In this document: piece after piece, positions 1-32,000 of the stretch
How the letters are laid out: the number at the start of each line of letters is the position of its first letter
Numbering within the stretch: the stretch's first letter is position 1
Assembly (NCBI GenBank): GCA_025839675.1
Contig: CP104013.1
Span: 5,760,001 to 5,792,000, forward strand
DNA length: 32,000 nt
Direction of reading: 5' to 3'
Origin: Candidatus Lokiarchaeum ossiferum
GTDB lineage: Archaea > Asgardarchaeota > Lokiarchaeia > Sigyniarchaeales > Promethearchaeaceae
Notes under the pieces: model-generated
What the model saw: the letters and a program-made list of their open reading frames with translations, nothing else
Database searches by the model: none
What the model was told of the DNA's origin: nothing
Translations under genes and position numbers: made by a program

Positions 1-1
1 T

Positions 2-379
2 GAAATTGCATTGAATAGATTCAGTCAATATTCCGAACAAGAAAAAAAAAAGAAAGAGAAAGTGCTTCAAATTCAAGCAAAAAGAATTTATGATGATTTG
101 CAGAAGATACTTTTTTCAAACGACCAAAATATAGATGATTCAAAATATTCACTTGTATTTAATGAAATTACTCCATTAGTGACAAAATTAGGCTTTATAT
201 TCGACACAGAATTCATTTCTGATGATGATTATATATCTTTCTTCAATATAGATAATAAGTATATTTTAAAAAGGTCTGGAGTTCATTATCTTTCTAATAA
301 AGAAGATATAGATAAAAGACAATTTCTCAAAGATTTAAAAGATTATTGGAAAGAAAAAATTGAGTTAGATATAAGTTAA
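2..379 (+). CDS. hypothetical protein, probably 5'-truncated by the window edge
   Basis: The frame of track ORF 11..379 stays open back to nt 2 (E-I-A before the TTG at 11). Lys/Asp-rich, no recognisable motif. TAA stop at 377-379. Confidence 0.45.
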   Translation, partial: EIALNRFSQYSEQEKKKKEKVLQIQAKRIYDDLQKILFSNDQNIDDSKYSLVFNEITPLVTKLGFIFDTEFISDDDYISFFNIDNKYILKRSGVHYLSNKEDIDKRQFLKDLKDYWKEKIELDIS

Positions 380-386
380 TTTATAT

Positions 387-563
387 TTAATTCTCTCCTT
401 TCATTGGTCGAATTTTTGCACCCATTTCTAATAATCTACGTCTAACAGTGGATTTTCCAATACTCATAATTTTAGGGAATGAATCCATCCCTATCTTCTT
501 TTCAATGTATAAGCATTTGATTTCCTTATCTTTTCATTCTTTTTCTGCCAAATAAAACTCCAT
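387..563 (-). pseudogene. short helix-turn-helix-like remnant with one in-frame TGA
   Basis: My minus-strand translation: MEFYLAEKE-[TGA]-KDKEIKCLYIEKKIGMDSFPKIMSIGKSTVRRRLLEMGAKIRPMKGEN-stop. The segment SIGKSTVRRRL resembles the recognition helix of resolvase/transposase-type HTH domains. Too short for the 60-aa track cutoff. Confidence 0.25.
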
Positions 564-699
564 TTTCCATTGCTCTATCTTATTACTATTGAGAATCTGG
601 TTCCCCTGCAATAACCAAGAAATATTTTTGGTGATACATTATGATAAGAACATGATAAATAAAAGTAAAGTTCCGAGACTGAGGGGTTGTGAATTTATT

Positions 700-718
700 T
701 GATAGCAATTTGCTATCA
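700..718. promoter_or_regulatory. perfect 19-bp palindrome TGATAGCAA-T-TTGCTATCA upstream of the HEPN gene
   Basis: 9-bp perfect arms around one central base. Lies 62 bp upstream of the TTG at 780 and ~130 bp upstream of the first ATG (846). Confidence 0.35.
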
Positions 719-779
719 CTTTTGTAAGTAAATAATCCCTTCTATTTAACAAATGTATAAAACTAGATCATAAGAAATA

Positions 780-2051
780 TTGAGCTATTTTAAAAATAGT
801 CTCAAAAAGAAAAACAAATATTTGCTAATATCTAATATTGTTATTATGTCAAAATCTGGAAATTTTGAAAATAAGGATGTAGAAGATTTATTCAATATAT
901 TATGTAGTGAATATTCTCGAATAAATAAAATTATTGAAGACCAACCACCTTGTAGTAATCCTCCTCCAAATTTTGAACAGTTTAAGATTCTCCTGGATCA
1001 TAATGTATTGTTTAAATATGGTCAGTTGGAAGTGATGCAGTTTCATCCAGAGATTTTTCAAATTTTGAAGAAAATATTCCTCGAATTTAATGAGGATTTA
1101 CATGTAGGCTTTTCGCTTGATTATTATGCTTATAAGATTAAAATTGGGTCACTATACAATAAAATTGTTCAAGAGACCTTTATTGTATGGAAATTTTTTT
1201 TTAATCAATTTAAATCTAAATTGCATGAAATAATCAAAGATTGGCGCTCTGATTTTAATGAATTAGAAATGGATATCTCGATTATACTCCCTCTAAAAGG
1301 CTTTTATCTTAATAAAAAGGAAATTACACCTTTCATAATTATATCTGATGACAATTCTACAGCAATTTTTCAAAATATACCCAATTATAGTGTTTACACA
1401 AACAGAATATTGATTGATAGATCATCTCTTAAATTTGGATTGGATGGAATCTCAAACCAATTTTCACCTTATTGTATTCTAATAAAATCTAAAATTCCAT
1501 TCGATGTACTAAAACGAGATGAAAGTGGTAAATTTTTTATGGGAGTAGATCATCCTGAAAATCCGATTAAAATATGGGAACATGTGAAACATTTTGTACA
1601 AGTATTAGCACTTGAAGGAAATCCAATAAAATTTGGAAAACCTTTTTACCACTTTCCATGGTGGATATCTAAAAGAATCATAAATTTGATGAAATTTATG
1701 TATCCTGACTGGATTGACTCACAGTTTTTTATAAATCATGAATATAGCGAGATTGTACCTGATTATTATACATTTAATAATGATATGCATAATTATAATC
1801 GAGATTATATATTTTATTCAATCGAAAATAATCCACGACTCAAAAAGGATATGATTTCTCAATACTCATCTAATATATTAGATCCTACTGAAATTTTTGC
1901 TAATGAGTTATCTAAGAAAATTTCTCAACCATGTGATTTTGATCATATAAAGGAAATCTGGTATTGCTTAACTAATTATAATCAAAATATCAATTTCTCA
2001 AAATCAGAATTTCTACTACACTCTCTCCTTAGAATTGGTTCAAAAACTTAA
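780..2051 (+). CDS. N-terminal portion of an Apea-like HEPN protein; ends at TAA-ATA-TAA and continues in the same frame as 2058..2510
   Basis: 423-codon ORF in track (TTG start; first ATG at 846). Same frame (mod 3 = 0) as the downstream HEPN ORF. The C-terminal end ...SEFLLHSLLRIGSKT runs straight into the first HEPN helix. Confidence 0.6.
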   Translation: MSYFKNSLKKKNKYLLISNIVIMSKSGNFENKDVEDLFNILCSEYSRINKIIEDQPPCSNPPPNFEQFKILLDHNVLFKYGQLEVMQFHPEIFQILKKIFLEFNEDLHVGFSLDYYAYKIKIGSLYNKIVQETFIVWKFFFNQFKSKLHEIIKDWRSDFNELEMDISIILPLKGFYLNKKEITPFIIISDDNSTAIFQNIPNYSVYTNRILIDRSSLKFGLDGISNQFSPYCILIKSKIPFDVLKRDESGKFFMGVDHPENPIKIWEHVKHFVQVLALEGNPIKFGKPFYHFPWWISKRIINLMKFMYPDWIDSQFFINHEYSEIVPDYYTFNNDMHNYNRDYIFYSIENNPRLKKDMISQYSSNILDPTEIFANELSKKISQPCDFDHIKEIWYCLTNYNQNINFSKSEFLLHSLLRIGSKT

Positions 2052-2057
2052 ATATAA

Positions 2058-2510
2058 GATGTTGTACTTCATGTTTGTCTTCTTCTTGAAGGAATGTTTT
2101 TGGCTGGAATTGAAGATGAATTGACTTACCGGCTAAAATTGAATGCGGCTTCATTATTATCATCAAATTTTGAAGAATTTGAAAGTGAAATGGAATTTTT
2201 TGGCTTGCTCTATGGATTGAGAAGTCAAATAATTCATGGTACTCCTAATTGGAAGATCTCCAATAAATCAACAACTAAATATAAAAAATTTATATCTCAC
2301 TTCCAATTAAAGGGTCTTTCTGAATTATACTCACTAGAAAATCCCTATAATATGAGAGTTTTAGAATATAATCTAAAATTGCAACTCTACCAGAAAATGT
2401 GCAAAATTTTAAAATTATTGATTAAAGGTGATATTGATTATAAATGCAGTTTTAAAAATGCGGGATTTTTAAAAGAATTTCTTAAGAAATATAAATCAAT
2501 ATTACGGTAA
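2058..2510 (+). CDS. HEPN domain (Rx4H) portion, probably the C-terminal half of one gene with 780..2051
   Basis: DVVLHVCLLLEGMFLAGIEDELTYRLKLNAASLL...LYGLRSQIIHG, with R at 2220-2222 and H at 2235-2237 giving the Rx4H HEPN motif. The track ATG at 2094 would cut off part of helix 1, which begins at 2058 right after the second TAA. Confidence 0.6.
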   Translation, partial: DVVLHVCLLLEGMFLAGIEDELTYRLKLNAASLLSSNFEEFESEMEFFGLLYGLRSQIIHGTPNWKISNKSTTKYKKFISHFQLKGLSELYSLENPYNMRVLEYNLKLQLYQKMCKILKLLIKGDIDYKCSFKNAGFLKEFLKKYKSILR

Positions 2511-2555
2511 AACAATTAGAAAATCAAAAAGAATAGCCAATATCAAAACAGAATC

Positions 2556-2579
2556 ACTTCTGGAAAATATTTCAGAAGT
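2556..2579 (+). terminator. hairpin plus T-rich tail downstream of the HEPN gene
   Basis: CTTCTGGAA-AATA-TTTCAGAAG: about 9-10 bp of stem including one G-U pair and a 4-nt loop. Followed by tcattttggttttt. Lies 46 nt after the stop at 2510. Confidence 0.35.
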
Positions 2580-3059
2580 TTCATTTTGGTTTTTAATATT
2601 CCTTAGAGGTAAAATTTTATTTAAGTTCCTCTATCCAGAAAAAAGGGTTCCTGTATTCTTGAGAAGTAGCAATTTTTCCCAGATCCATTTTCAATTATCG
2701 AAATTGAAGGCTTCAAGTTTCTACATCATCAAGAATCCTATTCGGGCAAAATTTGGAAGTCCATATCTGAAAAATCCTTACAGAAAGTTCATAAAAATGC
2801 TTTCGAGGTTAAATCTCCTTCTATGGAGAATCAAAAACGAAATGAAGAGTGTCAAAGAAAAAATGAAATTAATTTTTTGTTGAAACATATGCAAAAATCT
2901 TAATAGAATTGACTAGGGAGGGTTTTAATAAAAAAAATTTCTTAGAATATCCTCGGAAATCGGGAGGAAATGACTGGTCCTTTCAATACTTTTTTTGCTA
3001 TTTGTCTAAGTTGATTTGATAGGGGATTTCATTTTTATAGTATTATCGCTAACAAGTAA

Positions 3060-4061
3060 TTGAGAAACGTGAATCTAGAAGACAATTCGTTGGTATTGAT
3101 TTTAAAAGAAAAACAAAGTGATTATTATCATTCACTAATAAAGGTTTATCAAAATTCCAAGGAATATCTAATGCAATATATCCGATATCTCCCCGATTTT
3201 ACTGATCATTCTATTATCCATTCAGATAATGTACTGAAGATTATCACCCTAATGCTTGAAAAGAGTGGGCATCTTCAAGAAATCGTTCCTGAAGAAATTT
3301 ATGTTTTATGTTGTGCAACTATTCTTCATGATATTGGTATGGGTGTTCCGGATGAGTTTATAGAGAATCACAAAGAATCTTTACATAATTATAATAATGA
3401 AGATGTTCTCTCAAATCGAAGAACATTTCATCATGTTCTTAGTAAAATGCTAATTCAAGAAGAATGGGAGAAACTAAAAATAATTGATGAAAAATTTGCA
3501 GAAGCGATTGGTTTGGTTGCTCAAGGTCATCGGAAAGTGAATTTAAACAATTTTTACGAGTATAATCCAAGACAAATTGTCTCAAGCGGGGTGAATTATG
3601 TAAATCTTCCATATTTATCTTGGATATTAAGACTTGGTGATGAATTAGATTTAACTAATAATAGATTGAATGAATTGGTGCTATATCATTATCCTCCTCC
3701 AACCTCAATAGGAGAAACGGAAATAAATAAACATAGAGGCACATTCCTGCTCCATTTTGGGGAGAAGTATATTACTATTGAAGCGAAAACTTCCGATCGG
3801 GGAATTTACCATTCTTTAAAGACGCATCATAAAAAAATAGGTCAATTATTAAAAGATTTTCATAAAACAATCACCTCATTTCCTACCCCAAATAATTATT
3901 GCTATGATTTCCCTTATATTTATGTAGAATCGAAAATAGTTCCTCTGAATTTTACTCCTATGGATATTGGGTTTTCTGTGAACAACAATGCTCTTTTTAA
4001 ATATTTCATAAATGCACAAATGTATTCCAAATCAATATTCGCTGTTCGAGAATGCGTTTAA
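3060..4061 (+). CDS. HD-domain phosphohydrolase portion; ends at an in-frame TAA inside the N-box of the following GHKL ATPase domain
   Basis: H...HS..V (TDHSIIHSDNV) and ILHDIGM motifs typical of the HD superfamily. The last residues SIFAVRECV are the start of the Bergerat-fold motif I. Confidence 0.65.
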   Translation: MRNVNLEDNSLVLILKEKQSDYYHSLIKVYQNSKEYLMQYIRYLPDFTDHSIIHSDNVLKIITLMLEKSGHLQEIVPEEIYVLCCATILHDIGMGVPDEFIENHKESLHNYNNEDVLSNRRTFHHVLSKMLIQEEWEKLKIIDEKFAEAIGLVAQGHRKVNLNNFYEYNPRQIVSSGVNYVNLPYLSWILRLGDELDLTNNRLNELVLYHYPPPTSIGETEINKHRGTFLLHFGEKYITIEAKTSDRGIYHSLKTHHKKIGQLLKDFHKTITSFPTPNNYCYDFPYIYVESKIVPLNFTPMDIGFSVNNNALFKYFINAQMYSKSIFAVRECV

Positions 4062-5636
4062 AATGCAATTGAAGCATGTAGAATCCAAAAATTCAATCAA
4101 AATGACCGATATTCGCCAGAAATTACCATTAAGTTAACAGAAAATATTTTAGAAATCTCTGATAATGGCGTTGGAATGGATATTGATGATATTCAAAATG
4201 AATTTGCTTGTTTGGGCGAGAGCCATTTTAGAAGATATAAAATAGCGCATCCGAAGTATCAAAATGGAATCTCATTATTTGGAGTTGGAGTTTTCTCTTA
4301 TTTCATGGTCGCTGATTCCTTCGAAGTAAGGACACGCAAACGAAATGGTAAGTTTTATAAATTTCAAATTTCAAAGGATTTTTTCAATGATTTCTATTTC
4401 TTTAATGAAAACGAAACCGATTTCACTGGAACTTCGATAAAATTTAATTTAAGCAAACATTTTTGTCAGGAATTTTCTAAAATCGAGGATTTTTTAAATT
4501 TTCTAACAAAATATTTTCGCTTAGTTAAAATCCCTATATACTTTGATCTTGAATCAAACCGAAGGAGAATATCTCAACGAAATTTCTTCTTTTACCCTCT
4601 AAAAACAAAATGCATGACAGAAAACAATTCTAAAGTTGCTGAACAATTAATTAAAATGGAAAATATGGTTAGTCTCAAACCATTTACTGCTCCAAATTAT
4701 AAAGGTACCATTTTTTATTCAAAAAAAAACACCCGAAATACTCTTTCATATCCAAAAATTCAATATTTCTTCAAGAATATTTTTATAAAAGAAGTAACCC
4801 TTGAAAACCTTTTATTACCATTTTATTGTATTGGTAAAATTAACATTTATGATGTTAAAGTATTAACTCTAAATCGAAATAATATGTGGGATGCAAAGTT
4901 TGAAACCAAAATTCAGTCGAAAGTTCTTGAAGAAATATTCAAATCGGTTCCTGTAAATCGATATGTTTCATCCAAAAACTTTTGTTCGCAGTTTGTAAAT
5001 CGATCTGATTTTAAACCTTCATTAGTAAAGGTCTATGAACTTAACACAAATGACACGATTTATCTTGAGTTATTGTTTTCCCGAATTATTTTTGATTTAA
5101 AACGAGAACCCATGTCTTTACTCCATTTATTAAAAGAGAGGAAAGCGAACTTCTTTTTCGAAGATGATCAACATGTACATTCCAACAGTTATTCCGATGA
5201 GGAAAGTTTTACACCCCAAATAATTTTGAAAAAAAAACAGATTTCTAAGTATATATTAGTTCTAATTCTGCTAACTTCAAGATTTCAAATGACGAGAGAT
5301 GTGAAAGGTTCGATTGTCCTAAAAATATTACATTTTCCTTCACGGGATACCAAGATGATGATCAATTCTGAAGAAAAATATATTCTTGCAACTAAATTTG
5401 ATGAAAGTGACATTCTTTTTCATTTTGGGAATGGGATTTTGTTTTTAAATACCCATTATGGAGATCGAAGGATGAAAAAAAATATTACGACTATAGCTAC
5501 AAACAAAGGAGCGGTTGCGTATCTTCTAAATAATTTTGATACGCTTGAAAGGGAATACTTTTCAAAATCTCGATACCAGCTCTTTAAATCAGTCGCCGAG
5601 AAAATCAAATCATTTTTTTTGGTTAAAGGCCAATAG
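4062..5636 (+). CDS. GHKL/Bergerat-fold (HATPase_c_3 / sacsin-MORC-like) ATPase portion, same frame as 3060..4061
   Basis: Directly after the TAA the frame reads NAIEAC (rest of the N-box E-x3-N-A-x-D/E-A). Then SDNGVGMD (G1 box) and FGVGVFSYFMVAD (G2 box). The track ORF starts only at the M of GVGMD (4176), in the middle of the ATP-binding domain. TAG stop at 5634. Confidence 0.65.
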   Translation, partial: NAIEACRIQKFNQNDRYSPEITIKLTENILEISDNGVGMDIDDIQNEFACLGESHFRRYKIAHPKYQNGISLFGVGVFSYFMVADSFEVRTRKRNGKFYKFQISKDFFNDFYFFNENETDFTGTSIKFNLSKHFCQEFSKIEDFLNFLTKYFRLVKIPIYFDLESNRRRISQRNFFFYPLKTKCMTENNSKVAEQLIKMENMVSLKPFTAPNYKGTIFYSKKNTRNTLSYPKIQYFFKNIFIKEVTLENLLLPFYCIGKINIYDVKVLTLNRNNMWDAKFETKIQSKVLEEIFKSVPVNRYVSSKNFCSQFVNRSDFKPSLVKVYELNTNDTIYLELLFSRIIFDLKREPMSLLHLLKERKANFFFEDDQHVHSNSYSDEESFTPQIILKKKQISKYILVLILLTSRFQMTRDVKGSIVLKILHFPSRDTKMMINSEEKYILATKFDESDILFHFGNGILFLNTHYGDRRMKKNITTIATNKGAVAYLLNNFDTLEREYFSKSRYQLFKSVAEKIKSFFLVKGQ

Positions 5637-5682
5637 TTTCTTTTTTTCTGGTTACTTTCAATGTCAATTTATTCAGCAAACG

Positions 5683-5880
5683 GAATATAATAGGAAAGGA
5701 TTATTGGTTAAATATGACATTTCAACTATAACCAATGGCCAACTTGCCTTTAATCGCGTCTGGATAATCGATCAACCCGCCGCAATTCCAGGGATACCTT
5801 CCTATTTACTACTATGTGTGGCGGGATGTACAATACTCATCATCCAGGTTAAAAAAAGACACCGATCGAAAAGTACTTAG
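5683..5880 (+). pseudogene. 3' remnant of a surface-protein gene (C-terminal TM anchor, PGF-CTERM-like tail)
   Basis: Only the last ~65 codons of track ORF 5536..5880 look protein-like: ...LVKYDISTITNGQLAFNRVWIIDQPAAIPGIPSYLLLCVAGCTILIIQVKKRHRSKST-stop. There is no matching upstream body. Local GC rises (hand count 45% for 5761-5820). Confidence 0.3.
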
Positions 5881-5948
5881 TCGCTTGAAAAAATCTATAA
5901 AGCCCTTCATTTATTCAGTTAAAAGAGTCCTTAGAAAATGAAATGATT

Positions 5949-6170
5949 TCAATGTTGCTGCTTAGATGGATCACTCTCAGCTGATTTTAATATTCCGCTC
6001 TGATCTTTATCCTTTTGGCACATTTTTACTAAAGATAGTTGCTCATCACACAGTAGGGAAATATTTTCCCATTGATATTCCGAAATGTTACCTTGCACAA
6101 AGTGTTGCCAAGCTTTTTCTTTGACACATCCATAATCCCCAAGATTGAATTTTTCTTTTGAAGATGTCAT
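5949..6170 (-). CDS. hypothetical small protein
   Basis: 73-codon ORF with no motif recognised. Isolated between other genes. Confidence 0.3.
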   Translation of the reverse strand: MTSSKEKFNLGDYGCVKEKAWQHFVQGNISEYQWENISLLCDEQLSLVKMCQKDKDQSGILKSAESDPSKQQH

Positions 6171-6277
6171 CCCGAAGTCACATGGTCCTCACATTTCTTT
6201 GTTTCATTTCACTTTTAAGCATTAAAATTTCAAAGTAAGTTAGGATTATTTAAATTGACGAAAAATAATGGCATATT

Positions 6278-6874
6278 ATGCCAAAAGAGAATATAATCAC
6301 AGAACAAATCGGATTGTTTAAAATTACTGAAAATGAGTTTTGGTTTAATTCTGAAGGGTTAGAGTACATTTATCCCATTCTCGAAGTCAATATTCTGATA
6401 GAAAGACCAAAATATGAAGGTCCATACTTAAAAATAATTTATAAAGATGGGAACAGACAACCGAAGAGTTTACAAGGATTCCACTCGAGAATAAGCGTCG
6501 CATTTGAGCGAGCGTATGATATTCATGAGAAAAGATTATATTTTAAATTAATTCAAGAATTATTATCTGAATTACAACCTAATGATGAAATCTTACTTGA
6601 AGAAGCCATCAAGATTGTGAGAGAAGAGTTTAAATTATTGAATTATAAAAGAAGACAAATTCAAGACCATCAGCGAAAACCAAGAAAAGAAATAAGAGAT
6701 AATTATTTTGAAACACTATTTCGTTTTATTGACTCCAATATTCCAGAATTTGAATATGTGAGGTTGAAGCGTACTATTAGAATTAAATCAGATATTTCAA
6801 AAGTCATAAAAGAAATAGACACATTATTCGAAGAATGGGAATCTAATCCTAAAAATTTCAAAAATAGAGAATAG
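6278..6874 (+). CDS. hypothetical protein
   Basis: 198-codon ORF with ATG start and TAG stop. Helical, charged C-terminal half. No motif recognised. Confidence 0.5.
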   Translation: MPKENIITEQIGLFKITENEFWFNSEGLEYIYPILEVNILIERPKYEGPYLKIIYKDGNRQPKSLQGFHSRISVAFERAYDIHEKRLYFKLIQELLSELQPNDEILLEEAIKIVREEFKLLNYKRRQIQDHQRKPRKEIRDNYFETLFRFIDSNIPEFEYVRLKRTIRIKSDISKVIKEIDTLFEEWESNPKNFKNRE

Positions 6875-7055
6875 TATGTGTTTATTTTATCAAAAATGTA
6901 TACTAATAATTATGACAAAAAAGTTTCAAAAGATTAGAAATTGACCAGAAACCAGGAATCATATTTTGTGACGCAATTCGATAAGAGAATGATCAAAAAA
7001 GATGGAAATCATAGGGTTCAAACCGGAAGGGATTTGCTTGAAAACTGAACATATC

Positions 7056-7073
7056 ACCCCATAGGGGTTTTTT
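7056..7073 (+). terminator. ACCCC-ATA-GGGGT hairpin followed by a T6 run
   Basis: 5-bp GC-rich stem (7056-7060 / 7064-7068), 3-nt loop, then tttttt. About 180 nt downstream of the 6278..6874 stop. Confidence 0.3.
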
Positions 7074-7350
7074 CTATTTTCTGTCCATATTTGCGCTTCT
7101 TAGAATCACTCCAAGAAATAATATCACGGGGGGTGATGAAATCACCTTATTGTCTAAATTACTCGCTAATCTCGGTATTTTCGTTACCATTTCTTAGCAA
7201 AATTAATTGGGAAACGAAATTGGTAGATATTTCGTGAGAAAGGATGACAAATTAACTATTTCTAGAGGGTTCGGAATCGAATAACGATAATCGGAACCGA
7301 AAAAAGTTTAAAAAAAGATTATTTCAGAGAAAAATCTAGTATAATGCAAA

Positions 7351-7450
7351 ATACTTAGCAATACGTAAACGTGTTCTATTTTGAGAAAAAACATTAGAAG
7401 TTCCCTAAAAATACCATAGTTTACTCTAATTTAAGTTAACCAAAGTTAAA
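7351..7450 (+). repeat. direct repeat copy 1 (~100 bp)
   Basis: Aligns without gaps to 7531-7630 at an offset of exactly 180 nt, 82/100 identical by hand alignment. Conserved core: CGTAAACGTGTTCTA ... AAGTTCCCTAAAAATAC-ATAGTTT-CTCTAAT. Confidence 0.8.
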
Positions 7451-7530
7451 TGTCATGAGTAGATTTGCTCATCCAAAAGGTCTAAAGAATTCCAATGGGA
7501 ATACTATAGTATTCTTAGTAAATGCGAGGT

Positions 7531-7630
7531 ATACTTAAGAAAGCGTAAACGTGTTCTAATTTGGGAAAAGAAAATACAAGTTCCCTAAAAATACAATAGT
7601 TTGCTCTAATCTAAATAAACGAAAGTTTAC
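7531..7630 (+). repeat. direct repeat copy 2 (~100 bp)
   Basis: See copy 1. Both copies are preceded by an AATGC-purine motif. GAGGTATAC occurs at 7526-7534 and again at 7642-7650. Confidence 0.8.
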
Positions 7631-7878
7631 CTACTTAAGATGAGGTATACCCATTCGAACCAAATGTAAACATTTCAAGCAAAACTGTTAAATAAGGGGT
7701 TTTCCTTATTATAGATAGTTTAAAAATAATTTGACCTATTGTACCCTTAACAATCATTTTTATAATTTATAGTAAACAGATAACATTCATACAGTTGTTT
7801 TCACAAAAAACGATCATATCGTTCTGTTATCTATGCTTATATGTAAAGAAATTGTTAAAAGAATAGGAAAAAAAATAT

Positions 7879-7950
7879 GGGCCAGTAGATTAATGGTATA
7901 TCACGTCCCAGTCAAGGATGATATTGTGGGTTCGACACCCACCTGGTCCA
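7879..7950 (+). tRNA. tRNA, anticodon GTC (Asp) by the standard 7-nt loop reading; atypical anticodon loop and Ala-like acceptor features
   Basis: Hand-folded cloverleaf. Acceptor GGGCCAG/CTGGTCC with G3-U70. D arm GATT-AATGGTA-TATC. Anticodon stem CGTCC/GGATG, loop CAGTCAA. Variable loop ATATT. T arm GTGGG-TTCGACA-CCCAC. Discriminator A. No encoded CCA. Confidence 0.75.
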
Positions 7951-8164
7951 CTATTTTCTATTCAATTTTTCATTGAACAATATTACTAAGTATTACAAGA
8001 TATATAATAATTTAGCCTAATAACCATCACTATTTTTAATTCAAAATCCTTTATTTTTTTATTTTGTGGGAAAAATAAAAAACGCTAATGTAGTAATAAT
8101 GAAAAAAAAAGAAGTTAATCTTTGAGAAAATCTGAATCAGGAATCATTTTTTTGCCCACTAAAA

Positions 8165-8338
8165 TCATAATAATAATCGAATTTGTTCAAGGAAATTCTT
8201 TACTGAATTTTTACCCTTATCTTTGGGTATTATTTCGATAATTTCTTTGAGTTCTTTCTTCAGCATATAGCGATAATCTAAATCTGTAATTGAGATACTT
8301 ATATTAATCTCAAATTCGAATGGATATTTTTGAGTCAT
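8165..8338 (-). CDS. possible 57-aa small protein (below the track cutoff)
   Basis: My minus-strand translation: MTQKYPFEFEINISISITDLDYRYMLKKELKEIIEIIPKDKGKNSVKNFLEQIRLLL-TGA. No motif recognised. Could be chance in AT-rich DNA. Confidence 0.2.
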   Translation of the reverse strand: MTQKYPFEFEINISISITDLDYRYMLKKELKEIIEIIPKDKGKNSVKNFLEQIRLLL

Positions 8339-8544
8339 GCTTTTTGCTCACTCCATTCTTTGATTTTTTCATTAATTGGGTTTGTTTAGATTCGAGGTTT
8401 ATTTTATTCTCTTTCTTCTACTCATCGATTCATAGTTGAACGAGATATGCACTCAAGTGAATGAATTTCAGAAAATCATCTTCTACTTTCCTTTCTTAAG
8501 ACTATGATATAAATTTTTAAATACGACTTCTACTAAGTAGGGAT

Positions 8545-8985
8545 ATGGATGATGATACTTTGCCCATTGGACTTCATTTTAAGATGGAAGACTCCACCAT
8601 TGATGAGATCAAAGAAAGTTTTCCTAATGAAATAATTTTTTATGATGTTGATGAAAAGAATTCTACTGAAATGATGCAAAAAATGAATTTAGCGCTATTC
8701 ACAGCAGCAGGAACTGCAATGATCATTGGGGTCACGACTATTTCGGTAATTGCGGTCTTGGTAGTAAAATATCACTTTAATAAAGGAAAAGGTGTTGTTA
8801 TTGATACTCGAACGATTCCCCCCACTATTTCAGAGATGGGAAATGTGGCCCAAGGAACAATGGTGATCGTTAATAAAGATGGAACTCAAACTAAACATGT
8901 CCAAGGGGATCAATCAGATGCTTCCTTTATAGGTGTTCTAAAAGAAATTTTAAAACAGATATTTACCAAAAAGAAAAAATCTTGA
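8545..8985 (+). CDS. small single-pass membrane protein, hypothetical
   Basis: 146-codon ORF with one clear hydrophobic segment LALFTAAGTAMIIGVTTISVIAVLVV followed by KYHFNKGK. TGA stop. Confidence 0.5.
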   Translation: MDDDTLPIGLHFKMEDSTIDEIKESFPNEIIFYDVDEKNSTEMMQKMNLALFTAAGTAMIIGVTTISVIAVLVVKYHFNKGKGVVIDTRTIPPTISEMGNVAQGTMVIVNKDGTQTKHVQGDQSDASFIGVLKEILKQIFTKKKKS

Positions 8986-9041
8986 TAAAATTGCCTGCAG
9001 ATTAATTTCCCGATTATTCTTAATATTTCAGTTATACCTTT

Positions 9042-10271
9042 TCACTTTATGATACAAGGAGGGCCAAATCCTGATGCGTAGATTGGAGCAATTGGATATT
9101 TTGGGACTGGAGATAGATAAGGAATGATTGGGACAAGGTAATTTGAAAATATTGAACATAGATCTTTATTGAGTCTCAGTAGATTGCTTTTCCCAACATG
9201 AACCAGTGTGGATACAAGGAGGCTTGGAAAGCTGTTTAGGGATCGAGGTTGGGAAATCATCGACTTCTGGGAAGTGTCGGGTAAAGGAGATCGCTTTGGG
9301 ATTGCCTTGATCAAACCATCAATTTTTTTTTGACAGGTATGAATGGCCGATGAAGATATATGAAGCACCCGGGATAAGGTGACAAGCGAGATTTTGTTTG
9401 TGGAATGTTGCGGTTCTTGCCTATCTTGAAAACACCGGAGTGCCGCAGCGACAATGATAGCCGGCTTTTGATTTAATGATCGAATAAGGACCGTATAAAA
9501 TTTTTTAATCCCTTGATATTGGGCAAAGGAAAACTGCAAAATGTCCCACAGATAGAATAGCACCAGATCACATTCATGCAAAATCGTCCAACGAGTTTTT
9601 CCAAAGAGAGCTTTCGCATACTGCAAAATTTCTTTCAGGATACAATTAAACACCGATACGGAGAGAGTTTGGTCCTTTAGCACCTGTTTGACACTAATAT
9701 AGATATTTCGCTGACGACATGTTAAAATAAACAATACGGTCCCTAAATCAAAGGGATTCCGAGCTTTCGATCGAGCCTTCATTTGAGGATAAATTTTTCT
9801 TGCAACAAAGGCAATAAGGGAGTAATCGATCGAAATATCATATAACGCACAAAGATGAGCTATACGCTTTTCCACCTCCAGATACTTTGGGATGGCGGAA
9901 ACATTGATCTTCGATTGTAATTTGGCCATCCGTTTGAAGCGAGAAGAATAAACATGCACACCCGACTGCGGAAAGGATAAATTACCCGTGTATCTAGTAA
10001 AGGTATGTGTATCCTTCCTCGATAAGGTATTGGCGATAGTATGAGGAGATCCATAAAGAGGATCATCGCTCCAAACTAGCCCACACCTCGTACATGTAGG
10101 GCTAAATGAGGTGGTCCGAATAATTTCTGCTCCACATTCGTCACATAGCTTGGGATGAGAATGTGTCAAGGAAAAATTTCTTTTTTTCACTCCAACGAAT
10201 TTGTGATTAACGGTCGCCATTACGACATTGAAAGTATAACCACTATAAAAATTTTTGTGAATGACCAACAC
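9042..10271 (-). CDS. divergent transcription factor IIB (TFB)-like protein
   Basis: N-terminal C-x2-C-x15-C-x2-C Zn ribbon (CDECGAEIIRTTSFSPTCTRCG). Followed by a cyclin-fold-like segment (ARKIYPQMKARSKARNPFDLGTVLFILTCRQRNIYISVKQVL) matching the TFB pattern A..iy.....GR.....aa.lY.aCR......t..ei. Start uncertain: GTG at 10271, or the ATG of MATVNHK ~50 nt downstream. Confidence 0.65.
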   Translation of the reverse strand: MLVIHKNFYSGYTFNVVMATVNHKFVGVKKRNFSLTHSHPKLCDECGAEIIRTTSFSPTCTRCGLVWSDDPLYGSPHTIANTLSRKDTHTFTRYTGNLSFPQSGVHVYSSRFKRMAKLQSKINVSAIPKYLEVEKRIAHLCALYDISIDYSLIAFVARKIYPQMKARSKARNPFDLGTVLFILTCRQRNIYISVKQVLKDQTLSVSVFNCILKEILQYAKALFGKTRWTILHECDLVLFYLWDILQFSFAQYQGIKKFYTVLIRSLNQKPAIIVAAALRCFQDRQEPQHSTNKISLVTLSRVLHISSSAIHTCQKKIDGLIKAIPKRSPLPDTSQKSMISQPRSLNSFPSLLVSTLVHVGKSNLLRLNKDLCSIFSNYLVPIIPYLSPVPKYPIAPIYASGFGPPCIIK

Positions 10272-10319
10272 TAAATATTGATCCTAAATTATTTTTATCC
10301 ATGCTGATCTTCTAGTATT

Positions 10320-10745
10320 ATGGGTAATTCCTCTCAAAATCCAAACCAATCTTCAAAAAAATCCTTCTTTCGACTTTATAAGGTGGAAGAATATATGTTT
10401 TGTTTGGAAAAATCCCCTTTGGGGCTAAGTTCCCGCCAATTACGTGCAACCATCCCCCTATCTGGTGCGGTTGAGCACACAATCACTCGATTTTTGATAG
10501 ATCGGGAGATAATCATGCTTTCCAGCCCTGCTAAAGGAAAGAAATATTTACTAACCGATTCGGGGAAATTACTTGCCTTGTTTCTCCACAATATGGATCT
10601 GCTTTTATCTATTGGAGAAAATCTCCGGCTTTCAGAAACCGACGAAAAAGAATTTCAGTCTCTCGAGGAAGAAATCTCCTTGTATATCCAAAAAGCCCAC
10701 AAATATCGGGAACTCTTAGCCTTAAAATCCAAAACCCCCCATTAA
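10320..10745 (+). CDS. winged-helix DNA-binding protein
   Basis: LSSRQLRATIPLSGAVEHTITRFLIDREIIMLSSPAKGKKYLLTDSGKLL fits the helix-turn-helix plus beta-wing pattern of MarR/ArsR-like wHTH proteins. Divergent from the TFB-like gene with a 48-bp spacer. Confidence 0.5.
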   Translation: MGNSSQNPNQSSKKSFFRLYKVEEYMFCLEKSPLGLSSRQLRATIPLSGAVEHTITRFLIDREIIMLSSPAKGKKYLLTDSGKLLALFLHNMDLLLSIGENLRLSETDEKEFQSLEEEISLYIQKAHKYRELLALKSKTPH

Positions 10746-11162
10746 GGGATTATACTTTGAACCTTGCCATAATCCGGTACTATATCCTGTGATTAGATAA
10801 TTCCCTTCAATAACACTTAAGTTAGAGGTTGGTGGGGAGGGATCATCTTTATCGTTAGCAATGAGAGTGATTGAATATGATGAAACAGAATTTTATTTGT
10901 ATTACTTGAGATGTTAACATTTATTTCAGAGATAATTTGCTGAGAAGTAACCATCAAGGGCGATACCGATAAATTTGTTCTTTTGTCCTGAAAATTCATG
11001 ATATTGGGAGAGTTTGAACAAAATCTTTTCAAAACTATGAATGCATTTTCCACATCTAACTTTTAAAAAGAATTCTAATGTTTAGAATATACATTCTTCT
11101 TCTTCTTCTATGTTCGGACCATATCGTTATGATTTTTTTCAATTAAAGTAATTTGGGCAAAA

Positions 11163-11178
11163 TACGAACATGTTCATA
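11163..11178. promoter_or_regulatory. near-perfect 16-bp palindrome TACGAACATGTTCATA (core GAACATGTTC perfect) upstream of the flavodiiron gene
   Basis: Core at 11166-11175, ~48 bp upstream of the ATG at 11223. Confidence 0.3.
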
Positions 11179-11222
11179 CATGATTTTAATAGCATTATTG
11201 ACTCCTAATAATTTGATAGGCT

Positions 11223-12419
11223 ATGCATTTAAAAATTAAAAATAATATTAATTGGGTGGGGATTAAAGACTGGGAATTACAAAAATTTCATGGAAACGAA
11301 TATTCGATAAATCATGGATCAACATATAATTCCTATTTAGTGAAAGAAGAGAAAATCGTCTTAATCGATACAGTATGGAAACCCTTTGCAAAAGATTTTG
11401 TAAAGAATTTAGAAAAAGAAATTGATTTAGATAAAATCGATTATATTATTGCAAATCACGCGGAAATTGATCATAGTGGAGCCTTGCCAGAATTGATGGC
11501 GAAAATACCAAATACTCCGATCTATTGTACAAAAAATGGAATCAAATCTTTGAAAGGTCACTATCACGAAGACTGGGATTTTCATCCTGTAAAAACAGGA
11601 GATGTTCTCGATATTGGGAATGGAAAGCAGCTAGTTTTTGTTGAAATGCGAATGTTACATTGGCCAGATAGTATGGCAGTATATTTAACTGGAGATAATG
11701 TATTATTCAGCAATGATGCCTTTGGACAACATTATGCAACCAGCGCGATGTTCAATGATTTAGTAGACCAAGCAGAATTATTTCAGGAATGTATTAAGTA
11801 TTATGCAAATATTCTGACTCCTTTCAATACTTTTGCTCTAAAAAAGATTAATGAAATCCTCGCGATGAATCTCCCCATTGATGTTATTGCACCAAGTCAT
11901 GGAGTCATATGGCGAGATAATCCTACGCAAATCGTATTAAAATATCTAGAGTGGTCAAAAGATTATCAAGAAAATCAAATTACTCTTCTTTATGATACTA
12001 TGTGGGAAGGAACCCGAATTATGGCTGATAAAATTGCCGAAGGAATTAAAAAAGCAGATGGTTCTGTAAAACTAGTTTTATTAAATTCTTCTAAAGGAGA
12101 TAAAAATGATATTATAACAGAAATTTTTAAATCGAAAGCAATTCTGGTTGGATCCCCGACAATTAACAAAGGAATATTATCATCCATTGCAGAAATAATT
12201 GAAATAATTAAAGGATTAAATTTTATTAGCAAAAAAGTTGCAACATTTGGTTGCTATGGTTGGTCTGGAGAATCTGTGCAAGTATTAAATTCCTCATTTG
12301 ATCAAACGAATTTCACACGTGTGAGTGAAGGTTTGAAAATCCTATGGAATCCTGATACTGATGCGATTAAAAAATGTATCCAGTTTGGAGAAGAGTTTGT
12401 TAAATTAATAAAAACATGA
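11223..12419 (+). CDS. fprA: flavodiiron protein (A-type flavoprotein; O2/NO reductase family)
   Basis: Metallo-beta-lactamase-like diiron motif NHAEIDHSGAL (H-x-E-x-D-H). LHWPDSM and SNDAFGQH motifs. C-terminal flavodoxin-like domain (ILVGSPTINKG...FGCYGWSGE). Length of 398 aa is typical of the family. Confidence 0.9.
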   Translation: MHLKIKNNINWVGIKDWELQKFHGNEYSINHGSTYNSYLVKEEKIVLIDTVWKPFAKDFVKNLEKEIDLDKIDYIIANHAEIDHSGALPELMAKIPNTPIYCTKNGIKSLKGHYHEDWDFHPVKTGDVLDIGNGKQLVFVEMRMLHWPDSMAVYLTGDNVLFSNDAFGQHYATSAMFNDLVDQAELFQECIKYYANILTPFNTFALKKINEILAMNLPIDVIAPSHGVIWRDNPTQIVLKYLEWSKDYQENQITLLYDTMWEGTRIMADKIAEGIKKADGSVKLVLLNSSKGDKNDIITEIFKSKAILVGSPTINKGILSSIAEIIEIIKGLNFISKKVATFGCYGWSGESVQVLNSSFDQTNFTRVSEGLKILWNPDTDAIKKCIQFGEEFVKLIKT

Positions 12420-12727
12420 AACTGAGTCAAATCACCCTCTATTTTTTTTTGTTTTTAATTTTCTCTCAAAAATTTAGATTAATCCGATAATAATCGAAGT
12501 CCAAAATCATTTAGAGTAAAAAGACAAGTCAACAATTTTCCGTCCTTTTGCGACCCATACCAAACACTAACAAAATTCTTTCAGAATTATAAAAAGTGAC
12601 TCCTTTTTGGAGAAAAATGTGGAATGGACAAAACCTGAAATAGATCCAAACCACGAAAATTGTATTTAGCCAATTAAGCATCATAAAGCAAAACTTTAAT
12701 GGCCACACCGCCACATAAAAGTCAAAG

Positions 12728-13885
12728 ATGAGTACTGAAAAAACTCCTCCCGTCTTCACTACGATTTTTTGGGATTATGAAAATGTCTCCTTTTCGGGTC
12801 AAAGTCTAAACTTGTTTTTAAGTGGATTAGAAGTAATCAAAAACAAATTAGGGGGAAGTTTTATTCTTAAGTGCTTCAGTCAATGGAATAATATTCCCGA
12901 TGAGACTCAAGTTGCTATTATTAGCGCGGGTTTTGAACTATGTCAAGTCCCTCAAACTCGGAAAAATGCCGTAGACCAAACTATGATGGTCTCAGCAGTC
13001 AACCTTTCGCATCAATTGGAGTTTTCTCGCTTTATTCTCATTTCCTCTGATGGGGATTTTACTGCTCTTTGTCATGATCTTCGCAATAAGCAAATTGGCA
13101 TTTCGATTATTTCCCGCAAGCATTTATCCAATGATCTTCGGGAGGTTACTCAATCAATTTATTTTGTGACTTCCAATGGGATCTTGTTTGAATTTGAAGA
13201 AACCCTCCATGACAAATTAATTGAACTGATTGATTTAGGTGTTCAAGATGCGAATCGGGCGTGTGCAAATCTTTCCCCGGGCCATAAAGAAATTGGAACA
13301 GATAAATCCCTAGAAAATGTTACCATATTTTCTCGAATCGAATGGAAAAAAGCTTATGAGAACTTTCCCCATTGTCAAATTTCGCCGTTTATCTTAAGAC
13401 AGATCTTTAAGATTGATGATTTATACGAAACTTTTTTGCAAGTCTATGGCTATGGAGTCTCAAAGAACTATGATTATTTTTGCTTGCATGAAAGCGGTAA
13501 TAACAAAGAGATTATTGACCTAGATATTTTTGTGGATTTGCCCGAATCCATGGAACTACAAATACCCATCCAGAATTTACCGGCTTCGGAATTAAATGTA
13601 TTCAAGAAAGAAATAAGTCCTAAAAAAAAAGTGCATCCGGAGATCAAATCCCTAAACTTTACTGAGGCAATAAAAAAAGCATTTAAAACGTTTTGTGCGA
13701 AATCTAAAGCCACCAATATCAACATGGCGGTCCTTAATCAGCATACGTGCAATATTTTAGGAATTTCTCCATCTCAACAGGCCTATAAAAAAGCAGGCTT
13801 TTCCACGTTTAAAAAAGCATTGGAATCCATCAAAGGGCAACTCCCAAAGAAGATTAAAATTAAGAAAAATATTGTTTCATGGTAG
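12728..13885 (+). CDS. NYN (LabA-like, PIN-fold) domain protein with C-terminal OST-HTH/LOTUS-like domain
   Basis: N-terminus IFWDYENV and ILISSDGDFTAL match NYN catalytic-site patterns. C-terminus ...LGISPSQQAYKKAGFSTFKKALESI resembles the OST-HTH/LOTUS domain. Confidence 0.75.
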   Translation: MSTEKTPPVFTTIFWDYENVSFSGQSLNLFLSGLEVIKNKLGGSFILKCFSQWNNIPDETQVAIISAGFELCQVPQTRKNAVDQTMMVSAVNLSHQLEFSRFILISSDGDFTALCHDLRNKQIGISIISRKHLSNDLREVTQSIYFVTSNGILFEFEETLHDKLIELIDLGVQDANRACANLSPGHKEIGTDKSLENVTIFSRIEWKKAYENFPHCQISPFILRQIFKIDDLYETFLQVYGYGVSKNYDYFCLHESGNNKEIIDLDIFVDLPESMELQIPIQNLPASELNVFKKEISPKKKVHPEIKSLNFTEAIKKAFKTFCAKSKATNINMAVLNQHTCNILGISPSQQAYKKAGFSTFKKALESIKGQLPKKIKIKKNIVSW

Positions 13886-14048
13886 GAATATCCCAACCAT
13901 ATAGATCTGAAAAAGGTACTTCACCAGTTTCCGAGATACTTTTTATGAGATAAGATTTAGGATCTTTACATCCCTTGAAAATTTCCTAAAATAAATGTTA
14001 TAAATAATCTAATGTGAAACTATAATTACAGAATTATTTATTAATTCA

Positions 14049-14447
14049 TTGATCAATATGGTCAAACGAGGAAATGAATATTATACTTGGGAAGCTAGTT
14101 TAGAAAAAAATAGAGCTTATTTAACATGTATGGGAAGTGTCCCTTCTGTTGATGCAATTCCGAATTTTGAAAGTGATTGTAAAAAAACTGCAAATGAATT
14201 AAAAACGGGGTGGTCCGTTCTTGGAAACTTTTTAAACCAAGAAGGAAAATTACCACCAGATGTAGAGAAAATTCATTCTAAAGCACAGCAATATTGTATG
14301 ACGCATGGATGCATTGCTGCAGCTCAAGTTGCACCCATAGAAGTAATTGTTCAAATAAATAAATTTTCAAAAGAGAGTGGAATGAAAGAAGTACTTAAAG
14401 GTTTTCACACTGTCAACGCCGCAGAATCGTGGTTAGATACAAAATAA
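14049..14447 (+). CDS. hypothetical small protein (possibly a SpoIIAA/STAS-like fold, tentative)
   Basis: 132-codon ORF. The C-terminal ...GFHTVNAAESWLD ending is reminiscent of STAS-like DUF proteins, but this is weak. Confidence 0.45.
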   Translation: MINMVKRGNEYYTWEASLEKNRAYLTCMGSVPSVDAIPNFESDCKKTANELKTGWSVLGNFLNQEGKLPPDVEKIHSKAQQYCMTHGCIAAAQVAPIEVIVQINKFSKESGMKEVLKGFHTVNAAESWLDTK

Positions 14448-14989
14448 TTCAATTTTTAGATCATGATTGGATAATTCCAAATTCTAAATGTAGTTGGGAA
14501 GAAGTAGCTTTACTGTGGTAAAATCTACCAATGGGTTGTTTATTTTTTTTACTTTAATCTCCAATATCACCAAAATTTTTGAAGATTTTATCAATTGGTA
14601 AAAAAATTTTCTGGGAAGAAAACTTTGAAAATTTCCCAAAAGAAGTGTAATGGACAATGCCCAAAAGTGTAATGCACCGACCCCCTCCACAAAAGTACCA
14701 ATAAATAACATCTCGTGTGATATCAATACAATTATGTCATCTCCAAGTAAAGAGAAAAAACTAGTCTATTCCCAGAATTGTCAGTGTTTGTCTGTATCAC
14801 ATACGGATGTGGTAGGCGGATCCCTCCTTTCCCACTATCTTTCTTAATTATTTGGATATTTTCACCAAAATTAATTTGCAATAACCATCTCTACAAAAGG
14901 AAGACAGGCGTAAAACCAAAAAACACAAAAATGAATAGTCCAGATTGTGTAATTCCTAGAGGAAAGACCGTTCAGCTCCGCAAACTCAT

Positions 14990-15172
14990 TTAAATGTCAA
15001 GCCAATCCTTCATTATTTCGTTTCCCAAGACCTTGACTCCTTGCGAAATGATGGCGGTCTTATCCTCAGAGGTTAAAAAGGTCTCAATATAGGTCAAAAG
15101 ATAGTTAAAGGTGTTATAATCCCTAAAAGAGGCCATTCGTTCTTGCAAGAACATAAAATTCTCGCGAGTCAC
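14990..15172 (-). CDS. hypothetical small helical protein
   Basis: 60-codon ORF with GTG start and plausible amphipathic composition. Divergent from 15246. Confidence 0.3.
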   Translation of the reverse strand: MTRENFMFLQERMASFRDYNTFNYLLTYIETFLTSEDKTAIISQGVKVLGNEIMKDWLDI

Positions 15173-15196
15173 TTGTAAGTCCCAGACATCAAAATC

Positions 15197-15218
15197 AAGC
15201 AGAAAAAAAATTCTGCTT
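15197..15218. promoter_or_regulatory. perfect inverted repeat AAGCAGAA-A6-TTCTGCTT between divergent genes
   Basis: 8-bp perfect arms (15197-15204 / 15211-15218) with a 6-nt A spacer, 28 bp upstream of the ATG at 15246. Both flanking genes point away from it, so it is not a terminator. Confidence 0.3.
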
Positions 15219-15245
15219 TAAATAGTTAGAATTAAACACATCTGT

Positions 15246-17942
15246 ATGTTACCTCTTCTCGAGAAATTCTCCTTCAAAAGTTTTCTTCTTTGCTGCTTGA
15301 TGCTGATCCTGATTAACCCGTACGAATCTTTCTTGACGACCAAGGATTCACTCGACACCACTTCCGAACAACTCCGTTCTATTAACCCTATTGTAAGTAA
15401 TCCCTATCCCCCATCCAGTGCCGCCTTGCCTATCTATTTTGATCCGTCCCTCTTTGGGGAAATAGATGTGCATATGAAAGGTCCTACTATCATGCGAGTG
15501 ACGGAGTCGTTTCTCTATATCGCCGCCGAATATTATATTTTAGTGTACGATATCGAAGATTTACATAATCCCAAGAAACTCGGATTTTATGCCCTTACTC
15601 CCCAAGACATCATTATTGATTTCGTGGTGGGGGAAGATTATCTTTATGCTGTCTCTAGCAGCAATAAATTTTCCATATTTGGAGAAAAAAGTGGAACCAA
15701 TACCTATCCAATCAAGGAATTTTTTCTGGAAAGTTCTCCCCGTTCAATGGTGCTGACAGAAGATTTTGTCTACGTGAATATGCCTTTCTATGGAATTGCA
15801 AAATATAACCAATATGATGGTCTTGGAATTTTCCAATGGGGTATGTATCCCCTTACACATTGCGATGTTTTTGCAATTACCGATGAGCTCCTGTTTACGA
15901 TCCAAAACAGCCACGATCTTGGAGTAACTAATATGAGTGCCCCAAATGATCAAAATCTGATGGTGAATAGTTCATTTCCTTGGGAAATAACATCCCTTAC
16001 GGTTGCTATGGATCGTTTATTAATCGGAACAAACTATCAAATTCGGGAGTATTCCCTCCTCCCAGAAGAATTTTTACAAAATCGAGCTACTTTGGATAAT
16101 ATTCCTCAAAATGGGATCGTGGTTACGGAAAAATATATTCTGGGAGTTTCAACAGATTATCAACTGTTTGGATATTATTATCGAAATTCATATTGGAATA
16201 AGCTATATTTCCAGGCATTTGAACACCTTCAGATATCCGCTGTCGCAGCAAGTAATAATCTCGCATGTGTGTATGATTGGGAGAAGGGAATTTTCCTTAT
16301 CGATCTTGGAAAAGATACCGATGCGGATAAGTTAACGAATCTGCAAGAAACTCAATCTTTTGGTACCAATCCTCTGGATCCAGATTCCGAAGCTGATGGG
16401 TTGACCGATCACGAGGAATGTATTCTCTATTTCACCGACCCTTGGAACAATGATACAGATGATGATACTCTCTCTGACTCGGATGAAGTCAAGCAGTATC
16501 ATTCCAACCCATTGTTAAAGGATTCCGATTCTGATCACATAAACGACCCTGTGGAAATTCTAATCATAGGATCAAATCCCAATTTGAAAGACAGTGATGG
16601 AGATGCGCTATCGGATGATTTGGAATATTATACTCTCCATACCAATGTCACAGATCCTGATTCGGATGAGGATCAAATGTGGGATGGGTGGGAAATCCAA
16701 TATAACTATAATCCGCTAGATTCGTCAGATGCGGAATTGGATGACGATAATGACAATTTAAGCACGGTAATGGAATTTTTCGCAGGAACCCACCCGTTAC
16801 TTAATGATTCCGATGGAGATAAACTTAGCGATGGCGAGGAAATTCTTCGTTATTTGACCAATCCTTGTCTCTTTGATTCGGATGCTGATGATCTCAGTGA
16901 TTGGGATGAAATTAAAATCTATCAAACCAATCCTTGTAAACTAGACACCGATGGGGATAAATTAAGCGATTACTTTGAAATCTATACCTCAAAAAGTTCT
17001 CCGCTTCAAATGGATACTGACCATGATAAGCTGTCCGATTACGATGAATTATATACTCATGGCACCTCACTGACCTCGAATGATACGGATCAAGATGGAC
17101 TCCTCGATTTTGATGAAATTTATATTTACTACTCGGATCCTACCTTGATAGATTCCGATGGGGATGGATTGAATGATTCGGAGGAAGTGCAATTAGGCAC
17201 CAGCCTTCAAAATCCCGATTCCGACGGGGATGGATGGCGAGATTCACGGGATCGTTTCCCGTTGGATTGGACTCGTCCTTGGATTCCGTTTATAGGAGCA
17301 CTTATTGGATTGGGAATACTATGTGGAGTCGGGGTAATGATAGTAAGAAAAAGACAACTTGCCCAGATACAGCGGAAAGAAGATCTCCAGATCAGAGACG
17401 CTCAGAAACAAGCGGAAATGATGAAGGAACTAAAGTTACAAAACCAACATGCTTTTGAAGAAGACCATTATCGAAGCCCTCTTGCGGAAATATTTGTATC
17501 CGCTTCGAATCATCCATCATCTGAACTTGGGGACCGTCTTCTTAAACTTAAAACCCAAGTTCGAACCGACTTTGCGGCAAATTTAATTACTGACGTAGGC
17601 TTCGAACAAATCATCGCAGAGATCTCAAAAATTGACCATCTCTTAGGCTTGTGGCTCTGTAAGGAGATGAATTTGATCCCTCAAAAGGACACCCCACCCT
17701 TAGAAATTGAGCCATATTTCTTAGAAATGTCTCCTGTCGTTCAGGAAATCCAAGCTCAATTCAAAACTTTTGATCAACTCTCCAAATCTCAACGCCTCCA
17801 CATTCTACTCACGGGCAGTGTAAGAAAAATTCAGTATAATTTGAAAAAAATCCGCCAAAGTGCTAAGCAATTTTCGCCTGAAGAAATTGCCCGTTGTCTA
17901 TCCTTGAACAAAAAGCAAATTCGTCGCTTTCTACAAATCTGA
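15246..17942 (+). CDS. single-pass surface protein: signal/anchor, LVIVD-like beta-propeller repeats, ~12 thrombospondin-type-3-like Ca-binding repeats, TM, ~200-aa cytoplasmic tail with HTH-like end
   Basis: N-terminal hydrophobic FLLCCLMLILI. LVIVD-type strings (YILVYDIEDLHNPKKLG, GIFLIDLGKD). Repeated D-x-D-x-D-x-L-x-D-x-x-E units (DSDGDKLSDGEE, DTDGDKLSDYFE, DSDGDGLNDSEE and others) across ~16330-17250. TM segment PWIPFIGALIGLGILCGVGVMIV followed by RKRQ. Tail ends FSPEEIARCLSLNKKQIRRFLQI. Confidence 0.85.
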   Translation: MLPLLEKFSFKSFLLCCLMLILINPYESFLTTKDSLDTTSEQLRSINPIVSNPYPPSSAALPIYFDPSLFGEIDVHMKGPTIMRVTESFLYIAAEYYILVYDIEDLHNPKKLGFYALTPQDIIIDFVVGEDYLYAVSSSNKFSIFGEKSGTNTYPIKEFFLESSPRSMVLTEDFVYVNMPFYGIAKYNQYDGLGIFQWGMYPLTHCDVFAITDELLFTIQNSHDLGVTNMSAPNDQNLMVNSSFPWEITSLTVAMDRLLIGTNYQIREYSLLPEEFLQNRATLDNIPQNGIVVTEKYILGVSTDYQLFGYYYRNSYWNKLYFQAFEHLQISAVAASNNLACVYDWEKGIFLIDLGKDTDADKLTNLQETQSFGTNPLDPDSEADGLTDHEECILYFTDPWNNDTDDDTLSDSDEVKQYHSNPLLKDSDSDHINDPVEILIIGSNPNLKDSDGDALSDDLEYYTLHTNVTDPDSDEDQMWDGWEIQYNYNPLDSSDAELDDDNDNLSTVMEFFAGTHPLLNDSDGDKLSDGEEILRYLTNPCLFDSDADDLSDWDEIKIYQTNPCKLDTDGDKLSDYFEIYTSKSSPLQMDTDHDKLSDYDELYTHGTSLTSNDTDQDGLLDFDEIYIYYSDPTLIDSDGDGLNDSEEVQLGTSLQNPDSDGDGWRDSRDRFPLDWTRPWIPFIGALIGLGILCGVGVMIVRKRQLAQIQRKEDLQIRDAQKQAEMMKELKLQNQHAFEEDHYRSPLAEIFVSASNHPSSELGDRLLKLKTQVRTDFAANLITDVGFEQIIAEISKIDHLLGLWLCKEMNLIPQKDTPPLEIEPYFLEMSPVVQEIQAQFKTFDQLSKSQRLHILLTGSVRKIQYNLKKIRQSAKQFSPEEIARCLSLNKKQIRRFLQI

Positions 17943-18090
17943 AATCAATAGACTTCATATTTTTTTTTCTAGCCCAAGATTATGGAAATGGCCGATCATT
18001 ATAACAGGAATCTAAAATTTTATATACATATATGTTAACATAATATATTATTATCCAAAACTATCTTAAATAATAAAAATGTGAACCAAT

Positions 18091-21000
18091 ATGACAGAAT
18101 TCTTGGCTGGTCTTCCCCTTCTCACTCCACCCTTAAAAGATATCTTATTAAATTTAGTAAGTGATGGTATTTATGATGCACTTTCCAAACATTACCCGCA
18201 ATGTGAACCGAAAGACCATAATTTTAATGATCAATTAAATCGCATAATCAAATTGTGCTTTGAAAAAGCGGAGGAAGAATATATGCCAGAATTTAAAAAA
18301 TTCGATAAGACAACGCAAGCATTGATTAAATCCTTCTTCCATAATACAAATGTCATTACATCTCTCATAAATCGGCTGTATTTTTTCCGATATAATCAAC
18401 AAGGTCAAGTAGAAATTCCTTCCGACGTGAAAACCATTTTTGTTCTCCATTTTCAGAAAGTTACCCTTTTAGAGGATAAAAAAGGGGAAGAAATTGGCTT
18501 AAGCATTTATGCCAGCCTAATTAATTTAATCCAAAAAGTCTTGGATGAGATCTACCAATCGAGATTCTTAGGAGATGCGGGAACAATGACGGATCATCGA
18601 ACATTGCTACTGATTGAAGAAATGCGAACTCAATCTCACATCATTCAAAGCAATTTTCAAAAAATTCTTACTGACCGAAAAACAAATATTGAAGCGATTC
18701 TCAAATTTGAAATTGAACTCCGAGATACAATGGCAAACGCAATGAATGATATCTGTATCCATGACATCGATGAAAAAAAAAGATGTGAAATTAAGGACAT
18801 TTTTGTTTCGCCTAAATTTAAAAGTTTTAATCCAGAAAAAGAATTAGAGAGGGAAGAGATATTCAAAGAATCTTTTACTAACAATAACCTTAAATCATCT
18901 ATATTAAAGATGTCTGTAAATATGTCTAATAGATTTAGATCTCTCGATTTGGACATTAATGGTCTGTTAAAGGATTCTTATTATTCCGTAATTTTAGGGG
19001 ATCCTGGTAGCGGAAAATCAACTTTGACAAAGGTCATTACCTATAAAGTTAACAAAAATTATGAAAGCAAATTGATTTTCAATAGACATCTAACTGTTCT
19101 TCCTATCATATTACGCGATTATTCACCAAAAATGGATGAATTGTCTATTTTAAATTATATCGAGAACAAAGCACAGGTAGATTATAGCTTAACTATTCCA
19201 GAAAATGCATTAAATTATCTGGCCCAACAAGGGAGAATTGCAATTATTCTCGACGGATTAGATGAATTAGATTATTCCAAACATCGCAACATAATTATTA
19301 CACGCATTGAAGCATTTATTCAAAAATATCCCTATGTTCCTGTGATTGGGACATCTAGAATCATTGGGTATCAAAATGCGCCTCTAAAAAAGTCTAAATT
19401 TGCTCATTATACAATCGAACCTTTTGATAATAATCAAATTAAAGAGTATATCACTAAATCCTTCGCATTATTAACGAATTCATCAAACTGGAAACAAAAC
19501 ACACCTATTGATGAAATTATTGAGGATTTCATGATACAAAGTCAAACTGTTTCTGATATTCGAAGTAATCCTTTATTACTCGCTTTAATGAGTAAACTAT
19601 TTCTTAATTCAAGATCAATACCTCAATCTCGTCCCGAAATATATGAATCTTGTACTAAAATGTTGCTCAAACAGTGGTATGTTATTAGAAATATAGAAAC
19701 AGAATATACACTAGATGAAATCAATGATTTACTTTCCTTAATTGCATACAATATTTATCAGCATGATGATTACAAACAAGGTATCAAAAAAACGGATATA
19801 ATTAATATATTACAAGAATATTTGCTCGAAATTAAATTTAAATATCCTCCAACGGCAAGAAATTACGCTAATAATTTTATAGAATCTTGTACAGGTAGAT
19901 TATGGGTTCTAACAGATGTAGGGTTATCGGAGTCAAATGAAAAAATTTACAATTTTACGCATAAAACATTCATGGAATATTTTGTTTCCGTCTACATAAA
20001 TGCCACAAAGGAAGGAGGAAGGGAGATTTACAAATTTCTTAAACCTAATATTCTCAATATTGTGGAAAATGAAATATCCCAGCTTACTATTCAAATATTG
20101 GGACGGAATTCACCAACTGGATTTAATTCCTTTTTTGATAGCTTAGTTTCATCGGTGGAAAGAACTAAAGACAATAAGAAGAAAATCACTATGTTAGATT
20201 TTATTCTAACATTCTTACCTATCAAATTTCCAAAATTGACAATCCTTTCCAAAATTTTTAAAGCAACTTTTAAATTAGTGGGTTTAGGCTCTGTTAATTC
20301 TGACATTTTAACTAATGCATTGCATTATCGTCAAAATAAATCTTTACACCTGATCTTTTTACAAAATTTATTTGAGGAACTAGGACCAAGTGGTTTGCTC
20401 TCAATAAACTCTTTTAGGATATATAATATAATTGACCGATTGGTATCATATAGATTTAAAGAACATGAAAATGATGAAATATATCAAATTAATTGTAAGA
20501 TTTTCAGAAAAATACAATTAGAAATATTGAAATTAGATTGTGATGTTGTAGAAAATAGACTCGAAATTATTACGTCTCTCTTAGATAACTCTTACATTTT
20601 ATTTAGGGAAGAGAAAAAATTTGATGATTATCTAGATTATCTAAGAATACCTTCATTTGAATACTACTATGTGCAAAAAGAAAAAATAAGTTTCGCTCTT
20701 TTTCTTAACATCCACCATAAAGCTCAAAATTTCATTTACAGGGGGGTAAAATTTCCATCATATATAGAAGAATTTATCTCACTTTTGACTAAATATCCGA
20801 AAATTTTTTCATCAGAACTATATAGCTTAGGTACAGTTGATCTTTTTTTGCGAGAAAAAATTACAATCTATCTCTCAAAATTACCATCAGTAAGTTTTGG
20901 ATTATTTTTGCTTTTATTTTTCATCTATTTTGATCCTTTGAATAAAACTCACAAAGAGACTTTTATAAGATTTGATAGAATCCAATATAAAAAAAGTGAA

Positions 21001-21162
21001 ATTTTCAATACATTTGATCGTACTATCGAAATATATAAAATGAAAATCTCCACAACAAATCTGCAAGTTCCTAAGTCGTCAAATTTATCTAATGATCAAA
21101 AGGATATGATTCTATCATTGTTCTCAGTCGAGAAGAAAACTGAGAGTGCGAGATATTTATAA
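18091..21162 (+). CDS. NACHT-family STAND NTPase with uncharacterised ~290-aa N-terminal domain and ~450-aa C-terminal helical region
   Basis: Walker A VILGDPGSGKSTLTK (~18990-19030). Walker B IAIILDGLDEL (~19237-19269). Downstream NACHT-typical SNPLLLALMSKLF. 1023 codons. Very AT-rich (hand counts 22-25% GC on two 60-nt lines). Confidence 0.85.
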   Translation: MTEFLAGLPLLTPPLKDILLNLVSDGIYDALSKHYPQCEPKDHNFNDQLNRIIKLCFEKAEEEYMPEFKKFDKTTQALIKSFFHNTNVITSLINRLYFFRYNQQGQVEIPSDVKTIFVLHFQKVTLLEDKKGEEIGLSIYASLINLIQKVLDEIYQSRFLGDAGTMTDHRTLLLIEEMRTQSHIIQSNFQKILTDRKTNIEAILKFEIELRDTMANAMNDICIHDIDEKKRCEIKDIFVSPKFKSFNPEKELEREEIFKESFTNNNLKSSILKMSVNMSNRFRSLDLDINGLLKDSYYSVILGDPGSGKSTLTKVITYKVNKNYESKLIFNRHLTVLPIILRDYSPKMDELSILNYIENKAQVDYSLTIPENALNYLAQQGRIAIILDGLDELDYSKHRNIIITRIEAFIQKYPYVPVIGTSRIIGYQNAPLKKSKFAHYTIEPFDNNQIKEYITKSFALLTNSSNWKQNTPIDEIIEDFMIQSQTVSDIRSNPLLLALMSKLFLNSRSIPQSRPEIYESCTKMLLKQWYVIRNIETEYTLDEINDLLSLIAYNIYQHDDYKQGIKKTDIINILQEYLLEIKFKYPPTARNYANNFIESCTGRLWVLTDVGLSESNEKIYNFTHKTFMEYFVSVYINATKEGGREIYKFLKPNILNIVENEISQLTIQILGRNSPTGFNSFFDSLVSSVERTKDNKKKITMLDFILTFLPIKFPKLTILSKIFKATFKLVGLGSVNSDILTNALHYRQNKSLHLIFLQNLFEELGPSGLLSINSFRIYNIIDRLVSYRFKEHENDEIYQINCKIFRKIQLEILKLDCDVVENRLEIITSLLDNSYILFREEKKFDDYLDYLRIPSFEYYYVQKEKISFALFLNIHHKAQNFIYRGVKFPSYIEEFISLLTKYPKIFSSELYSLGTVDLFLREKITIYLSKLPSVSFGLFLLLFFIYFDPLNKTHKETFIRFDRIQYKKSEIFNTFDRTIEIYKMKISTTNLQVPKSSNLSNDQKDMILSLFSVEKKTESARYL

Positions 21163-21244
21163 ACTTAGCAACATTTAAATGGTTATTACACCGATATACC
21201 TGGAATTTTTACTTTTTTTTCCTTTCCTCAAAATCAACTACTAC

Positions 21245-21856
21245 CTACGAATGTAACAAATGCAGGGTGCATCCATTCACTAGATCCTTAGGACATTCTT
21301 CTGGATGATCAGCTATTGTAATATCTAATCGAGATAAGATTTTGGAGACCAATCGTGCCACCACCCGTTCCAGTTCTTGGGAGGTCACGGGAGGATCCAC
21401 GATCCGATCCATTAATAATTCTTCCCCGAATAAGGTCCTTCCATAATCGTCTAAATCTGCCCGTTCTTGAAAATCGATTTGATACCAACGTTCTTTGGCG
21501 GGAGATCGGTTCTCTGAAGGGGATCCAAGTTCGAGGAAGTCGAGCTGTAAAAGTTTGACAAACATCTGGTGTAACAAATCCAATCGATGTTCCCCTTCCG
21601 AAGTGAGTCTCCCCCATAAGACCTCCCGAAGACAATGATCCGCAGGGCGGGAGGTAAGCTGAACATAGCCTTGTTGGGCCAATTTCCGGATACGATTCAA
21701 CACGGTTTTGCGATCAATTCGGGTTTTTAGACTAATCGCTAAAAAGATGGCAGATTGGTTAATCACCCGAGTGAGGTCCATAATTCGGCAAGGAGAATTG
21801 ACAGCCAGCAAATGGAAGAGGTAGAAATCTAAATAATCATCCAAGGTTTTTTTCAC
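21245..21856 (-). CDS. MarR-like winged-helix transcriptional regulator
   Basis: RIMDLTRVINQS...RKTVLNRIRKLAQQGYVQLTSRPADHCLREVLWGRLTSEGEHRL fits the MarR-type wHTH pattern (recognition helix, G-hydrophobic-V, wing, LT..G). Much higher GC than the adjacent NACHT gene (hand count 52% for 21361-21420). Confidence 0.7.
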   Translation of the reverse strand: MKKTLDDYLDFYLFHLLAVNSPCRIMDLTRVINQSAIFLAISLKTRIDRKTVLNRIRKLAQQGYVQLTSRPADHCLREVLWGRLTSEGEHRLDLLHQMFVKLLQLDFLELGSPSENRSPAKERWYQIDFQERADLDDYGRTLFGEELLMDRIVDPPVTSQELERVVARLVSKILSRLDITIADHPEECPKDLVNGCTLHLLHS

Positions 21857-21934
21857 CTACATCTAGATCCATCAAAACTATATAAAGCGGAAAAGTTCAC
21901 CTCTATTTTTCGAAACCCGAGAAAAAGACTCCAT

Positions 21935-21997
21935 GGGAAAAACTTGCCAAATGATGGGGAGAAGTTGCCAAATATAGGGAAAAAGTTGCCAAATGGG
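21935..21997. repeat. three tandem ~21-bp direct repeats, GGG-R-A-R-AA-S-TTGCCAAAT
   Basis: TTGCCAAAT at 21944-21952, 21965-21973 and 21985-21993 (spacing 21 and 20 bp), each preceded by GGGAAAAAC / GGGGAGAAG / GGGAAAAAG. Lies 80-140 bp upstream of the wHTH gene start (21856, minus strand). Confidence 0.7.
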
Positions 21998-22673
21998 GCA
22001 AAAGAAGGCTTTGATCCCAAAGAGGAAAAAAAGAGACGAATATGGAAATTGGAAGCGATTCTGTAACGGTTTCATCGGTTTTGATCAAAAGATGGGAAGA
22101 TCAGTTACTGGGAAGAGACGAATGACAAGCTGAAACGGTACTTTCGAGAGTGAATTCTACTGATTGTCGAATAAAATAGAAATATTGTCTGGTGTATCAA
22201 GTATTTCTTCACAGAGGTCTCCGAAAGTACTCGATGCTGACCGTTTTTTTGTGGGAAAAAAAATCAAGCTTACAATAAAAAAATGGAGATCTACCACTCG
22301 TTTTTGTGGGATGAAAAATAAAAAAACACTCGAATGAACATATTTGGGGGAATACAAATTAAGTAATTTTCCCCTTAGACGGAATAACGCAGAATTTTGT
22401 CGAGATTTTCCCCTATCTATGTCAGAACAGAATAACCATTTTCAACGTGATGGACCCGTTTTCATGAAATTATTGCCCACATTTTGCAATAAATATGATC
22501 TCTTATACGATTTGATCGCATCCAGCAAAATTCTTAAATAGATAAAAATCTAACAATAGATCATAAAAATTTAGTCTCCGATAAAAACGAAAGAATGATT
22601 CTTGAAGGTGAATTTTCGATACTAGACCTAATGGACATTCTCCAAAACCCTTTCACTCCCGCTGAAGAAAATT

Positions 22674-25600
22674 TTGGACCCGATCCATTTTTGGTTTTAT
22701 AAAGAATTGGAGGAATTAGATCTTAAGAATCAGGGTCGTTTCTCCTCTGACAAAAAATCTTACGGGGAAAACAACCTTCGGTCGATGATTAAAAACCTCT
22801 GCAAAGTGAACGATATGGTATCTAAAACAACTTGCTCGAAGGGAAATGTCCCCCCATTCTCCCTTAAGGGTCCAGAACCGACCCCCCTCGCCATCAATAC
22901 CCAAGAACATGACCTTACGAAATTTCGATCTTCCCTTCACCTCTTAGGATGTTCCAAGGATCCAGCCTCCTTCTCCTTGGAAGAACTTGTTCAAGCCTAT
23001 AAACTTCCATTAGAACATCCCTATTACAGTAAAAAAACTCGCTTTGTCAACCGGGCTTATCTGCGATCGATCACGCCTCCTCTGTCGGAAAACCGCATTG
23101 ATCGCCTCTTAAAAGTCCCCGTCAAGACTAAACGGGTAGCGAGTCACATTGAATCTGAACCCTATCAGCTCCATTATGACGGTATTGTGGACGAACCTTT
23201 TGATCCGGTTCCGTTTCCAACCCTTTCTTCACCTCCGAAAGATCCACCCAAAAAATCACCCAAACTCCCGCCCGACTTGAAGACCAACCTCCCCTCCAGG
23301 AAAAATGGGCCCTGCTCCTTTTTCTTAACTCTTTTTGCCGTTGTTCCATTAATCACCATTATCTTTCTGTTTCCCCACTTACAAGGGGCATTTCATCATT
23401 CGGTCGGCTACATTGCCTCCCTTGTCCTTGGAACTGCCTATTATGGCACACTCGGGCTCATTGTGTGGAAACCCTACTTTCTGAAACATCAAACCTTTCG
23501 ACACAACCTCTGGAGGCGTATTTGTTCTCCCTTTTTACTTCTCCGAAGGAAGATTCTTAGCACAATACAGACCATAGGGAATATTTTCTCTCCAGCAATG
23601 CGCTATATCGGAGGAAAAATCATCCAAATAAGGACAAATCTGATCCAATGGAGGAAAGTCCAGAGTCACAAGGGGAAAATTTATCTGCAGCAAAAAAAAA
23701 ATTGGATAATCTCCTTACTAAAATCAACTCGAAGCTATGAAAAGGGACTGGTCATCCGAAGGAGATGCCTTCAGAGCAAGTCCCGTATTAACGATCACAT
23801 ATCATCTCTTACATTCCACACCAAAGAAGCCATTACTACGAAATATGTCCATTTCAAATCCCTTTGGCTTCGATTAGAAGCCAAGTCTCAGCTGTGTGAG
23901 GTTTTAGGGGCACAGCTTTGGTTGATCTCCCACATCCTTCGCCTTCCCTATTATCTTGGGAAAGAAGGGGTTTTCCTCGTTCAAGCCATCGGATCAGAAT
24001 TTCACGAGATCCAGTGTAGCATACAGACTTCCTGGAGACGAAAAAAACGACATCATAAAGTCAAACACACTTCTCAGCGCTCTGATGAGAGAACCGCTCC
24101 GAAGTGGATATTATTTTTCCAAAGTCTTTGTGGCCAAACTCTCTACAAGGGATTACAAGTCAGCATGGCAATACTGGCTTTAGGGAGTATGGTCTTGGTT
24201 CTTCTTCAGTTCAAACTGTCGACACCCTTGATCCCCTTCTTGGCTCTTCTCCTAGGGGGAGGCCTCCTTCCAGGATTCTTATTGGGGGACCCAAAGAAAC
24301 ATGAGACCTCGCCCGTAGATGTAAATATCTTTTCTTCAAGCTTAGATGAGGATACAAGTTACCAACCGAAAGTAGTAGAACGAAAGACAAAATGGGATTA
24401 TTACTACGGATTTTTGAAAGCCTTAGAAATCCGCAGGGAAAATATCGCCAGAAATAAACGCAAACAACATCAGACGCCAAAGGCTTCTCCTTCCAAACTA
24501 GCCATTCCTCTAATTCCTAAAAAAAATCCTATATCTTCGTCGTCAGCTCTTTCTTCACCGTTTTCCCGACGAATCATGCCCTTCGTGAGCGTCTTATTTT
24601 TGATTGCTTGTGTGCCTTCCATTACACTCTCGGACCAACAAACAACAACTGTAAACATTTCTCCTATGGCGAATCTCACCATGGAATTGGGCTCTCCCGA
24701 AATGCTTTCATTTGCTGTGGAAACGCATCAGCTCCAATCAGTTTCCTATGCTGTTCTGGTCAATAATGAAATCTTTCAAGAAGGGACCCTTGGACCCTCT
24801 CAAGGGTTGGACTTGCCTCTGAACCATTTACCCGAAGGGAAACATTACATTTCATTACAAATCACTACTCCTCGCCACGAATCAGTGGTAGAAGATTGTT
24901 GGGTAACCGTCGTGAATACTCTCCCCTTTATTGATCCCAGCCCAACACCTGAGCAATTTGAAGATGACAATATGGATGCTACCTTACGCTGGAGGATCAC
25001 AGACCCATCAGTACTCACCCCTGTGTATGACCTGTGCATCTACCACGATAATAAAGTGGTGACCAGCGAAAACGGCAACTTATCCCAATCCCTCACCAAC
25101 CCAGATCAATTCACCTCCCACTATAATATTGCTTCCTTGGGTGTTGGAACCTATCAATACGCCTTTTGTGTGAAGGATGGTTTGGGAGCCCCTATCTGGG
25201 ATAATGGAACCTTTACCATTGTCATGGATCTGGCCCCCGAAGTGACCACCCCTCAATCAATTCTGTACGTTGAACAAGGGGATGTCGTAGAATTAGATTT
25301 CACGATTTCCGATCCCCGACGCACAGGATTTTATGATGTGCGACTGGGTGATCAAGAACTCATTGCAAATACTGCCTATGAAAATTTTGCCCATGTCTCT
25401 CAGGAGATCAATACTTCCTCCATGTCCTGTGATGAGTATCAATATACATTGCAATGCATAGCCACACTTTCCAAACTCAAAACCTATCAGACGATCATCG
25501 TATATGTCATGGACAATTTAAATCCGGAGGTAACCCATACTAATGAATCCATTGCTACAACCGATGGAACTTTTCACACCCTTCGTTTCGAAGTCCACGA

Positions 25601-28600
25601 TTCGCATTTGCTTTCCAACTTCACCTCAAATTTGACGATTAATGGGGAGGGGTATTCCATAAAGGATCTCCAAAATCGCTTTCCGAGTACGAGTGAGATG
25701 AATTCGGAGGCCACCGTTTATCGATTAAATCTGACTCTCCCCGCTCGGTTATTCCACGAAGGTCAAAATGATATTATGTTCCAAGTCACCGATGGTGAAG
25801 GCGGTTCAACGATCCATGATTTTCACCTCTTCCAAAATTCAACCCAAACATTATTGGTAGAAAACTTAGCCACACCAAATTTCTTTAAACAAGCCTTGGA
25901 AAGTACTCCTTTAGAAAATCAACTCTTCCTTCTATTGAGTGGATGTCTTTTCATCTTTGCACTCATGGCGATGTTTTGGTTTCACCATCGCAAAACCGAT
26001 CCAAAAATGACCTCGGTTCAGCGAATTCGGTTTCGATTCATCACCTTATTCTTGGTGGGCCTTAACTTCGGTTTCCCACAATTTATCCAAGCTCAGGCTG
26101 CCCCTAGTCCCCTCAACCCGATTTCGGACTTATCGTTATCCATGATTTACCCAACTATTGAAAATCAAACCAGTTACACCGATCCCTTAACCTTTGGAAT
26201 TTTATTGTATGATTGGTTGACTCTCGAATGGACCTGTGACTATGATGCCTATCAAGTCGTGCAAATTAAAAATCTCACCGATGGGACGGTGATTTATGAA
26301 CATCGCCAATTTCAGGTGGCAGGGGCTCGGTCCCATCAGATAGCCATATCGCCCACCCTCGGATTTTTACCCGATCAAAATTATAGCGTTCAGGTCATCA
26401 CGGAAGATGTGGGATCCCTCTATTCCACTTATGGCTATTCCGAAACTTTTATGCTCAATGTCTTCAAAGCCCACGCTGTTTTTACCTTTGATCAAACCGT
26501 TGATAATCAAGATAAAGGTATTTTTGCGGTGACTCGCCGTCTCAATGAAACCGCCTATTTTCGCTTTGATCTCCATTATAAGACACAGTTGGTGGATGCG
26601 TATAATCCTCGACGATATGTCAGTGCGGAACCGATTATCGTCGAATCCCCGTCAATGACAGGCTATGATCCCGTGACGATTGGTACAACAGGACAATTTG
26701 GGGATCATGAGTTTGTGACCATGCGTACCTCTCTGAATTTTACGGAAGGTGCTCGGTGGACGTTTGAAGGAAATGATTATTATGAGGAAACTCACGCCAG
26801 CGATTACTTGGATGCGCAATCCCTCATTTCTGCCCACGATTATACTCAGCCTGAAGATTTGGCAAATTATACGTCTTCAGGGGACACCTATTCAAATTCC
26901 TCCTCCATCGATACGGTAACGAATTTATATCGCTATTTTTCATGGGAAGCGGGAGAGACGGGCTATAACGGGTTTATTCGGAGCGAGACTAATTCCACGT
27001 ATTATGCCTATGGAGTTAAGGATTCCTCCGATTGTCTCTTTTTTGGATCGACCTCAATGAATCCCCTAGAAACAATGCTTTACAGCCCAAGCATTTATTA
27101 TTATGCTGATGGGGCGAAATCTGCATCCACCAGTATCACTTTTGGCACGAAACAAGATTATAATTCCTTTGCGGATGTCTTTGAAAATTCTAATATTTTT
27201 GATGTGGATATAATCCTTTTTGATGAAGATTTCACAATTTTAGAACAACGATCCTTGTTCGATGGAAATATTGTGGCCATGCAAACAAAGACAATAGACT
27301 TCAACCTTGCCCACTTCACGGTTCCCCGTGCATTTCGGCTTGCCCTTCAAATTCGCATAAATCCCCTCTGGCATAATGCGACTTGGGATGATGCTGATGA
27401 ATTATACTTCTTATTAAGATCCATTTCCTTCGATATTGATTATAATTATGCCCAATGGGGATCATCCAGTTCCCTCGACGATTTTCAATCCATGACTTTG
27501 TTAGAAGAAACTCAACCGATGCAATTTCGGAGGGGAGGATCCCAAGCCATGTTTTATGTGCACTCGGGAGTCGATTCTCAGTTCGCCAATGGCCCGATCA
27601 AAAGTGAAGGAGAATTTATTTTACCTTCCCCTGTGGATTTTACCGATCCATCTTTGGCCGCATCAAACCTAACTTTAACCACAAACTTCGAGTTGGCCCA
27701 TTACGTCGTTGAAGCGAATAATGGTGCGTATAGCTATTCGATCCGAGTAATCCCACAGCTCATAGATCAGACGTACTTGTCATCTATTCCCTTAGCTTCG
27801 GCCAGCAATGTCCAAGATCTTACCACAGTAGTTCAACTTACCACGGATCTCAACGCCTTTAAAGGCCAGCCTATCGATCACTTTCTCCTTCAAGTCTGGT
27901 TCGAAGTACCTGGAGATCCTTTGTCGTCTGATAAATCGGATGAATATCGCAGTTTATTTACTGAAATTACATTGGACGTAAATAATTCCATTATAACCGA
28001 TCTCGTGGAAGGATCCACGACAGGTAACTCGACTATGTATTCGTGGATGGTAGATATTATGCCTGAAATTGGAGATCAACTCTTAGATGTAACCACCTAT
28101 ACGCCCGATAGTATGGGCTATTTCCGCAATTGGATGACTACTGATGTTCCTTTTGCATGCGGCACTGATTGGAATGCTTACCCTACGATTAACGGAAGTC
28201 ATATCGATTGGACCCACGATTATGCCCCCGGTGATTATGTGATTCCCCAAGAAGTTCCGATTGCAGGGTCGAATAATGAATCTCAATGGGTAGAATATAC
28301 ATCAGCAAAAGAATTATTTGAGATTGACAAATATTATGGGGCAGATGATTATCTTTGTTCATACGTTATGATGTATGTCTATTTTCCTCAATATGAACCG
28401 AATGTATATTTGAAAGTGGGCTCGCAAGACGGATCTCGGATAGTTTGGGATGATGGAGAGGTCTGTTACAATCACGTCCAGCGATTTCTCGGGAAAAATT
28501 CCGATGATGAGCAGGATATCATCAATCTTGAAAATGGGGTTACCGCGGGATGGCATCGCCTATTCATTCAAACGGAAGGCTATGATTCCAACTGGTTGCT

Positions 28601-31600
28601 TCGATTACGTTTTTCGACAATCGACGGGGAAGGTGATAGTTTTTATTCGGCGATTCCTGGATTGCGCTATTCCCACACTCCACCTCTCCAAGAGACTCGC
28701 TTTTCATCTAAAACATTGAAAGTTATCCCTACTAAAAAACAATCGTCGGAATCCTCCCGAAATGCTCTCGTGATGGAAATACCCGAACAACCCGTCTCCG
28801 AAGGGGCTACGGGTAAGACCTCTATTATAACCCCCATCACCAACGGCGAAGGCCTTGGGGATACATTATTCAACGGAACTCTCACGATTACTCTAAAACC
28901 TTCCGTCTCGTCTGCAACCGTCGATTCCGCGACTCTGAATGTAACCATGTTCTTTGATCTGTATATTAAAGATGGGATGAATTGGATTTCTGAATATACC
29001 ACCCAAATCTATGCATGTGAATTATCCTATACCACGATGTTAAGTCTCTCCCTTGAAGAAATTACCCTCGATTTGGATACCTTGTTTGCCGATTATACTG
29101 GGGATGGAGACCCGTCCTTATCCTATTATCGTATGTACTATCGTACAGAAATTCAAGCCACCAGCACCGGTAAATGTCCTGAAGCCCAAGTGGAAATTCT
29201 CAACACCCAGTTAACCCTTATTGATCTTCCTCCAGCGGGGGCTTTTGTCAACCTTCAAACTGGTGATATGTTATTTGGCACCGAAATGATTACCATTCAA
29301 GCGCAAAGTCATGATGTGATTTCAACCCGTTTATTAGGCTCTCAAGATGGACTCAGTTGGAAATCCATTGCTGAGACTACGGTCCATAACAACTGGCTCT
29401 TTACCTTGCAATTCAATACGGCCACCAATCCCGCCTTCCCCCCTAATGATGATGAATTTTATCTCATGGTGCAATTACGAGATCATTTTTCGACGATCAA
29501 CACCTCCTTAGTGATAGTATGTATTGATAATGAGCGTCCTGTATTAGAAGTGCCCGATTGGGAGCCGATCGATAACATCCTCTGTAATCCCACGAACATT
29601 TCTATCATATCCGAAGCTCCCGATATCATGCAAGTCCGGTTTGAAGCCATTAGTTCGGCTACAGGATCATGGACCAATCCCATTTTCCTTTCCAATTATA
29701 CTTTTACAAATGTGGAAGGGAATCTCACCGAATATGGCTTTCTCCTTGATCCCTTTATGTTAGATGTGGGGACTTTCGATTTTCGCGCCGTTTGTTTGGA
29801 TAAAACGTGGGATGAAGCCACCGCCAGCATCATTGAACTGGGAAATCTCACCGTCTCTCGGTTTAATCCGGAATTTACATTGCCAACACCTACGAATAAT
29901 ACAGGGCTTGTTTCGGGATTAATTCCATTCAATTTTTCGAGCGGTGCTATCAATCTCGATAATATCACTTTATCCACCCGTCTTGGGGAGTATGCGAGTC
30001 TCTCTCAATCTCCCGAAGATAAGTATTATGTGGAACTGGATTCAGCTATGCTGTTTGGTGAATATGAACAGCAAATGGAGACCTTTACCTTCACCTTTAC
30101 TGTAAATGGCTATAGCCAAGCCTGGACCTATCGGTTGTATGTGGATAATGACAATCCCGAGATCACTTTTGGATTCGATCCTTCCGTTTCCGTGAGTAGC
30201 GATTCGATTGAGACTTCTTTGGATGAAATACCCGTAGTCTCGCTTAGTCAACCCATAAATTTAATTCAAGATCAAACCCAGATCTCATTGGATATTTCCC
30301 ACAATAATACCGCGGATTTAGCTTATCTCGAATATTATGGGCTTTTTTACCATCGGGAAAGTGATGCGGATGGATGGTTGGATTATAACGCCATTTCGTA
30401 TGACCGTGGGGTTGATGGCTTTAATTGGATCCAAGATATTTCAAATGGTTTGCTCTTTGCCATTGATAAAATGATTGCCAATGGTATAACTTGGAGCACC
30501 TTACCTTCGTTATCTGGAAGTGATTATCACTACCTTCAATATGTGACCGAGTGGAATGTGAATGGCCTTTCAAACACATATTTCAATGAAGAAATGACCT
30601 CCGCTCAAACAGACTTTGCCTCAAACTTGAGCCTGTTACTTTCCTATTTAACTACCGATCAACTGAGTAGTGCCTATGATCTAATGTTAAGGACTATCAA
30701 ACCGCATTTAACGGAGCTCGCAACCAATGAATACGATGTACCGTGGGAAACTCCCGAAAAAGTCGTGTTTGGAACCTATTTTTCGGATGATTTAGCAACA
30801 TATACTCCAACAATTAATCTGGAAGGTTTTCCCGATGGGTATTTTCAGCTCGGAACAAGCATTACTGATCATGTCGGATTACGAGATGAAAGTGTATCGC
30901 CTCTGTATTTCTTGGAAAACAATCTCCCCACGTTCCAAATTGTTTCTCCTGCGGATAACGAACAACTGGTAATTTTACCCGATCAATGTAATTATGTGAA
31001 TTTTTCGATGTATGTGCCTGACCGTGATATTCGCTCGATTGCCTTAACTAATATGGTCATGTTTGATGATCTGGTGACGGAAGATTTAACTTTTGATATG
31101 GGGCAAGATTTGCCCAATCATCGAGTCGACTTCGGATTCAATCTCTCCGAAGCCATATCCAATACAATTGTGAATACCTATGTACTCAACCCACAATGTG
31201 CATGGACCATCACTACTGAAGATTTTGCAGGACGGATCTATACGCAAACCCGCACGTTTACCTGTGTGCAAATTCCAGATCACATTGGTCCTCAATTTTT
31301 GAATTATACGGTTCCAGATGCGTCCGCCCTCTGGACCGAAGGATGTGATATTGTTTTAAATATTACTGATTTTGGCAATCCTGTATTTGATGTAAATATG
31401 ACTTATGTTGGGGATGATGTGGCTTCTGGAATCCGATACTTGGAAGTGTGGCTTTCAGAAATCCCTCAAAATCTAGATCCTAGGCAAATTTACTTCCCGA
31501 TTATGGACTTTGAAACCACGGGAGATAGTTCCATGCTGGATAATTTTCTTGGTTTTATCATTACCTCCGAATCTGATGGTACATATATCTTCAATCCCGC

Positions 31601-32000
31601 GAAAATGAACAAGTTTTGGGCGAAATATGACGGGGATGGGCAATATACTTTTATTGTACGGGCTTTTGATCAGAATTTTAATGCAGAACTTATCACCGTT
31701 GATTTAAATATTGTGCAACCTCGCTTAAACCTCCCAGCTAATACTCCGGTGCCAACCATCGGAAGTGATGAATGGTTAAACCTTACTTTATCCAATCTTG
31801 GAGATCAAGTGGTGAGTGTTGAAATGCTGCTTTATACAGACATTACGGCCAGTTTCTTAGCTCCATGGTCATTAAGCGACTATGAGGAAGCAACCGAGAA
31901 TTTAATTGATCATCCGACGGATCCCGATGCCCTTCCAGCCTGGAATTCTTTGCGAATCCATACAACCATTCCCTATCTTGATCTGCCTGATTTGAACAAG
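22674..32000 (+). CDS. giant multi-pass membrane / adhesin-like surface protein, 3'-truncated by the window (>3,070-3,120 codons visible)
   Basis: Frame mod3=0 has stops at 22623 and 22629, then none up to nt 32000. I translated most of it by hand, and the track lists no frame-0 + ORF after 22632, as expected for an ORF without a stop. Start candidates: TTG 22674, TTG 22707, ATG 22785. Seven hydrophobic segments: ~23316-23372, 23403-23468, 24159-24212, 24225-24287, 24576-24632, 25923-25982, 26040-26099. Repeated ~100-aa Ig/cadherin-like modules with boundary motifs (VVNTLPFIDP, VMDLAPEVTT, VMDNLNPEVT, CIDNERPVLEV, VDNDNPEITF). Many N-x-S/T sequons. Confidence 0.85.
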   Translation, partial: MDPIHFWFYKELEELDLKNQGRFSSDKKSYGENNLRSMIKNLCKVNDMVSKTTCSKGNVPPFSLKGPEPTPLAINTQEHDLTKFRSSLHLLGCSKDPASFSLEELVQAYKLPLEHPYYSKKTRFVNRAYLRSITPPLSENRIDRLLKVPVKTKRVASHIESEPYQLHYDGIVDEPFDPVPFPTLSSPPKDPPKKSPKLPPDLKTNLPSRKNGPCSFFLTLFAVVPLITIIFLFPHLQGAFHHSVGYIASLVLGTAYYGTLGLIVWKPYFLKHQTFRHNLWRRICSPFLLLRRKILSTIQTIGNIFSPAMRYIGGKIIQIRTNLIQWRKVQSHKGKIYLQQKKNWIISLLKSTRSYEKGLVIRRRCLQSKSRINDHISSLTFHTKEAITTKYVHFKSLWLRLEAKSQLCEVLGAQLWLISHILRLPYYLGKEGVFLVQAIGSEFHEIQCSIQTSWRRKKRHHKVKHTSQRSDERTAPKWILFFQSLCGQTLYKGLQVSMAILALGSMVLVLLQFKLSTPLIPFLALLLGGGLLPGFLLGDPKKHETSPVDVNIFSSSLDEDTSYQPKVVERKTKWDYYYGFLKALEIRRENIARNKRKQHQTPKASPSKLAIPLIPKKNPISSSSALSSPFSRRIMPFVSVLFLIACVPSITLSDQQTTTVNISPMANLTMELGSPEMLSFAVETHQLQSVSYAVLVNNEIFQEGTLGPSQGLDLPLNHLPEGKHYISLQITTPRHESVVEDCWVTVVNTLPFIDPSPTPEQFEDDNMDATLRWRITDPSVLTPVYDLCIYHDNKVVTSENGNLSQSLTNPDQFTSHYNIASLGVGTYQYAFCVKDGLGAPIWDNGTFTIVMDLAPEVTTPQSILYVEQGDVVELDFTISDPRRTGFYDVRLGDQELIANTAYENFAHVSQEINTSSMSCDEYQYTLQCIATLSKLKTYQTIIVYVMDNLNPEVTHTNESIATTDGTFHTLRFEVHDSHLLSNFTSNLTINGEGYSIKDLQNRFPSTSEMNSEATVYRLNLTLPARLFHEGQNDIMFQVTDGEGGSTIHDFHLFQNSTQTLLVENLATPNFFKQALESTPLENQLFLLLSGCLFIFALMAMFWFHHRKTDPKMTSVQRIRFRFITLFLVGLNFGFPQFIQAQAAPSPLNPISDLSLSMIYPTIENQTSYTDPLTFGILLYDWLTLEWTCDYDAYQVVQIKNLTDGTVIYEHRQFQVAGARSHQIAISPTLGFLPDQNYSVQVITEDVGSLYSTYGYSETFMLNVFKAHAVFTFDQTVDNQDKGIFAVTRRLNETAYFRFDLHYKTQLVDAYNPRRYVSAEPIIVESPSMTGYDPVTIGTTGQFGDHEFVTMRTSLNFTEGARWTFEGNDYYEETHASDYLDAQSLISAHDYTQPEDLANYTSSGDTYSNSSSIDTVTNLYRYFSWEAGETGYNGFIRSETNSTYYAYGVKDSSDCLFFGSTSMNPLETMLYSPSIYYYADGAKSASTSITFGTKQDYNSFADVFENSNIFDVDIILFDEDFTILEQRSLFDGNIVAMQTKTIDFNLAHFTVPRAFRLALQIRINPLWHNATWDDADELYFLLRSISFDIDYNYAQWGSSSSLDDFQSMTLLEETQPMQFRRGGSQAMFYVHSGVDSQFANGPIKSEGEFILPSPVDFTDPSLAASNLTLTTNFELAHYVVEANNGAYSYSIRVIPQLIDQTYLSSIPLASASNVQDLTTVVQLTTDLNAFKGQPIDHFLLQVWFEVPGDPLSSDKSDEYRSLFTEITLDVNNSIITDLVEGSTTGNSTMYSWMVDIMPEIGDQLLDVTTYTPDSMGYFRNWMTTDVPFACGTDWNAYPTINGSHIDWTHDYAPGDYVIPQEVPIAGSNNESQWVEYTSAKELFEIDKYYGADDYLCSYVMMYVYFPQYEPNVYLKVGSQDGSRIVWDDGEVCYNHVQRFLGKNSDDEQDIINLENGVTAGWHRLFIQTEGYDSNWLLRLRFSTIDGEGDSFYSAIPGLRYSHTPPLQETRFSSKTLKVIPTKKQSSESSRNALVMEIPEQPVSEGATGKTSIITPITNGEGLGDTLFNGTLTITLKPSVSSATVDSATLNVTMFFDLYIKDGMNWISEYTTQIYACELSYTTMLSLSLEEITLDLDTLFADYTGDGDPSLSYYRMYYRTEIQATSTGKCPEAQVEILNTQLTLIDLPPAGAFVNLQTGDMLFGTEMITIQAQSHDVISTRLLGSQDGLSWKSIAETTVHNNWLFTLQFNTATNPAFPPNDDEFYLMVQLRDHFSTINTSLVIVCIDNERPVLEVPDWEPIDNILCNPTNISIISEAPDIMQVRFEAISSATGSWTNPIFLSNYTFTNVEGNLTEYGFLLDPFMLDVGTFDFRAVCLDKTWDEATASIIELGNLTVSRFNPEFTLPTPTNNTGLVSGLIPFNFSSGAINLDNITLSTRLGEYASLSQSPEDKYYVELDSAMLFGEYEQQMETFTFTFTVNGYSQAWTYRLYVDNDNPEITFGFDPSVSVSSDSIETSLDEIPVVSLSQPINLIQDQTQISLDISHNNTADLAYLEYYGLFYHRESDADGWLDYNAISYDRGVDGFNWIQDISNGLLFAIDKMIANGITWSTLPSLSGSDYHYLQYVTEWNVNGLSNTYFNEEMTSAQTDFASNLSLLLSYLTTDQLSSAYDLMLRTIKPHLTELATNEYDVPWETPEKVVFGTYFSDDLATYTPTINLEGFPDGYFQLGTSITDHVGLRDESVSPLYFLENNLPTFQIVSPADNEQLVILPDQCNYVNFSMYVPDRDIRSIALTNMVMFDDLVTEDLTFDMGQDLPNHRVDFGFNLSEAISNTIVNTYVLNPQCAWTITTEDFAGRIYTQTRTFTCVQIPDHIGPQFLNYTVPDASALWTEGCDIVLNITDFGNPVFDVNMTYVGDDVASGIRYLEVWLSEIPQNLDPRQIYFPIMDFETTGDSSMLDNFLGFIITSESDGTYIFNPAKMNKFWAKYDGDGQYTFIVRAFDQNFNAELITVDLNIVQPRLNLPANTPVPTIGSDEWLNLTLSNLGDQVVSVEMLLYTDITASFLAPWSLSDYEEATENLIDHPTDPDALPAWNSLRIHTTIPYLDLPDLNK
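28287..28619 (+). other. PA14/GLEYA-like carbohydrate-binding-type domain inside the giant ORF (tentative)
   Basis: WVEYTSAKELFEIDKYYGADDYLCSYVMMYVYFPQYEPNVYLKVGSQDGSRIVWDDGEVCYNH...LENGVTAGWHRLFIQTEGYDSNWLLRLRFS resembles the PA14 pattern (f.a.f..p.tG.Y.f...sDDg.rlwiDg....... L.aG..y.i.ieY.e..g.a.l.l.w). Confidence 0.4.

What the first reader, a model, noticed from the sequence alone, without database searches (positions are those of the whole stretch)
2040..2096. TAA-ATA-TAA double stop splitting an Apea-like HEPN protein exactly before helix 1 of the HEPN domain
Track ORFs 780..2051 and 2094..2510 are in the same frame. Across the junction the frame reads ...LLRIGSKT-[TAA]-I-[TAA]-DVVLHVCLLLEGMFLAGIEDELTYRL...LYGLRSQIIHG.

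The first HEPN helix (…LLLEG…) begins immediately after the second stop, upstream of the track ATG at 2094, so the 138-aa ORF would lack part of its domain. Both stops are one transition away from CAA (giving Q-I-Q). There are no frameshifts or other stops in 576 codons.
Basis: partly seen in the sequence, partly recalled or inferred. Interest (0 to 1): 0.65.

Follow-up and report, generated by a model that had tools for sequence, protein, structure and literature searches.

The report
Stop-codon-broken HEPN defence gene in Lokiarchaeum
An Asgard archaeon carries a gene for a likely RNA-cutting defence protein that two adjacent stop codons have cut in two. The neighbouring gene is broken the same way, so this looks like ordinary recent gene inactivation, not a new mechanism.

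Summary
TAA (2049-2051), ATA and TAA (2055-2057) interrupt one reading frame, 846..2510, and that frame has no other defect.

All 12 full-length relatives, from Loki-, Odin- and Hodarchaeal MAGs and sediment metagenomes, are single ORFs of 545-844 aa across this point. Stop 2 replaces a Glu that is GAA in all 10 loci where the motif could be read. Stop 1 sits at a variable Q/K/S/H position. The ancestral peptide was therefore probably Q/K-I-E, not Q-I-Q.

The C-terminal domain has an invariant Rx4H motif (RSQIIH) and a predicted helical core. No Pfam, NCBIfam or PADLOC model matches it. The only sub-threshold hits among solved structures are ApeA HEPN defence proteins (E about 0.1).

The downstream ORF (ATG 2094 or TTG 2100) lacks helix 1, including a family-invariant Glu.

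The next gene, an HD-CE + GHKL ATPase fusion at 3060..5636, also has one in-frame TAA. It falls at a conserved Gln inside ATPase motif I.

The best reading is recent nonsense inactivation of toxic conflict-system genes in 'Ca. Lokiarchaeum ossiferum' B35. A functional split, suppression-dependent expression and base-call error remain minor rivals. Interest is modest.

The parts
846..2048 (+). N-terminal ~400-aa part of the gene (P0001). It has beta-rich and helical regions and conserved aromatic motifs (IILPLKGF, FGKPFYxFPWWISK, PDW). Its fold is unknown.
   Evidence: ORF. Alignment with 12 homologues. AF2 model with pLDDT 62 and no Foldseek match. ATG 846 is taken as the start because the homologue N-termini align there.
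2049..2051 (+). In-frame TAA number 1. Homologues have Q (CAA), K (AAA), H, S, L or E at this position.
2052..2054 (+). ATA (Ile) between the stops. It matches the conserved I/L of the homologues.
2055..2057 (+). In-frame TAA number 2. It replaces a Glu that is invariant in the close family and is GAA in 10 of 10 loci read.
2058..2093 (+). Stranded codons for most of helix 1 (DVVLHVCLLLEG). They include the Glu (2088-2090) that is invariant in 46 diverse domain relatives. There is no in-frame ATG, GTG or TTG in this segment.
   Evidence: Sequence. AF2 helix 2-15. Invariant E34 of alignment A9.
2094..2510 (+). Downstream ORF holding the rest of the HEPN-like domain (138 aa from ATG 2094). A public gene call starts at TTG 2100 (P0020, 136 aa), with GAAGGA ending 6 nt upstream of it.
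2220..2237 (+). The Rx4H motif (AGA AGT CAA ATA ATT CAT = RSQIIH), the putative HEPN catalytic motif, at the C-terminal end of predicted helix 3.
   Evidence: Sequence. R, S and H are invariant in the 46-sequence alignment. It aligns with the catalytic R502..H507 of Ec2ApeA, and paper 10.64898/2026.01.26.701840. AF2 helix 38-60.
3060..5636 (+). Neighbouring gene with the same kind of lesion. It is an HD-CE + GHKL (HATPase_c_3) fusion of ~858 codons with one in-frame TAA at 4059-4061, and it reads AVRECV*NAIEA where homologues read A[IL]RECLQNAID.

Best explanation
The locus is a recently inactivated copy of a single-gene conflict or defence effector. The ancestral protein (~555 aa) joins a ~400-aa N-terminal domain of unknown fold to a C-terminal HEPN-like domain with an Rx4H motif. 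I infer that it works like ApeA-type abortive-infection RNases, where the N-terminal part senses or regulates and the HEPN dimer cuts RNA. In 'Ca. Lokiarchaeum ossiferum' B35, two base substitutions 6 nt apart turned a variable codon (probably CAA or AAA) and the invariant GAA of helix 1 into TAA. These changes most likely arose in one clustered mutational event. Translation therefore stops after residue 401. The remaining 150 codons are not translated, or at most yield a fragment from ATG 2094 or TTG 2100 that lacks helix 1 and so cannot form the HEPN core. The adjacent HD-CE-GHKL gene was knocked out in the same way by CAA-to-TAA inside ATPase motif I. Together they look like a low-GC variable island whose toxic effectors are being silenced by nonsense mutations. 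Shown: the stops, the single-ORF ancestry, the motif content and the second broken gene. Inferred: RNase and defence function, a single mutational event, recency, and that silencing was tolerated or favoured.
For: 1. Twelve intact homologues (545-844 aa) in Promethearchaeota, Odinarchaeota and Hodarchaeota MAGs and in sediment metagenomes are single ORFs with no gap at the junction.
2. Stop 2 replaces a Glu that is GAA in 10 of 10 loci read.
3. No homologue has a stop at this site, so the stops are not conserved.
4. Other family members are broken elsewhere. L005 has one in-frame TAA about 28 codons upstream of the window's first stop, counted on the alignment (..KISDP*VIKDLF..). L018 and L019 have frameshifts.
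5. The downstream ORF starts at residue 13 of a helix spanning residues 2-15. It lacks the Glu that is invariant in 46 diverse relatives. Every genuine stand-alone homologue includes that helix.
6. No TATA-like box lies at the 18-22 nt distance from ATG 2094 that most clearly boxed genes of this window show.
7. The window copy's ratio of C-terminal to N-terminal identity to its relatives averages 1.32 (range 0.92-1.52). Intact pairs give the same value, 1.32 +/- 0.14, so the downstream part has not decayed further and the lesion is young.
8. The next gene has an in-frame TAA at the conserved Gln of GHKL motif I. About 55 homologues are fused proteins of 846-1030 aa, most of them 870-930 aa. 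The HATPase Pfam match passes its threshold only when read across the stop.
9. TAA is a normal terminator here, and long ORFs of 1023 and >3123 codons contain none.
10. The genome was assembled from nanopore reads and polished four times with Illumina reads (PMC9834061).
Against: 1. If two independent nonsense hits fell at random in 554 codons, they would lie within 2 codons of each other only about 0.7% of the time (my estimate). A clustered event or selection has to be assumed.
2. There are three nonsense changes and no indel in 1,412 codons across two genes. That is somewhat unusual for neutral decay.
3. The part downstream of Met2094 keeps 11 of 14 family-invariant residues, including Rx4H. 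This is also what continued selection would produce.
4. Helix 1 carries an excess of changes at invariant positions: 6 of 10 against 10 of 52 elsewhere (Fisher p = 0.014, with the segment chosen post hoc). That excess fits a segment that has been untranslated for some time while its flanks stayed constrained.
5. There are no read-level, transcript or proteome data here, and no close relative to date the event.
Confidence: 0.6

Rival explanations
1. The gene has become a functional split into two products. The 401-aa N-terminal protein is kept for a function of its own. The C-terminal ORF is expressed separately, either by re-initiation after the tandem stops or from an internal promoter, because TTAAATATAA resembles the TATA boxes of this genome.
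For: Both halves are intact, and the downstream half is as conserved as in intact homologues. ATG 2094 sits at a position that is Ile in all 10 close homologues. GAAGGA lies 6 nt upstream of TTG 2100, and a public gene call exists for that start (P0020). CTTAAATA at 2047-2054 is identical to the putative box upstream of the NACHT gene. Changes cluster in the stranded helix-1 segment.
Against: The product would lack helix 1 and the family-invariant Glu. No natural homologue starts there: P0148, the only look-alike, is a fragment of a frameshifted gene. Met occurs at this column in an ancestrally continuous relative (LILEAMLLP in L018), so ATG 2094 need not be a new start codon. The TATA-like box lies 39 nt from ATG 2094, against 18-22 nt for most clearly boxed genes of this window. 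Any AT-only 9-mer looks TATA-like at 27% GC: the 11-mer with one mismatch allowed occurs 7 times against 2.7 expected.
Confidence: 0.12
2. Expression is gated by the stop codons. The in-frame UAA codons keep toxic effectors silent, and full-length protein is made only when UAA termination is suppressed. Suppression could come from a virus-borne suppressor tRNA, from impaired release factor, or from basal leakiness.
For: There are three in-frame TAAs in two adjacent conflict-type genes, each at a position where homologues have Gln, Lys or Glu. These are the amino acids near-cognate tRNAs would insert at UAA (that point is from my own knowledge of near-cognate decoding). There are no frameshifts, and the downstream domains are intact. 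A further homologue, L005, also has an in-frame TAA.
Against: The stops are not conserved in any of the 12 homologues, and the one in L005 is at a different site. Two stops one codon apart would multiply two already small read-through probabilities. No stimulatory RNA structure is present (z = -1.34). The only tRNA in the window is tRNA-Asp. TAA ends normal genes here. CAA, AAA and GAA are simply the commonest one-step precursors of TAA in an AT-rich genome. I know of no UAA-suppressing system in archaea (own knowledge).
Confidence: 0.05
3. The stops are a base-calling or consensus artefact, or a minority allele fixed by assembly. The real population sequence would then have sense codons at 2049, 2055 and perhaps 4059.
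For: The backbone is a flye --nano-raw assembly. Nanopore base calls are known to err systematically at modified bases (own knowledge). The likely precursors of stop 1 and of the gene-B stop share TCAAA.
Against: The assembly had four rounds of Pilon polishing with short reads. Three substitution errors would all have to create TAA in frame, with no indel errors in 4.3 kb of AT-rich, homopolymer-rich sequence. Stop 2 needs a G-to-T change in a different sequence context.
Confidence: 0.08

Closest known systems
ApeA (Apea-type HEPN) single-gene abortive-infection defence proteins, e.g. Ec2ApeA (PDB 9hxb; bioRxiv 10.64898/2026.01.26.701840; family defined in PMC3710099)
   Same: Both are single polypeptides of ~550-600 aa with a large N-terminal region and a C-terminal HEPN-type domain. 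The gene stands alone, with no conserved partner gene in the homologous loci. ApeA chains are the only PDB sequences hit by the domain profile. Those hits align the helix-1 motif (IEDxILDxxIALESL against VENQLLNLWIAIESL) and place the family's R..H exactly on the catalytic R502..H507. The motif lies on helix 3, followed by an insertion before helix 4, as described for ApeA.
   Different: The similarity is below significance: E = 0.11-0.18 and hhalign probability 7.7%. No Pfam HEPN_Apea hit was found. Foldseek did not recover ApeA or any other HEPN structure for either domain model. The distance between helix 1 and Rx4H is ~45 residues here, against ~120 in Ec2ApeA. The N-terminal domain is predicted to be beta-rich, while ApeA monomers are described as predominantly helical. 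The close family was found only in Asgard archaeal genomes and in metagenomes. The copy in this window is broken.
Minimal HEPN toxins (HepT of HepT-MntA; Rx4-6H RNases, PMC3710099)
   Same: An Rx4H motif with invariant Arg and His, a helical core, a conserved acidic residue in helix 1, and a setting among toxin-type genes in some loci (PIN and RHH modules next to P0010).
   Different: There is no adjacent MNT-type antitoxin. The domain is fused to a 400-aa N-terminal region. No sequence or fold match to HepT was obtained.
Nonsense-disrupted pseudogenes of defence or toxin genes in variable genomic islands
   Same: In-frame stops at positions that are sense codons in all relatives, a neighbouring gene disrupted in the same way, and other family members disrupted at other sites.
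   Different: Two stops lie only one codon apart, there are no indels, and there is no excess divergence downstream. The event is therefore very young or was a single clustered hit.

Membership tests
HEPN superfamily | Rx4-6H motif with conserved Arg and His | tested here: met
   RSQIIH lies at 2220-2237. R, S and H are invariant in an alignment of 46 diverse relatives.
HEPN superfamily | Four-helix core with the catalytic motif on helix 3, recoverable by fold comparison | tested here: inconclusive
   The AF2 model (pLDDT 78) has helices 2-15, 22-34, 38-60 (motif at 55-60) and 96-123, which is compatible with the topology. Foldseek found no HEPN structure at E < 0.8 in PDB or BFVD.
HEPN superfamily | Significant match to a curated HEPN family model | tested here: not met
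   No Pfam, NCBIfam or PADLOC hit for the read-through protein, for the domain, or for 30 relatives.
HEPN superfamily | Metal-independent RNase activity | not testable with these tools
   This needs biochemistry on a repaired allele (TAA changed to CAA and GAA).
ApeA / HEPN_Apea (PF18739) | Match to the PF18739 model | tested here: inconclusive
   No hit was found. However, the experimentally characterised Ec2ApeA also gets no Pfam hit at E <= 0.01 in this library, so the test does not discriminate.
ApeA / HEPN_Apea (PF18739) | Sequence homology to characterised ApeA proteins | tested here: inconclusive
   The four best PDB sequences for the domain profile are all ApeA, with E = 0.11-0.18. Two motifs align in the same order and the catalytic R/H are aligned. 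The hhalign probability is only 7.7%.
ApeA / HEPN_Apea (PF18739) | Single-gene system with a large N-terminal region plus a C-terminal HEPN domain | tested here: met
   The architecture is seen in 12 homologues. No neighbour gene is shared between the window and the homologous loci (contexts).
ApeA / HEPN_Apea (PF18739) | N-terminal and Mid domains of the ApeA fold, doughnut-shaped oligomer, tRNA anticodon cleavage, dinucleotide activation | tested here: inconclusive
   The N-terminal model has low confidence (pLDDT 62) and no ApeA match. Oligomer state and activity are not testable here.
Nonsense pseudogene | Relatives are uninterrupted at the site, and the stops replace sense codons | tested here: met
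   Twelve of 12 intact homologues read through. GAA is present in 10 of 10 loci read at stop 2.
Nonsense pseudogene | The downstream fragment cannot supply the function on its own | tested here: met
   It lacks helix 1 and the invariant Glu. There is no in-frame start codon in 2058-2093.
Nonsense pseudogene | Stops are real in the reads, and no full-length product is made | not testable with these tools
   This needs the Loki-B35 reads and proteome.
Programmed stop-codon read-through or recoding | The stop codon is conserved at the same site in orthologues | tested here: not met
   None of the 12 homologues has a stop there. The stop in L005 is at a different site.
Programmed stop-codon read-through or recoding | A stimulatory downstream RNA structure, or a dedicated tRNA | tested here: not met
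   Folding 2040-2160 gives z = -1.34. The only tRNA in the window is tRNA-Asp. A genome-wide tRNA set was not available.
Programmed stop-codon read-through or recoding | Code-wide reassignment of TAA | tested here: not met
   TAA ends genes here, and ORFs of 1023 and >3123 codons contain no TAA.

The most novel reading that the evidence does not exclude
The in-frame UAA codons could be functional gates. Two neighbouring toxic effector genes, an HEPN RNase and an HD-CE-GHKL protein, would stay translationally silent. They would be completed only when UAA termination fails, for example when an infecting Asgard virus supplies a suppressor tRNA or disables the release factor. That would be a defence trigger that senses translational recoding. 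The evidence does not exclude it: there are three TAAs at Gln/Lys/Glu positions, no indels, downstream domains as conserved as in intact relatives, and another family member with an in-frame TAA.
Probability: 0.04. Interest if true: 0.85.

Novelty: new member of a known kind. Interest (0 to 1): 0.3.

Why it matters
As a pseudogene it matters little in itself. It does have three practical uses.

- **Annotation.** Two annotation artefacts in the reference genome of a cultured Asgard archaeon are explained. Four called or callable ORFs are really two broken genes.
- **A new family.** The locus exposes an unannotated protein family. About 15 close full-length members occur in Loki-, Odin- and Hodarchaeota. 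About 600 more distant proteins share the domain signature R..ED.ILD..I.LE...ELSYRL...Y.LRS.IVHG. This domain is probably an HEPN RNase remotely related to ApeA and is missed by Pfam, NCBIfam and PADLOC. That is relevant to the inventory of Asgard defence systems.
- **Turnover of defence genes.** Two adjacent effectors silenced only by nonsense changes give a small natural example of how quickly defence genes turn over between closely related Lokiarchaeum strains, which are reported to have distinct defence repertoires (bioRxiv 10.64898/2026.02.13.705702).

Only if the stops proved to be read through conditionally would this become a significant finding.

Tried and rejected
- **Alternative genetic code.** Rejected: all three stop codons end ORFs in the window, and very long ORFs contain no TAA.
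- **Family assignment by HMM.** Pfam, NCBIfam and PADLOC gave nothing for the protein, for its domain, or for 30 relatives.
- **Fold assignment.** Foldseek of the C-terminal model against PDB and BFVD, and of the N-terminal model against PDB, gave no hit better than E of about 0.05. Those weak hits are unrelated helical bundles and the like.
- **Strengthening the ApeA link.** I recovered full-length Ec2ApeA from an E. coli prophage. hhalign gave only 7.7% probability, and Ec2ApeA itself has no Pfam hit. Peptide tblastn against plasmids and phages found nothing.
- **A read-through RNA element.** No significant structure was found. Rfam at gathering thresholds found nothing in the window.
- **An insertion or excision scar at the stops.** Rejected: the alignment with homologues has no gap there.
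- **A repeated motif or gene-conversion donor for TTAAATATAAG.** Only loose AT-rich matches were found.
- **A two-gene system with the HD-CE-GHKL neighbour.** Rejected: no co-occurrence in any homologous locus.
- **Excess substitutions around the stops.** At the 80% conservation level there is no clear clustering. At strictly invariant positions there is a post-hoc excess in helix 1 (p = 0.014), which I report as suggestive only.
- **ATG 2094 as a newly evolved start codon.** Weakened: Met occurs at the same column in a relative whose domain is continuous.
- **P0148 as an independent short HEPN protein.** Rejected after reading its DNA.
- **An alignment with gapped fragments as a collection query.** It failed and was replaced by a two-sequence alignment.
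Full report
**Observation.** The window reads GGT TCA AAA ACT TAA ATA TAA GAT GTT GTA CTT CAT at 2037-2072. Frame 780..2510 has 577 codons with exactly two internal stops, at 2049-2051 and 2055-2057, and no frameshift. The flanking ORFs are 780/846..2051 and 2094..2510. All three stop codons terminate ORFs in the window, and TAA ends this gene and the NACHT gene. One ORF of more than 3123 codons (22632 to the window end) has no in-frame stop, so the standard code applies. On the + strand only two places have long same-frame open stretches separated by one stop or a tight stop cluster: 2049/2055 (425|150 codons) and 4059 (333|524 codons).

**Source.** The product of the upstream ORF sits on a contig of 6,035,313 bp. 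That is exactly the reported size of the closed genome of 'Ca. Lokiarchaeum ossiferum' Loki-B35, which was assembled with flye from nanopore reads and polished with four rounds of Pilon (PMC9834061).

**One gene, not two.**
- A read-through query found P0002, a 559-aa protein that is 31% identical over 93% of the query. It reads ..LLKIGQRDQLEDAILDMSLILES.. where the window reads ..LLRIGSKT*I*DVVLHVCLLLEG.., with no gap.
- Scans of genomes and metagenomes and a profile search added relatives from Promethearchaeota, Odinarchaeota and Hodarchaeota MAGs and from sediment metagenomes.
- tblastn over all the loci fetched up to that point shows 12 uninterrupted single-frame genes. The window matches as one HSP (867-2489, E 1e-76) containing 2 stops.
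- At the DNA level, the residue under stop 2 is GAA (Glu) in all 10 loci where the motif was found. The residue under stop 1 is CAA, AAA, CAC, TCT, CTT or GAG.

**What the protein is.**
- Pfam, NCBIfam and PADLOC give no hit for the read-through protein, its C-terminal domain, or 30 relatives.
- An exhaustive HMMER search found 610 proteins at E <= 0.001. Most share only the C-terminal domain, usually at the C-terminus of 400-490-aa proteins.
- An alignment of 46 diverse members gives the signature R..(E)D.I.D..I.LE...EL.YRL.L..A.LL...F...Y..RS.IVHG. E34, Y75, R78, S79 and H83 are invariant. R78..H83 is an Rx4H motif, which lies at window 2220-2237.
- The AF2 model of the 150 post-stop residues (pLDDT 78) is helical. 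It has helices at 2-15, 22-34 and 38-60, with Rx4H at the end of the third, then an insertion and a long helix at 96-123. This fits the HEPN topology described for ApeA, with the active site on H3 and an insertion between H3 and H4 (bioRxiv 10.64898/2026.01.26.701840). Foldseek nevertheless recovered no HEPN structure.
- The only PDB sequences hit by the domain profile are four ApeA defence proteins, at E = 0.11-0.18. The helix-1 motif aligns with VENQLLNLWIAIESL, and the R..H aligns exactly with the catalytic R502..H507.
- I recovered full-length Ec2ApeA from an E. coli prophage. It has no Pfam hit itself, and hhalign gives only 7.7% probability.
- My conclusion is that this is an HEPN-like domain, ApeA-like at most remotely. 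Membership of PF18739 is not shown.
- The N-terminal ~400 residues have conserved aromatic motifs (FGKPFYxFPWWISK, PDW). The model has low confidence (pLDDT 62) and matches no known fold.
- The gene has no conserved partner. In other genomes it lies among PIN/RHH modules, a reverse transcriptase and a trypsin-like protease. This is compatible with a conflict-system role but does not prove one.

**What the stops do.**
- Stop 2 removes the first conserved residue of helix 1.
- The segment 2058-2093 has no in-frame ATG, GTG or TTG.
- A product starting at ATG 2094, or at TTG 2100 as in a public gene call (P0020), would begin at residue 13 or 15 of a helix that spans residues 2-15. It would lack the Glu of 'LE', which is invariant in 46 relatives.
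- All genuine stand-alone versions of the domain include helix 1.
- P0148 seemed to start at the equivalent of Met2094. It is in fact a fragment called from a frameshifted full-length gene, and helix 1 is encoded in frame just upstream.

**Signals for independent expression are weak.**
- Most genes in the window with a clear TATA-like box (TTTAAATA, TTTTTATA or TTTATATA) have it ending 18-22 nt before the start codon, which suggests leaderless mRNAs.
- The stop cluster itself contains CTTAAATA, but it ends 39 nt before ATG 2094, and nothing TATA-like lies at the usual distance.
- GAAGGA abuts ATG 2094 and lies 6 nt upstream of TTG 2100.
- No RNA structure stands out (z = -1.34).

**Age of the lesion.**
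- The window copy's ratio of C-terminal to N-terminal identity to ten relatives averages 1.32 (range 0.92-1.52). Twenty-nine intact pairs of similar divergence give 1.32 +/- 0.14. The downstream part has therefore not decayed further.
- At positions invariant in ten close homologues, the window deviates at 6 of 10 positions in residues 398-418 (R400K, E404*, I407V, D409H, I413L, I417M), against 10 of 52 elsewhere. The Fisher p-value is 0.014, but the segment was chosen post hoc. At a looser conservation threshold no clustering is evident.
- This local excess fits either a single clustered mutational patch or relaxed constraint on a stranded segment.

**A second broken gene.**
- The HD-CE ORF (3060..4061) ends in TAA, and the same frame stays open through 5636.
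- Across the stop the frame reads ..SIFAVRECV*NAIEACR...ITIKLTENILEISDNGVGMD... These are GHKL ATPase motifs I and II, with the stop inside motif I.
- With the stop read as a sense codon, HATPase_c and HATPase_c_3 match from residue 326-328 across the stop and pass their gathering scores. The downstream part alone falls below them.
- About 55 homologues are fused HD-CE + HATPase_c_3 proteins of 846-1030 aa, most of them 870-930 aa. They read A[IL]RECLQNAID at this point, so the change here was CAA to TAA.
- The only downstream start is the conserved Met of the DxGxGM box, so the ATPase is certainly knocked out unless the stop is read through.

**Other disrupted family members.** L005 has one in-frame TAA at a Lys position, about 28 codons upstream of the window's first stop on the alignment (..KISDP*VIKDLF.., coverage 5.8). 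L018 and L019 carry frameshifts; L019 has coverage 2.6, so an assembly error is possible there.

**Interpretation.**
- The simplest account is recent nonsense inactivation of two neighbouring toxic-effector genes in a low-GC part of the window (27-31% GC for 1-8 kb against 30-44% further on). The island is variable. Lokiarchaeum strains B35 and B36 are reported to have largely different defence repertoires (bioRxiv 10.64898/2026.02.13.705702).
- The close spacing of the two stops (chance about 0.7% for independent hits, my estimate) is best explained by one clustered mutational event. That step is inferred, not shown.
- A functional split is disfavoured by the missing helix 1.
- Programmed or conditional read-through is disfavoured by four points. 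The stops are not conserved. Two stops in tandem multiply two small probabilities. There is no stimulatory element or suppressor tRNA in the window. TAA terminates genes normally here. Read-through is not excluded, and it is the only reading that would make the locus important.
- Base-call error is unlikely after short-read polishing, but it needs the reads to exclude.

**Verdict.** The family label is unproven, and the inferred ancestral residues are partly wrong. The locus is an ordinary young pseudogene of an interesting, unannotated Asgard-centred HEPN-like family. Interest is 0.3.

Noticed in passing
window 3060-5636 (stop at 4059-4061): The neighbouring HD-CE ORF and the 486-aa ORF are one HD-CE + GHKL ATPase gene of ~858 codons. 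It is interrupted by a single in-frame TAA at the conserved Gln of ATPase motif I (AVRECV*NAIEA against RECLQNAID in about 55 fused homologues).
   Followed up: yes
L005 3555-3557; L018 ~900-1100; L019 ~950: Other members of the same protein family are also disrupted. L005 has one in-frame TAA at a Lys position upstream of the HEPN-like domain. L018 has a frameshift between the N-terminal part and the HEPN part, which yielded a misleading 126-aa gene call (P0148). L019 has a frameshift in a T-run in a contig with 2.6x coverage.
   Followed up: partly
window, upstream of starts at 3060, 6278, 8545, 10320, 15246, 18091 and 21856(-): A TATA-like box (TTTAAATA, TTTTTATA or TTTATATA) ends 18-22 nt before the start codon of many genes. 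No Shine-Dalgarno motif is evident, which suggests mostly leaderless mRNAs in this organism.
   Followed up: no
window 7351-7447 and 7531-7627: Two copies of a 97-nt direct repeat, 84% identical and 180 nt apart, lie in the non-coding stretch just upstream of tRNA-Asp (7879-7951). Their function is unknown.
   Followed up: no
window 7879-7951: The Rfam run over the whole window at gathering thresholds reported nothing. The same tRNA scores 53.5 bits (gathering score 29) when only 400 nt are searched. The speed filters therefore dropped a genuine tRNA in the full-window run.
   Followed up: yes
window 22632-32000: A giant open reading frame of more than 3123 codons runs off the window end. Its first 1789 residues have no Pfam hit. 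Its GC content is 41-44%, against 27-31% at the left end of the window.
   Followed up: no
window 12728-13885 and 18091-21162: Further conflict-type genes lie in the same window: a NYN-domain protein and a 1023-aa NACHT NTPase. Both are intact.
   Followed up: no
L014 2605-4356 (E. coli JNQH497 chromosome): Ec2ApeA sits between P2-like prophage baseplate and virion-morphogenesis genes, is annotated only as a hypothetical protein, and gets no Pfam-A hit at E <= 0.01. The Pfam HEPN_Apea model therefore misses an experimentally characterised ApeA.
   Followed up: partly

What the first reader, a model, noticed from the sequence alone, without database searches (positions are those of the whole stretch)
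4047..4079. In-frame TAA inside the ATP-binding N-box of an HD + GHKL ATPase gene
Track ORFs 3060..4061 and 4176..5636 share a frame, and the sequence across the gap is coding: ...SIFAVRECV-[TAA]-NAIEACRIQKF...ISDNGVGMD...FGVGVFSYFMVAD.

The stop sits between the Glu and Asn of Bergerat motif I (E-x3-N-A-x-D/E-A), at the position usually occupied by Gln/Ser in sacsin/MORC/Hsp90-type ATPases (for example ELIQNAdDA). One C-to-T change (CAA to TAA) explains it.

Neither half can be an independent functional gene. Apart from this one codon, the 858-codon frame is intact in ~25% GC DNA, where random stops are frequent. So this is either a very recent nonsense mutation or a stop that is read through.
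Basis: partly seen in the sequence, partly recalled or inferred. Interest (0 to 1): 0.7.

Follow-up and report, generated by a model that had tools for sequence, protein, structure and literature searches.

The report
Recently broken HD–Hsp90 fusion gene
One C-to-T change has put a stop codon into the ATP-binding site of a strain-specific HD-phosphohydrolase/Hsp90-like gene of the Asgard archaeon Lokiarchaeum ossiferum B35, so this is most likely an ordinary, very young pseudogene and not a case of stop-codon read-through.

Summary
Frame 3060..5636 has 858 sense codons and one internal TAA (4059-4061). The other five frames of the same span have 52-85 stops.

The window comes from Ca. Lokiarchaeum ossiferum B35. 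GenBank annotates the halves as two CDSs: a 330-aa hypothetical protein, and a 486-aa "Chaperone protein HtpG" that starts inside the DxGxG motif.

Homologues are single ~850-1030-aa proteins with an N-terminal HD-CE domain fused to a complete Hsp90-like module. The stop lies between the catalytic Glu331 and the Mg-ATP Asn335. That column is Gln in 26/28 aligned homologues and in 79/79 motif instances found by pattern in 80 genomic loci (CAA 53, CAG 26). So CAA→TAA is the parsimonious change.

Independent Illumina-only contigs also carry the TAA, over 7053 identical bases.

Nothing points to recoding:
- none of 80 homologous loci has an in-frame stop;
- there is no RNA structure 3' of the stop;
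- TAA terminates other genes in the window;
- only Sec/Pyl read-through has been unequivocally established in Archaea.

The gene sits in a 6.4-kb B35-specific cassette that is missing from the syntenic locus of sister strain B36 (ANI 97.2%).

All 29 invariant residues survive and there is no second lesion, so the mutation is recent.

Verdict: a real feature, but ordinary. It is a young nonsense pseudogene, wrongly annotated as two genes. Read-through is not excluded without proteomics, but is unlikely (~4%).

The parts
3060..4058 (+). 5' part of the disrupted gene (codons 1-333). Contains the HD-CE phosphohydrolase domain (residues 44-239), a linker/beta region, and the first half of the Hsp90 N-box helix (…R330-E331-C-V). 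GenBank CDS NEF87_004901 / UYP48616.1 starts at GTG 3069 (330 aa).
   Evidence: Pfam PF24391 HD-CE, 1.3e-34, 120.5 bits against a cutoff of 27. Invariant residues H50, H54, H90, D91, H124, H157 and D194 are retained. Exact look-up of the 330-aa product.
3327..3332 (+). The eponymous His-Asp dyad of the HD domain (CAT GAT, H90-D91 in 'LHDIGM').
   Evidence: Invariant column in alignment A1; codons checked.
4050..4064 (+). Bergerat/Hsp90 motif I core: GAA (catalytic Glu331) TGC GTT TAA AAT (Mg-ATP Asn335).
   Evidence: E331 and N335 are invariant in A1. The family profile aligns this stretch to 'RELISNASDA' of Grp94/Hsp90.
4059..4061 (+). In-frame TAA at codon 334, inferred to derive from CAA (Gln) by one C-to-T transition at 4059.
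   Evidence: Q in 26/28 aligned homologues. Q in 79/79 genomic motif instances found by pattern, 53 CAA and 26 CAG. The same TAA is present in Illumina-only Logan contig SRR22273277_129, with 0 mismatches over 7053 bp.
4062..5636 (+). 3' part of the disrupted gene (codons 335-858 plus the TAG terminator): the rest of the Hsp90-like N domain, the middle domain and the C domain. GenBank annotates only 4176..5636 (UYP48617.1, 486 aa, 'Chaperone protein HtpG').
   Evidence: HATPase_c_3 and HATPase_c matches. NCBIfam HtpG model aligned to residues 304-621. Family profile against full-length Grp94/HtpG/TRAP1, E about 4e-36. Foldseek on the AF2 model hits full-length Hsp90s at E about 1e-19.
4161..4178 (+). 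Motif II (D368-N-G370-V-G372) followed by M373. M373 is the first canonical start codon after the TAA and the start of the annotated 486-aa CDS.
   Evidence: D368, N369, G370, G372 and M373 are invariant in A1. Codons checked. Reading the sequence shows no ATG/GTG/TTG in frame between 4062 and 4175.
4278..4304 (+). Glycine-rich motif III, 'FGVGVFSYF' (G408, G410, F415).
   Evidence: Invariant columns in A1. This stretch was used as the conserved family pattern [FY]G[IV]G[VIM][FL]S[YC]F[LM].
4875..4877 (+). Arg606 (CGA) in 'LTLNRNN', aligned with the Hsp90 middle-domain catalytic-loop arginine ('NVSRE' of Grp94).
   Evidence: Nearly invariant column in A1. Family-to-Grp94 alignment 'inlsRnef / LNVSRETL'. 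That this Arg is the catalytic-loop residue is from general Hsp90 knowledge.
1..5720 (.). Window part of a roughly 6.4-kb B35-specific cassette. It runs from about 640 bp upstream of the window to 5720 and carries three ORFan genes plus the HD-Hsp90 gene. In strain B36 it is replaced by about 0.9 kb.
   Evidence: blastn of the window and of L003 against the B36 syntenic locus L086. Flanks match at 83-93% and the interior does not match.

Best explanation
The locus is one gene that a recent nonsense mutation (CAA to TAA, Gln334 to stop, C-to-T at window 4059) has cut in two.

The intact gene encoded an 858-residue stand-alone protein: an N-terminal HD-CE metal-dependent phosphohydrolase fused to a complete Hsp90-type ATPase (N, middle and C domains). 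This family is found mainly in Bacteroidota and other bacteria, and sporadically in Asgard archaea. In Lokiarchaeum it behaves as an accessory, strain-variable gene, plausibly a conflict or defence gene.

Translation now stops between the catalytic Glu and the Mg-ATP-binding Asn of the ATP lid helix. No ATP-hydrolysing Hsp90 module can therefore be made.

What remains is at most a 330-333-residue HD-CE protein, followed by an untranslated or spuriously annotated 3' remnant. The 486-aa 'HtpG' CDS is an annotation artefact.

Shown: the stop, its position in the motif, the single-ORF state of homologues, read-level support, the accessory location, and the absence of any other lesion.

Inferred: the direction and recency of the mutation, the loss of function, and the defence-type role of the intact protein.
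For: 1. The stop is real. The window is identical (7053/7053 bases) to a contig assembled independently from Illumina run SRR22273277. That contig is recorded in 3 samples. The genome itself was ONT-assembled and Pilon-polished with three NovaSeq time points (PMC9834061).
2. It was one gene. All HD-CE homologues that also carry the ATPase are single 846-1030-aa proteins. 74 of 80 genomic loci have one uninterrupted ORF of at least 700 codons, and none has an in-frame stop.
3. The ancestral codon. The column is Q in 26/28 aligned homologues. It is CAA or CAG in 79/79 motif instances found by pattern. The B36 paralogue has CAA in a nearly identical local context.
4. The ATPase is disabled. E331 and N335 flank the stop, and the first canonical start codon downstream is M373, after D368-x-G370.
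5. The mutation is recent. All 29 invariant family columns are retained on both sides of the stop, and the frame has no other stop or frameshift. With 423/7713 nonsense-producing substitutions plus indels, the lack of a second lesion implies neutral divergence of less than about 0.005-0.011 since the event. The two strains differ by about 0.028.
6. The gene is dispensable. It lies in a 6.4-kb cassette missing from the syntenic locus of strain B36. The two strains are reported to differ mainly in defence and mobilome genes (bioRxiv 10.64898/2026.02.13.705702).
7. There is no recoding signal. The RNA 3' of the stop folds no better than shuffles (z = +0.98). TAA, TAG and TGA all terminate other genes in the window.
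Against: - No orthologue above 40% identity exists in any searched collection. The ancestral state is therefore inferred from paralogues and distant homologues, and no dN/dS test of post-mutation selection is possible.
- Intactness of the remaining 857 codons is also what continued selection under read-through would produce.
- The sequence is divergent from the family core: 47/156 highly conserved columns differ, against 37/158 for the intact B36 paralogue. This could hide some relaxed constraint, or simply reflect lineage divergence.
- I could not inspect raw read pile-ups or any proteome.
Confidence: 0.85

Rival explanations
1. Programmed or leaky read-through. The TAA is decoded at useful frequency, for example by a near-cognate Gln, Lys or Tyr tRNA. 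A full-length HD-Hsp90 protein is then made at a low, possibly regulated level, alongside the truncated HD-CE product.
For: - The frame is otherwise perfectly intact, and every invariant residue downstream of the stop is kept.
- Low-level expression of a potentially toxic conflict protein would be biologically sensible (inference).
- An archaeal recoding review argues that interrupted genes can be functional (PMC8211752).
Against: - The stop is not conserved. None of 80 homologous loci has an in-frame stop, and 79/79 motif instances found by pattern encode Q.
- No stimulatory RNA structure follows it (z = +0.98; 170/200 shuffles fold at least as well).
- TAA is used as a genuine terminator by five other genes in the window.
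- In Archaea, read-through has been unequivocally established only for Sec (UGA) and Pyl (UAG) (PMC8037382 abstract). The review PMC8211752 does not mention UAA at all.
- A recent mutation explains the intact frame equally well.
Confidence: 0.04
2. Adaptive truncation or split. The nonsense mutation is retained because the stand-alone HD-CE protein (330-333 aa) is the useful product, for example an unregulated or differently regulated phosphohydrolase. The C-terminal Hsp90 middle and C domains might also be expressed separately from M373.
For: - The HD-CE domain (residues 44-239) lies wholly upstream of the stop, with all HD residues intact.
- HD-CE occurs in other architectures: P0061 combines HD-CE with PF01156 in 590 aa.
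- GenBank and Logan gene callers predict both halves as CDSs.
Against: - No naturally split two-gene version of the family turned up among 85 protein hits or 80 loci.
- The stop falls inside a helix of the ATPase rather than at the domain boundary near residue 300.
- A product starting at M373 lacks E331, N335 and D368, so it cannot bind or hydrolyse ATP.
- The 114-nt gap to the next start codon makes coupled re-initiation unlikely (inference).
Confidence: 0.07
3. Sequencing or assembly artefact, or a minor allele fixed by polishing. The real population carries CAA.
For: - The assembly started from error-prone R9.4.1 nanopore reads (PMC9834061).
- The site lies between short T and A homopolymers (GTTTAAAAT).
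Against: - The change is a substitution, not an indel. The frame is the same on both sides of the stop.
- The genome was polished four times with Illumina data.
- An Illumina-only Logan contig, recorded in 3 samples, runs through the site without a break and with the same T.
- No intact allele exists among 5.8 billion protein clusters.
Confidence: 0.03
4. Stop-codon reassignment. TAA is a sense codon in this organism.
For: None beyond the single in-frame TAA.
Against: - Treating TAA as sense fuses or extends many unrelated ORFs without improving gene models.
- TAA ends 780..2051, 2094..2510, 10320..10745, 14049..14447 and 18091..21162.
- The >3100-codon ORF at 22632.. contains no stop of any kind under the standard code.
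Confidence: 0.005

Closest known systems
Hsp90 family chaperones (bacterial HtpG, Grp94/endoplasmin, TRAP1, cytosolic Hsp90)
   Same: - Residues ~300-858 align over the N, middle and C domains. The family profile hits Grp94 2o1u residues 25-633 at E = 3.7e-36. Foldseek hits full-length Hsp90s at E about 1e-19.
- Motif I (R-E-x-x-x-N-A-x-D/E), motif II (DxGxG), motif III (GxGxxS) and the middle-domain Arg are all present.
   Different: - It is not an HtpG orthologue: 70.8 bits against a cutoff of 371 for NF003555.
- It carries a ~300-residue N-terminal HD-CE extension that canonical Hsp90s lack.
- It has Q where Hsp90 has S between the Glu and the Asn.
- This copy is interrupted by a stop.
- The GenBank name 'Chaperone protein HtpG' for the 3' fragment is misleading.
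HD-CE + HATPase_c_3 single-gene family (Pfam PF24391 + PF13589), e.g. WP_371804547.1 of L. ossiferum B36 (P0032) and 'HD domain-containing protein' of Thalassobellus citreus (P0003)
   Same: - Same domain order and length.
- All 29 invariant columns are shared.
- 27-29% global and 36-39% local identity.
- Stand-alone gene with no conserved neighbour.
- Found in variable regions. The B36 copy sits next to a SLFN_AlbA_2 gene and an integrase fragment.
   Different: - This copy has the TAA.
- It is the most divergent member of the core group: 47/156 conserved columns differ.
- It lacks the C-terminal 'N-x-N-H' motif.
- No member has been studied experimentally as far as I could find. Searches for 'HD-CE' found no relevant paper.
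Interrupted archaeal genes expressed by recoding (Saccharolobus solfataricus fucA1, -1 frameshift; Sec/UGA and Pyl/UAG read-through)
   Same: An archaeal gene split into two ORFs whose joined product matches full-length homologues (PMC1616953, PMC8211752).
   Different: - fucA1 is a frameshift at a slippery site.
- Sec and Pyl use UGA or UAG with dedicated machinery.
- Here the codon is UAA, with no conserved signal, no structure, and no conservation of the interruption.
Sacsin SRR / MORC-type GHKL modules
   Same: Same Bergerat fold and the same HATPase_c_3 Pfam family.
   Different: Sequence and fold searches place this protein with genuine full-length Hsp90s, not MORC or sacsin. It has no S5-fold-only or HEPN context.

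Membership tests
Hsp90 family (GHKL superfamily) | Bergerat motif I: catalytic Glu and Mg-ATP Asn in E-x-x-x-N-A-x-D | tested here: inconclusive
   E331 and N335 are present and invariant in the family. The codon between them is TAA, and the last residue is E338 instead of D. The motif is encoded but cannot be translated as one chain.
Hsp90 family (GHKL superfamily) | Motif II DxGxG and glycine-rich motif III | tested here: met
   D368-N-G370-V-G372 and F-G408-V-G410-V-F-S, all invariant columns.
Hsp90 family (GHKL superfamily) | Middle domain with catalytic-loop Arg, and C-terminal domain; full-length similarity | tested here: met
   Profile-to-Grp94 alignment spans residues 25-633. R606 is nearly invariant. 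Foldseek aligns about 630 columns to full-length Hsp90s at E about 1e-19, though the model is only moderately confident (pLDDT 69).
HtpG (orthologous group, NCBIfam NF003555) | Score at or above the curated equivalog cutoff | tested here: not met
   70.8 bits against a cutoff of 371. This is an Hsp90-like paralogue, not HtpG.
HD-CE domain family (Pfam PF24391) | Match above the gathering score, with the H…HD…H…D metal-binding residues | tested here: met
   120.5 bits against a cutoff of 27, residues 44-239. H50, H54, H90, D91, H124, H157 and D194 are retained.
Programmed stop-codon read-through (recoding) | The interrupting stop is conserved in homologues or orthologues | tested here: not met
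   None of 80 loci has an in-frame stop. Q is encoded in 79/79 motif instances found by pattern. No orthologue is available for a stricter test.
Programmed stop-codon read-through (recoding) | A cis signal: a stimulatory RNA structure, or a SECIS/PYLIS-like element, 3' of the stop | tested here: not met
   Region 4050-4170 folds at -11.4 kcal/mol against a shuffle mean of -14.1 (z = +0.98). No Rfam family is found in the window.
Programmed stop-codon read-through (recoding) | The full-length protein is detected | not testable with these tools
   The held supplement text of the B36 preprint does not list NEF87_004901/2, and no supplement text is held for the glycoproteomics paper.
Unitary pseudogene by recent nonsense mutation | A single disabling lesion relative to intact homologues, at a functionally essential site | tested here: met
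   One TAA in 858 codons, inside motif I. Homologues are intact.
Unitary pseudogene by recent nonsense mutation | The lesion is real in the DNA, not an assembly error | tested here: met
   The Illumina-only Logan contig is identical over 7053 bp, including the TAA. Raw pile-ups were not inspected.
Unitary pseudogene by recent nonsense mutation | The gene is dispensable or accessory | tested here: met
   It is absent from the syntenic locus of strain B36, where a 6.4-kb cassette is replaced by 0.9 kb.
Unitary pseudogene by recent nonsense mutation | Relaxed selection (dN/dS about 1) after the lesion | not testable with these tools
   No orthologue above 40% identity exists in the protein, genome or metagenome collections.
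Anti-phage defence system (PADLOC catalogue) | Match to a catalogued defence protein model | tested here: not met
   Only weak partial hits: the RT_UG24 C-terminal region at 5.6e-6, Cas3-HD at 0.005, and REase_II at 1e-3. A defence role is inferred from context only.

The most novel reading that the evidence does not exclude
The UAA is read through at a low, biologically meaningful rate. Lokiarchaeum would then make a small amount of full-length HD-Hsp90 protein alongside a truncated HD-CE protein. That would be the first UAA read-through gene described in Archaea, in a lineage whose termination machinery (aRF1) is the closest prokaryotic relative of eukaryotic eRF1.

A weaker side reading is also not excluded: the intact HD-CE-Hsp90 family (at least 507 loci in species-representative genomes) may be an unrecognised stand-alone immune protein that couples an Hsp90-type ATPase to an HD phosphohydrolase effector.
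Probability: 0.04. Interest if true: 0.7.

Novelty: new member of a known kind. Interest (0 to 1): 0.15.

Why it matters
The main value is for annotation.

- In the reference genome of one of the few cultured Asgard archaea, NEF87_004901 and the adjacent 'Chaperone protein HtpG' (UYP48617.1) are two fragments of one nonsense-disrupted gene. Neither is an HtpG chaperone. Counts of Asgard chaperones or Hsp90 homologues should exclude this entry.
- It adds one dated example of how fast the accessory, defence-like gene set turns over between two strains that share 97.2% ANI.
- In passing, it draws attention to a widespread, uncharacterised family that fuses an HD phosphohydrolase to a full Hsp90 module. 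That family may deserve experimental work in its own right.
- Only if read-through were demonstrated would the locus become important, as the first UAA recoding case in Archaea.

Tried and rejected
- **Alternative genetic codes.** I recomputed ORFs with each stop codon in turn treated as sense. The standard code is clearly right.
- **RNA elements.** Rfam finds nothing in the window. The 3' context does not fold better than shuffles.
- **An orthologue to test whether the stop is conserved.**
  - Protein search of 5.8 billion clusters: the best non-self hit is 39% identical.
  - Close-relative scan of GTDB species genomes: nothing. No L. ossiferum locus was returned by either scan of that collection.
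  - JGI metagenome scan: nothing.
  - Exact-protein look-ups of the neighbours returned only the same project's Logan contigs.
  - I reached the B36 syntenic region indirectly, through the flavodiiron orthologue P0086. The gene is simply absent there.
- **A conserved operon partner.** None is shared between the window and the family loci, and none among the 13 closest loci.
- **Flanking repeats or att sites for the 6.4-kb cassette.** Only chance-level AT-rich matches.
- **Apparent heterogeneity between Logan contigs L004 and L005.** The gene calls have different lengths, but both DNAs are 100% identical to the window.
- **Relaxed selection judged from departures at conserved columns.** Inconclusive, because the intact B36 paralogue is almost as divergent.
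- **Literature on 'HD-CE'.** No relevant paper. My first query was also badly designed and wasted a search.
- **Proteome evidence.** NEF87_004901/2 is not listed in the supplement text held for the B36 preprint, and no supplement text is held for the glycoproteomics paper.
- **Frameshifted homologue L019.** This Chlorobiota MAG copy has a frameshift about 10 codons upstream of the same motif. It is a different kind of lesion in a MAG, most likely coincidence or an assembly error.
Full report
**1. The observation**

The sequence reads …CGA GAA TGC GTT TAA AAT GCA ATT GAA GCA…, with the TAA at 4059-4061.
- ORFs 3060..4061 and 4176..5636 share a frame.
- Translating 3060..5636 gives 858 sense codons, one internal stop (codon 334) and the terminal TAG.
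- The other five frames of the same span hold 52-85 stops. From base composition, the chance of at most one stop in 858 codons is about 2e-30.

One small correction: the gene is about 30% G+C, not about 25%.

**2. Where the window comes from**

- The 486-aa product of 4176..5636 is identical to UYP48617.1, 'Chaperone protein HtpG', of Candidatus Lokiarchaeum ossiferum, on a 6,035,313-bp contig.
- The 330-aa product of 3069..4058 is UYP48616.1, hypothetical protein NEF87_004901.
- That genome (strain B35, CP104013) was assembled from nanopore reads and polished four times with Pilon, using three NovaSeq samples from different enrichment time points (PMC9834061).
- The standard genetic code applies. 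All three stop codons terminate genes in the window, TAA in five of them. A >3100-codon ORF at 22632.. has no stop of any type.

**3. What the gene is**

*N-terminal part.* It matches Pfam HD-CE (PF24391, 1.3e-34, residues 44-239), with weaker PDEase_I and HD matches.

*C-terminal part alone.* It matches HATPase_c_3 only from profile position 28 and scores below the cutoff. With the halves joined, the match starts at position 4 and passes the cutoff.

*Homologues.*
- A search of 5.8 billion protein clusters finds single proteins of 846-1030 aa carrying HD-CE plus HATPase_c_3, at 22-39% local identity. No naturally split version appears.
- A scan of species-representative genomes finds at least 507 loci, mostly in Bacteroidota and other bacteria, plus one Heimdallarchaeota MAG.

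*The ATPase module.* It is a complete Hsp90-type module, not just a GHKL domain.
- The family profile aligns to Grp94, HtpG and TRAP1 over the N, middle and C domains (E = 3.7e-36, Grp94 residues 25-633).
- NCBIfam's HtpG model aligns to residues 304-621, but far below its cutoff (70.8 against 371 bits).
- An AlphaFold model of moderate quality (mean pLDDT 69) retrieves full-length Hsp90 structures at E about 1e-19.

So the gene is an HD-CE::Hsp90-like fusion. It is not an HtpG orthologue.

**4. Where the stop falls**

In a 29-sequence alignment (A1), R330, E331 and N335 are invariant. The stop column is Q in 26 of 28 homologues (K once, S once).

The family profile aligns this stretch to 'RELISNASDA' of Hsp90. 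The stop therefore sits between the catalytic Glu and the Mg-ATP Asn, at the Ser position of Hsp90.

A pattern search of 80 homologous genomic loci found 79 instances of the motif, all encoding Q (53 CAA, 26 CAG). The paralogue in the sister strain reads GAA TGT GTC CAA AAT GCA, against GAA TGC GTT TAA AAT GCA here. A single C-to-T transition from CAA is the parsimonious origin.

The gene itself uses CAA for 21 of its 26 Gln codons.

**5. Is the T real?**

A contig assembled independently by Logan from Illumina run SRR22273277, recorded in three samples, is identical to window 1..7053 (0 mismatches) and includes the TAA.

The lesion is a substitution, so homopolymer indel error cannot explain it. 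No intact allele exists in the protein collection. I could not inspect raw pile-ups.

**6. Consequences for the protein**

No ATG, GTG or TTG lies in frame between the TAA and ATG 4176 (M373, inside D-N-G-V-G-M). Any C-terminal product therefore lacks E331, N335 and D368 and cannot be an ATPase. The annotated 486-aa 'HtpG' is an artefact of ORF calling.

The N-terminal product keeps a complete HD-CE domain with all metal-binding residues. It could in principle still be active.

**7. Recoding or pseudogene?**

Evidence against programmed read-through:
- The stop is not conserved in any of the 80 loci. 74 are uninterrupted ORFs of at least 700 codons, 4 are cut by contig ends, 1 is frameshifted and 1 is slightly short.
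- The 120 nt around and after the stop fold no better than shuffled sequence (z = +0.98), and Rfam finds nothing.
- TAA is an ordinary terminator here.
[quoted passage not shown] A dedicated review never mentions UAA (PMC8211752).

Evidence for recency:
- All 29 invariant columns are retained on both sides of the stop, and there is no second lesion.
- 423 of 7713 possible substitutions would create a stop. With indels at 5-20% of the substitution rate, 270-660 disrupting events are expected per unit of neutral divergence. The absence of a second lesion therefore bounds the divergence since the mutation at roughly 0.005-0.011 (95%). This is a rough model.
- That is well below the ~0.028 separating strains B35 and B36 (ANI 97.2%).

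An intact frame is also what selection under read-through would give, so this argument cannot exclude read-through on its own.

**8. Genomic context**

I reached the sister strain B36 (CP163304) through the orthologue of the neighbouring flavodiiron gene (P0086, 98% identity).

Synteny between the two strains:
- Window 8451-12649, 14640-17967 and 21319-22165 match B36 at 89-96% identity.
- The HD-Hsp90 gene, the NYN gene (12728..13885), the NACHT NTPase gene (18091..21162) and the tRNA-Asp region have no counterpart in B36.

The HD-Hsp90 gene lies in a ~6.4-kb B35-specific cassette with three ORFan genes. In B36 this cassette is replaced by ~0.9 kb.

B36 has only a 36%-identical paralogue elsewhere, next to a SLFN_AlbA_2 gene and an integrase fragment.

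The published comparison says the two strains differ mainly in defence and mobilome genes.

In bacteria the family has no conserved neighbour. Some flanking genes are ABC/SMC-type defence ATPases (PDC-S06/AAA_13 in 5 of 120 neighbours), relaxases, recombinases or integrases. This is suggestive of defence or mobile islands, not proof. The ATPase hits cross-match between models, so the number of distinct proteins is small.

PADLOC does not catalogue the family.

**9. Conclusion**

The best explanation (about 85%) is a very recent CAA-to-TAA nonsense mutation. It inactivated the Hsp90-type ATPase of an accessory, probably conflict-related HD-CE-Hsp90 gene in strain B35, and the result was mis-annotated as two genes.

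Alternatives:
- Read-through, about 4%.
- Adaptive truncation to a stand-alone HD-CE protein, about 7%.
- Sequencing or assembly artefact, about 3%.

Decisive tests are read pile-ups, targeted proteomics for the junction peptide ECV-X-NAIEACR, and amplicon sequencing of the source sediment.

As a discovery it is ordinary (interest about 0.15). Its practical value is a correction to the annotation of an Asgard reference genome, and a pointer to an uncharacterised HD-Hsp90 family.

Noticed in passing
window 22632-32000 (+): An open reading frame of more than 3,122 codons runs off the end of the window. G+C is 40-45% against about 30% for the neighbouring genes, and GC skew is strongly negative. 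There are no Pfam hits at 1e-3. The middle part looks like a Ser/Thr/Asn/Asp-rich extracellular protein, while the first ~500 codons look non-genic, so the true start is probably further in. There is no counterpart in the last 3 kb of the B36 syntenic locus.
   Followed up: partly
window 18091-21162 (+), 12728-13885 (+): A 1023-aa NACHT NTPase (weak match to the antiphage EruA model) and a 385-aa NYN-domain protein are both B35-specific insertions relative to strain B36. The region is therefore a mosaic of strain-variable, defence-like genes between conserved blocks.
   Followed up: partly
window 7879-7951 (+); window 7284-8348: A tRNA-Asp(GTC) lies in a ~1-kb stretch with no match in the B36 syntenic locus, and ARAGORN finds no tRNA in the 21 kb of B36 examined. 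B36 has a resolvase gene and a 330-aa ORF near the corresponding position. This may be a site of mobile-element insertion or rearrangement.
   Followed up: partly
window 7053-7066: Illumina (Logan) contigs from two runs break here: one contig ends at 7053 and others start at 7066. This falls just inside a 7003-7284 block that is 90% conserved with B36. It suggests a repeat or low-coverage point, and I did not examine it.
   Followed up: no
L019:8001-10771 (Chlorobiota MAG JAKEEM010000012.1): The homologue in this MAG is split by a frameshift about 10 codons upstream of the same R-E-x-x-Q-N motif (frame 3 to frame 2 between 8966 and 8996). It is the only clearly disrupted copy among the 80 loci. 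It could be an assembly error or an independent pseudogene.
   Followed up: partly
window 4176-5636 (+); GenBank UYP48617.1 / WP_457917917.1: The 3' fragment is named 'Chaperone protein HtpG' in GenBank, RefSeq and UniRef. It starts inside the DxGxG motif and scores far below the HtpG equivalog cutoff, so the name is wrong and may spread to other records.
   Followed up: yes
L002:1-3058 and 8001-10694 (B36, CP163304.1 308952-327645): The intact B36 paralogue (897 aa) lies downstream of a >1500-aa SLFN_AlbA_2 (Schlafen-like) protein and a 93-aa phage-integrase fragment. LRR-serpin fusion genes lie further downstream. This looks like another variable island.
   Followed up: no
window 780-2051, 2094-2510, 2473-2883 (+) and L003:3143-4102: The other genes of the B35-specific cassette (319, 409/423 and 138 aa) have no Pfam, NCBIfam or PADLOC match and no homologue next to family members elsewhere. 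A 136-codon open frame (2473..2883) overlaps the end of the 138-aa ORF in another frame. That could be a frameshifted remnant.
   Followed up: partly
window 15246-17942 (+): An 898-aa protein with bacterial TSP3 repeats and similarity to the myxobacterial CglD/MtsD adhesion proteins. It is conserved in B36 at about 96% DNA identity.
   Followed up: no

What the first reader, a model, noticed from the sequence alone, without database searches (positions are those of the whole stretch)
22632..32000. A >9.3-kb ORF missing from the ORF track: giant 7-TM adhesin-like protein
The + strand frame 0 is open from 22632 to the last base of the window (3,123 codons; 3,072 from the first ATG at 22785). The track shows only short antisense or off-frame ORFs here because the ORF never terminates in the window.

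The translation has seven hydrophobic segments whose topology agrees with the positive-inside rule:
- N-terminal ~200 aa are cytoplasmic.
- A TM1/TM2 hairpin.
- A ~230-aa very basic loop (RRKILS, WRRKKRHHKVKH).
- A TM3/TM4 hairpin.
- A ~95-aa basic loop.
- TM5, then a ~430-aa ectodomain of about four Ig/cadherin-like modules.
- TM6, then a 19-aa basic loop.
- TM7, then an ectodomain of at least 1,960 aa (PA14-like domain, further Ig-like modules, dense N-x-S/T sequons).

A polytopic membrane core carrying two separate extracellular adhesin arrays in one polypeptide is not a standard archaeal or bacterial surface-protein architecture. It is conceptually, not homologously, reminiscent of adhesion-type 7-TM receptors.
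Basis: partly seen in the sequence, partly recalled or inferred. Interest (0 to 1): 0.75.

Follow-up and report, generated by a model that had tools for sequence, protein, structure and literature searches.

The report
Giant multi-pass surface protein, Lokiarchaeum
The window holds the first third of a real gene of about 9,700 codons from the cultured Asgard archaeon Lokiarchaeum ossiferum B-35, encoding a giant cell-surface protein with an unusual multi-pass membrane anchor and two outside-facing parts, a layout shared by a few distant relatives but missing from this spot in the sister strain.

Summary
Frame 0 is open from 22632 to 32000 (3,123 codons, no stop; chance about 10^-75). On the source contigs the gene is called at 9,702–9,728 aa, so the window holds only its first third. 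The organism is Ca. Lokiarchaeum ossiferum B-35.

- **Topology.** Charge bias and sequon distribution fit the proposed N-in topology.
- **Ectodomain 1.** It is four Ig-like beta-sandwich modules (AlphaFold2 with alignment, pLDDT 85–95; a module profile agrees).
- **PA14.** No tool supports the PA14 label.
- **Conservation.** No database names any part, but an exhaustive HMMER search found a small family. Two distant relatives (P0037, P0039) keep the same order of parts in one ORF. Others carry the parts as separate genes.
- **TM7.** One Lokiarchaeota homologue starts ectodomain 2 with its own signal peptide at the TM7 position. TM7 therefore looks like a fused-in signal peptide (AQA|A) and may be cleaved.
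- **Strain variation.** The gene has foreign-looking codon GC and is absent from the syntenic locus of strain B36.

Verdict: a real, strain-variable giant surface protein with a new, conserved anchoring layout. Adhesion is inferred, not shown. The adhesion-GPCR analogy is superficial.

The parts
22632..32000 (+). Open reading frame, cut by the window end. It is the first third of a gene called at 9,702 aa (start 22785) or 9,728 aa (start 22707) on the source contigs.
22785..23312 (+). Probable start (first ATG) and N-terminal cytoplasmic region, aa 1-176. Net charge +9, proline-rich stretch at aa 138-166, no sequons, no homologue found.
23313..23474 (+). TM1 (aa 177-197) and TM2 (aa 210-230): a hairpin with a 12-aa outside turn.
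23475..24146 (+). Cytoplasmic loop, aa 231-454: 41 K/R against 10 D/E (net +31), no sequons, orphan sequence.
24147..24290 (+). TM3 (aa 455-475) and TM4 (aa 482-502): a hairpin with a 6-aa turn.
24291..24572 (+). Cytoplasmic loop, aa 503-596, net +10.
24573..24632 (+). TM5 (aa 597-616), preceded by RR. It exports ectodomain 1 and aligns with the TM that precedes the homologous ectodomain in P0037, P0039, P0022 and P0023.
24633..25919 (+). Ectodomain 1 (aa 617-1045): four tandem Ig-like beta-sandwich modules at aa 625-710, 714-813, 818-908 and about 914-1017. Net charge -39, 10 sequons. This is the only part with many relatives (48 hits).
25920..25982 (+). TM6 (aa 1046-1066), the most hydrophobic segment, acting as a stop-transfer anchor. 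It is modelled as a long helix.
25983..26039 (+). 19-aa cytoplasmic loop HHRKTDPKMTSVQRIRFRF (net +5).
26040..26096 (+). TM7 (aa 1086-1104), a signal-peptide-like segment: basic n-region, 12-aa hydrophobic core ITLFLVGLNFGF, Pro, then AQA|A. It aligns with the N-terminal signal peptide of the stand-alone homologue P0055.
26097..32000 (+). Ectodomain 2, aa 1105-3072 in the window; it should continue for about 6,600 aa beyond. Net charge -182, 32 sequons, and no segment beyond TM7 ranks as more hydrophobic than TM7. It is homologous to P0055 (31-39% identity) and to the L005 ORFs.
26121..26462 (+). First domain of ectodomain 2 (aa 1113-1226): a beta-sandwich in the model (pLDDT 75-90). P0037, P0039 and P0055 all have a homologous stretch.
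28017..28712 (+). P0055 has 8 aa here, L005 has an unrelated 360 aa, and there is no Pfam match.
28713..29939 (+). Best-conserved block of ectodomain 2 (aa 1977-2385): 38% identity to P0055 and 28% to L005.
22166..22784 (+). Upstream region that is specific to strain B35 together with the gene. Similarity to strain B36 ends at about 22165-22175. A TATA-like TTTATAAA lies at 22696-22703 (read by eye, untested).
21245..21856 (-). Divergently transcribed 203-aa winged-helix (MarR-like) gene with the same raised GC3 (0.45). Strain B36 also has it (88.7% nucleotide identity). It is a possible regulator; no link to the giant gene was tested.

Best explanation
This is one real gene, presumably NEF87_004916 of Ca. 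Lokiarchaeum ossiferum B-35, about 9,700 codons long. It encodes a giant, glycosylated, membrane-anchored cell-surface protein of a small, unnamed, modular family. The one relative with a taxon name is a Lokiarchaeota MAG.

**Proposed working**
1. The N-terminus stays in the cytoplasm.
2. Two TM hairpins (TM1/2 and TM3/4), separated by long, very basic cytoplasmic loops, fix the protein in the membrane.
3. TM5 starts export of a 429-aa loop made of four Ig-like modules (ectodomain 1).
4. TM6 stops transfer.
5. After a 19-aa basic cytoplasmic turn, a signal-peptide-like segment (TM7) restarts export. The rest of the chain, about 8,600 aa, is threaded outside as ectodomain 2.

Ectodomain 2 is a long acidic chain of beta-rich domains. 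It contains a slot whose content differs between homologues, which could be a ligand-binding cassette.

**Origin.** The layout arose by fusing a membrane cassette (basic N-terminus, TM, four Ig modules, TM) to a giant secreted protein that had its own signal peptide. Both halves still exist as separate genes in relatives.

**Likely role.** The most likely role is contact or adhesion at the surface of a cell that has no S-layer. The gene is accessory: its codon composition looks foreign and the sister strain lacks it at this locus.

**Shown versus inferred.** Shown:
- the open frame;
- the seven segments;
- the charge and sequon asymmetry;
- the Ig-like fold of ectodomain 1;
- the TM6/TM7 helices;
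- conservation of the order of parts;
- the strain difference.

Inferred:
- the actual topology;
- glycosylation;
- whether TM7 stays as an anchor (my estimate 0.6) or is cleaved after AQA (0.4);
- the adhesive function.
For: - **Real single ORF:**. It is identical in two assemblies, and the gene caller gives 9,702/9,728 aa.
- **Organism:** the neighbours are NEF87_004907-004915.
- **Topology:** the seven segments are the top seven hydrophobic stretches. The cytoplasmic parts have net charges of +9, +31, +10 and +5, against -39 and -182 for the ectodomains. Sequons number 0 inside and 10 + 32 outside.
- **Fold:** AlphaFold2 with a 26-row alignment gives mean pLDDT 74.9. It shows four beta-sandwiches at pLDDT 85-95, two helices at TM6 and TM7, and a beta domain at aa 1113-1226. 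Foldseek returns tandem beta-sandwich arrays. The module profile hits aa 625-710, 714-813 and 818-908 at E = 1e-6 to 1e-13.
- **Conserved layout:** P0037 is a complete 1,019-aa gene with the same order of parts. P0039 and the collinear downstream ORFs in L005 repeat it.
- **Modularity and fusion:** P0055 (Lokiarchaeota MAG) matches ectodomain 2 at E = 2e-67 and starts with its own Met and signal peptide at the TM7 position, behind non-coding DNA. P0022 and P0023 are stand-alone cassettes.
- **Accessory status:** GC3 is 0.43 against 0.21-0.26 in typical neighbours. The gene is absent from B36 at the syntenic locus.
- **Context:** L. ossiferum lacks an S-layer and shows unidentified complex surface proteins (PMC9834061).
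Against: - No experiment or dedicated predictor (DeepTMHMM, SignalP) was available. The topology rests on hydropathy, charge and sequons.
- TM2 and TM7 are only moderately hydrophobic.
- The N-terminal 580 aa have no detectable homologue. P0037 and P0039 resemble that region only in kind (TM segments plus basic loops), not in sequence.
- Two thirds of the protein, including the C-terminus, could not be read.
- No adhesive or lectin domain was identified.
- Strain B36 shows similar surface densities although it lacks the gene at this locus. This protein therefore cannot be the general surface coat.
- The L005 and L006 homologous loci are broken by frameshifts. Those could be assembly errors or could mean that such genes decay easily.
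Confidence: 0.6

Rival explanations
1. Polyprotein-like precursor. The single ORF is translated as one chain, but signal peptidase cuts after TM7 (AQA|APSP) and possibly after TM5. The cell then ends up with a small polytopic membrane protein carrying ectodomain 1 and a separate giant chain of about 8,600 aa. That chain would be held by its own unseen C-terminal anchor or by binding to ectodomain 1, or it would be released.
For: - TM7 has signal-peptide proportions: a basic n-region, a 12-aa hydrophobic core, Pro at -8, and Ala at -3 and -1. It is the weakest of the seven segments.
- It aligns with the genuine N-terminal signal peptide of P0055, which ends AMA|C.
- Most relatives of ectodomain 1 are proteins with an N-terminal signal peptide and a C-terminal TM anchor.
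Against: - The small-residue -3/-1 motif is not evident in P0037 or P0039.
- AlphaFold2 models TM7 as a long helix paired with TM6.
- The C-terminus was not seen, so a second anchor is unknown.
- No cleavage predictor or N-terminal peptide data were available.
Confidence: 0.3
2. Cargo of a mobile or recently transferred element, comparable to the giant-gene-carrying 'aloposons' of Heimdallarchaeum. The gene would be there because the element is, and its function would serve the element or be dispensable. This concerns origin and is compatible with the best explanation.
For: - GC3 is 0.43-0.45 for the gene and its divergent regulator, against 0.21-0.26 for typical neighbours.
- The gene and its 620-nt upstream region are missing from B36. 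The break is sharp at about 22165-22175, and B36 has unrelated genes beyond it.
- Wu et al. 2022 report that many unrelated giant genes in Asgard archaea may belong to mobile elements (PMC8813620).
Against: - Within the window there is no integrase, ParA-like ATPase, tandem second giant gene or adjacent tRNA. The only tRNA lies 15 kb upstream.
- There are no relatives in IMG/VR.
- No repeats were found flanking the visible break.
- The MarR-like gene with the same GC3 is present in both strains.
- The far end of the region could not be read.
Confidence: 0.2
3. Artefactual or decaying fusion. Two or three neighbouring genes (membrane protein, ectodomain-1 cassette, giant secreted protein) appear as one ORF because of assembly error or recent loss of stop codons, and they are not used as one protein.
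For: - Met residues sit at the start of the TM5 and TM7 segments (M598, M1075).
- The parts exist as separate genes elsewhere.
Against: - Two assemblies agree base for base.
- There is no stop in about 9,700 codons.
- P0037 and P0039, at about 20% identity, keep the TM6-loop-TM7-ectodomain 2 junction in frame. Chance read-through would not preserve that.
Confidence: 0.03
4. Signalling receptor of the adhesion-7TM kind. The seven helices would form a bundle that transmits ectodomain binding into the cell.
For: Only the count of seven segments and the long cytoplasmic loops.
Against: - The segments come as hairpin, 224-aa loop, hairpin, 94-aa loop, single TM, 429-aa loop, hairpin. That is not a compact bundle.
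- P0039 has five TM segments, not seven.
- No Pfam 7TM or GAIN signal was found.
Confidence: 0.03

Closest known systems
Asgard surface proteins with tandem PKD/Ig-like modules and a C-terminal TM anchor (e.g. Sigynarchaeota MEX2725780.1 = P0024, MDO8114033.1 = P0021)
   Same: They share the roughly 90-aa Ig-like module that builds ectodomain 1 (298 instances in 48 relatives). They are also acidic, sequon-bearing extracellular arrays.
   Different: Most of them have the ordinary layout of N-terminal signal peptide, domains and one C-terminal TM. The window protein places the modules in a loop between two TM segments, behind a four-TM basic anchor, and continues into a second, giant ectodomain.
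Giant genes of Asgard archaea, including the aloposon pair Otus/Ephialtes (Wu et al. 2022, PMC8813620)
   Same: An Asgard host, a protein of thousands of residues, no annotation, and signs of being accessory or mobile.
   Different: No sequence relation was found. The aloposon hallmarks (tandem giant genes, a ParA-like gene upstream, a tRNA target) are not seen in the window.
Giant multi-TM proteins of Omnitrophota (West-Roberts et al. 2023 preprint, 10.1101/2023.11.21.568195)
   Same: Giant proteins with several TM segments and mostly extracellular, poorly annotated domains, thought to mediate attachment.
   Different: They are bacterial, have SecA-DEAD and peptidase domains, and are much larger. 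No homology was found.
Bacterial giant adhesins (RTX adhesins such as LapA/SiiE, Staphylococcus Ebh) and haloarchaeal halomucin; from general knowledge, not tested here
   Same: Very long chains of Ig-like or other beta domains with a variable binding region, projecting from the cell.
   Different: They are anchored differently (outer-membrane plug, single TM or none) and have a single ectodomain. No sequence similarity was found in any library.
Viral and eukaryotic membrane polyproteins with internal signal peptides (e.g. bunyavirus glycoprotein precursor); from general knowledge
   Same: The order stop-transfer TM, short basic cytoplasmic turn, internal signal peptide with an AXA site, next ectodomain.
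   Different: Cleavage here is unproven, and there is no homology. Foldseek against viral models gives only generic Ig arrays.
Adhesion G-protein-coupled receptors
   Same: Large adhesive-looking ectodomain plus seven membrane segments in one chain.
   Different: There is no 7-TM bundle, no GAIN/GPS domain and no Pfam 7tm match. The TM number varies among relatives.

Membership tests
Ig-like / E-set beta-sandwich modules (PKD-like) | Beta-sandwich fold of about 90-100 aa in tandem | tested here: met
   The AlphaFold2 model with an alignment shows four beta-sandwiches at pLDDT 85-95. Foldseek matches tandem beta-sandwich arrays at E about 1e-14, but with TM-scores of only about 0.2.
Ig-like / E-set beta-sandwich modules (PKD-like) | Match to a curated Pfam Ig/PKD model above its cut-off | tested here: not met
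   The window protein has no Pfam hit. The family's module consensus reaches only sub-threshold scores: TcfC 22 bits, K319L-like_PKD 22 bits. Some relatives do pass K319L-like_PKD or PKD_4.
PA14 domain (PF07691) | Match to the PA14 profile | tested here: not met
   The tile aa 1773-1992 has no Pfam family even at E <= 10. There is no PDB sequence hit there.
PA14 domain (PF07691) | PA14 beta-barrel fold | tested here: inconclusive
   The single-sequence AlphaFold2 model of aa 1105-2304 was unusable (pLDDT 29). The stretch has no homologues from which to build an alignment.
Adhesion GPCR | 7-TM bundle of the secretin/adhesion class | tested here: not met
   There is no Pfam 7tm hit. The TM segments are separated by loops of 224, 94 and 429 aa.
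Adhesion GPCR | GAIN/GPS autoproteolysis domain before TM1 | tested here: not met
   No Pfam hit. The region before TM1 is a basic, cytoplasmic-type sequence.
Aloposon giant genes (Wu et al. 2022) | Four conserved upstream genes including a MinD/ParA-like ATPase | tested here: not met
   The upstream genes are a MarR-like regulator, a NACHT NTPase and a TSP3-repeat protein.
Aloposon giant genes (Wu et al. 2022) | Tandem second giant gene and tRNA integration site downstream | not testable with these tools
   The 3' part of the gene and everything beyond it lie outside the window and could not be fetched.
Sec-type cleavable signal peptide (for TM7) | Basic n-region, 7-15-aa hydrophobic core, small residues at -3 and -1 | tested here: met
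   RIRFRF / ITLFLVGLNFGF / PQFIQAQA|A, read from the sequence. It is homologous in position to the N-terminal signal peptide of P0055. SignalP was not run.
Sec-type cleavable signal peptide (for TM7) | Actual cleavage | not testable with these tools
   This needs N-terminal peptide data.
New family proposed here (polytopic anchor, Ig-loop, TM hairpin, second ectodomain) | Same order of parts in one ORF in independent relatives | tested here: met
   P0037 has 4 TM, a basic loop, a TM, a 452-aa ectodomain, the TM-KKKRK-TM hairpin and about 180 aa beyond, and is a complete gene. P0039 has 3 TM, a 433-aa ectodomain, a TM, a 32-aa basic loop, a TM and the start of ectodomain 2.
New family proposed here (polytopic anchor, Ig-loop, TM hairpin, second ectodomain) | Sequence homology of the N-terminal anchor region | tested here: not met
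   No hit to aa 1-580 among 1.84 billion representatives. BLAST against P0037 finds only chance-level matches there.

The most novel reading that the evidence does not exclude
The protein is a transmembrane coupling device rather than a passive fibre. A giant, strain-specific extracellular chain would be produced from one ORF through an internal, cleavable signal peptide, as in a prokaryotic polyprotein. It would stay docked on a polytopic membrane subunit. The long basic, proline-rich cytoplasmic loops of that subunit would connect outside contacts (with partner cells, or between the cell body and its own protrusions) to the cytoplasm or the lokiactin cytoskeleton. In function this would be an integrin-like adhesion receptor in an Asgard archaeon.
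Probability: 0.08. Interest if true: 0.85.

Novelty: new variant of a known kind. Interest (0 to 1): 0.55.

Why it matters
- **An open identification problem.** Lokiarchaeum ossiferum is one of the very few cultured Asgard archaea. It has no S-layer, and its surface carries 'complex surface proteins' and thin densities that bridge membranes, none of which has been identified (PMC9834061; B36 preprint). A membrane-anchored protein of about 9,700 aa is a concrete candidate for one of the long surface structures.
- **A natural control.** Strain B36 lacks the gene at this locus. Comparing the two strains by cryo-tomography and surface proteomics could therefore assign or exclude it.
- **An anchoring layout not seen in ordinary archaeal surface proteins.** An Ig-module loop is held between two TM segments, behind a basic polytopic anchor, and is followed by re-export of a giant chain. 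The relatives record how this arose: a signal-peptide-led giant protein fused to a membrane cassette.
- **Possible internal cleavage.** If the internal signal peptide is cleaved, this would be a rare prokaryotic case of polyprotein-style biogenesis of surface proteins.
- **A methods lesson.** About 3,000 residues are invisible to Pfam, NCBIfam, PHROGs and PDB sequence searches. Such proteins are missed by routine annotation and by word-indexed searches.

Tried and rejected
1. **Extending the ORF past the window.**
   - An exact 50-mer in the genome collection found nothing.
   - A protein-guided search with the last 300 aa found nothing in the genome, viral or metagenome collections.
   - An alignment-guided metagenome scan found nothing.
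Its cluster mates include no B35 protein.
   - The 3' two thirds therefore remain unseen.
2. **Word-indexed homology search.** It returned nothing three times, although family members are in its collection and P0055 shares 11 exact 5-mers with the query. I treat this as a tool blind spot, not as absence.
3. **Pfam, NCBIfam, PHROGs and PDB sequence searches** of the whole protein and of tiles gave nothing.
4. **Internal repeats.** BLAST and a seeded HMM found nothing significant. Only the external module profile detects the ectodomain-1 modules.
5. **Single-sequence AlphaFold2** of aa 1105-2304 gave pLDDT 29 and was discarded.
7. **Polymorphism-based test of coding constraint.** The two assemblies are identical and B36 lacks the gene, so no dN/dS could be computed.
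8. **Rfam scan of the long upstream region** gave no match. The sigma-70 promoter and terminator scan is not relevant to an archaeon.
9. **Rejected readings.** These are chance ORF, assembly chimera, adhesion GPCR, and the PA14 domain as a sequence-level claim.

Full report
**1. The observation.** Translating 22632-32000 on the + strand gives 3,123 codons without a stop.
- The codon before it is TAA and the first ATG is at 22785, leaving 3,072 codons in the window.
- Every other frame carries 2-22 stops per 600 nt, and their longest open runs are 91-118 codons.
- With the region's own base composition, stops occur at 0.054 per codon. The chance of an open frame is then about 10^-75 overall and 10^-16 for the first 655 codons alone.
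- The ORF list lacks it only because ORFs that run off the source are not listed.

**2. Source and true size.** The divergent 203-aa neighbour is found on two Logan assemblies (SRR22273278_20, 70.9 kb; SRR22273277_21, 133 kb). Their DNA is identical to window 11245-31856. On these contigs the gene caller gives the giant gene a product of 9,702 aa (start at the ATG 22785) or 9,728 aa (start at TTG 22707). The window therefore shows only the first third.

Exact look-ups of the neighbours identify the organism as Candidatus Lokiarchaeum ossiferum B-35, with locus tags NEF87_004907 to NEF87_004915. That the giant gene is NEF87_004916 is my inference from the numbering. All attempts to read beyond the window failed.

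**3. Topology.** Numbering is from the ATG. The seven hydrophobic segments are 177-197, 210-230, 455-475, 482-502, 597-616, 1046-1066 and 1086-1104.
- On a Kyte-Doolittle scan and on the Hessa insertion scale they are exactly the seven best-scoring 19-mers and 15-mers of the 3,072 aa. Six score <= 2 kcal/mol, with no false positive elsewhere. TM7 is seventh at 6.1, and the next segment scores 7.8.
- The parts predicted to be cytoplasmic are strongly basic, with net charges of +9, +31, +10 and +5. K+R make up 17.6% there against 4.3% outside. The two predicted ectodomains are acidic, at -39 and -182.
- N-x-S/T sequons are absent from the 525 aa of predicted cytoplasmic parts. They are enriched outside: 10 against 5.2 +/- 2.1 expected, and 32 against 20.2 +/- 4.1.

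No dedicated predictor was available, so the topology remains an inference.

**4. What the parts are.** Pfam, NCBIfam, PHROGs and PDB sequence searches recognise nothing in the whole protein or in tiles. There are no detectable internal repeats.

An exhaustive HMMER search of aa 1-1200 against 1.84 billion representatives gave 48 hits. All fall within aa ~580-1192, and none falls in the N-terminal 580 aa.
- Most hits share a layout: a signal peptide, tandem ~90-aa modules and a C-terminal TM anchor. Those that carry a taxon name are from Sigynarchaeota or Lokiarchaeota.
- Some of the hits pass Pfam PKD-type models.
- A profile built from 298 module instances in these hits finds aa 625-710, 714-813 and 818-908 (E = 1e-6 to 1e-13) and a marginal fourth at 914-1014. 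It finds nothing significant in ectodomain 2.
- The module consensus scores only below threshold against several E-set/Ig families.

A single-sequence AlphaFold2 model of aa 1105-2304 was useless (pLDDT 29). A model of aa 590-1290 built with a 26-row alignment reached mean pLDDT 74.9. It shows:
- four beta-sandwiches (pLDDT 85-95);
- two long helices at TM6 and TM7 (pLDDT ~76-81);
- a further beta domain at aa 1113-1226.

Foldseek against PDB and against viral models returns only generic chains of beta-sandwich domains, with TM-scores of about 0.2. So 'four Ig-like modules' is supported. 'PA14-like' is not supported: no Pfam hit at E <= 10.

**5. The layout is conserved, and the parts are modular.**
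- **P0037.** This 1,019-aa protein is a complete gene with its own stop, followed by an unrelated ORF. It has four TM segments with basic loops, a fifth TM, a 452-aa homologue of ectodomain 1, a TM, a KKKRK turn, a TM and ~180 aa homologous to the start of ectodomain 2. BLAST gives 21% identity and E = 2e-12 over query residues 558-1200.
- **P0039.** This 774-aa protein has a basic N-terminus, three TM segments, a 433-aa ectodomain-1 homologue, a TM, a 32-aa basic loop, a TM and the start of ectodomain 2.
- **P0039's contig (L005).** Two further ORFs in other frames continue collinearly with window residues 1263-1464, 1472-1709 and 1988-2385. One break is a 47-nt tandem duplication. That locus is therefore the same long gene, interrupted by assembly error or decay.
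- **P0022 and P0023.** These are stand-alone cassettes of basic N-terminus, TM, four modules and TM. P0023's contig has ectodomain-2-like sequence just downstream, in shifting frames.
- **P0055.** This protein from a Lokiarchaeota MAG (MBD3349944.1) matches ectodomain 2 at 31-39% identity (E = 2e-67). It begins with its own Met and signal peptide exactly where TM7 lies, behind 358 nt of stop-filled DNA and a divergent gene.

The answer is no: the junctions are kept in frame in relatives at ~20% identity. The family is nevertheless modular. The window gene looks like a fusion of a membrane cassette with a signal-peptide-led giant protein.

**6. TM7.** Its sequence reads RIRFRF-ITLFLVGLNFGF-PQFIQAQA|APSP. 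That is a basic n-region, a 12-aa hydrophobic core, a proline, and alanines at -3 and -1. It is the weakest of the seven segments and is positionally homologous to P0055's genuine signal peptide, which ends AMA|C.

It certainly has the features of an export-initiating signal. Whether it is cleaved is open. P0037 and P0039 lack a clear -3/-1 motif, and the model shows a helix paired with TM6. I put cleavage at about 0.3-0.4.

**7. The variable slot.** P0055 has its own ~240-aa insert elsewhere. The flanking blocks are the best conserved parts of ectodomain 2. A changeable cassette in a conserved scaffold is what one expects of a binding module, but this is inference.

**8. Genomic setting.**
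- **Codon composition.** The gene and the divergent MarR-like gene have GC3 of 0.43-0.45. Typical neighbours have 0.21-0.26.
- **Strain B36.** In the second strain (CP163304) the neighbourhood is 96% identical up to the TSP3-repeat gene.
  - The NACHT gene is missing.
  - The MarR-like gene and ~300 nt upstream of it are present at 88.7% identity.
  - Similarity stops sharply at window ~22165-22175.
  - Nothing of 22166-32000 is found within the next 8 kb, and tblastn of the giant protein against the B36 locus is empty.
- **Beyond the break.** The B36 genes there (histidine kinase, response regulator, chemoreceptor) have no B35 cluster mates. This is therefore a replacement-type variable region.
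- **Mobile-element signs.** No integrase, ParA-like gene or adjacent tRNA is visible, and no relatives occur in IMG/VR. Wu et al. 2022 described giant genes on Heimdallarchaeal 'aloposons' and noted many unrelated giant genes across Asgard archaea. This gene fits the second group.

**9. Interpretation.** The best-supported reading is a giant, probably N-glycosylated surface protein. A polytopic, basic N-terminal anchor holds it in the membrane. It presents a four-module Ig loop and then a chain of ~8,600 aa outside the cell.

L. ossiferum has a single membrane, no S-layer and unidentified complex surface proteins. B36 looks similar although it lacks this gene at this locus, so the protein cannot be the common surface coat. 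It is more likely a strain-specific contact or adhesion factor.

Rivals are:
- polyprotein-like processing at TM7;
- mobile-element cargo, which concerns origin only;
- artefactual fusion, largely excluded;
- a 7-TM receptor, not supported because the TM segments are dispersed and their number varies among relatives.

**10. Novelty and score.** Giant archaeal surface proteins and tandem Ig-like arrays are known kinds. The layout here has no named precedent that I could find with these tools or in the papers searched. That layout is a basic polytopic anchor, an Ig loop between two TM segments, and a signal-peptide-derived re-export of a second giant ectodomain, conserved in at least three proteins and caught in both fused and split states.

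I rate it a new variant of a known kind, with interest 0.55. Its main value is as a testable candidate for Asgard surface structures, with a natural presence/absence pair of strains, and as a possible case of internal signal-peptide processing in an archaeon.

Noticed in passing
window 21935-21995: Three direct repeats GGGAAAAAGTTGCCAAATG spaced exactly 21 bp apart, 80-140 nt upstream of the MarR-like gene (21245-21856, minus strand). They lie inside the stretch shared with strain B36 and could be an operator array.
   Followed up: partly
window 17968-21318 (NACHT NTPase gene 18091-21162): The 1,023-aa NACHT-domain gene is absent from strain B36 at the syntenic position. This is a second strain-specific indel, next to the giant gene.
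   Followed up: partly
window 12650-14639; L008 8008-9138: The NYN-domain gene and the 132-aa ORF after it are replaced in strain B36 by a different 376-aa gene on the other strand, between flanks that are 96% identical.
   Followed up: partly
window 9042-10745 and 15246-17942: Two further GC3-rich islands (0.38-0.40) sit in a background of GC3 0.21-0.26. One holds a TFIIB-like 409-aa gene with a 141-aa ORF. The other holds a TSP3-repeat surface protein with a TM segment and a cytoplasmic tail of about 190 aa. Both are present in B36.
   Followed up: partly
window 3060-5636: An HD-CE domain protein (Pfam E = 1e-34) lies next to a 486-aa ORF that GenBank names HtpG but that has no Pfam hit. The HD-CE protein has a weak PADLOC hit to a DRT model, so the pair may be a conflict-system module.
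   Followed up: partly
L005 5960-6060: A 47-nt tandem duplication splits the homologous long gene of a JGI metagenome contig into two ORFs, so that 'MKTIREIMGDADFIT' is encoded twice. It is either an assembly artefact or a recent disruption.
   Followed up: yes
L008 14611-22697 (strain B36): Where B35 has the giant gene, B36 has small ORFs followed by a histidine kinase, a response regulator and a chemoreceptor gene. None of them has a B35 counterpart at 90% identity.
   Followed up: partly
window 22696-22703: A TATA-like TTTATAAA lies 82 nt upstream of the ATG at 22785 and inside the open frame. If it is the promoter, the TTG start at 22707 used by one gene call would lie upstream of the transcript start.
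   Followed up: no
window 22043-22126; L008 14487-14669: A small ORF (MEIGSDSVTVSSVLIK...) in the intergenic region shares its first 16 residues with a 60-aa B36 gene; the B36 copy starts with GTG (V) instead of M. Identity becomes patchy over the next ~11 residues, the B35 ORF ends at 22126, and the strain breakpoint lies about 40 nt further on.
   Followed up: no
method note: The word-indexed protein search returned nothing in three tries for a family whose members are in its collection and share up to 11 exact 5-mers with the query. Only the exhaustive HMMER search found them.
   Followed up: yes

What the first reader, a model, noticed from the sequence alone, without database searches (positions are those of the whole stretch)
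25923..26099. C-terminal membrane anchor followed in frame, without a stop, by a canonical signal peptide
The sequence reads ...STPLENQ-LFLLLSGCLFIFALMAMFWF-HHRKTDPK-MTSVQRIRFRFITLFLVGLNFGFPQFIQAQA-APSPLNP...

The first part is what the C-terminus of an anchored surface protein looks like: a TM segment plus a basic stop-transfer tail. The second part is a textbook signal peptide: Met, a basic n-region, an h-region and an A-x-A cleavage motif.

The two are separated by zero stop codons and share a frame, as if two adjacent secreted-protein genes lost the intervening stop. Alternatively, the downstream module may also be expressed from the internal ATG at 26007, or released by signal peptidase after AQA, giving polyprotein-like processing.
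Basis: partly seen in the sequence, partly recalled or inferred. Interest (0 to 1): 0.65.

Follow-up and report, generated by a model that had tools for sequence, protein, structure and literature searches.

The report
Membrane hairpin joining two surface-protein modules
The membrane anchor followed in frame by a signal-peptide-like segment is a real, conserved hairpin inside one giant surface protein of an Asgard (Loki-type) archaeon; it is an old fusion of two exported proteins, not a lost stop codon or a sequencing error, and whether the cell cuts the protein there is untested.

Summary
Nt 25923-25982 encode a 20-residue transmembrane (TM) segment, 25983-26006 a basic tail, and 26007-26099 a signal-peptide-like (SP-like) segment ending A-Q-A. 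All lie in one frame that is open from 22632 to the window end (3123 codons).

A HMMER scan of 1.84 billion proteins found a small family known only from Lokiarchaeota/Promethearchaeota assemblies.
- Three other loci (L082, L084, L087), about 20-30% identical, carry the same uninterrupted junction: Ig-like module A, TM anchor, basic loop, SP-like segment, module B. None has a Met at the start of the SP-like segment.
- A fourth relative (P0001) is module B alone. There the homologous segment is its true N-terminal signal peptide.
- Many module-A-like proteins end with TM, basic tail and stop.

So the junction is an ancient gene fusion kept as a stop-transfer plus re-export hairpin.
- Charges and glycosylation sequons fit this topology: both modules are acidic and sequon-rich, and the loop is +5.
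- A recent stop loss or a sequencing error is rejected.
- An internal start at 26007 is unlikely: the Met is not conserved and no TATA-like box precedes it.
- Signal-peptidase cleavage after AQA stays plausible (about 0.35-0.4) but untested.

Interest is moderate to low.

The parts
22785..24572 (+). N-terminal part of the giant ORF. It is very basic and carries four predicted TM helices (23316-23372, 23412-23468, 24150-24206, 24228-24284). The start codon is uncertain: the first ATGs in frame are 22785 and 22815, and the frame opens at 22632.
   Evidence: Hydropathy scan and Met list. K+R 99 against D+E 45, with 0 N-x-S/T sequons. No Pfam or NCBIfam match. Homologues also have N-terminal basic or polytopic regions, variable in length and without detectable sequence similarity.
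24573..24629 (+). First export segment (TM5, SP-like): IMPFVSVLFLIACVPSITL, preceded by RR. A possible cleavage motif T-L-S|D follows.
   Evidence: Kyte-Doolittle peak 2.31. The segments preceding module A in P0003, P0012, P0023 and L087 have the same form, judged by reading their sequences; they were not aligned here.
24630..25922 (+). Module A: an acidic, sequon-rich ectodomain of Ig-like repeats.
   Evidence: K+R 17, D+E 56, 10 sequons against 5.4 expected. HMMER hits to many Ig-like-repeat surface proteins, mostly archaeal-type with C-terminal TM anchors. Only a weak Pfam DUF4625 match, E 0.006.
25923..25982 (+). TM6: stop-transfer membrane anchor LFLLLSGCLFIFALMAMFWF (out to in).
   Evidence: The summed Hessa-type insertion free energy is -3.4 (the scale was entered from memory). 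It aligns with the TM anchors of P0003, P0023 and L087.
25983..26036 (+). Short cytoplasmic loop HHRKTDPKMTSVQRIRFR, with six K/R, one D and a net charge of +5. It contains the in-frame ATG at 26007-26009.
   Evidence: The homologous loops are also strongly basic: P0003 +7, P0023 +7, L087 +6 (sequences). This fits the positive-inside rule.
26037..26099 (+). Re-export segment. It has a signal-peptide-like h-region (FITLFLVGLNFGF, 13 residues) and a c-region (PQFIQAQA) with A-Q-A at -3/-1. The putative signal peptidase I site lies between 26099 and 26100.
   Evidence: It is positionally homologous to the N-terminal signal peptide of P0001 (MPRNQKLAIKKYLIVSLLMLFTISNFQGFFAMA|CPPP). As a TM helix it is only weakly hydrophobic (+6.1 against -3.4 for TM6).
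26100..32000 (+). Module B: an acidic, sequon-rich ectodomain of at least 1967 residues with no further hydrophobic segment. It runs off the window.
   Evidence: K+R 86, D+E 268, 32 sequons against 20.5 expected. Homologues are P0001-P0004, P0006 and P0007. The AlphaFold model is all-beta with mean pLDDT 59. Foldseek gives only generic jelly-roll, MAM and CBM-type matches with TM-score at most 0.28 among most of the 50 best rows.

Best explanation
Nt 22785/22815 to beyond 32000 is one gene for a giant, polytopic, probably N-glycosylated surface protein of a Lokiarchaeota/Promethearchaeota-type (Asgard) archaeon.

The flagged stretch is a helical hairpin that lets one polypeptide display two large ectodomains.
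1. TM6 (25923-25982) stops translocation of module A and anchors it.
2. The short, strongly basic loop stays in the cytoplasm.
3. The next segment (26037-26099) re-engages the Sec translocon and starts export of module B.

The second segment descends from, or is interchangeable with, an ordinary N-terminal signal peptide. The architecture arose by an ancient in-frame fusion of an anchored Ig-repeat surface-protein gene with a secreted module-B gene, and it has been kept since.

**Shown:** the open frame, the hairpin anatomy, its conservation, and its homology to a real signal peptide.
**Inferred:** the topology, the Sec dependence, and the direction of the evolutionary event (fusion rather than fission).
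**Open:** whether signal peptidase I then cuts after AQA. I put that at about 0.35-0.4.
For: - **Single open frame.** 3123 codons with no competing ORF. GC3 is uniform across the three parts.
- **Topology signals.** The N-terminal part is basic with 0 sequons. Modules A and B are acidic and enriched in N-x-S/T. The loop has six K/R and one D.
- **Family.** The HMMER scan of 1.84 billion representatives gave 30 hits. All four module-B relatives that carry an organism name are labelled Lokiarchaeota or Promethearchaeota.
- **Same uninterrupted junction elsewhere.** It occurs in P0003/L082, in P0023/L084, where one tblastn HSP covers giant residues 648-1226 across the junction, and in L087 frame 2.
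- **Standalone module B.** P0001/L081 starts within 3 residues of the window's internal Met. An AT-rich intergenic region and a divergent gene lie upstream.
- **Standalone module-A-like proteins.** They end in a TM, a basic tail and a stop.
- **Organism.** The neighbouring flavodiiron gene has its best match in a Promethearchaeota assembly, at 72% identity.
Against: - Only four fused loci and one standalone locus are known. All the others come from metagenome assemblies, and each fused one carries a frame break elsewhere in module B.
- Identities are low (about 20-33%), so the junction alignment rests mainly on its flanks.
- The second segment is a poor TM helix: 13 hydrophobic residues followed by P and three Q, with a summed scale value of +6.1. 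This fits a cleavable signal peptide better than a stable membrane span.
- The AlphaFold model of the junction has low confidence (mean pLDDT 44.5).
- There are no expression, topology or proteomic data.
Confidence: 0.75

Rival explanations
1. Polyprotein-type maturation. After the hairpin inserts, archaeal signal peptidase I (Sec11-type) cuts after A-Q-A (26099/26100). Module A then keeps TM6, the loop and the spent signal peptide as a C-terminal hairpin. Module B becomes a separate protein with the N-terminus APSPLNP. The upstream SP-like segment (24573-24629, T-L-S|D) might be cut in the same way, giving up to three products. This extends the best explanation rather than excluding it.
For: - The segment shows every sequence feature of a Sec signal peptide: an n-region with 3 Arg, a 13-residue h-region, a helix-breaking Pro, A-x-A, and no Pro at +1.
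- It is homologous to the real N-terminal signal peptide of P0001, which ends A-M-A|C.
- Small residues occupy -3/-1 at matching positions in P0003 (V-S-G|N) and P0023 (G-L-G|L).
- It is far less hydrophobic than TM6 and is in the range of the P0001 signal peptide.
- There is precedent. The bunyavirus Gn/Gc precursor needs the internal Gc signal peptide for processing by signal peptidase (PMC5113920). From my own knowledge, not checked here, Bradyrhizobium japonicum FbcH is split into cytochromes b and c1 at an internal signal peptide.
Against: - L087 has no convincing -3/-1 site at the matching position (FFPLGLHTQ).
- Small-x-small motifs near the ends of hydrophobic helices are common, so three or four examples are weak evidence.
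- No signal-peptide predictor was available.
- There are no proteomic data.
Confidence: 0.37
2. Internal initiation. Module B is also, or mainly, made as a separate secreted protein from the ATG at 26007, from an internal promoter or by re-initiation.
For: An in-frame ATG sits exactly where a signal peptide would start. The standalone homologue P0001 starts within 3 residues of that position.
Against: - The Met is not conserved. P0003 has ...SKKRALVKTLICL and P0023 has ...RISAQTKAILICIF. L087 has a Met only inside the hydrophobic core.
- Most clear genes in the window have a TATA-like box about 26-35 nt upstream of the ATG. The 60 nt before 26007 contain neither such a box nor a Shine-Dalgarno-like motif.
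Confidence: 0.07
3. Artefact or lesion. Two adjacent genes were joined by a recent stop-codon loss (for example TAA to AAA at 26004), by a sequencing error in the A5 run at 26002-26006, or by a chimeric assembly.
For: The codon before the ATG is AAA, one substitution from TAA, and it lies in a homopolymer. GC content jumps at about 21 kb in the window.
Against: - Three distant loci from other samples have the same in-frame junction.
- GC3 is the same on both sides of the junction. The GC jump lies about 4 kb upstream of it, near 21.2 kb, before the ORF begins.
- L084 is collinear with the giant ORF across the junction in a single HSP.
Confidence: 0.03
4. C-terminal sorting signal. The motif-TM-basic tail of module A would be an archaeosortase-type (PGF-CTERM-like) signal that is cut off and replaced by a lipid anchor.
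For: There is a superficial tripartite look (PLENQ, TM, HHRK). P0003 has a similar P-L-D-Q before its TM.
Against: - No NCBIfam or Pfam sorting-signal model matches the segment.
- The segment is internal, not C-terminal.
- The motif is not conserved in P0023, L087 or P0012.
Confidence: 0.03

Closest known systems
Helical hairpins of polytopic membrane proteins (stop-transfer plus signal-anchor pairs obeying the positive-inside rule)
   Same: Two hydrophobic segments are joined by a short K/R-rich cytoplasmic loop with exported domains on both sides. The arrangement is conserved in homologues.
   Different: The second segment is unusually short and polar for a TM helix and ends in an A-x-A motif. 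It is homologous to a real N-terminal signal peptide in a relative. The flanking ectodomains are very large (431 and at least 1967 residues).
Viral glycoprotein precursors processed at internal signal peptides (for example the bunyavirus Gn/Gc precursor, PMC5113920; flavivirus and hepacivirus structural polyproteins, PMC5402940 abstract)
   Same: The order is the same: ectodomain, TM anchor, short cytoplasmic stretch, internal signal peptide, next ectodomain, all in one reading frame.
   Different: Here the gene is cellular and archaeal, cleavage is not shown, and there is no sequence or confident structural relationship. The jelly-roll matches to IBDV VP2 have TM-scores of 0.26 or less and RMSD above 30 A, so they are generic.
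Bradyrhizobium japonicum FbcH, a cytochrome b-c1 precursor split at an internal signal peptide (my own recollection of Thony-Meyer et al., about 1991; I could not retrieve the paper)
   Same: A prokaryotic single ORF in which a membrane protein is followed in frame by the signal peptide of a second, exported protein. Other species encode the two as separate genes.
   Different: The protein families are unrelated. Processing of FbcH was shown experimentally, and here it is not.
[quoted passage not shown]
   Same: An internal signal peptide after TM helices drives export of a downstream domain and remains part of the protein.
   Different: That signal is a Tat (twin-arginine) signal. The window segment has no RR pair (RIRFRF), and its homologues have none either.
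Archaeal Ig-like-repeat surface proteins built as signal peptide, repeats and C-terminal TM anchor (for example hits P0009, P0013, P0017, P0022, P0030)
   Same: Module A shares the repeat domain and the TM-plus-basic-tail ending with them.
   Different: In the window the tail does not end the protein. It continues into a second export signal and a 2000-residue module.

Membership tests
Sec-type (class 1) signal peptide cleaved by signal peptidase I | Positively charged n-region | tested here: met
   MTSVQRIRFR has three Arg and no acidic residue.
Sec-type (class 1) signal peptide cleaved by signal peptidase I | Hydrophobic h-region of about 7-15 residues | tested here: met
   FITLFLVGLNFGF is 13 residues and is followed by Pro.
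Sec-type (class 1) signal peptide cleaved by signal peptidase I | Small neutral residues at -3 and -1, and no Pro at +1 | tested here: met
   A-Q-A|A-P. Comparable sites are A-M-A|C in P0001, V-S-G|N in P0003 and G-L-G|L in P0023. L087 has no clear site.
Sec-type (class 1) signal peptide cleaved by signal peptidase I | Located at the N-terminus of the translated protein | tested here: not met
   It starts at residue 1126 of an ORF of at least 3123 codons. The feature is met only in the standalone homologue P0001.
Sec-type (class 1) signal peptide cleaved by signal peptidase I | Actual removal by signal peptidase | not testable with these tools
   This needs N-terminal proteomics or a reporter assay. 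No signal-peptide predictor was available either.
Helical hairpin of a polytopic membrane protein | Two membrane-spanning hydrophobic segments | tested here: inconclusive
   The first is clear: 20 residues, Kyte-Doolittle 2.44, scale sum -3.4. The second is marginal: Kyte-Doolittle 1.41, scale sum +6.1. AlphaFold predicts two helices, but with pLDDT of only about 56-63.
Helical hairpin of a polytopic membrane protein | Short connecting loop enriched in K/R (positive-inside), with flanks of exported character | tested here: met
   The loop has six K/R and one D. The flanking modules are acidic and sequon-enriched. The homologous loops carry +6 to +7.
Helical hairpin of a polytopic membrane protein | Conserved as an uninterrupted unit in homologues | tested here: met
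   L082/P0003, L084/P0023 and L087.
Polyprotein processed at an internal signal peptide (viral Gn/Gc type, FbcH type) | An upstream TM anchor followed in frame by the signal peptide of a downstream module that can exist on its own | tested here: met
   The junction anatomy, together with standalone module B in P0001 and standalone module-A-like proteins.
Polyprotein processed at an internal signal peptide (viral Gn/Gc type, FbcH type) | Separate mature products observed | not testable with these tools
   No proteomic or biochemical data are accessible.
Tat signal peptide | Twin-arginine motif (S/T-R-R-x-F-L-K) | tested here: not met
   The window has RIRFRF with no adjacent RR. P0003 (KKRALVK) and P0023 (RISAQTK) also lack the motif.
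Archaeosortase/exosortase C-terminal sorting signal (PGF-CTERM and relatives) | A signature motif, a TM and a basic cluster at the extreme C-terminus, recognised by NCBIfam models | tested here: not met
   NCBIfam gave no such model for 25800-26120 or for module A at E up to 1. The segment is also internal.
Lipoprotein signal peptide | Lipobox with Cys at +1 | tested here: not met
   The +1 residue is Ala and there is no Cys in the c-region. P0001 does have Cys at +1 (AMA|C), which I did not examine further.

The most novel reading that the evidence does not exclude
The giant ORF would be a cellular, archaeal glycoprotein polyprotein. Signal peptidase would cut it at one or two internal signal peptides (after TLS at 24629 and after AQA at 26099). 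The products would be a basic polytopic membrane protein, a hairpin-anchored Ig-repeat protein, and a free module of about 2000 or more residues that stays on the cell through a contact or anchor not seen in this window. This is the organisation used by enveloped-virus glycoprotein precursors, here in the archaeal lineage closest to eukaryotes.
Probability: 0.33. Interest if true: 0.6.

Novelty: new variant of a known kind. Interest (0 to 1): 0.35.

Why it matters
- **Annotation.** The 9.4-kb open frame should be annotated as one gene. It should not be split at 26007 or flagged as a broken pair.
- **Evolution.** The family is small, specific to Lokiarchaeota/Promethearchaeota, and unannotated (no Pfam, NCBIfam or PDB-sequence match). 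In it, one homologous segment serves as an N-terminal signal peptide in one member and as the second leg of a membrane hairpin in four others. This is a clean natural example of a signal peptide becoming an internal topogenic element through gene fusion.
- **Biology.** If the segment is still cleaved, it would be a rare cellular polyprotein processed by signal peptidase, and Asgard cultures now exist in which this can be tested. It would also bear on how these S-layer-less cells build their surface coat.
- **If it is not cleaved,** it is an ordinary, if very large, polytopic surface protein.

Tried and rejected
**Searches that found nothing**
- The word-indexed protein search, run with the junction region and then with a three-sequence alignment, returned no hits. 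It did not even return P0001 or P0003, so it was uninformative here.
- Peptide-pattern scans of the genome, metagenome and viral contig collections found no relatives, with either the single protein or the alignment.
- Pfam, NCBIfam and PDB sequence searches of all parts of the ORF found nothing meaningful.
- Rfam found nothing in the window.

**Structure work that did not help**
- AlphaFold on the junction with a four-sequence alignment gave mean pLDDT 44.5. It shows two helices but cannot be trusted.
- AlphaFold on the first 564 residues of module B gave pLDDT 59. Foldseek returned only generic beta-sandwich, jelly-roll, MAM and CBM matches. The top IBDV VP2 matches have RMSD above 30 A, so I do not read them as a viral relationship.

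**Other checks**
- Modules A and B are not internal repeats of each other (BLAST E above 0.6).
- The N-terminal region shows no sequence similarity to the N-terminal regions of homologues.
- I could not retrieve the FbcH literature from the paper library, so it is cited from memory only.
- The P0012/L083 locus looked at first like a split form: module A ends there with a stop. It is in fact a frame-broken, internally deleted contig with module-B pieces in other frames, so I do not count it as a genuine two-gene arrangement.
Full report
**1.

Nt 25923-25982 translate to LFLLLSGCLFIFALMAMFWF, 25983-26006 to HHRKTDPK, and 26007-26099 to MTSVQRIRFRFITLFLVGLNFGFPQFIQAQA, followed by APSPLNP. All are in one frame.

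The frame is open from the stop at 22629-22631 to the end of the window. That is 3123 codons, and the ORF runs off the window. No other ORF above 89 aa overlaps it. The position-specific base composition is uniform along it.

A hydropathy scan gives these segments:
- four hydrophobic segments in the first 550 residues;
- one signal-peptide-like (SP-like) segment at 24573-24629 (RRIMPFVSVLFLIACVPSITLS|DQQ);
- the transmembrane (TM) segment of the finding, with a Kyte-Doolittle mean of 2.44;
- no further segment above the hydropathy threshold.

The SP-like segment of the finding is too short and too polar to score as a TM helix.

**2. Composition supports a membrane topology**

| Part | Residues | K+R | D+E | N-x-S/T sequons (expected) |
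|---|---|---|---|---|
| N-terminal part | 647 | 99 | 45 | 0 (2.8) |
| Module A | 667-1097 | 17 | 56 | 10 (5.4) |
| Module B | 1157 to the end | 86 | 268 | 32 (20.5) |

The 18-residue loop between the two hydrophobic segments has six K/R and one D. The reading that fits the positive-inside rule is:
1. the N-terminus is inside the cell;
2. module A is outside;
3. TM6 returns the chain to the cytoplasm;
4. the short basic loop stays inside;
5. the SP-like segment leaves again;
6. module B is outside.

**3. Organism and setting**

- The neighbours include a flavodiiron protein, a NACHT ATPase, and NYN and HD-CE domain proteins. There is also an anchored TSP3-repeat protein.
- The flavodiiron gene's best genomic match is a Promethearchaeota assembly at 72% identity.
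- Most clear genes in the window have a TATA-like box about 26-35 nt before the ATG, which suggests short or absent leaders. Nothing of that kind precedes 26007 or 24576.
- GC3 is mosaic along the window, at 0.21-0.26 or 0.38-0.45. It is the same in all three parts of the giant ORF (0.45, 0.45, 0.41). There is therefore no compositional seam at the junction.

**4. Relatives**

The word-indexed protein search and the pattern scans of contig collections found nothing. The exhaustive HMMER scan of 1.84 billion cluster representatives, run with residues 649-1845, found 30 proteins. Where a source names an organism, the module-B relatives are 'Candidatus Lokiarchaeota archaeon' or 'Promethearchaeota archaeon'.

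The informative relatives are these.

(a) **P0001**
- It is 1250 aa, partial at its C-terminus, with E 1e-81 and 32% identity.
- It is module B alone and begins MPRNQKLAIKKYLIVSLLMLFTISNFQGFFAMA|CPPP.
- An AT-rich, stop-filled intergenic region and a divergent gene lie upstream.
- Its residue 1 aligns within three residues of the window's Met 1126.

(b) **P0003** (locus L082) reads ...NPLDQS-AIISFIEIAVLLGIVVGIIG-HVQRIKPQSNVNISSKSHFSKKRALVK-TLICLGLMGLNTQIFSMLVSG-NTVP... It then continues into the module-B N-domain, with no stop.

(c) **P0023** (locus L084)
- It reads ...ILISILFGLMTVASISTGILSGIF-QRRRNRRDKHATTSSSPNSPRISAQTK-AILICIFLTLLPNFFGIGLG-LEED... and continues into module B.
- One tblastn HSP covers giant residues 648-1226 across the junction.
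- The rest of the contig is collinear up to residue 2436.

(d) **L087** frame 2 reads ...MQWIIVALLGSVVVGTSLT-KVHKKKKWR-ILMGVALCGALSFFPLGLHTQ-RFPEEG... and continues into module B.

(e) **Module-A-like Ig-repeat proteins.** Many end with a TM, a short basic tail and a stop, for example P0017, P0022 and P0030.

(f) **P0012/L083** has module A and a TM followed by out-of-frame module-B pieces. It is a broken contig and I do not count it as a clean case.

**5. What this means**

The uninterrupted junction is shared by four loci that are only about 20-30% identical. It is therefore old and maintained. It is not a recent stop loss, a homopolymer error at the A5 run before the ATG, or an assembly chimera.

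Both modules also occur on their own, each with the ending or beginning expected of an independent exported protein. I cannot exclude that P0001 arose by the reverse event, a fission.

The Met at 26007 is not conserved in the fused relatives, and no promoter-like element precedes it. Separate expression of module B from that ATG is therefore unlikely.

**6. Hairpin or cleavage site?**

I used a Hessa-type insertion scale, with values entered from memory. On it, TM6 sums to -3.4 and the second segment to +6.1. The true signal peptide of P0001 gives +2.4, and the second segments of the three other fused relatives give +0.15 to +3.0.

Features that favour cleavage:
- The window segment has a 13-residue hydrophobic core, then Pro, then a polar stretch ending A-Q-A, with Ala at +1.
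- P0003 (V-S-G|N) and P0023 (G-L-G|L) have small residues in the matching places.

Features that weaken the case:
- L087 does not have such a site.
- Small-x-small motifs are common, and four sequences are few.
- No signal-peptide predictor was available.
- The AlphaFold model of the junction shows two helices but has low confidence (pLDDT 44.5).

I therefore treat cleavage by signal peptidase as a live add-on hypothesis, at about 0.35-0.4, and not as established.

**7. What the modules are**

- No Pfam, NCBIfam or PDB-sequence relatives exist for any part. The only signal is a weak DUF4625 match in module A.
- Module A belongs to a widespread class of roughly 95-residue Ig-like repeats found mostly in archaeal-type surface proteins.
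- The first 450 residues of module B model as consecutive beta-sandwich or jelly-roll domains with mean pLDDT 59. Foldseek gives only generic structural neighbours such as MAM, CBM22, SGBP-B and viral jelly rolls, with TM-scores of 0.28 or less among most of the 50 best rows.
- A role in adhesion or glycan binding at the cell surface is a reasonable guess but is not shown.

**8. Comparison with known systems**

- The arrangement works like any stop-transfer plus signal-anchor hairpin.
- In layout it resembles viral glycoprotein precursors with internal signal peptides, such as the bunyavirus Gn/Gc precursor (PMC5113920). From memory, it also resembles the FbcH cytochrome b-c1 precursor of Bradyrhizobium.
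- An uncleaved internal signal peptide in a polytopic prokaryotic protein is known for the Streptomyces Rieske protein. That signal is Tat-dependent (PMC13186574), and the window segment has no twin-arginine motif.
- No archaeosortase-type sorting signal or lipobox is present.

**9. Verdict**

- The feature is a conserved membrane hairpin that arose by fusion, inside a lineage-specific giant Asgard surface protein.
- It is a new variant of a known kind and of moderate to low interest as it stands.
- The interest would rise if proteomics showed signal-peptidase processing.

Noticed in passing
window 21933-21995 and 22246-22362: Three tandem 21-nt units (GGGAAAAAGTTGCCAAATG) lie in the roughly 900-nt divergent region between the minus-strand 203-aa gene (21245-21856) and the giant ORF. 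A second family of three copies (TTTTTGTGGGAAAAAAAATCAA and two copies at 77-86% identity) lies nearby. They may be regulator binding sites.
   Followed up: partly
window 1-32000: GC3 is mosaic. Genes have GC3 of either 0.21-0.26 or 0.38-0.45; the second group is 9042-10745, 15246-17942 and 21245 to the end. The region from about 23 kb onward also has a strongly negative GC skew. This suggests a variable region built from DNA of different origins.
   Followed up: partly
L082 about 2699-2714; L083 about 1800-2100; L084 about 5277-5286 and 5985-6070; L087 about 2824-2851: Every homologous locus from other assemblies has at least one frame break inside module B. L084 has a 40-nt direct duplication at one break, which looks like an assembly artefact. 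The window ORF is intact over 3123 codons.
   Followed up: partly
window 24573-24629: A second SP-like export segment (RRIMPFVSVLFLIACVPSITLS|DQQ) lies about 600 residues into the same ORF, after four predicted TM helices. It raises the same question of hairpin versus cleavage as the flagged junction.
   Followed up: partly
window 18091-21162, 3060-4061, 12728-13885: A NACHT-domain ATPase (1023 aa), an HD-CE phosphohydrolase and a NYN-domain protein lie upstream. This may be a defence or variable island. I did not check them against the PADLOC defence-system library.
   Followed up: no
window 7879-7951: A tRNA-Asp (GTC) sits in a 1.7-kb stretch with no ORF of 80 aa or more.
   Followed up: no
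P0005 (4418 aa, HMMER hit): Another giant Ig-repeat protein has a cluster of several TM helices in the middle of the protein, between large non-membrane regions. Polytopic giant surface proteins may therefore recur among the relatives of this family; the organism carrying P0005 was not identified.
   Followed up: no
window 15246-17942: This 898-aa protein has an N-terminal signal peptide, bacterial-type TSP3 (thrombospondin type 3) calcium-binding repeats, a TM anchor and a cytoplasmic tail of about 200 residues. It is a second anchored surface protein next to the giant gene.
   Followed up: no
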